Shown here in pieces: positions 1 through 31,544 of a DNA stretch of 31,544 nt (position 1 is the first letter of the stretch; every line of letters begins with the position of its first letter). The translations under genes were made by a program, and so were the position numbers. This DNA comes from a virus (lineage: Duplodnaviria; Caudoviricetes), in IMG/VR virus record IMGVR_UViG_3300025886_000101, positions 1 through 31,544 of that record. One strand, written 5' to 3'. The notes under the pieces are model-generated. The model saw only the letters and a program-made list of their open reading frames with translations, was not told the origin of the DNA and made no database searches.

Positions 1-1
1 C

Positions 2-3000
2 CTGTGCATTCTTAACTTTGCTTTTTATAAGATTATGGATCCCTCTTTGGAATGACGATCTACGGCCAACCTTTTCCCCTCTAGCAAAAGTCTCGGAAAC
101 TAATTTATGCTGCTCTATATTTTTAACCCCATGCTTTTTCATTACTTTATTAAGTGCTGAAAAGTTTGAGTTAATTTCGGAATGAAGCCTGCCACTCTTG
201 TAGTATTGATCACCAATAAACATTCCATCATCAGTCATAGTAAATCCAGTAAGAAAAGAATCACCATCTGAATCTACTAGCTTACTAATATCCATGAAGA
301 AGTCTGACATCTTTTGTTTATCAAGGTGCTTGGTATCAAATGATACTGCTTCATTAAATTTAGTTTTAGGGTCATTCAATTCAATGATCGTAGGCTGCCT
401 AAATACATTTCCATCTGCTTGGTCTAATGCACTTGAGACTTCCATCATCACTGACTTAACGGTCTCTGGGTTGCCTCGCATGGTCATTGAAATATTTGGG
501 GTCACTGCTGCGGCCCCATCTTCTGTGTAGCCTCCAAATCCTCTTTGAACATTTTGAACAACTAGTTCTTCACCAAATTGATCAGCAATCTTTTGTACCT
601 CCGCACCAAGTTGATCTGCCACTGCATCAGTAATTTTAGCAACCCCAGCATCTCTGTCTCCTGCACCCATACTTGATACTTGATCTTGTACAGCCTTTGC
701 ATTTGATGAGTCCCCCCAAGTATCTACCTCGAACGGAAACTTCTGGTCTGCGGTTTTATTATAAGTGTCCAGCATTGCCCCTAGGATACCCTGTGCTTCC
801 TTTGATATCTTTTTAGGATCAAGACCCTTTCCTGCCCTTAGTCCCTCCATTGCATCCTTCATGTGCTTAAACCTGTCACCGAATAAAACCAGCTTTTGGT
901 TGGACTCCAGTGGGTTCTCGAACTTGGTCAATGCCCATAAGATTTCTTGAGCATTTCTGGCCAACAGTTTTTCTTTTCCGAAGAACTTGGCTACACCTTT
1001 TTTATTTAAGGAATCAGCAATTAAACCGTCTACTGTTTGATGGGCATCATACAATGGCCCACCACCTTGCGGAGTTAATCCACCCTCATCTGCCACTTTG
1101 TAGTAAGACCACTTTGTTTCTTCAGTAAAGCCTGCCTTGGATCGTTCCTTCCATGTGGTTTCATTCCAATTATTAATACCGTCAACCTGTAAGGAATTAG
1201 CTTGCTGGAAATTCATCTCCGCTGGGTCATCAATCTTCATGTCCTTCTTGGCCGCCTTCCAGTATTTGCCATTTGGATCCATAGTTTTCTCGACTCTATG
1301 TTTTGGTATAGACCAGAGAAATGGTTTTGCATTGGCCGTGGGCCTGCCTGCTTTAATTACATAAGCTGGGTGAGCATACTCCTTGGCCGCCATGTCCCAC
1401 ATGTCTACGGTTGCGAGTCCATCTAATAACTTTTTTAGCTTTACGGTTTGCTTGGCCGATAGGGTCTGCTTCGGTTTAATTACATCCAAGGTCACTGCTG
1501 CTCGATTCATCAGCATATCAACATCCTTTTGCGTACCCTCCACCTTTGCAATTTCAATCAACTCGGCCAGCCCATTAAGATAGAAATTTCTTACCTTATC
1601 ACTAGCACCTTTGCGATCTGCATCAAGAACCTCAAAGTGTTTTCCACCCTTCCAATCAAGTGCAGTTTCTTGGGCTGCAACCTGTTGGTCTACTGGATTT
1701 ATTTTGTGTCCAGAGATACCAGTATGATGGCCCATGATTGAACGGCCAGACTTTGTCATGTTGGCGGCCACTGCACTACGAGGGGAACCAAGTGCTAGGA
1801 ATCTAAGCTGGAGATCTGCAATATCATATTTATCCCGTCCCTTTAGTGGGACATACTTTGCCATGTCTAGTGCAGTCCTGCCCATGTCAGAGTAAAAGCT
1901 TGCGGTTCGCTTAGTAAACTCTGGGTATTTCTTTTGGTAGTATTCGATCTTGTCAGTGATTTTATTAATCAAGGAAACCACATCATCGTAGTTCTTAAAC
2001 ATACCAGAAACTTTATTATTAATTACCCCCATTCTTGCAGGTAGTGCCACTGAATCTTGATAGGGATTGTCTGGGTAGTCTGCCATTGTAAGCTTGGCTT
2101 GAATCGCTTTCTTGTCCCCCTCTAGGTTCTTAATGACATCTACGGAAATAGATTCAAATGGAGGTTTAGGCGGCATGTATGCAATGCCATCAATATTGCC
2201 AGTGTCGAAGATTTTGCTGGTTACTGGGCCTTGGTCTTTAACTTGTGCGAGGAAAAGCTTATTTGTAATGATTGCCCTCTTTGCGGTAGCAAGGCCAACT
2301 CCATCTGACATTGGCTTCCCCCAACCAATTCGATCATCGGACATCAATCGATCTCGCAATCTTTTGTCTGTAATTGGTTTATTGAATTCAGAGAACTTAC
2401 CTGTTTTAAAATTATAATCAAAATCTCCAATTTCCTTAAACCTCTCTCTTGCCATGTTCATCTCTGCCATTGCAAGCCAAGCAATATCTTGCTCGTAATT
2501 CTTACCAAATGCTTTTACTTCTGCCTTTGAAAAACCATTGTCAACATTTGGTTTTAAGTGCTTCGTTGACTTATGCTTTAACGCACTGGAAAGCATAGCA
2601 GAAAGTGATCTAATTTGATTTATTTGACTTAATGAACTCGGCTTGTAGACCATATTATTAGCAGCCGCATAATCCAGTAAGATCTGATAGGAAGTAAAAC
2701 CAAACCCTTGTCCCTGCTCTGGTGCTTGTGACGAATCTACATGCAAAATGCTGCGACCACTTGAATCAACATCCAGTGGACTATGATATGCAAATATTGA
2801 CTCTGGGGAATTAAAATAATCATCTGCATCTGGGTCATTCAATGATTTCTTTACATTATCTGCCATGCTTTTTGTGACTAAATGAAAACCTATATTGTCA
2901 GCATCCTTATAAGGTAATACCTTAATTTTTCCACCAGATGCCTGCTGGGTGATCCGTTCAATATTCTTCGATTTAGTAGTGGGAACCTTAAATGCTTTGC

Positions 3001-6000
3001 TTGTATTCGTAACTGCTTCCCAGCCTTTTGTGATACGCTCTTTCATCCCTTTTTCTTTGAGAGCAGCACCTAGTTTCTCCACACCCTCTTTTGCTAAAGC
3101 ATCATCGAGGAAAGCAAACTTACCATCTTTATCTTTGCTAAACAACTGGGGCCTGCCCTGCATGGACATATTTATTTGGTCTACATCTGCACGGGTTGCG
3201 GCATCCCTTACTGATATAGTTTCCATGCCAGACCTTGTCCTTGCCTGCACCATATCATCTGCCTTGGGCGGCATATAACGGATGTCTGGGTTGCCAGAGT
3301 CAAATGTACCTTTGTTGCCAGTTGCTGATTTTATTTGTTCTGGAGAAAAAGCTATATATGAGTCTGCGCCCAACTTGCTCTGCTTGCCTTCATGTTCATT
3401 TCTATAAACTACCCCATCATATCCTTCGGATATCAAAGATTTTTTTACCTCAAGCAATGCTCTTCTGTTGGTATCTCTGTATACCTCATCAAACTTACTT
3501 CCACTACCATACTTAATTTCTATAGCTTCAGAATCTGGGGCAAGTTTGTATAAGCGATCAACTTCCCTTCTGTCTAAAACATCCGACAACTGCATTATAA
3601 ATGAATTTGCATCATCGTTGCCAGCATCCATTAATCTCAATGGATTTTTTATCGACAAGTAAACTGGCATTATATTCGTATTCTTTTTTCCAGATACAAT
3701 GTCATTTGCTTGATCAATGTTTCCGAAGTGTGGGCCTAAACTTCGTCCATCATTAAAAGTATTAAATTGGGTGTCAGTACCATGATGGACAACTAATGGT
3801 TGCCCTTTCTCATCCACCACTTTTGAGTTACCAAACCAATTCTTGAATGCCTTAGTGCCAGTGGTTCCTTTGTTTGGCGGCATAAGGTTGTTAATGATCC
3901 TTGCAGGATCCACATGCCTCTGCCCTGTCAATTGATCGGCCTTGCCTATCCGTTCTAACCTGCGACTACGATAGATAGGACGAGGGTTCTTGCTCTTTGC
4001 CCCACCGTCTAATGCAGCCAGCCAAGGATTAGCATCCGCATGGGCCTTGGATGATTTACCGAACATGGCATTTATAAAGTTCATCTTCTCTTTTGCCATG
4101 TCTGGGTTTCCATCCAAATTAAGCCAACCATGTTTTCCCTCGGCATGATTCAAATGATATTGATGCATTGCATCCATGAATGAATCCTTTGGGTTTGCGG
4201 TACCAAATAAACGAGTAACCTCGGCCTGCTGCTGGCGAAATATCTTATCAATATTTTTATACAACTGGTCTACGGAAATTGTACGAATATTGATATTCCC
4301 TTTTTGTGTAATTTCTATTCCGTAAGGAACCTCAAGGACATGCTGCACCTTTGCGTTAACATATTTACCTCCACCCTTTACGGTGGCCTTAAAGTAACTC
4401 AGCAACCAATCAGATCCACCTTTTTGATTAGACCCGTTTTTCAGTGATAAGTTTATCTCTTTAAGTAAAGCAATTTGAGCTTTATTCCATCCACCTTGGC
4501 CAGCCACTTCATCAATAATACTTTCATCAATAAACCTGCCTTCAAAGGATACTGCACCAGTGTCTTCATTTTTCTTTTCTCTAATATGCCCTGCTGGTAA
4601 TCCGTCTGCGGCATCCTTTCTAGAGATAGCATCAAGCAGGGAATCACTTAAATCCTTATTGTACTTTCTTTGCTGGGCTGGAGTCATGGCGGTATCTGGA
4701 ACGATGTTACCGTTCTCATCTACCTTCATAATTGTCCCTGCTCGTAACTGCTCAATAAGTTCTGGGTTCTTTGCAAACTCTGCACCCTTAATATCAATTA
4801 CATTCTGACCGTCATCTACTGGGAATTTTTCCTGTACCTTCTCCTTAGAAAGTCCCTCAATTTCACGGTTATATTTCCTAAGTAATTCTGTAACCGCAGG
4901 GATTCGTTGCATCCCACCAAAAACTCCATTGGGAGATTGCAGTAAACCGTCTGCACGAAATGTACCACCAAGGCGAGCAATCATGCTGCGAAGGAATGGT
5001 TTATTCTGTAACATAGGTGATGAGACTATTGTTCTCATCAATGCACCAGTTGGCCCCTCATGGAGATCCCTGTACCTTCTGTTGTCAGATAAAAAGAAAT
5101 CGGCACCATGCTCGGCCACAACTTCACGGGCAATTACTTCATCTGGAATAAGGTCAATTACTTCCTGTCTTGGTTTACCCTCTTCAAAGAAAAACTTCCC
5201 GTACTCATACTTAAAATCATCAAGCTTTGAGTTTGTCTTATACCCCTTGCCATCCTCACGCATGACTGGTTTTCCCTCAGAGTCTCTTAGAGTAAATTCT
5301 CCAGCTTTCTCAAGTAAATGATTTCCTAGCAATAAGTCAGTGAACAACCTAGACCCACCCGTTTCCTCTAGGTAGTGACTAATCTCATGCCTTACTAGCG
5401 GCTCAATGGCCCAAGCAGAATCTGTGTTTACCTCGATATATGAGGTTCCATCCACCCTGTACTGGCGGCCACCCTTACCATCCTTACCAAGTTGCTTGAA
5501 ATTAAATACGGTATCCTTGTACGACATGGCAGCATTTGCATATGCGATTTGCTCGCCCTTGCCCATTGCTCCAAAGGATTGCTTCATACTGGATGGCAAT
5601 AAATTCTTAGTAAAGTACTGGAGGGATCCATGCCTGCGTGATTGTATTTCTGCTGCACTCTTTCCAGATATCATACGGAATGGTTTTGATGCAGTGTAAG
5701 CACCTCCACCAAACGCAGCACCTCCACCCATGCCTCCGTACATAGCTTCCTCTTGCTCTCCACCACCAGCAACATACCCAAAGGCACCACCAATTGCCAT
5801 GCCCTTAGTGGTTTGATTTGCCAACCTTCCAATGCCCTCTACGGGTCTTCCAAGCTTTGTTTTATTAAGGACATCAACAATCATTTGTGATCCCTGTGAG
5901 AGTTGTCCCCTTGGGGATACTGCACGGTTTAAGACCTTGCCTTGGCCTGCACCAAAATTCTTTTCTAGTGTACCTCTTGCGGTAGAAAGAAATCCATCAC

Positions 6001-7522
6001 GATCAATGATCCTGTCAGTAATTGTTTCCCTGCCATTTGCACCTAGTCGCTGGAAGAAATTTAGTTCAGTAGCTGGCTCCATTAGTTCACGGCCAACCAA
6101 GGACATATCTCTACCAAACCTTGCCATGAGGGGGAGTCCTACCACGGTTCCTGCGGCCATCATGGAAAGCATTTCGTCATCTGTTAATAGGTCAGTGACT
6201 GCATATGCAGTCGTTCCTGCTGCTGCATAATTTACTGCCTTCCTTGCTATCCCATCTTGAAAAAGCTTAACTGCTTTCTCTTCTGGAATGCCCATTTTAA
6301 TTGCAGTGGTAATAGCAGTTTCTGCTGGTAGATCCTTTAAGAACCTTATCATGTTTCCAGCATTCTCAATTACTTTACCAGTCACAACCATTCCAGAACC
6401 AGCAAGGGTGCCAGTAAACGACTTCCTTCCCTTAATCGGAACACCCTTTATAGAACTCTCAATTAATTCTTTTACAGGATTTCCTTTCGGTAATGTGCCA
6501 GCAAATTTTAATAAAGCCTGTTGCTGCGGTTTTGCCATTGTCTGGATCTTATCTAAATTCTCTAAGATTTGACCGTCTAAGAACTGTATTTGTTTCTTTA
6601 CCGACTCTGATGCACCTCGGCCAAATGCACCCTTGCCCTTGTATTGACCAAAGTTCAATGCTTTCTGGAGGGTTGCCTGCTTTAATATCGCTTGTTTTGT
6701 GTCGTTTAGTAAAGCAATCTGTGAACCCCTAAACATCTTGTTGGTTAAGGATCCTCCAACTTTAAAGGCAGCACCAAATGGTATAAAGTTCGATGGGTCT
6801 GCCACCATAGAGGCACCCATTGCGGCCTGCCTATCTGGCTCAACCTCACCACTTGTGATCATTCTTTTTATCTCTGGATCCATGCCTGCCGTCATCCAGC
6901 TTGTGGCATTTTCTAGGTAAATATTCTGTCTTCTTTTCTCTACCTCGTTTACTTTCTTCCAGAACTCATAGGAACTATCAATATCCTCCTCGGACATATC
7001 ATCGTCCCAGAGCATATCCCAGACTCGACTACCTCCATGAATAAGCATGTCGTAATTGAGTTCAATATCTCCAAGCATTTGGAGATTGGTGGCCTTTGAC
7101 TTAGCTGCGTACTTCTTTCCTGCTTCAGTAAAATGAAAGTTAGATAAAAATCTTTCTGGAAAAGTTTTTGCCATCTGGCCCATGTCATCGACAATCATTT
7201 CTAAACCATCCATGAACATTTCGCCTGCACCTTTTTCGGACTTAAATGCTCCCTGCTGCTTAAAGAACTTAAATGTCTCACGGTCAACGAGCATGTCATC
7301 CATTGTGGCATCACGGGGTTCGCCTTGAACTTGTGGCTCAAATGGTTTGTTTGCAAGTAGTGGGTCTATCTGGGCATAACCTCCACCCTCTAGTGGCACC
7401 TTGCTGCCTTCTTGCGGCATAGGGAGTGCCGTCATCTTACCTATGTAATTTTCTTCTGCCTCGGCCCGTTGAAACATCTCTAACTCCTCTGGAGTCAGAT
7501 CCCTAGCTTCCTGTAAACTCAT
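2..7522 (-). CDS. Giant polyvalent / internal virion (ejection) protein, >2,507 aa, 3'-truncated by window edge
   Basis: ATG at 7522 overlaps the TGA of 7519..9138 (ATGA). It begins MSLQEARDLTPEELEMFQRAEAEENY. All segments I translated by hand are open in this frame, ending ...FQRGIHNLIKSKVKNAQ at the edge. An internal stop would have produced a long ORF in the track, and none is listed. It follows the ejection-protein genes and contains HEISH, ART-like, GNAT-like and HhH-like motifs. Confidence 0.92.
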   Translation of the reverse strand, partial: MSLQEARDLTPEELEMFQRAEAEENYIGKMTALPMPQEGSKVPLEGGGYAQIDPLLANKPFEPQVQGEPRDATMDDMLVDRETFKFFKQQGAFKSEKGAGEMFMDGLEMIVDDMGQMAKTFPERFLSNFHFTEAGKKYAAKSKATNLQMLGDIELNYDMLIHGGSRVWDMLWDDDMSEEDIDSSYEFWKKVNEVEKRRQNIYLENATSWMTAGMDPEIKRMITSGEVEPDRQAAMGASMVADPSNFIPFGAAFKVGGSLTNKMFRGSQIALLNDTKQAILKQATLQKALNFGQYKGKGAFGRGASESVKKQIQFLDGQILENLDKIQTMAKPQQQALLKFAGTLPKGNPVKELIESSIKGVPIKGRKSFTGTLAGSGMVVTGKVIENAGNMIRFLKDLPAETAITTAIKMGIPEEKAVKLFQDGIARKAVNYAAAGTTAYAVTDLLTDDEMLSMMAAGTVVGLPLMARFGRDMSLVGRELMEPATELNFFQRLGANGRETITDRIIDRDGFLSTARGTLEKNFGAGQGKVLNRAVSPRGQLSQGSQMIVDVLNKTKLGRPVEGIGRLANQTTKGMAIGGAFGYVAGGGEQEEAMYGGMGGGAAFGGGAYTASKPFRMISGKSAAEIQSRRHGSLQYFTKNLLPSSMKQSFGAMGKGEQIAYANAAMSYKDTVFNFKQLGKDGKGGRQYRVDGTSYIEVNTDSAWAIEPLVRHEISHYLEETGGSRLFTDLLLGNHLLEKAGEFTLRDSEGKPVMREDGKGYKTNSKLDDFKYEYGKFFFEEGKPRQEVIDLIPDEVIAREVVAEHGADFFLSDNRRYRDLHEGPTGALMRTIVSSPMLQNKPFLRSMIARLGGTFRADGLLQSPNGVFGGMQRIPAVTELLRKYNREIEGLSKEKVQEKFPVDDGQNVIDIKGAEFAKNPELIEQLRAGTIMKVDENGNIVPDTAMTPAQQRKYNKDLSDSLLDAISRKDAADGLPAGHIREKKNEDTGAVSFEGRFIDESIIDEVAGQGGWNKAQIALLKEINLSLKNGSNQKGGSDWLLSYFKATVKGGGKYVNAKVQHVLEVPYGIEITQKGNINIRTISVDQLYKNIDKIFRQQQAEVTRLFGTANPKDSFMDAMHQYHLNHAEGKHGWLNLDGNPDMAKEKMNFINAMFGKSSKAHADANPWLAALDGGAKSKNPRPIYRSRRLERIGKADQLTGQRHVDPARIINNLMPPNKGTTGTKAFKNWFGNSKVVDEKGQPLVVHHGTDTQFNTFNDGRSLGPHFGNIDQANDIVSGKKNTNIMPVYLSIKNPLRLMDAGNDDANSFIMQLSDVLDRREVDRLYKLAPDSEAIEIKYGSGSKFDEVYRDTNRRALLEVKKSLISEGYDGVVYRNEHEGKQSKLGADSYIAFSPEQIKSATGNKGTFDSGNPDIRYMPPKADDMVQARTRSGMETISVRDAATRADVDQINMSMQGRPQLFSKDKDGKFAFLDDALAKEGVEKLGAALKEKGMKERITKGWEAVTNTSKAFKVPTTKSKNIERITQQASGGKIKVLPYKDADNIGFHLVTKSMADNVKKSLNDPDADDYFNSPESIFAYHSPLDVDSSGRSILHVDSSQAPEQGQGFGFTSYQILLDYAAANNMVYKPSSLSQINQIRSLSAMLSSALKHKSTKHLKPNVDNGFSKAEVKAFGKNYEQDIAWLAMAEMNMARERFKEIGDFDYNFKTGKFSEFNKPITDKRLRDRLMSDDRIGWGKPMSDGVGLATAKRAIITNKLFLAQVKDQGPVTSKIFDTGNIDGIAYMPPKPPFESISVDVIKNLEGDKKAIQAKLTMADYPDNPYQDSVALPARMGVINNKVSGMFKNYDDVVSLINKITDKIEYYQKKYPEFTKRTASFYSDMGRTALDMAKYVPLKGRDKYDIADLQLRFLALGSPRSAVAANMTKSGRSIMGHHTGISGHKINPVDQQVAAQETALDWKGGKHFEVLDADRKGASDKVRNFYLNGLAELIEIAKVEGTQKDVDMLMNRAAVTLDVIKPKQTLSAKQTVKLKKLLDGLATVDMWDMAAKEYAHPAYVIKAGRPTANAKPFLWSIPKHRVEKTMDPNGKYWKAAKKDMKIDDPAEMNFQQANSLQVDGINNWNETTWKERSKAGFTEETKWSYYKVADEGGLTPQGGGPLYDAHQTVDGLIADSLNKKGVAKFFGKEKLLARNAQEILWALTKFENPLESNQKLVLFGDRFKHMKDAMEGLRAGKGLDPKKISKEAQGILGAMLDTYNKTADQKFPFEVDTWGDSSNAKAVQDQVSSMGAGDRDAGVAKITDAVADQLGAEVQKIADQFGEELVVQNVQRGFGGYTEDGAAAVTPNISMTMRGNPETVKSVMMEVSSALDQADGNVFRQPTIIELNDPKTKFNEAVSFDTKHLDKQKMSDFFMDISKLVDSDGDSFLTGFTMTDDGMFIGDQYYKSGRLHSEINSNFSALNKVMKKHGVKNIEQHKLVSETFARGEKVGRRSSFQRGIHNLIKSKVKNAQ
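915..1900 (-). other. HhH-GPD / DNA-glycosylase-like domain within giant protein
   Basis: Ordered motifs SFY...LALGSPRSAVAAN...DKVRNFYLN...ATVDMWDM...LY...IADSLN...NAQEILW resemble the SP..V..N / KV.xFY.N / TVDxW / QA.LW pattern of phage HhH-glycosylase-like domains. Confidence 0.6.
2540..2780 (-). other. GNAT-like acetyltransferase domain within giant protein
   Basis: ILHVDSSQAPEQGQGFGFTSYQILLDYAAANNMVYKPSSLS...MLSSALKH. QxxGxG acetyl-CoA motif A followed by a helix. Confidence 0.55.
3278..3860 (-). other. ART-PolyVal-like ADP-ribosyltransferase domain within giant protein
   Basis: KAFKNWFGNSKVVDEKGQPLVVHHGTDTQFNTF...GPHFG...IMPVYLSIKNPL...GYDGVVYRNEHEG...YIAFSPEQIKSATGNKGTFDSGNPDIRY matches the recognisable ART-PolyVal signature. 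Confidence 0.85.
5095..5400 (-). other. Zincin-like metallopeptidase (MPTase-type) domain within giant protein
   Basis: PLVRHEISHYLEETG (HExxH at 5389..5375) and downstream EVIAREVVAEHGADFF (ExxAE third-ligand-like motif, ~5140..5095). Confidence 0.7.
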
Positions 7523-9138
7523 TGTGGGTCTATGGTCTGAAGTTTTCCATCAATCATTACTACCCGTTGGCCATTGGGCATTGTCCGTAATAATTTAACC
7601 ACCTTCTCTTCTCCTTTAACTAGAACCCTAACACTCTGCCCGTCTTGTGCCTCCTCGACTGACTTAGCTTGATTCTCTGGCAGGAATTCTTTGGGGATAT
7701 TATTATACTCCTCACTGAAATATCGTTCCCTTATATTCTTTTTGAACTCCCCATAGGCTGGGTCATTTGGATTAACAAATGCATTGGACAGTTCATTAAT
7801 TGCAGACTCAGTCCCCTTAACTTTTAACTCAGATGCTACTTGACTAAATGCCTTTGCGGCCTGTCTGAGATCATCTCTTGATTTCTTATCCAGTGTCCCA
7901 TCCTTTGCTTTCTGTACCGCCCTATGAAACCTATCAACAAGGCCAGAGGATCCGCTCACTCTGTTAATATCATCCTCAGTCAAGATGCCTGTAGGCTGCA
8001 ACATCCTCGCTAATTTCTCAATGGCAGCAGTATCAGTTAATGGATTGTTTTCGCCCTTGTCATTTTTTGTGCCCAGAAAATCAATTAAATATTTTGATGA
8101 CTCAATAACGGTATCTGCTTCCGTTATGCGATTCTCTTTCTCGTAGATTTTCTTTTGCGATAAGATTTCCTTTGGCTCCACTACTGTTACCTGTTGGGCC
8201 ATTTTTTCCATCTGCTCTGGTTTCAACTGCAACTCGTTTGCTTCAGCAAAATCTTGTACTTGCTGCATAGCATCACCTTTCTCAAAGACTACACGGTTAG
8301 TCGGATTAAAACTGGTGGACATATCCGCAGCCTTTTCCTCATCTTGTAAGTTTTTAATCCGTAAGTTTTTCTCGGTGGTGTCTAGAGACTGAAGTTCCAT
8401 CTTATCTTTTCTCTCTTGCAGTTTCTGCATTGCCCCAGCTTTAAGCATTGCTTGGTATGGAGATGTAACTGGGCCATAAGCTTCAGCAAACTTTTGTGGA
8501 TCCAGTTCACCCATAGGTATAACATCTTTAAGTGCAGACTTATCCTTCTTTAGGTCAGATAATTTCTTACCAAGGTCATAAAATGATTTTGTGTATTCCT
8601 TATCCGAGATTCCACCTTCTTCAAGTTGCTGAGTAATATCCTTTATGTCAGTCCTTACACTCGATATCTTGGAATCAACTTCTGTCACCTTTGGGTTCTT
8701 AACTGCTCCAGACATTCGATTGAAATGATCAAGTTCACCTTCAGTTTTTGCTTGTTGTTGCTGAAATAAATAGTTCTGCCTTTTCTCCACTTCAGCTTGC
8801 CTCTGCATAGCAACCTCACCCTGCACTTGGGTCATAAATTCTTTATACCCTCCTGCCTCTTTAATCGCACTAGTTACATGCTTGTGTGCCTCTTCTGGGT
8901 TATTGATATCAAGGTTTCGTTGCTTTGCATACTTCTTTCCCTCTGGAGTAAGTAACCAGTCAGATGCACTCTTCTCAAAACCTTTTTTCTCAAAGTAAGA
9001 ACTTGCAACTTTGCCAACTGCAGCCCCTAGCTTTTCTAATCCTGCACCGACTGATCGTCCATAGGATTCTGCACCTCTGGTGATTGGAGAGAAGTCAGAT
9101 TGATTGACTCTAATTGGTGTGTAAAATGGTGATGCCAT
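7519..9138 (-). CDS. Putative internal virion / DNA ejection protein
   Basis: 539 aa, helical and Q/K/E-rich, with a Gly/Ala N-terminal segment. Lies between the pilot-like protein and the giant protein and overlaps both neighbours. Confidence 0.65.
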   Translation of the reverse strand: MASPFYTPIRVNQSDFSPITRGAESYGRSVGAGLEKLGAAVGKVASSYFEKKGFEKSASDWLLTPEGKKYAKQRNLDINNPEEAHKHVTSAIKEAGGYKEFMTQVQGEVAMQRQAEVEKRQNYLFQQQQAKTEGELDHFNRMSGAVKNPKVTEVDSKISSVRTDIKDITQQLEEGGISDKEYTKSFYDLGKKLSDLKKDKSALKDVIPMGELDPQKFAEAYGPVTSPYQAMLKAGAMQKLQERKDKMELQSLDTTEKNLRIKNLQDEEKAADMSTSFNPTNRVVFEKGDAMQQVQDFAEANELQLKPEQMEKMAQQVTVVEPKEILSQKKIYEKENRITEADTVIESSKYLIDFLGTKNDKGENNPLTDTAAIEKLARMLQPTGILTEDDINRVSGSSGLVDRFHRAVQKAKDGTLDKKSRDDLRQAAKAFSQVASELKVKGTESAINELSNAFVNPNDPAYGEFKKNIRERYFSEEYNNIPKEFLPENQAKSVEEAQDGQSVRVLVKGEEKVVKLLRTMPNGQRVVMIDGKLQTIDPQ

Positions 9139-10796
9139 TAGAATGCCTCCTTAATTTTGGTGTCCATCCAAGCTCGGATTCTTGCTTTCAATCTTGGTTT
9201 ATTTTTAATGAACTTAGCAAATCTTTCACCGAAAGTAAGGTAAGTTGATCTAAACCAGAACGGACTCACGAATAACATCCAGTGCCTAAATAACTTCCAT
9301 GCAGGATTGTGTTCTCCGTAAACTTCTCTTGCTACCCAACAACCTTTCCCTCTACTTGCAAACCCTCCTGCGAGACTACCTATACCCGAAAATAACCCAC
9401 CAATCATTGCACCCTCCCTAGCTTGGTCAGCACCATAATTTGCTGCATTGTAATTATTAATCATTGCTGACTGGTTTGCCATAAACTCTGCTCCTTGAGC
9501 AGGGTTAAACAATTGTGGGCCAGCATTGATTCCACCTGCTGCATTACCATACAGATTCTGTCCACTACCTACTGCGGCACCAGATGTTCTTCCCGTGATT
9601 GCCATAAATGGGTCTGCTGATGTAGCTTGTTCTAATCCGATCCGTTGAGCCGCAAATGCTTGATCCATCTGCCTACCTTGATCTGCCATGCCAATGACTT
9701 GACCAGCAAATTGCCTTCGCTCATTAAGTCTCTGTCGAGAGTACATATCATTATTTGCAACTTCATCAACTACCGCAGAGAAATCCCTGCCTCTTCCTCT
9801 TGCCCCCATAGCTGACCTAGATGCTTGCTCGATGTTTCGTCTCTCACGATCTGTAAGTGAACCTCCTAGCGCAAGTTCGTCCTGTGCCATACCGATCATC
9901 TGAGTTCGTAAACCTCCGTGATCCGTGCCTTGCTCTGCTAGTGTATTGTATGAATCTAATGCTTCTTGGATACCACCTTGTTTGCGATAAGCCTCTGTTA
10001 ATTGTCCTCCAAATTCATTAGCTAAACCAATCTCCGTTTGTGTTTGTTGATACTTAGTCCGCTCAAGCATATCTTGCTCAAGCTGCGATGTTCCCATGAA
10101 GTTTCCATCAATATCAAATCCAGCCTTTCTTGTATCACCGTCATAAAACTTAGTTAGTTGGTTTCCTGCAACCAAACCAATTGCACCAGTTCCACCCTCT
10201 ACTGAGTTTGCCTTGTTCTTATTGTATATAATATTCCCAGCAGCATCTTTTTTGTAGATTGCTTTACCCTGCTGGTCATTAATCCAGTTCTGTGCTTCAG
10301 TCTTTGAGTTAAAAACCTTTTCCGATCCATCATTACCAGTGACAATAAATTGTTCTTTAGGGATGGCAATTTTGGCAGTAGCGTTTTTCCGACCGACTCC
10401 AAGTGCGTTCGACATAGTAACACCAAAAGACCCAACACCACCCAAGACTCCTCCTCCAAACAGGGGAAGAGTGCCAGCCATGGCTTTAGTGAGTCCATCA
10501 TGGGCCGCCCTTATCTCTGCGGAATTATCTGATATAGTGTAATCGTCCTGTGAATTCGTGTAGCCTGTAATCTGCCTACCTTGGTCATCATATTTTATCT
10601 CATTACCAAACAGTCCCTCCTTGACGAGTTCCTGTTCCATTCTGGCATATGCAGGCCGACCATAACTTTGATTAGATTCTGCACGAAACAACGCTGGTGC
10701 CATGTTAACCTGTGCCTCCAGTGCCTCTTGAAATGTTTCTTCATAATTGTTTGTTACTGGTGCTGGCGCACTCCCTCCTCCTCCGTACATACCCAT
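9138..10796 (-). CDS. Putative DNA pilot / ejection protein with C-terminal CWVAREVYG (CFI-box-like) domain
   Basis: 552 aa. MGMYGGGGSAPAP N-terminus, Gln/Ala-rich helical body, Gly-rich hydrophobic segment GAMIGGLFSGIGSLAGGF, then GKG-CWVAREVYG...FRHWML...YLTFGERFAKFI. Confidence 0.7.
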   Translation of the reverse strand: MGMYGGGGSAPAPVTNNYEETFQEALEAQVNMAPALFRAESNQSYGRPAYARMEQELVKEGLFGNEIKYDDQGRQITGYTNSQDDYTISDNSAEIRAAHDGLTKAMAGTLPLFGGGVLGGVGSFGVTMSNALGVGRKNATAKIAIPKEQFIVTGNDGSEKVFNSKTEAQNWINDQQGKAIYKKDAAGNIIYNKNKANSVEGGTGAIGLVAGNQLTKFYDGDTRKAGFDIDGNFMGTSQLEQDMLERTKYQQTQTEIGLANEFGGQLTEAYRKQGGIQEALDSYNTLAEQGTDHGGLRTQMIGMAQDELALGGSLTDRERRNIEQASRSAMGARGRGRDFSAVVDEVANNDMYSRQRLNERRQFAGQVIGMADQGRQMDQAFAAQRIGLEQATSADPFMAITGRTSGAAVGSGQNLYGNAAGGINAGPQLFNPAQGAEFMANQSAMINNYNAANYGADQAREGAMIGGLFSGIGSLAGGFASRGKGCWVAREVYGEHNPAWKLFRHWMLFVSPFWFRSTYLTFGERFAKFIKNKPRLKARIRAWMDTKIKEAF

Positions 10797-10799
10797 GAC

Positions 10800-11249
10800 T
10801 TATTTCTCCTTATCGTAAGTTCTTAAACTTTTTAATTTTCTCATATGACCCCAACCACCTGCTAAATAAGCAATGTGCAGGAATACATCTAGATCTCCAC
10901 ATCGAACCACACATGCAACCTGCCTATCCCATTCGCATTCACTCTCTCCCATTGCATCACCGTCTAAAGTCCTATTTGCTAAACTAACAAGTAAGGGGAA
11001 GATGGATTCCTTATGAGCATTGTAAAATGGATTAAACGAAATGTGATTTACGAACTCTACTAGTTCATAAAATATCTGCTCCTTGGATGGTTCTTTATCT
11101 CGGTCAACCAAGTCATCAAACATGTGGTTAAAATTCCAAAGTCTCCATGCGAACTCATAGGCATGTACATTTCCAGCGGCCACCAGCTTACACCAGTCTT
11201 CTGCCTCTGGGTTCTTGGCGATCTCGTCCTCTGTCCTACAGTAGTCCAT
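10800..11249 (-). CDS. Isoprenoid-synthase / prenyltransferase-like DDxxD protein
   Basis: 149 aa, predicted helical, with HMFDDLVDRD (DDxxDxD Mg-diphosphate-binding-type motif) and NPFY. Directly upstream of the pilot gene. Confidence 0.55.
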   Translation of the reverse strand: MDYCRTEDEIAKNPEAEDWCKLVAAGNVHAYEFAWRLWNFNHMFDDLVDRDKEPSKEQIFYELVEFVNHISFNPFYNAHKESIFPLLVSLANRTLDGDAMGESECEWDRQVACVVRCGDLDVFLHIAYLAGGWGHMRKLKSLRTYDKEK

Positions 11250-13735
11250 TAGAGTAAGGCAGGGATAAGTTTGGAGTTCTTGTCGATACCACTGATGGTT
11301 GGATCACTTGCAATTGCAGGAGGTAGCTTTGTTTCCAAAGACTCATCAACTTGTCCCTTAATGTACTGGATCAGTTCGCCATTGTCTTGAGTCATGGGTT
11401 GGTCTCCGACATTTGCGTGAAGAATACTTGTTCCATTGTCACGGAAGATTCTAGCACCAGAAATTACCAATGGGGTGCTGCCAGTGTTTTGTAATTTAAT
11501 GTCAGCAACGGCAGTGTTCACACGGTAATTCATGTGATCGATTGCATCGATTGCACCAAACCACTCCTCGATGCCAGTGGACGAAGTTGTTTGCTTTACA
11601 TAAAAAGCATAGAACTCTCTGGCATCTGCAATCCCATCTCCATCCGAAATATCGATTTCTACATTTGGATAATCAGCGGACAGGGTAGTGAGATTGTCTG
11701 CATTAATTCCGTTGTCGTTATAAATGGTATCTGCCTGTTGGTCTGCCTCGAAACTAATTCCCACACTGGTTGCGATACCAAAAGCCTCGTAGGGCAGAAA
11801 TGCTGATGTCCCTGCTTGGCAGGTTATTCGCAGGCGTATGTTATCACCCACGCTCACTTCTTGGCCTGTGTATGTACCAGAGGATGTCACTTTGTTTCCT
11901 GCCGTTCCTGCCACAACCAAGTTTTCTACCTCTAGGTTTTTAGTGATATTGAAAAGTTGCAGGGTTGCAGTTGCCTCAACATTTGTAACTTCCCAAGGCA
12001 GGACTGTGTTCTGCCCAAAAGAACCAATGACCTCGGCATTATTACTCAGAGTAATTGTTCCAGTGGTCTGGATATTTCCGACAAAACTGGATGCCTTGAT
12101 CGTGATTGTAGTTCCATTAAACGCAAAGACATCAGTCGCTTGATCATCCACCACTACATCATATCCTCTGGCATTAATCGTGTTACCATCTCTAGTTACA
12201 ATGGTCTGGGTTTCCCCTGCGAAGTTATCTACCAGAAATGCCTTTGCCCTATTGTAAAACTTCTGTGGTGTATCAATCTCACTATAGGCATCTGTAGTTG
12301 CTCTTGGGTCAGTGATTGATGCATCGTCAAATAATACCCAGTCTACCTCCAGTTCACCAAGTCCTTTAAGTGCTTGGGTTGTAGAGGACAACATATGTCC
12401 ATAAGAACAAAACTTAAAATTAAAGTCATCCGCATTGGAATTGGAATCACTCCTGCGATCCACTTTGTAAAAGCCTCCAAATCTATCTGTGTCCCAGTCT
12501 AGGTAAGTAGGTGCTTGCATATCTGTTTCACGCCACCTATTTCCACTGAAAGTGTTAAAGTATTGAGTAGCGGAAGAATCATTAACTTTGTATTCTAGAA
12601 ATTGCGTAGCAGTAAGGACTCTAAATTTTGCAATATCTCCGCTTGTATCTGTGGTTTTTTCGTACTCAATTGAACCAGTGTAATCATATGATATTGTTTT
12701 ATTATTATTGCTAAGAGTTGCAGTAGCTAATGTTGGTTGGGAATAATTACGAGCAGAGATGGATGTTATGGAAATTGATTTTGCGAAGTTAGATGGATTG
12801 TCTTGCAAATATAACTTGACTCCTTCTATGCCAGTTGCACTTGTATCTTTAATGTTAAAAGACACTTCTTTATAGATAAAAGTGTTTCCCATCTGGGCTT
12901 CTGGCCCAGTAGTGTTCCTCCACATCGATCTAACATCTGATCCAGTTGCAGAGTTCACGATATGATGGTCTTGAATCGAATGCTCAGTGTTTGCACAATT
13001 TCCAATATCGTAATTAAAAATATTTTTACTTACATCAAAGTCGAAAAGTTCTGCCTCATAATACTCCCCAAAAACTCTACTGATTGCACCCTCACGGAAT
13101 ACGATCTTCTGCTCCGTCATGCGGTAGGCATCCATCACTGAAATGCCTCCTGCTAGTACAATATTTTGTGCGCGATCAGTTGAGATAGTTCCGTTGCCAA
13201 ACACTCTTATTTCTAAGCTAAATCTGTCACTAGCATTTAGAAAAACAGTTTCTTCAATGTCTGCATTTCCCCCAAAGTATAAGCCTCTACTACACTCGAT
13301 AACTCCACCTCTACAAATAAAATTAGCGCTAGATGCACCAAAGTTAATCGCATTGTCAGATGGATGCCAGTTGGAGTAACCCCTGCCAGTGATCATCAAT
13401 CCACAACCAGAGGAGTACCCCACTTTCCCATCACTCGTAGTGGTTTTTACTCCGTAATTATAAGTTGCCCCTGCATCAATCTTTAACACTGGTTCATTGA
13501 CACTATTTGATCCACTTCCTTTGTCATGATGGAAAATCATCAACTCCCTGTCTGGGTCATGTGATAAAGTTCCATCAATTAGCAATCTAAGATCACCCAT
13601 ATCATAGGTAACCTTGCCTCTTGTTGGATCATCATCGTAAACAGTAACCCCAGTGATTCCACTCAATCCACTAAGGTCTGTGTCAGTGCCACTTTGTGTG
13701 ATTACTCCAGTTGTAGCATTTAGTGAAAAACTCAT
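11249..13735 (-). CDS. Large beta-rich tail spike / receptor-binding protein
   Basis: 828 aa, T/S/G/D/N-rich beta-strand-like composition, last gene of the tail fibre cluster. Confidence 0.6.
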   Translation of the reverse strand: MSFSLNATTGVITQSGTDTDLSGLSGITGVTVYDDDPTRGKVTYDMGDLRLLIDGTLSHDPDRELMIFHHDKGSGSNSVNEPVLKIDAGATYNYGVKTTTSDGKVGYSSGCGLMITGRGYSNWHPSDNAINFGASSANFICRGGVIECSRGLYFGGNADIEETVFLNASDRFSLEIRVFGNGTISTDRAQNIVLAGGISVMDAYRMTEQKIVFREGAISRVFGEYYEAELFDFDVSKNIFNYDIGNCANTEHSIQDHHIVNSATGSDVRSMWRNTTGPEAQMGNTFIYKEVSFNIKDTSATGIEGVKLYLQDNPSNFAKSISITSISARNYSQPTLATATLSNNNKTISYDYTGSIEYEKTTDTSGDIAKFRVLTATQFLEYKVNDSSATQYFNTFSGNRWRETDMQAPTYLDWDTDRFGGFYKVDRRSDSNSNADDFNFKFCSYGHMLSSTTQALKGLGELEVDWVLFDDASITDPRATTDAYSEIDTPQKFYNRAKAFLVDNFAGETQTIVTRDGNTINARGYDVVVDDQATDVFAFNGTTITIKASSFVGNIQTTGTITLSNNAEVIGSFGQNTVLPWEVTNVEATATLQLFNITKNLEVENLVVAGTAGNKVTSSGTYTGQEVSVGDNIRLRITCQAGTSAFLPYEAFGIATSVGISFEADQQADTIYNDNGINADNLTTLSADYPNVEIDISDGDGIADAREFYAFYVKQTTSSTGIEEWFGAIDAIDHMNYRVNTAVADIKLQNTGSTPLVISGARIFRDNGTSILHANVGDQPMTQDNGELIQYIKGQVDESLETKLPPAIASDPTISGIDKNSKLIPALL

Positions 13736-14040
13736 GCGTAATCCTTTTCTATCGAATCCAAATCACCACTGGTTGCATCGTAAGCAAGGGTCTGGGTTAA
13801 GACTGTAGTCCCACTGGAATCTGTGACCACTATGCCAGTAAGTGATCCAGAGGTGTAGGAGAGTGTCTTAGTCTTGACCAAGGTTGCTTTGGTTGAATCA
13901 GTGTATGTAGTTACTGTGGATACATTCCCATTTGAGTCATATCCAATTTCAGAAAAAGTATCTGGCCCAGACAGACCTTGCAGACGAGAGGAAAACTCCT
14001 GTCCGATCTTTGCACCAATCTGGGCGAGGATACTTGACAT
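13732..14040 (-). CDS. Small tail-associated protein
   Basis: 102 aa with YD-like beta hairpins (GYDSNGNV, SYTSGSL, AYDATSGDL). N-terminus ILAQIGAKIG resembles that of the upstream gene. Confidence 0.7.
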   Translation of the reverse strand: MSSILAQIGAKIGQEFSSRLQGLSGPDTFSEIGYDSNGNVSTVTTYTDSTKATLVKTKTLSYTSGSLTGIVVTDSSGTTVLTQTLAYDATSGDLDSIEKDYA

Positions 14041-14777
14041 TACAGATTAGCTAAGAACTCAGTTTCAAAAGATGCGTAGTTACCCAGAGAAACATTATTG
14101 ATCAGAATTGCTGATCCATTGGGTACGATTAATTTTTCAGCATCGACATCACCCACATTTAATTTGGCATCATTCGCACCTTTTTTTAGTGAGAATAAAT
14201 CAAGAGTGTCATCCCAGACAAACAATGCTTTATCTAAAACATTACCAACTGTGTCATTGCCTCGATTAATTTGCAGTCCACCAGTCTGAGCAGTTTCTGC
14301 CCCAGTAGTCGGAACTAGGTTAACCTCAATAATATTATCCTCTACCTCAAGTGTCTGTGTATTCAGTGAGGTGGTTGTTCCATTAACAGTTAGGTTTCCA
14401 CCAAGTGTTAAATTCTGTGCGGAAAGGTCACCACTAAATGATGCACTATTACCATCTACCGCAATTGATCCTGTCCTTGTTTGCAGAGCAGAAATATCCG
14501 TATCATTTGAAGAGATATTAGTAGCATTCGTGGCAATGGCATTAGCATTATTAGAAATGTTTGTGGCATTAGTTGAAATGTTTGACGCATTGGTAGTAAT
14601 GTCCGTTGCGTTAGTTGCTATCGCAGATGCGTTGGTAGCAATGTCACTTGCATTAGTGGCAATGTTTGTTGCATTGGTTGCGATGTTGGCACTGTTGGTA
14701 GCGATATCAGCAGAGAGACTATTGATCTGTGTCCCTACTTTCTCTCCGATTTTTCCTAGTATGTCTGTTGCTGGCAT
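14040..14777 (-). CDS. Tail fibre protein with trimeric coiled-coil heptads
   Basis: 245 aa, about 10 IATNATN-type heptads, then GNLTVNGTTT...VEDNIIEVN...GGLQINRG, a common phage fibre segment. Confidence 0.8.
   Translation of the reverse strand: MPATDILGKIGEKVGTQINSLSADIATNSANIATNATNIATNASDIATNASAIATNATDITTNASNISTNATNISNNANAIATNATNISSNDTDISALQTRTGSIAVDGNSASFSGDLSAQNLTLGGNLTVNGTTTSLNTQTLEVEDNIIEVNLVPTTGAETAQTGGLQINRGNDTVGNVLDKALFVWDDTLDLFSLKKGANDAKLNVGDVDAEKLIVPNGSAILINNVSLGNYASFETEFLANL
14490..14712 (-). repeat. 21-bp degenerate tandem repeat encoding I-A/S-T-N-A-T/S-N/D heptads
   Basis: IATNSAN IATNATN IATNASD IATNASA IATNATD ITTNASN ISTNATN ISNNANA IATNATN ISSNDTD. Asn-at-d trimeric coiled-coil pattern. 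Confidence 0.9.
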
Positions 14778-14789
14778 TTTTTTATTTTG

Positions 14790-15050
14790 TTAAGTTAAAG
14801 TTGTTTGTAATCCTAATTCAAAAGTTGCTTCATCTCCGTATTCTTCTCGAATTGCATCGAGTCCTGCATCGTCCACATAAGGTAGGTTATTCCACGATGT
14901 GAAACCATCGCCACACTTTAATCGGCCACCTCCACCAGTGCCATCCTGTGCATTCAGAACTACAGAAATCTCACCTTCCTGTAAGGCTGGGTTGACACTT
15001 TGCCAGTTAAAAAGAGTGTCCCTACGAAGCTTTATCCTGCGGACACTCAT
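14790..15050 (-). CDS. Stand-alone Mtd_N (major tropism determinant N-terminal)-like domain protein
   Basis: RIKLRRDT..NWQSVNPALQEGE...RLKCGDGFTSWNNLPY is the characteristic Mtd_N/hyaluronidase N-terminal motif. Confidence 0.8.
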   Translation of the reverse strand: MSVRRIKLRRDTLFNWQSVNPALQEGEISVVLNAQDGTGGGGRLKCGDGFTSWNNLPYVDDAGLDAIREEYGDEATFELGLQTTLT

Positions 15051-15433
15051 GCGTTACCTCCATCCAAGTCAAATGCATCTACATAGTCTGGTTCTGAGTC
15101 TGCTTCACCTCCGTCAATCACTGCATCTACAAAGTCAGTATTTGCAACTGAGACCCACTTGCTAGATTGGGAATTATATTGCAGGACTGAGAAATCTTCT
15201 GGGTTAGTTGCCTCAACATCTGTGACATCATCCAGTGCGACCGATCCTCCATTCCCAGAGGGTAATCCATTAAGATCACCAGAGATGTTATTGATTACCG
15301 CATTATCAATTGTGAGAGTAGGGTATTCAGTCGGAAACTCAATATCTGGAGTTACTGCCTCTTGGAATAAAGTAGGTTGAAACTCTACACCAACAACTGG
15401 ACGGGCAACAGTGACTCTGGGATTAGTTGCCAT
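15047..15433 (-). CDS. Acidic tail-associated protein (probable start MATNPRV)
   Basis: ATG at 15433 overlaps the nozzle gene end. Contains the LDDVTDV...VLQYNSQSSKW fibre motif and two C-terminal (I/L)DGG motifs. Confidence 0.7.
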   Translation of the reverse strand: MATNPRVTVARPVVGVEFQPTLFQEAVTPDIEFPTEYPTLTIDNAVINNISGDLNGLPSGNGGSVALDDVTDVEATNPEDFSVLQYNSQSSKWVSVANTDFVDAVIDGGEADSEPDYVDAFDLDGGNA

Positions 15434-17024
15434 AATTATTAGCACTCCTTCCACCATGCACGAATGCCTCTATGCCCACACTTTTTAGGTCAATACGACC
15501 TCCAGTATTCTTTACATCCACGGATGCCGAATAACCCCTCTGTCGGATATTAAATCGTGAAAGAGTATTGTTTGTTCCATTAGATGCAGATTGTCTGCTA
15601 ATGACAGAAGTATCTGGTGCTTTGGTATGCACCTTGATTTCCATTTCAGAATCTCCCTCACTGGAATAATTTAATGATCCACGAACAAACTTTTTTACAT
15701 CCCTGCTTTGTAGAGCATAGTCTCTTGTGCGAACTCTACTGACAATTGGAACTCCATTGTCGGTCTCTTCTGAATCATAGATAAAAACATTATTGTCAGA
15801 CAGGATATAAAGGTCTGGCCCTAATGTTTCCATATCCAGAATCTTGATGTTTGTGTCTTGAAATGTGTCTATTGATTCCCAGACCGAAGTTAAGGAATTG
15901 TAAACTGCAATTGCAGAGCAATCATTGTGGCTTGAGTCGAGCATGGGGAATGCGAAGTAGACCCTATTTCTATGGTACTTGACTATGCACTTTTCAATGT
16001 CATCCAAGTTCACCTTTTCAATGAATGGTGTAATTGGTTTCGACAATGGTTGCTGATCTAAAGTGACTTTGGATATCGCAACCCCCAAACCTTTGGCTGG
16101 GTCACTAGATGGTACAAGCACTTGCACATTGCCTTCGCTTGAGACGAAGTAAGTGTATGATCCATTTTGTGTGAATGCTCTCTTCCCTGCGATGCCATAC
16201 TGCCTAGAGATTTCATAACTAGCGGAGTTACCTTCCAGTGCATGGACATTATTTATTAAATGAATTGATTCCTTGTTGAAGACCAATAATTGGTTTTCCA
16301 TGAATGGTGCAAATCCAAGGGTGATATCACTAGTTCCCTTGTTGGCATAGAAAGTATTTATTGGGCTAAAATTATTAGCATCAAAAATATCTGAGAATGC
16401 AATCGAGGTTGGCGAGTCATCGTAATGGGGAGTGATTATCCTGTTCGCAAAATGGATGCCGAATGGAGCATTAGGACAGGCAAAGAAAGTATCTTCTGTG
16501 ATGCTTGGTTCTTCTGGTAAATCAACAATGGTTGAACCTAATTGACCATCCCAAATTTTCGGTCTCCGTCCACCAGAAAAAAGTATTACTTTATCAAATG
16601 CCTGTATTCCAAAAACATCATCTGATTCTGCAAAGGGTGTAGATAAAGATTGATCAATAGATGAGTAGTCTGACCACTGGTAAAATATATTAGACCATAC
16701 TTGATCGTTATCCGCATAGTCTGTTGAAATATCAGTTGCTTTACTTCCGTAAATCTGACTTGGAGTGATGATTAAAATGTCTTCTCGATTGTTCACTGGA
16801 TCGAGAAATTTAACTAACGCTTTTCCATTCTCTATTGCTCCGACTGATCGGAGTCCTTTGCGAGTTGAGATCACTCCTTGATTAATCCTTACATTTTCTG
16901 CGACTTGTAAAGTCCCTGCTTGCAGGAGAACTGGTTCACTCTGTTGGTCTAGACCCATGAATGCAGGGTCACCATCCTCCATGAATGGATCATCTAATTG
17001 ACCATGTGAACGAAATCGAGGCAT
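15423..17024 (-). CDS. Tail nozzle / tail tubular protein B-like (DNA stabilisation) protein
   Basis: 533 aa, beta-propeller-like composition (FANRII, IAFSDIFD, LLVFNKESIHLI, YGIAG, PLSKPI), size and position typical of podovirus nozzles. Confidence 0.7.
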   Translation of the reverse strand: MPRFRSHGQLDDPFMEDGDPAFMGLDQQSEPVLLQAGTLQVAENVRINQGVISTRKGLRSVGAIENGKALVKFLDPVNNREDILIITPSQIYGSKATDISTDYADNDQVWSNIFYQWSDYSSIDQSLSTPFAESDDVFGIQAFDKVILFSGGRRPKIWDGQLGSTIVDLPEEPSITEDTFFACPNAPFGIHFANRIITPHYDDSPTSIAFSDIFDANNFSPINTFYANKGTSDITLGFAPFMENQLLVFNKESIHLINNVHALEGNSASYEISRQYGIAGKRAFTQNGSYTYFVSSEGNVQVLVPSSDPAKGLGVAISKVTLDQQPLSKPITPFIEKVNLDDIEKCIVKYHRNRVYFAFPMLDSSHNDCSAIAVYNSLTSVWESIDTFQDTNIKILDMETLGPDLYILSDNNVFIYDSEETDNGVPIVSRVRTRDYALQSRDVKKFVRGSLNYSSEGDSEMEIKVHTKAPDTSVISRQSASNGTNNTLSRFNIRQRGYSASVDVKNTGGRIDLKSVGIEAFVHGGRSANNYGN

Positions 17025-17195
17025 CTATTTATCCTTCTTCATTGCCTTCCAGTTGGCATAAAGTTTCTGTGACAATATGAGGATTGTCAGCACTCCTGTA
17101 ATAGTGGCCAGAGCAGGATTCACTAACTCATTTAAAATGATAGTAGTGCCTGTGCCACTTGCTCCTAAAATAATAGTTGGGTTCAAATCATTCAT
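17025..17195 (-). CDS. Small holin-like membrane protein (56 aa)
   Basis: ATG at 17195 overlaps the upstream TGA. MNDLNPTIILGASGTG...LATITGVLTILILSQKLYANWKAMKKDK has hydrophobic segments and a basic tail. Confidence 0.6.
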   Translation of the reverse strand: MNDLNPTIILGASGTGTTIILNELVNPALATITGVLTILILSQKLYANWKAMKKDK

Positions 17196-17656
17196 CGTCT
17201 TGGACTGGGGCCGAAATAGAATCCCAGAATACAGGGAAGGATGGTGAGGTTTCCCATAAGGGAGATGTGTCCAGTAGAGATCGTGATCGGCTCTTGGGTT
17301 GCTTGCCAACTGATAAGTCCGAAGAGAATTTCGGTTGTTCCTTCTCCATTTGCGTTGGACAAGGTGACCAGTGGCGAGTTTGGAAATGCGGTACACATGA
17401 GGATACTAGCACAGAGGGAACTAACACCCAAAAATGCCAGTGATTTACGCACACGACTAGTAGACTCTGAAGCAGGGTTTTTAGCGAGGCACTCTTGTAA
17501 TCTAAGGAAATTATCATTCGCACGACTTTCCCTCGCAAGTTCCAAGTCATGCTTTTGTTTCCTAGCTTCAAACACCATCCCAAAAACACCTTTAAGGATT
17601 GCACCCATAGCAGTTGAGCCTCCACCAGTAAGAAACATGACAAGGATTTCACCCAT
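17192..17656 (-). CDS. Holin-like multi-TM membrane protein (154 aa)
   Basis: Start MGEILVMFLTGGGSTAMG just after the upstream stop. Hydrophobic N-terminus, a coiled segment, a TM after RVRK, and a C-terminal ILGFYFGPSPRR, similar to 3TM-holin-type termini. Confidence 0.6.
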   Translation of the reverse strand: MGEILVMFLTGGGSTAMGAILKGVFGMVFEARKQKHDLELARESRANDNFLRLQECLAKNPASESTSRVRKSLAFLGVSSLCASILMCTAFPNSPLVTLSNANGEGTTEILFGLISWQATQEPITISTGHISLMGNLTILPCILGFYFGPSPRR

Positions 17657-17657
17657 C

Positions 17658-17966
17658 TCACCTAGCCCCTCCGTATCTGATCTCGTCAATAAGGGTTTCG
17701 TATTTGGTTAACCTTTTATTGATTAGTTCAATGTTAAGGTTTTGCATGACATCGGCAGGTAACTCACCTTCTCTCGGCCACTTAATACGAAATTCCGAAT
17801 TTAATTCTACCTCATGCTTCACTCTCTCTAAATCCAATTCCAGTGCATTAATAGATGCCATGATCATAGCACCAGAATATACGCAAAACACCACTGCCGA
17901 AATTAGCTTGATAGCAAATCCCGTGTTTGTTTTTAAACTAGAGTTTTCTGAGATTCCTTCAGACAT
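17658..17966 (-). CDS. Membrane-anchored coiled-coil protein (lysis-module associated)
   Basis: 102 aa, one N-terminal TM followed by a coiled coil. Confidence 0.65.
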   Translation of the reverse strand: MSEGISENSSLKTNTGFAIKLISAVVFCVYSGAMIMASINALELDLERVKHEVELNSEFRIKWPREGELPADVMQNLNIELINKRLTKYETLIDEIRYGGAR

Positions 17967-17970
17967 GATT

Positions 17971-18003
17971 TAAAACCCCACCCCCTCAGATGAGGGGATG
18001 GGT
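17971..18003 (-). terminator. Rho-independent terminator-like hairpin
   Basis: Minus strand CCCATCCCCTCA-TC-TGAGGGGGTGGG followed by GTTTTAAA, about 25 nt after the stop of 18029..18433. Confidence 0.65.
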
Positions 18004-18028
18004 AGATGAGTAATTACGATATCCCAAA

Positions 18029-18433
18029 TTAATCCATTGTGATGGTGAATCCGCTTGCAGGGATTTTGAAGATGTCACCACTTTGGATATTTGCAGATGC
18101 ATTGAGGGTTGCGAACAATAGTAAGTTTCCACCAGAGGCAGAATCGTACAATGCCACATGAGTCACTGTCCCCCAGTTCGATCCTGCATCAGTAAATGTG
18201 AATGCGGATGAGTTGGTTGCAGTTCCAGTTGTGCCAACAGTGAAGTTGCCTTGACCAGTGTCACCTACTCTGACTCTAGTGTAATTTGTTCCTGTTACCT
18301 CAGTCCCTCCACCACTATCAGATGGCGCAGACTTCATTAAGGCAATGTAAGGTTTGCCACTAAAAGTGACATTGCTACCACCGAGTAAACCAGTAAGGAA
18401 TTTATTTTCTAAGAAGTTTGATGCTTGTGCCAT
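18029..18433 (-). CDS. Phage tail-associated protein (SNFLENKFL...WGTVTH family)
   Basis: 134 aa. ASNFLENKFL, YIAL, GGGTEVTGTNYTR, WGTVTHVALYDSASGGNLL is a widespread phage minor tail protein pattern. Confidence 0.8.
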   Translation of the reverse strand: MAQASNFLENKFLTGLLGGSNVTFSGKPYIALMKSAPSDSGGGTEVTGTNYTRVRVGDTGQGNFTVGTTGTATNSSAFTFTDAGSNWGTVTHVALYDSASGGNLLLFATLNASANIQSGDIFKIPASGFTITMD

Positions 18434-18452
18434 TTTTTAATTCCTCCTGTTA

Positions 18453-20162
18453 TTATATTGCTGAAATGATAAAGGAATGGAGTTGCTCGTAACGCAGAGA
18501 ATATTGTTCAAACTCTTGAAACTCTACAACATCACCTTCACCTAATCCTTCACGAACAATGTCATCTTCGATAACTTTATTTGTGCGTTGAGATTCACCA
18601 GTGTCGTTGCCATTAATAACAACTTTGAAGTGAGTGTCTTTGCAGAATAATGCATAATCAGATGCATCTAATTCTTGAGCAGTGAAGGCATCCTCAACTT
18701 CCTGTGCGATCCATCCAATATGAACTCTTGCTTCGTCACCTTTTTTCTCCACTGAAGATTTTAAGCGATACTTTTTTACCATGCCTTTTAAGGCAGTAGC
18801 TACGCTTTTTTCTGCTTCAGAAATAGCTTCGATGTCTTGCTTTAAGTTTCTGTCAGAAGAAACAGTAGGGGCATTCTGACTGAATATATCCCTCCATTGT
18901 GCAGAAGACATACCTAAATCCATATTGCTTCCAGCAGGAGTAAGTGATCTTTTGTTTGAGGCAGATGCTAACCCTTCACCATATAAGTAGAATTGCGATA
19001 TAGCACCAAGTTCTGATCCTCCAGTTAATCCAGTCACTGGAGAACTTGCGGTAGATGTATTGTACCACTTTGTTGTATCCCCAACTTTATACATATAATT
19101 GAATGACAATCTTCCCACACTTGCTTGGCACTGCATATTGCCTTGATGAGCAGACAATTCGTCACGAGGAAAATCATTAGTAGTTGCGTAATTTGTTCCG
19201 TTGTGTGTTCCAACATTCCGCTTACCTTGGAACTCTGCATTACAACCATCGAGTTTTTGTTCTGCTTGAAACTGAACACCTCCTGCACCATTTGTTCCGA
19301 TTGTCCCACCACTACCTTCGTTTGCTAAAAACATTCTGTGGTATGAATTCGCTTCATTGGCCCTAAAGTTCCATGTTAACCCATCATCCAAATAAAATAG
19401 ACCAGTACTGGTGAGAGGTTGGAAGTTTTCAGTTAATGCACTAGACCTTTGTGGCCCCATGACGAGACCAGAATTAACCTCAAGACCACTATATATATTG
19501 GTGTCAGTAGTATCTGAAGGATGATTAAAAGCAGTTAATGTTAACCTAGAAACAGAATCATTTCCAAGTGCAACTCTGAACGCATTAGTATTGCAAGCAA
19601 GTACCGCAAGATTACCAAGTTCAGTAGAGTTCTCATCAGTGTCAGATAAGTAAAGTTGAGGAACTGAATTTCTAATGACTATAGAATCAGTCAAGTTAGC
19701 CCAATCGATATTAGCATCTGAGCCATCTGCACCATCTGCACCTGCTGGGCCTGCTGGGCCTGCTGGGCCTGTACTTCCGTTACTTCCGTTAGTTCCGTCA
19801 CTTCCATCAGTTCCTTTCTGTGCAAGCAATCCCCAACTCCCAGTGTTTGTTGGAGCAACTCCAGTGCTTGGATTTGTGTTAATGTAAGATGATCCATTGT
19901 AGGTTACTACATCGTCTTTAATGTATGAGGTACTAGAAGCATAAGCACCCTTATAATCTACATGAGGTACACCCTCGACATTTCCAGTTACCTCTAAGTC
20001 ACCATTGACTTTTACGACTCCAGACGAAAGTTGAAGAGCAGAAGTTGTACCCTCACCATCCTCCACATTTCTAAGAGTCCCATCGACTCCGTTATTGCCG
20101 TTAGACACTTGAAGTAAATCCTTAAAAGTGTCCTTGATTGCTCGTCCTTGTAATGTTGCCAT
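18453..20162 (-). CDS. Tail fibre with collagen-like repeat and C-terminal intramolecular chaperone (peptidase S74-like)
   Basis: 569 aa. CBM-like YASSTSYIKDDVVTYNGSSY, a G-X-Y run, SSDRNLKQDI cleavage motif, HIGWIAQEV, YSLRYEQL. Confidence 0.88.
   Translation of the reverse strand: MATLQGRAIKDTFKDLLQVSNGNNGVDGTLRNVEDGEGTTSALQLSSGVVKVNGDLEVTGNVEGVPHVDYKGAYASSTSYIKDDVVTYNGSSYINTNPSTGVAPTNTGSWGLLAQKGTDGSDGTNGSNGSTGPAGPAGPAGADGADGSDANIDWANLTDSIVIRNSVPQLYLSDTDENSTELGNLAVLACNTNAFRVALGNDSVSRLTLTAFNHPSDTTDTNIYSGLEVNSGLVMGPQRSSALTENFQPLTSTGLFYLDDGLTWNFRANEANSYHRMFLANEGSGGTIGTNGAGGVQFQAEQKLDGCNAEFQGKRNVGTHNGTNYATTNDFPRDELSAHQGNMQCQASVGRLSFNYMYKVGDTTKWYNTSTASSPVTGLTGGSELGAISQFYLYGEGLASASNKRSLTPAGSNMDLGMSSAQWRDIFSQNAPTVSSDRNLKQDIEAISEAEKSVATALKGMVKKYRLKSSVEKKGDEARVHIGWIAQEVEDAFTAQELDASDYALFCKDTHFKVVINGNDTGESQRTNKVIEDDIVREGLGEGDVVEFQEFEQYSLRYEQLHSFIISAI
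19716..19816 (-). repeat. Collagen-like (Gly-X-Y)n repeat including (CCTGCTGGG)x3
   Basis: GTDGSDGTNGSNGSTGPAGPAGPAGADGADGSD. Exact 9-bp tandem repeat from 19741. Confidence 0.9.
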
Positions 20163-20163
20163 A

Positions 20164-21267
20164 TTAGCTTGTCTCCCAGTTTCTTGTTAAGTTTTCGATT
20201 AAAGTGGTATCACTATTCCACCCTGCGATTATTTCTGAATTTATGTTAGTTGATAGTGAGAATTGTGAAGATGCATTGATTGCAAATATAGTGTCAATGT
20301 CACCAGTTACATTTGTGCTTAGTGATATCGTGCAGGATGCGGTTCTAGTTTCTAAATCAGTTTCAATTGAAGAACTAGATGCATTCAAAGATATGCTTGC
20401 AGTCGCATTACCTTGGTGAATTTGACCTGCAATGTTGTCATCCCAGTTAATATCTAATCCCTCCCAGACAAAGTCAGATGCCCAGCCTGCTTGTCCAACT
20501 GTGGTGGATATTGATATTCCTGCGGATGCATTTCGATTATGTACAGTTGAGAAAAATTGATTACCTGTGCTGGTATCTTCATCATCCCAGTTAACATCCA
20601 TGAACTCCCAGAATACGGATGATGCGTAGTCCGCAGTACCTACACTGGCAGATAAACTAATACTCGATGAGGCATCACGCTCGTAAACCTTAGCTAAATA
20701 CGGAGTGTTGGTTCCCTCTGGGGCATCCCAGTAAACATCCATATTTTCCCATACCACTGGTGACTCCCAGTTAGCAGAACCCCCATCAAATGTTAAAGAA
20801 ATCTGAGATGTCGCTTGCCTTGTAAACTCAACTTCACAATTAGCATAGGAATTAATATCAATGGTTGAATCAATTGTCCTATGCTCAATTACATGACTGA
20901 CTTCTATCTTAGAAAATAGTGTTAGGTCACCCTGTACCGCATCCTCAATATTATTTGAATCCTTAAATTCTATTAAGTCATCAATATCAATGTCATCTAA
21001 ATTAGTAGTATTTCCATACTGATCACAAAGTGTAGGGTCAGTTAAAACATTACATGCCCAGTCCTTGAAGTCGGCTAAAATCTGTACCTCGCTTTTGCCT
21101 CCTGCGTTATTTGGTGTAAATGAAACTCCTTCAGCTTTGCTCGTAAATGCAAGTGAACCAATACAAGCAACGGAAATGAGTACACCAAATTTTAGCTTAG
21201 AATTTTGATTAGCCTCAAACTCACCTTCAGCAGTAACCCTGCGAAACCCTTCACTATAAATCTTCAT
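20164..21267 (-). CDS. Acidic virion-associated protein with Trp-rich internal repeats
   Basis: 367 aa. Three W/Y-x-S-x-x-x-W-E-x-x-D-x-x-W-D repeats interleaved with six A-S/T-x-x-I/F-S-L/I-S/T/N strands. Lies between adaptor and tail fibre. Confidence 0.75.
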   Translation of the reverse strand: MKIYSEGFRRVTAEGEFEANQNSKLKFGVLISVACIGSLAFTSKAEGVSFTPNNAGGKSEVQILADFKDWACNVLTDPTLCDQYGNTTNLDDIDIDDLIEFKDSNNIEDAVQGDLTLFSKIEVSHVIEHRTIDSTIDINSYANCEVEFTRQATSQISLTFDGGSANWESPVVWENMDVYWDAPEGTNTPYLAKVYERDASSSISLSASVGTADYASSVFWEFMDVNWDDEDTSTGNQFFSTVHNRNASAGISISTTVGQAGWASDFVWEGLDINWDDNIAGQIHQGNATASISLNASSSSIETDLETRTASCTISLSTNVTGDIDTIFAINASSQFSLSTNINSEIIAGWNSDTTLIENLTRNWETS

Positions 21268-22244
21268 ATAGCTATTGCCTTGAAACCCTTGACCCCTCGG
21301 TCTTGTTGGTGAACAAGTTTATCGATTTCTTTAACTAGTAAGTCTAATGCCATCTGCTCTTGGAGCATTGCTTTTTCATTCTGCCCATCACTTATTAAGA
21401 ATGATCGATAGGCATATGCCTTAATTGCGGAGGCTAAATAATTAAGGACTGGTTTATCACTATCGCCAGAAGAGTAAGTTGGAGGTTCTTCTCTAAACTT
21501 CACCCAGACCTCATTCGTCTCAAAAGGTAGATTAATGTAAACACCCTCTCGGCCAAGTTGCCAGTTCAGTGGGGTGCTAGAATAGTATCTAGGGTCATCT
21601 GTGTGTACGCTAAAAAGCGTTCCAATTACCGACTGACCTTCTTGGTCATATCCAATGTATCGATCAAATGTAGTGTCTACTTCCTGCCAGTAGGATGGAT
21701 TGCTTAATCCAATTCCATTCTGGCTAAAATTTGTAAACTGACTAGTTGGGTCAGTTGGGTCACCAGTGGGTGTCTTAATGCAAAGATAAACCTTCTCCTC
21801 GAAGCTTACTAATGCTCCTGTGGCATATAGTCCTTCCTCTCGGTAGTCATCAACATCGAACCTATCTCCAGTTTGATGCCAAACACTAGACTCTTCTGGG
21901 TCTATAAATGGGAACCAGTTTCTACTGGCATCAGTCCAATTTTCTTTATCCTCCCAAATCTCGGATGTGTTTGTTTGGTAATCCGCAAACTTGCGGTAAT
22001 ATTTTTTATTGAAGAATACCTCGTCTCCAATTTCGTAATTCTGTCCCTCAACCCAGAGTGGACGAAAATATCTTTTCTCGACTCTTGTAGTTTCTGGCCA
22101 AGGGTAATGCTCCCAGACAAATTTGGTGGCATCGTTTATGTATTCGGCAAACTGTGCCTTTTCATGTGCAAGAAGATTCTGTGAGTCTATTCCTGCAATT
22201 GCGGCCAATCCCCGTTCAAGCTGGGAGTATGGGATTGTTCGCAT
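21264..22244 (-). CDS. Head-tail adaptor / tail tubular protein A-like with inserted CBM-like modules
   Basis: 326 aa. YINDATKFVWEHYPWP N-terminal adaptor motif, helical C-terminus with DGQNEKA, position just after the capsid genes. Confidence 0.65.
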   Translation of the reverse strand: MRTIPYSQLERGLAAIAGIDSQNLLAHEKAQFAEYINDATKFVWEHYPWPETTRVEKRYFRPLWVEGQNYEIGDEVFFNKKYYRKFADYQTNTSEIWEDKENWTDASRNWFPFIDPEESSVWHQTGDRFDVDDYREEGLYATGALVSFEEKVYLCIKTPTGDPTDPTSQFTNFSQNGIGLSNPSYWQEVDTTFDRYIGYDQEGQSVIGTLFSVHTDDPRYYSSTPLNWQLGREGVYINLPFETNEVWVKFREEPPTYSSGDSDKPVLNYLASAIKAYAYRSFLISDGQNEKAMLQEQMALDLLVKEIDKLVHQQDRGVKGFKAIAI

Positions 22245-22245
22245 G

Positions 22246-22575
22246 TTAAGCTACCACCTTATCAGTTTGCGACTTGATCGTAATTAATTCGCCCCACCGT
22301 CTCTCCATATCATTCTTAAAGGTATTATCTTTCCAGCATTCATACCCTAACTTGAGTCCCCAGAAATGATAAACTTCTTGGCATACCTTAAATCTCAATC
22401 TGCCAAACGGTAGATTTTTTCTTACTCCACCAGAGACCCTTTTCTCGGCCTCCATTAATTTAATTTGTTCTTCTTCGGCTTTAGCTAGTTCACCCTCGAT
22501 ATCAGATAGGATCTCTAAACGGACTGCATCCGTATAGTTTTCCTTACCTATAACCAAATTATCGAGAGTGAACAT
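22246..22575 (-). CDS. Hypothetical protein following major capsid gene
   Basis: 109 aa, tight packing with neighbours, YHFWGLKLGYECWKD motif. Confidence 0.75.
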   Translation of the reverse strand: MFTLDNLVIGKENYTDAVRLEILSDIEGELAKAEEEQIKLMEAEKRVSGGVRKNLPFGRLRFKVCQEVYHFWGLKLGYECWKDNTFKNDMERRWGELITIKSQTDKVVA

Positions 22576-22604
22576 AGCTAACTACAACCGAATGAAACTA
22601 CTCT

Positions 22605-23657
22605 TTAAGAAAGAGTGTACTTACCGTGATCCAATCCACCAGAATATGATTTCAAGGAGAACACGGACTCAATGATTGAGCGTGGGCCTCCACCTAAGTC
22701 TGGCAACTCACGAACAGAAGTTTCCTCTGCATAGCAAGCTTCAAGCTGGGCCATATTCAAGATGAATAATGTTTTCTGTCCAACGCTGGCATCGTAATCA
22801 CCGTTTGCATCTCTGGCATCCTGTTCAAGGAAACTGGAGAGGTTTAATGTGATTGTACCGAAGTCAGATTCAATGATATCAACGGCAGCACTCAAGCGAC
22901 CCTCGTCGGTGTCACGATTCGATACAACAAGATTGTTGGTACGAGGTGTGAACAATGAGAAGTTACTGATGGTTTTCTTAACCTGCGTTCCGCAAAGACC
23001 GTAAAAGGTTTTGTCGGATTCACCAGTTTGCTCATAGATGCTTTGCAAGATATCACGCAAGTCTTCTTCTGTTGCAGAAGCAGCAGCAACCGACTTAATG
23101 GATCCAGCAGGAGTAAGAAAGTCAGAAGGAACTGGTAAGGTTGCCTGTGCTGAAGAACTAATCCATTTGCCAAGTCCACGGGTCTGGTACGGGGAACTAT
23201 TAGTTTCCTGTGCAGTCTCCTGTGAAGAGCAAAGAGTAGACTCTTGATCTCGTTTTGCAGCTACTAAAGCCTTAGCGATAGAGTTTGCCATTTCCTTCTT
23301 ATAACCAACTCCAGCGACATCAGATGTCATGTTGGCCAAGCGAGAGACTTTAGGCACCCTACGAAGGTACTGAAGGTACACTGAACATTTGGTACGGTCA
23401 TCGTAATTCTCAAAATCATTTGAGTCGATGTCGGCACCGTCAATTGGAAGGTTATCCGAAATGCCGCCACTGTAAGTTGCAGTGCGAACTAAATTGTCTT
23501 TATGTTTGTCGAGTGGCCATTCAACGAATGAATTTTTTGGTGCAGCACCTTTTTTAACCTGCGACATGAATGGGCAACTCTTACGATCCACGATGGTCAT
23601 AAGGTCACTCAATGATTCTCTTTTAAGGGATTGATCCCGTTCTACTATTCCAGCCAT
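22605..23657 (-). CDS. Major capsid protein (SU10 / DUF5309-like, HK97 fold)
   Basis: 350 aa. KRESLSDLMTIV..PFMS, EWPLD, KRDQE, RGLGKWI, VDIIESDFG. A GGAG Shine-Dalgarno lies upstream and the gene follows the scaffold. Confidence 0.88.
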   Translation of the reverse strand: MAGIVERDQSLKRESLSDLMTIVDRKSCPFMSQVKKGAAPKNSFVEWPLDKHKDNLVRTATYSGGISDNLPIDGADIDSNDFENYDDRTKCSVYLQYLRRVPKVSRLANMTSDVAGVGYKKEMANSIAKALVAAKRDQESTLCSSQETAQETNSSPYQTRGLGKWISSSAQATLPVPSDFLTPAGSIKSVAAASATEEDLRDILQSIYEQTGESDKTFYGLCGTQVKKTISNFSLFTPRTNNLVVSNRDTDEGRLSAAVDIIESDFGTITLNLSSFLEQDARDANGDYDASVGQKTLFILNMAQLEACYAEETSVRELPDLGGGPRSIIESVFSLKSYSGGLDHGKYTLS

Positions 23658-23675
23658 AATAAATATTCTCCTATT

Positions 23676-24671
23676 TTATAATAATGATTCGATGTATGAG
23701 GCTGCATCTTCGACTGAACCAGTATTCGCCTGTTGGAGAAGAGATTTTTTATTAGCAGTATTTTTCTTGCGTGACATTGGGGCCGCTCGACTTGGAACTG
23801 GTGCTTTGGGGGCAACTGTTTGCTTGGTTGGCTTATTGGCCTTCTTTGCATTTATTGCTTTAATTCCCTCGATAGCATATCCCATAGTAAGAACCCCATA
23901 TGGGTCTCGCTCGTAATACTCTTTGATGAATTTGTTTTGAGAAAGTACCTGTTGGATTTCTTGCATTTCTGGACTAGCTTTATCCTTCATCCAGTCAAAG
24001 GTTTGCGAGGCCGCTTGCCTGTTCTGCTCACGCTGCTGCAACCGTTGTGCTGCAAGTGGAATATTTTTCCGCAAGTCACGATCTGTCTCTACCATCAAGC
24101 TTCTTGCTTGATCGTAATCAACTTCATGCTCTGTCCCAGATATGTCGGAGTATTCACCCCCATCTGGATTTGCCAATAACCACTCACGCAAATGTTCAGC
24201 TTCGGCTTCTCTGGCTTGCAGTTCCTTAAAGTCCTTAACACCCTCAAACCTGTCCATTCCTTTAGGGTCTGGGGTTGCTGGTGTAGCACCTTCTAGTTCT
24301 GTAATCTTTGCCTTTAACTCCTCGGCCTCGGTCTCGGCCTTATTACGGGCCTCGATCAATTTGCCAATGCGTTTCTTAACTCCATCAGTCTCCTCTACTT
24401 GAGCTTCATCTTCTGGCTCATCATCCCCCGTTAATTCAGTGGATAATAAATCTGCCTCGGACTCTGCCTCTGCTTGAGGTTCCTCAACTTCATCTACTAA
24501 TTGTTCAGTCTCTTCAACCTGCTCTGGTTGATCTTCTGATGCACTCTCAAAGAACGATGATGAGTCTAATCCTGCTGCCTCGGCAATATCGCCAAGACTA
24601 ACAATCTTGTTGTCATCACTTGCTTTACTTTCTTCTGCTTTTAGGTCTGCGAGACCGTTTGAATCTGCCAT
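23676..24671 (-). CDS. Capsid scaffolding protein (probable start MADSNG)
   Basis: Very acidic N-terminal half, GVKKRIGKL coiled-coil motif, basic Pro-rich tail with terminal helix. Immediately upstream of the capsid gene. Confidence 0.82.
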   Translation of the reverse strand: MADSNGLADLKAEESKASDDNKIVSLGDIAEAAGLDSSSFFESASEDQPEQVEETEQLVDEVEEPQAEAESEADLLSTELTGDDEPEDEAQVEETDGVKKRIGKLIEARNKAETEAEELKAKITELEGATPATPDPKGMDRFEGVKDFKELQAREAEAEHLREWLLANPDGGEYSDISGTEHEVDYDQARSLMVETDRDLRKNIPLAAQRLQQREQNRQAASQTFDWMKDKASPEMQEIQQVLSQNKFIKEYYERDPYGVLTMGYAIEGIKAINAKKANKPTKQTVAPKAPVPSRAAPMSRKKNTANKKSLLQQANTGSVEDAASYIESLL

Positions 24672-24796
24672 AGGTTTTTCTTCTCTGACGGTGGAACTGT
24701 TACTCGTTGAGCCGCAACGGACGGGTTTAATTTCCCCAAGATCGCTCACGATTTAACCTATGATCAACCCCTAGTGTGGAGTTGAGGCGAGTTGAG

Positions 24797-25036
24797 TTAA
24801 ATGAACCTGTACCAGACCCTGCGGACTAGTTGGTTATGCTCCTTTGAGTACATGGTACCCTTGTGCTTTTCTATTTTCCCAGCGGACATTTGAGATCTAA
24901 TGAACTCATAAGCACTATTCATTGAGAACCCACTTTCCTCTCGTAAATCATGCACCGTAAACCAGTCCTTACCTTCTGGTTTTTGAGACTTTTCGGAACC
25001 TGCTTCCTCTAGCTTTTTTGCCCAATTGATGGCCAT
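24797..25036 (-). CDS. Small putative winged-helix protein
   Basis: 79 aa. WFTVHDL..ESGFS..SAYEFI...GKIE...WYR pattern. Overlaps the phosphoesterase gene. Confidence 0.6.
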   Translation of the reverse strand: MAINWAKKLEEAGSEKSQKPEGKDWFTVHDLREESGFSMNSAYEFIRSQMSAGKIEKHKGTMYSKEHNQLVRRVWYRFI

Positions 25037-25743
25037 ATAAACTTCCCATCGAATTTCTTAATGATCCATGCGGCCCAGCTTTTCTTGGATGTATATCCAA
25101 AGACAAAACCAGACTCATGGGCCAACCTATTTACCTTGGCTCGATTCCACTCCATGCTCGTTTGAGTCAAGCAGCCTGCGGAAATTGCAGATGCACCATT
25201 TCGCCTTGGTGCTGAAAAATGTTGAATAGAATGAATGTGTCCATGAATGCAGCATCCTCCGTCTGGTGCGAAGGTCATGGCATGTTGCTTGGTAGCTGAA
25301 ACTGCACCGTGGAAATAACCGTGTACAAATGTAACTTTGCCTATTTCCAAAACTCCTTTGTCTACGGAGTAGGGGAGCATCTTGCACTTCATTGACCTGC
25401 AAGCTTTCTCGATATCCTTGATTCCCATACGCGCGGTATCCCGTACTATTCCAATGGAATGCCTTTCTGCCGTTTGCCACAATCGATCATCATGGTTACC
25501 TAGTAAAAAGTGATGTGGCTGCCATGCTTTAAGGAATTGCATTCCTGCTTCCACATCTGCCTCCATAGATGCCTGCTTGTCCGCAGGGTCTGCGTTTCTC
25601 ATTAGTGGAGAGAAGTCAAATAAGTCCCCACCAAAAATTCGGATATCTGGATTAAATTCTTTAGTAAATCTAAAGAGTGCTTCGACTGCATCTGGATCCT
25701 GCATATCTCCATGCAGGTCACTTGCAAAAATAAAAGATTTCAC
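25009..25743 (-). CDS. Calcineurin-like metallophosphoesterase
   Basis: All five motifs present: SDLH, GDLFD, GNHD, HG, GHIH. Confidence 0.92.
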   Translation of the reverse strand: MKSFIFASDLHGDMQDPDAVEALFRFTKEFNPDIRIFGGDLFDFSPLMRNADPADKQASMEADVEAGMQFLKAWQPHHFLLGNHDDRLWQTAERHSIGIVRDTARMGIKDIEKACRSMKCKMLPYSVDKGVLEIGKVTFVHGYFHGAVSATKQHAMTFAPDGGCCIHGHIHSIQHFSAPRRNGASAISAGCLTQTSMEWNRAKVNRLAHESGFVFGYTSKKSWAAWIIKKFDGKFIWPSIGQKS

Positions 25744-25744
25744 C

Positions 25745-25810
25745 CTAGCAGGGTTTACGAGTTCCTTTAATTGTTCCCTTTTTTACTTTTTTCTTTTTTG
25801 TGTAAGGCAT
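25745..25810 (-). CDS. 21-aa basic peptide MPYTKKKKVKKGTIKGTRKPC
   Basis: ATG overlaps the upstream TAA (TAATG) and its TAG ends 1 nt before the phosphoesterase GTG, exactly filling the gap. Confidence 0.5.
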   Translation of the reverse strand: MPYTKKKKVKKGTIKGTRKPC

Positions 25811-25989
25811 TATTCGTCCTCCAAATTCATGTCGCACTCAAACTCCAAGACTGGTTCATCCAACCATTCATTCAAATCGTCCATTGCAATTCTCACGATA
25901 CTCATGTCCTCGATGTCTGATTCCTCGATCCATCGATTTAGTAATGCTCGATGCTCCTTTTTAAACTTTTGCTCTGGGGTATCTTTCAT
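25810..25989 (-). CDS. 59-aa acidic hypothetical protein
   Basis: Manually translated MKDTPEQKFKKEHRALLNRWIEESD...NLEDE. Fills the gap after the methyltransferase. Below the ORF-track cutoff. Confidence 0.7.
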   Translation of the reverse strand: MKDTPEQKFKKEHRALLNRWIEESDIEDMSIVRIAMDDLNEWLDEPVLEFECDMNLEDE

Positions 25990-25991
25990 AA

Positions 25992-26765
25992 TTATAATTC
26001 AAAATGAAATTCAGAAACCTTGATTGGTGCATACGGGCAATTTCCATGAAACTGGTGCAGCTTGTCGTTTACTAAGTCTTGCCATTTAGAAAAATCCAAA
26101 AGCACATTCATGTTGTCCAGTAAGTAAACTGGCTTTAACCCTGCCACATTTGCGGCAGCCAAATGATACTCCACTGGATAACACATATAATGCCAGTTGT
26201 GCTGCAATGATCTTATTTGCATGGCATATTCTGGGTCTGGGTCATCAATCTGACACATATCACTCACAATAACTTTGCCGCCAGTTTTAAGTACCCTTGC
26301 GACTTCCTTGTAGGTTTTTATCAATGGGCGGTACCCAATAGATTGATCAAATAGAATTAAGTCAAATGTCCCAGCCTCATATGGCATATCATCATAACTT
26401 GCCACCGAAAGTTCTGCGTTTTTTGGCAGGCCAGTTCCTCCGTGACATTTCTGAATTTGTCTATTTGAAATATTTAAGCCATTGAAAAATGCATCTGGAT
26501 GCTTTTCTGCGAGGTATTTTAATGTGGTGCCAATACCGCATCCTGCATCAAGGATGTTTTTTCTGCTTGGATTTATTTTTCTTCTAGCAAACTGTAAATC
26601 CAAATGAGTATTAAAATCATTTGAGAGCAAGCCAGTTTGAAAAAGATCGTAATTAGCATCGATGTAAACCTCTGCAACATCGTCCCAATATTGAGTCAAA
26701 TCAATCAAACTCTTACAGGTAGCATCATAGTATGCAGTTAGTAAATCAAACTTATCTTTATTCAT
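25992..26765 (-). CDS. Class I SAM-dependent methyltransferase (small-molecule / lipid type)
   Basis: ILDAGCGIG motif I, GLNISNRQI, MPYEAGTFDLI, RVLKTGGKVIVSD, N-terminal YYD. No DPPY/NPPY/PC DNA-MTase motif. Confidence 0.88.
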   Translation of the reverse strand: MNKDKFDLLTAYYDATCKSLIDLTQYWDDVAEVYIDANYDLFQTGLLSNDFNTHLDLQFARRKINPSRKNILDAGCGIGTTLKYLAEKHPDAFFNGLNISNRQIQKCHGGTGLPKNAELSVASYDDMPYEAGTFDLILFDQSIGYRPLIKTYKEVARVLKTGGKVIVSDMCQIDDPDPEYAMQIRSLQHNWHYMCYPVEYHLAAANVAGLKPVYLLDNMNVLLDFSKWQDLVNDKLHQFHGNCPYAPIKVSEFHFEL

Positions 26766-27028
26766 TTCTTATATTCCTCTAGTCTGGATTTTAGTCCGCT
26801 AATCGCATCTACTCGTCCAGCAGCATGAGCAAACTTTGTAACATCGTTCTTTGGATCCGATACATCGTTAACCGCATCGAGAAGCATATTGTCCACGATT
26901 GAATCGAGTGCCTGCCATAACTTGGCATCCTCACCAATTTCATTAAAGATCCGCTTCACATCATCCCCACTCATGGGATTTGGATATTTTACCAGAGTCG
27001 CTTTCTTACCTTTGCAAAAACAAAACAT
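26762..27028 (-). CDS. Small portal-adjacent protein
   Basis: 88 aa, helical, HAAGRVDAI motif. Overlaps the portal stop. Confidence 0.7.
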   Translation of the reverse strand: MFCFCKGKKATLVKYPNPMSGDDVKRIFNEIGEDAKLWQALDSIVDNMLLDAVNDVSDPKNDVTKFAHAAGRVDAISGLKSRLEEYKK

Positions 27029-29154
27029 TAGTAACCTCCTCCCATTACTGGTTTAACACCCACTCGGCCAATCTGAGCATTCTGCTGCTGCTGGATTCCA
27101 AACTGCAAGTACTTCATCCGATTCTCGGCCAATTGTTTAACCAGCGGATTCTCGGCCATCTTCTTTTGGAACTCTTGTGAAGTTTGCATAATCTGTTGAG
27201 CAGTTTGTGTGCGAAGTTCAAAGTTCACTCCCTCCTTTGGCAGTGGCTCAATTTCATTAATGATCTTAACCCAGCTATTCTGCTCGTCTTCAATTTCTTT
27301 CTGACTGGCGGTATCCTTGTCCATGATTACCTGCTTGGCCAACATTGGATCAATTGATTCCGCTATGATGGTCAAAAGCTTATTGCGATCCAAGGCACCA
27401 GTAGTATCGAACTGAGTCATCTTTGTAACTGCATCCAGTTTTTTCTCCATGAACTCTGGGTTCAAAGTGTCTACTGAAAACCGAAGAGATAAATCAAATT
27501 TACCTTCGATATCTTCCTGCTTCATTGCAATTTCTTCAACTGGGCCGCCAGTAATTCGTGCTACAAATTCTGGTTCCAAGTATTGCTGGCACAAAGATAG
27601 TGCTTGAGATAATGCTTCCCTCCATGAGTCCAACCAACGATTTACCATGCATTGTTGATAAAGCTGCTTTGCTTCTGGTTTCTCTGGGTTACCAAAGTAC
27701 CTTTCCGCATCCATGATGGCTGCATTCTCTGCCTCCATTGAGCTTTCCGATAACGGGGGCGGCTGGAGCCAACCAATGTCATCTGGGCGAGTTATGGTGA
27801 TCTGGGAGGCTGGGGCCACAAGTAAGTTTAATCCACCCCTGCGAGCATTTACCAGCAATGGCGGTATGACACCAATTTGACTTGCATCATTGCGGAGATC
27901 CCGTTGCACCTTTGCCTCGTACTGGTTGGTAGCAACCAATTCAGAGATTCCTCTGGAGTCGAATATTGATCTAGATAACCGTTCCCGTGTAAACAGAACA
28001 AACGGCATCTGGTTGTGTCCATATTCTAAAATTTCATGCTTACCATAGAGGTCTGGAACATGGGATGAAAATGCAGTGCAATAGATGGCAGGAACATTTG
28101 TATCTTCATCATAGACCCTATGATAAGCATAGAAAATTTCATACAGGTCATTGAAGTCTCCCTCAATTCCTTTGCCCATTGTATGGACTCCCAGCATGAT
28201 CGGATTTCGATAATCGTACTCAGCAACTCCAGATTGACCCTCTGATTTCTCAAGTACTGATTCGACAAATTCCTCGTCAAAACCTTCTGAAATAATTTTG
28301 TCCCGTAGCTCGGTCTCGGATAACCATTCCCTACGCATGATAACCCTAGCTCGGTCTAATTCAGTGCAGTTGGCATCCACAAAAACATCTTCGTATAACT
28401 TATGTGCCACAAATCGAGGACGGTTCTCATGGATAGTTGGGGTTGGTATTTTCATTTCCCCAGTTTCCCTAAAGTCCTTAATTCCTTTTTTTAGCACCTT
28501 ATCCTTAACTCCAGCGAAATGCTGGCGAAATAAGTTTAATGCATCTTCCTCCATGTCTGGGTCTTGCAAGATTCCCATGATTTCCTCCACGGCCTGCTGA
28601 TCCCCACCTTGCTCAGTTACCATTTGTACAACATCTTGTACAGTAATTCGCTTCATCCGCATAATGGTTTCTTGCTGCCAATAAACACCAAGAACTCCAA
28701 TTGCAGGAGTGCCAGAAAACATTTCCTGTGCAAGGATCTCAACTTCTCTACGAAGTTCTGGGAGCATACGCTGCTCCAAGAAATAAGATAAGCAATCCCT
28801 CCAGTAAGATGCCTTCTTTTGATCACTAGTCTCAATCCCAGAGACCGACATATTTGATCTGAAAAAACTCTCTAGGGCCATATGCACATGCTCATTGATC
28901 AATCGATCTGCGAGTCGCATATGAATGTCGGAACTACCTTCCCACGGGATTGGCCTGCGGCCCAGTTCATCCTCATGTTTCCTGCCGTCATCAGATTGGC
29001 CTGCCCATCGGGCATAGCGGACATCGTCATAATCGTCTCGCCTGCGAAGATTCCGTCCAGCATCCTCAAGGATGTCTGTAAGCTCGGACTGTAACTTGGC
29101 TACATCTGGTTCATTTGTAGCCTTATTCTTTTCGGAGTCGTATTGGTACCTCAT
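27028..29154 (-). CDS. Portal (head-tail connector) protein
   Basis: 708 aa. PWEGSSD, PFV...SRGISEL, Gln-rich helical C-terminus. Lies between terminase and scaffold/capsid. Confidence 0.85.
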   Translation of the reverse strand: MRYQYDSEKNKATNEPDVAKLQSELTDILEDAGRNLRRRDDYDDVRYARWAGQSDDGRKHEDELGRRPIPWEGSSDIHMRLADRLINEHVHMALESFFRSNMSVSGIETSDQKKASYWRDCLSYFLEQRMLPELRREVEILAQEMFSGTPAIGVLGVYWQQETIMRMKRITVQDVVQMVTEQGGDQQAVEEIMGILQDPDMEEDALNLFRQHFAGVKDKVLKKGIKDFRETGEMKIPTPTIHENRPRFVAHKLYEDVFVDANCTELDRARVIMRREWLSETELRDKIISEGFDEEFVESVLEKSEGQSGVAEYDYRNPIMLGVHTMGKGIEGDFNDLYEIFYAYHRVYDEDTNVPAIYCTAFSSHVPDLYGKHEILEYGHNQMPFVLFTRERLSRSIFDSRGISELVATNQYEAKVQRDLRNDASQIGVIPPLLVNARRGGLNLLVAPASQITITRPDDIGWLQPPPLSESSMEAENAAIMDAERYFGNPEKPEAKQLYQQCMVNRWLDSWREALSQALSLCQQYLEPEFVARITGGPVEEIAMKQEDIEGKFDLSLRFSVDTLNPEFMEKKLDAVTKMTQFDTTGALDRNKLLTIIAESIDPMLAKQVIMDKDTASQKEIEDEQNSWVKIINEIEPLPKEGVNFELRTQTAQQIMQTSQEFQKKMAENPLVKQLAENRMKYLQFGIQQQQNAQIGRVGVKPVMGGGY

Positions 29155-29354
29155 GCAGGCACCTCTTCTGTTTCCAGAATATTCTTTTCTATCTCTCGTT
29201 TTACGAAGAATGCTCTTGCACCTTCACGAAAGTATTTGGGCTTTAAAACACCATCCTTTACGAGGTTGGACATTTCGTGATCGGCCAGCCCCAGCCAATC
29301 CATGACCTCTCTTCTCCTCAGTAAGGCTTTACTCGGTTCATTTGTTCCTGCCAT
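29151..29354 (-). CDS. Excisionase/AlpA-like helix-turn-helix protein (probable start MAGTNEP)
   Basis: LLRRREVMDWLGL...LVKDGVLKP...RAFFVKREIE. Overlaps the portal start (ATGA). Confidence 0.7.
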   Translation of the reverse strand: MAGTNEPSKALLRRREVMDWLGLADHEMSNLVKDGVLKPKYFREGARAFFVKREIEKNILETEEVPA

Positions 29355-29388
29355 TGCAGGAAATACCTGCAATATCGGAGATGGTCAA
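29353..29388 (-). promoter_or_regulatory. Candidate promoter/operator for HTH-portal operon
   Basis: TTGACC-17 bp-TATTTC-5 bp-ATG, overlapped by the perfect inverted repeat ATTGCAGG-N5-CCTGCAAT (29353..29373). Confidence 0.4.
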
Positions 29389-29595
29389 CTACTTTTTTTT
29401 CTTACGGAGTCGGACAAGCTTATCAATTGCCTTGCCCATACCCTCGTCATCTTTCTGTAAAAAATGAATTGTCTCTGGAAGCACCCTCGCTCGAAGTGGC
29501 ACTCGTCTTTGATCTTCTGGAAGTGGGGGCCGCCCGTCTTGATTTGGTCTTTTCCCACCCCAGCCTAATTTTGGTTTGTCGGTTTCCTCGGTCAT
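29389..29595 (-). CDS. Small putative DNA-binding protein (GGKR..GRP, ribbon-helix-helix-like)
   Basis: WGGKRPNQDGRPPLPEDQRRVPLRARVLPET...AIDKLV. Confidence 0.65.
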   Translation of the reverse strand: MTEETDKPKLGWGGKRPNQDGRPPLPEDQRRVPLRARVLPETIHFLQKDDEGMGKAIDKLVRLRKKKK

Positions 29596-29606
29596 AGTAA
29601 TTCACC

Positions 29607-29789
29607 TTAAACATCTTGCTTAGTGGGATGCAATGAGCAAATTGATTTATTGTCAGAATCTATGACAACGCAATTACCTGCGGCAATATCACCGCAGATT
29701 TTTAATATAAACTTATCCTTTCGGCCTTGGTAGCACGGTATGTCCAGTATGGAGCATATTCGTTTTAGTATTTGTTCGTTAATATCCAT
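29607..29789 (-). CDS. Hypothetical protein
   Basis: 60-aa ORF overlapping the upstream gene in a tightly packed series. Confidence 0.55.
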   Translation of the reverse strand: MDINEQILKRICSILDIPCYQGRKDKFILKICGDIAAGNCVVIDSDNKSICSLHPTKQDV

Positions 29790-29970
29790 TTTTTATAATT
29801 TTGTTTAGTTCATGTAAAGACATGTCGATGAAACTTTTGTTTTCGGACACATCTTCTTTTTGTGTCGATTGCCTAGCTATATCTTTCTCCCATTCTTCAA
29901 TGAAAGATTGCTGCTTGGCATACTCAATCTCTTCCTCTGGGGAATTTGGTAGATGTGGTATATCTGGCAT
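29779..29970 (-). CDS. Hypothetical protein
   Basis: 63 aa, TAATG coupling with the upstream gene. Confidence 0.65.
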   Translation of the reverse strand: MPDIPHLPNSPEEEIEYAKQQSFIEEWEKDIARQSTQKEDVSENKSFIDMSLHELNKIIKNGY

Positions 29971-30230
29971 TAGTTAAATGTGTATTTTCTGATGACCTTG
30001 GTCTGACGGTCTGGTGATTTGCTTACTATCTGGGTTACTAGGTAACCTCGTTTTGTGTATCCACGGGTAAGAGTCTCGCTGCCGCCCAACTTACGGAACC
30101 AAGGTGCGGCATCTACCGCATTGGAATGCTGCTCAGATGTAACTTCTTTGGTTTCCTCTGACTCAAGCTTATACACGGTTTTAGTGCCTGCCTTCAGAGT
30201 AAAAGTCTGATGATGTAATTTAATTTTCAT
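29970..30230 (-). CDS. Hypothetical basic protein
   Basis: 86 aa, PWFRKLGGSET...GY..SKSPD, tight packing. Confidence 0.75.
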   Translation of the reverse strand: MKIKLHHQTFTLKAGTKTVYKLESEETKEVTSEQHSNAVDAAPWFRKLGGSETLTRGYTKRGYLVTQIVSKSPDRQTKVIRKYTFN

Positions 30231-30318
30231 TGGTGAATAGTGATTTGATTATGGTGAATAAAAAGTGGCCCACTGCGATTGCAGGGCCGATGAAGATGAG
30301 GTGATCGTATATGCTCAT
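30220..30318 (-). CDS. 32-aa single-TM peptide
   Basis: MSIYDHLIFIGPAIAVGHFLFTIIKSLFTNEN. ATGA overlap upstream, overlaps the next start. Confidence 0.5.
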   Translation of the reverse strand: MSIYDHLIFIGPAIAVGHFLFTIIKSLFTNEN

Positions 30319-30548
30319 AATGTACGGATGTGTTTCTCGAAGTAGAGGTCATCAATGAATAGATCATCATTGAAGCAGTAATACTTGTGAGAGTGATTTG
30401 GTTTGTCCCAGACATAAATGTACCAACGGTTGGCAATTATAAATGGCCGCTCATTGCCGCCACATCCAATGAGGATACCTTGCGGCCAACCTTCTTTCCA
30501 ACGGTATGGGCATTCAACTCTGGGGTTAATTTCTGAAGTAGTAGTCAT
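30315..30548 (-). CDS. Hypothetical aromatic-rich protein
   Basis: 77 aa, GCGGNERPF...WYIYVWD...HKYYCF. Directly after a promoter-like element. Confidence 0.75.
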   Translation of the reverse strand: MTTTSEINPRVECPYRWKEGWPQGILIGCGGNERPFIIANRWYIYVWDKPNHSHKYYCFNDDLFIDDLYFEKHIRTL

Positions 30549-30555
30549 AATTTGA

Positions 30556-30583
30556 ATCTTATATAATGTAATACATTAAGCAA
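30556..30583 (-). promoter_or_regulatory. Sigma70-like promoter (copy 2) with palindromic spacer
   Basis: TTGCTT-16 bp-TAAGAT-7 bp-ATG(30548). Spacer region contains TAATGTA-T-TACATTA. Confidence 0.6.
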
Positions 30584-30596
30584 GTGATAAATGTGT

Positions 30597-30743
30597 CTAT
30601 GACACAAGTTTTGATTTGCGTTTAATTTCTTTTTTCTCTCCAGCTAAGACCAAGATAGTGTCCTTAAACTGGATGCGGATATTCTCCCCTCGTTTTAGTT
30701 GAAGCACTTCGTAGTGCGATAGATTGATTACTCTTTCTTTCAT
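30597..30743 (-). CDS. 48-aa hypothetical protein
   Basis: Manually translated MKERVINLSHYEVLQLKRGENIRIQFKDTILVLAGEKKEIKRKSKLVS. Fills the gap. Confidence 0.55.
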   Translation of the reverse strand: MKERVINLSHYEVLQLKRGENIRIQFKDTILVLAGEKKEIKRKSKLVS

Positions 30744-30757
30744 GTTTACTAATTTAT

Positions 30758-31042
30758 TTATTGATCTTTATAATTTTTAAGTGCCTCCCAGTCTTCTTTA
30801 CTGGTTCCAGTTTTGTTTTCCTTTTCTGCAAGGCTCCATAATTCTCCTATAAAAAAAAATGTATTATGAATGCATTCACCGATCTGTTGAAAATCTTGGG
30901 AAACATATGCATTGGTAGACCATAATGATTTCTCATCATCATCTAAATCGTGCCTTTCCTCTATGTTGAGAATGATTTGGCAATACTTGTCGTACAAGGA
31001 CTCAAGTGCCTTAACATCTGATTTGCGAAAGAATTTCTTCAT
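30758..31042 (-). CDS. Hypothetical protein
   Basis: 94-aa helical ORF, ATGA overlap with the upstream gene. Confidence 0.7.
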   Translation of the reverse strand: MKKFFRKSDVKALESLYDKYCQIILNIEERHDLDDDEKSLWSTNAYVSQDFQQIGECIHNTFFFIGELWSLAEKENKTGTSKEDWEALKNYKDQ

Positions 31043-31197
31043 ACCTTGAAATGCTCCCTTAGTTCTGCTATCTGATTTTCAATATCTTGGATAATGCGGA
31101 TGTGACTTCCACTTAGCTGAATTGCTTTCAATGCTATCCCAAGTGTGATGATCGCATTTTCAGCGACATCCTTGTTTGTTAATTTTTCGTTATTCAT
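31039..31197 (-). CDS. 52-aa hypothetical protein
   Basis: Manually translated MNNEKLTNKDVAENAIITLGIALKAIQLSG...LREHFKV. Follows promoter copy 1. Confidence 0.6.
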   Translation of the reverse strand: MNNEKLTNKDVAENAIITLGIALKAIQLSGSHIRIIQDIENQIAELREHFKV

Positions 31198-31204
31198 GTT
31201 TACA

Positions 31205-31232
31205 ATCTTGCATATCGTAATACATAAATCAA
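31205..31232 (-). promoter_or_regulatory. Sigma70-like promoter (copy 1)
   Basis: TTGATT-16 bp-CAAGAT-7 bp-ATG(31197). Shares CTTGxTTxATGTATTAC...AAGATT with copy 2. AT-rich upstream. Confidence 0.55.
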
Positions 31233-31296
31233 GTCTAATTATTATTATCTTGTGTCATACATTGAAATTCTAAAGCCAGACTTTAGATTTGCAGGG

Positions 31297-31542
31297 TTAG
31301 TAGGATCCCCCAGAATCGAGAACCGCACTATCTCTATCCAAGAAGGTTGGCCCAGCTAGGCAGAAGTATCTCAAGACATCTACGAAGTCCTTACAGGCAC
31401 CGTGCTTACCGTCCTTACCCGTCCAAGTACTAAGAGCAAACCTTACATTCTTGCACTTCTCATGGACATACAATCTCGGACAATTAATAGCAGACATTTC
31501 ATCCTGCTCGTCCCAGTCAAGTAAATCATTGATCATGGTTAC
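31297..31542 (-). CDS. Terminase large subunit, C-terminal nuclease end (5'-truncated by window edge)
   Basis: PRLYVHEKCKN...KDFVDVLRY resembles the terminase D-x-x-D-A/V-L-R-Y motif. The frame is open to the window edge, upstream of the portal. Confidence 0.8.
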   Translation of the reverse strand, partial: VTMINDLLDWDEQDEMSAINCPRLYVHEKCKNVRFALSTWTGKDGKHGACKDFVDVLRYFCLAGPTFLDRDSAVLDSGGSY

Positions 31543-31544
31543 TC

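Follow-up and report, generated by a model that had tools for sequence, protein, structure and literature searches.

With a length of 31,544 nucleotides, the stretch of DNA analysed here (hereafter the window) is a linear virus record, 74% complete, from a short-tailed, marine phage and carries a podophage virion module on its minus strand. The order of this module is portal, SU10-type capsid, tail fibres, a head-closure-like gene, a small gene encoding a DDxxD protein, two genes encoding products of 552 and 539 aa, and a gene for a large polyvalent protein (Table 1). The same order, in which tail genes are followed by a slot gene and three ejection proteins, is described for T7-like modules in the available text of Hardies et al. 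(PMC4819975).

Table 1. Features of the window and the grounds for their designation
Feature	Position	Strand	Basis or remark
Portal	27028-29154	minus	family match
SU10-type capsid	22605-23657	minus	family match
Head-closure-like gene	15423-17024	minus	family match
257-aa SAM methyltransferase	25992..26765	minus	possible optional partner of the DDxxD gene
828-aa upstream virion/tail-type gene	11249..13735	minus	common to sister phages with a different slot gene
149-aa all-helical DDxxD protein, PHROG 21390	10800..11249	minus	predicted half-size class I isoprenoid-synthase (trans-prenyltransferase-like) fold
Codons of D45-D46-x-x-D49 (DDxxD)	11103..11117	minus	end of helix 28-49
552-aa putative first ejection (pilot) protein	9138..10796	minus	label inferred from position
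N-terminal MGMYG of the 552-aa protein; Tyr4 codon 10785-10787, proposed acceptor	10782..10796	minus	covariation with the DDxxD gene
Gly-rich hydrophobic segment, residues 462-482 of the 552-aa protein	9351..9413	minus	mean hydropathy 1.32 over 19 aa
C-terminal CWVAREVYG domain, residues 486-552 of the 552-aa protein	9141..9341	minus	weakly like CFI-box-CTERM
539-aa second putative ejection protein	7519..9138	minus	position
Large polyvalent protein, at least 2507 aa (gene cut by the window end), ART-PolyVal and LPD37; third putative ejection protein	2..7522	minus	

As noted in the original prediction, the 149-aa protein with its motif HMFDDLVDRD (D45, D46, D49) ends 3 nt before the 552-aa protein: the stop of its ORF ends at 10800, the intergenic bases are 10797-10799, and the 552-aa ORF follows. 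The two genes share one reading frame, with the stop and one codon between them (10797-10802), and the 3-nt gap was found again in many close relatives. The 552-aa protein starts with MGMYGGGGS, contains GAMIGGLFSGIGSLAGGFASRGKGCWVAREVYG in its end region and closes with GKGCWVAREVYG. Podophage first ejection proteins of the T7 gp14 or P22 gp7 type diverge fast. Neither the 552-aa protein nor 30 aligned orthologues gave a PHROG or Pfam match of note, and a profile comparison with one PHROG 4287 member gave no match either, so that the name pilot derives from position. The earlier description of this protein as pilot-like depends on its place in a podophage virion module and on relatives, one of which has a neighbour matching PHROG 4287 ("DNA ejection protein"), and is not confirmed by a family match of its own. 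Family searches with the 539-aa protein gave no match. The ART-PolyVal domain of the polyvalent protein is an ADP-ribosyltransferase domain, and the protein is probably injected alongside the DNA.

In a single protein, the DDxxD motif is little above chance, since it arose in 7.7% of 20,000 shuffles of the 149-aa sequence. Iterated searches yielded 93 proteins out of 912 candidates, and the window protein was aligned with 90 of them (n = 91; one fragment, one short sequence and one 285-aa match were omitted). Conservation of the motif, which the original prediction required, was found in 91 of these 91 homologues, gathered by a profile search that favours conserved motifs; D45 and D49 are invariant, and D46 occupies its column in 90 of 91. 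Across identities of 21-30%, the residues H42, K/R52, R/K116, H135, R137 and R143 are conserved as well. The sole library match of the 149-aa protein is PHROG 21390, a family annotated as of unknown function (E 1.2e-11; down to 6e-27 with relatives). Members occur in aquatic phage contigs and at 24 loci in named genomes (Pseudomonas, Halomonas, Cupriavidus, Telmatospirillum and Desulfovibrionaceae among them), and only one was detected among 50,697 phage records, in the cultured Achromobacter phage CF418P1, in which the partner protein begins MGC. A tblastn search of phiRIO-1 with the DDxxD protein returned no match. Two loci have an unusual setting: in Billgrantia pellis (L225:5001-5447), the family member is flanked by a 1591-aa gene on one side and, on the other, by a 110-aa gene whose product begins Met-Tyr, and no neighbour is obviously of phage type; in L047:6444-6890, a 148-aa gene that by eye resembles an HNH/endonuclease VII insertion separates the enzyme from a partner starting MSFC.

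The AF2 model of the 149-aa protein (pLDDT 95.7, pTM 0.89) is all-helical, with no strands, and places DDxxD at the end of helix 28-49. In a structure search over 48,161 chains, ranks 1-29 were all class I isoprenoid-synthase-fold proteins, with moderate Z, and prenyl or terpene enzymes made up 45 of the best 50 rows. The best match was a small synthase subunit, and MoeN5 came at ranks 4-5. Among the 42 matches listed by Foldseek, the nine with a query TM of at least 0.44 were all prenyl/terpene enzymes, and weak profile matches to phytoene synthase and CrtM aligned DDxxD with the corresponding motif of these enzymes. The fold suggested initially agrees with the prediction, and the protein can be described as a predicted half-size class I isoprenoid-synthase fold, 130-147 residues of the model being superimposed on the N-terminal part of class I synthases. 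It differs from trans-prenyl diphosphate synthases, HepS-type small subunits and MoeN5, with which it shares 4-13% identity over their N-terminal half only (rmsd >3 Å), and chain elongation is without support.

The DDxxD gene lies directly ahead of ejection-type genes in relatives too, in line with the proposed linkage to pilot genes; the gene and its partner are a real, conserved, uncharacterised module. The DDxxD gene resembles T7 IVP-A (gp13) and the GNAT genes of this slot in being a small gene that heads the ejection-protein block, and differs from them in its all-helical model, unlike the GNAT alpha/beta fold. According to the available text of Hardies et al. (PMC4819975), T7 IVP-A has syntenic acetyltransferase-like genes in podophages, with another family instead in phiRIO-1, PA11 and CW02. 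In sister phages sharing the upstream and downstream genes of the window, a 112-aa gene replaces the DDxxD gene, and the 552-aa orthologue starts with MGGG rather than MGMYG. This common 112-aa family appears to be alpha/beta. Other occupants include one clear GNAT and a family that can be aligned with HlyC acyltransferases (probability 78%, E 1.8e-5, score 37.9 versus at most 19.3 in 30 shuffles). The HlyC-like genes (L147:2322-2792, L177:2932-3414 and 11 similar loci) precede Gly-starting pilots and are a candidate phage N-acylation system in their own right. A 122-aa family (L129:3621-3989, L143, L166, L192) has pilot partners that start Met-Cys in four of five cases, the fifth having a leader, and is a candidate third enzyme-plus-tag pair. 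The mutual exclusivity with GNAT-type genes envisaged in the original prediction holds in that the genes alternate in one slot, but it is not strict: 7 of 85 DDxxD loci carry a second slot-type gene, replacement being usual among close relatives. Two loci (L009, L014) have the DDxxD gene as well as a gp13-like gene, and the proteins encoded after them start first with MYG, then with MC, an arrangement that would suit a separate substrate for each enzyme.

A second gene may be associated with this module. The 257-aa SAM methyltransferase of the window, of a small-molecule methyltransferase type, is 48% identical to an enzyme of L010 (7216-8001) whose gene immediately precedes the DDxxD gene; a methyltransferase has the same position in L015 (7225-8001), while in the window it lies 15 kb away. 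Such a gene occurs in 4 of 29 records with the DDxxD gene versus 0 of 20 without, and is a possible optional partner of the enzyme.

The association between slot gene and pilot was examined in orthologues scoring at least 100 bits, with a complete 5' end and after removal of duplicates; the resulting 74 pairs come from the 80 best among 580 confirmed viral stretches, together with earlier loci. A Tyr start, M(G[ML])Y, was found in 15/15 pilots accompanied by a DDxxD gene versus 0/59 accompanied by another slot gene (41 of the 112-aa family and 18 others), proportions that do not represent a population estimate because most enzyme-bearing rows came from enzyme searches. In a pilot tree (73 of the 74 sequences, first 12 residues left out), the label changes seven times, six of them forced by strong branches, and the pilot of the window is sister (SH-aLRT 99) to an orthologue with another slot gene and without Tyr. 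Pilot sequences agree again past about residue 9. Physical linkage is a caveat to this association, the Tyr codon lying 12 nt from the stop of the enzyme gene. In the 29-row clade to which the enzyme itself belongs, 27 downstream genes have a Tyr in residues 2-4 and the remaining two have a leader and then GMYG; these downstream proteins are not all homologous and some fall outside the orthologue set, yet Tyr is kept, with variable residues before (M, L, D, V) and after it (G, S, A, V). A wider 37-row clade has Cys at this position in three further rows, and two of its Tyr rows (L018, L115) involve a doubtful 63-aa frame. MSG/MST starts without Tyr are seen in a clade of 11 rows and in most rows of a second 37-row clade; different clades may use different acceptors, or the Tyr rule may reflect binding. 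A later M[SGA]YG-starting gene in Pseudomonas and Halomonas prophages was considered as a rescue of the rule and rejected, since phage TL-2011c has such a gene without the enzyme. Several pilots (L011, L013, L222, L223, L227-L229, L231) have a leader of 20-30 residues before the Gly-rich tag, which implies that the tag is exposed by proteolysis.

The original prediction had also pointed out the Gly-rich helix plus CWVAREVYG at the C-terminus of the pilot, but this end of the protein is not tied to the enzyme. The domain is found in 14/85 enzyme loci versus 58/59 other loci (these 59 having been fished with the domain), and its frequency beside other slot genes indicates that it is independent of the DDxxD enzyme. 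It begins at the only Cys of the 552-aa protein and is at most a distant relative of CFI-box-CTERM (NF041770; 13.2 bits, E 0.057, profile positions 1-66 of 69, below the cut-off of 40 bits). Its structural look-alikes end unrelated bacterial proteins (Nif11, pilin-like, polysaccharide-export). Following a hydrophobic helix, it may be a self-removing or sorting module. In two enzyme loci devoid of the domain the next gene is PAPS-reductase-like, and in CF418P1 an S74 chaperone stands where the domain would be, alternatives that would fit a separate, removable C-terminal module. On this evidence, the N-terminal Tyr of the pilot is a better candidate target than its C-terminus.

The closest functional parallel is offered by the trans-IDS-like peptide prenyltransferases ComQ, StheQ and PalQ. 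ComQ and StheQ, of the same superfamily, prenylate the peptide product of a neighbouring gene and use only their first motif to bind metal, as stated in the accessible part of a preprint (bioRxiv 10.64898/2026.08.29.745113). Common to these enzymes and the DDxxD protein are the isoprenoid-synthase fold (predicted here), the first Asp-rich motif, the location of the enzyme gene beside its substrate gene and, as proposed here, an aromatic acceptor near a terminus. In contrast to ComQ-type enzymes, the 149-aa protein is about half the length and aligned only to the N-terminal part of synthases, belongs to a phage virion context, and would act on Tyr rather than Trp, its substrate being a structural protein of 552 aa where theirs is a pheromone peptide. 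Its sequence showed no detected match to ComQ, StheQ or PalQ, and the family alignment contains no second conserved motif corresponding to their second (pseudo) Asp-rich motif. A Trp acceptor near a terminus is not in evidence: the 552-aa protein has Trp only at position 171 and within its C-terminal domain, and it is Tyr4 that covaries with the enzyme gene. The DDxxD protein falls outside the ComQ type in its length, second motif and Trp acceptor. A search of the open literature found no description of a DDxxD-gene/pilot system; in the portions available, the words "phage" and "virus" were not found in a 2026 review of these enzymes (PMC13290415), nor "prenyl" and "pilot" in the main text of the polyvalent-protein paper (PMC5512222).

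The predicted fold, the gene adjacency and the Tyr covariation together suggest that the enzyme attaches an isoprenoid lipid to Tyr. Prenylation of the pilot is plausible, now with a named candidate residue, Tyr4, and we give a little under an even chance to the specific reading that a half-size prenyltransferase, via DDxxD and Mg2+, moves a host isoprenoid chain onto the N-terminal Tyr before packaging. Encoded in a swappable slot directly ahead of the putative first ejection protein, the enzyme would bind Mg2+ and host prenyl diphosphate through its invariant motif, its active site being perhaps completed by dimerisation or by the substrate. The Tyr of the (G)xYG tag would be the acceptor, a role that Cys in the equivalent position would have in sister clades. 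If T7 IVP-A is taken as a guide, modification would take place in the infected cell before packaging, and the enzyme would not be part of the virion. The lipid may then help the N-terminus of the ejected protein to engage the host membrane, or route the ejection protein into the capsid.

Two alternatives, each rather unlikely, retain the N-terminal tag. The enzyme could modify it at another atom, such as the alpha-amine, or with another diphosphate-activated donor, for instance by transferring a group linked to a nucleotide or to phosphoglycerol, in the manner of MoeN5-like non-canonical enzymes. DDxxD binds Mg-diphosphate in general, MoeN5 ranks high among the structural matches, distant clades have Ser/Gly starts without Tyr, and a small-molecule-type SAM methyltransferase adjoins in some loci; against this, all fold neighbours use prenyl diphosphates, and a side-chain acceptor is favoured by the strictness with which Tyr covaries in the near clade. 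Alternatively, a non-catalytic chaperone or loading adaptor could recognise the tag and escort the ejection protein into the procapsid, with the acidic motif binding metal or a partner. The half-size fold devoid of a second motif, the small synthase subunit as best structural match and a covariation that fits binding as well as catalysis are in keeping with such a role, as is the requirement of T7 IVP-A for morphogenesis without its being kept in the virion (PMC4819975, available text); the invariant D45/D49 and the conserved His and basic residues nevertheless look like an active site, and other slot occupants are transferase-like. Quite improbable is a role in isoprenoid metabolism, whether the protein acts by itself or on a host prenyl synthase and perhaps with the methyltransferase, the Tyr merely hitch-hiking with the gene: resemblance to small subunits of heteromeric synthases, the enzyme gene abutting the Tyr codon and the distribution of the methyltransferase speak for it, but Tyr is kept although flanking residues vary and across non-homologous downstream proteins, the gene has a fixed place in the ejection block, in a slot of protein-modifying enzymes, and most complete records are without methyltransferase.

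Returning to prenylation of the pilot, a broader reading, which we regard as tentative, is that interchangeable enzyme-plus-tag cassettes lipidate the N-terminus of the first ejection protein of short-tailed phages. In some cassettes, acyltransferase-like genes would go with Gly/Ser/Cys starts; in others, a minimal DDxxD prenyltransferase would be paired with a Tyr (or Cys) tag and on occasion also with a methyltransferase. Such a reading bears on how podophages load their ejection proteins into the capsid and bring them across the envelope, a process in which no substrate has been demonstrated for the small gene (T7 gp13 type) at the head of the block. Where acyltransferase-like and prenyltransferase-like genes are exchanged along with a matching N-terminal tag, the hypothesis comes down to one enzyme, one residue and known adduct masses. 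If the cassette reading is true, a virion protein would be prenylated by a phage-encoded enzyme, and the role of the long-unexplained IVP-A slot would have an explanation. It would also add a phage lipid modification, a half-size isoprenoid-synthase-fold enzyme and a Tyr-directed representative of the ComQ/StheQ type, whose characterised enzymes all target Trp according to the available part of the 2026 review (PMC13290415).
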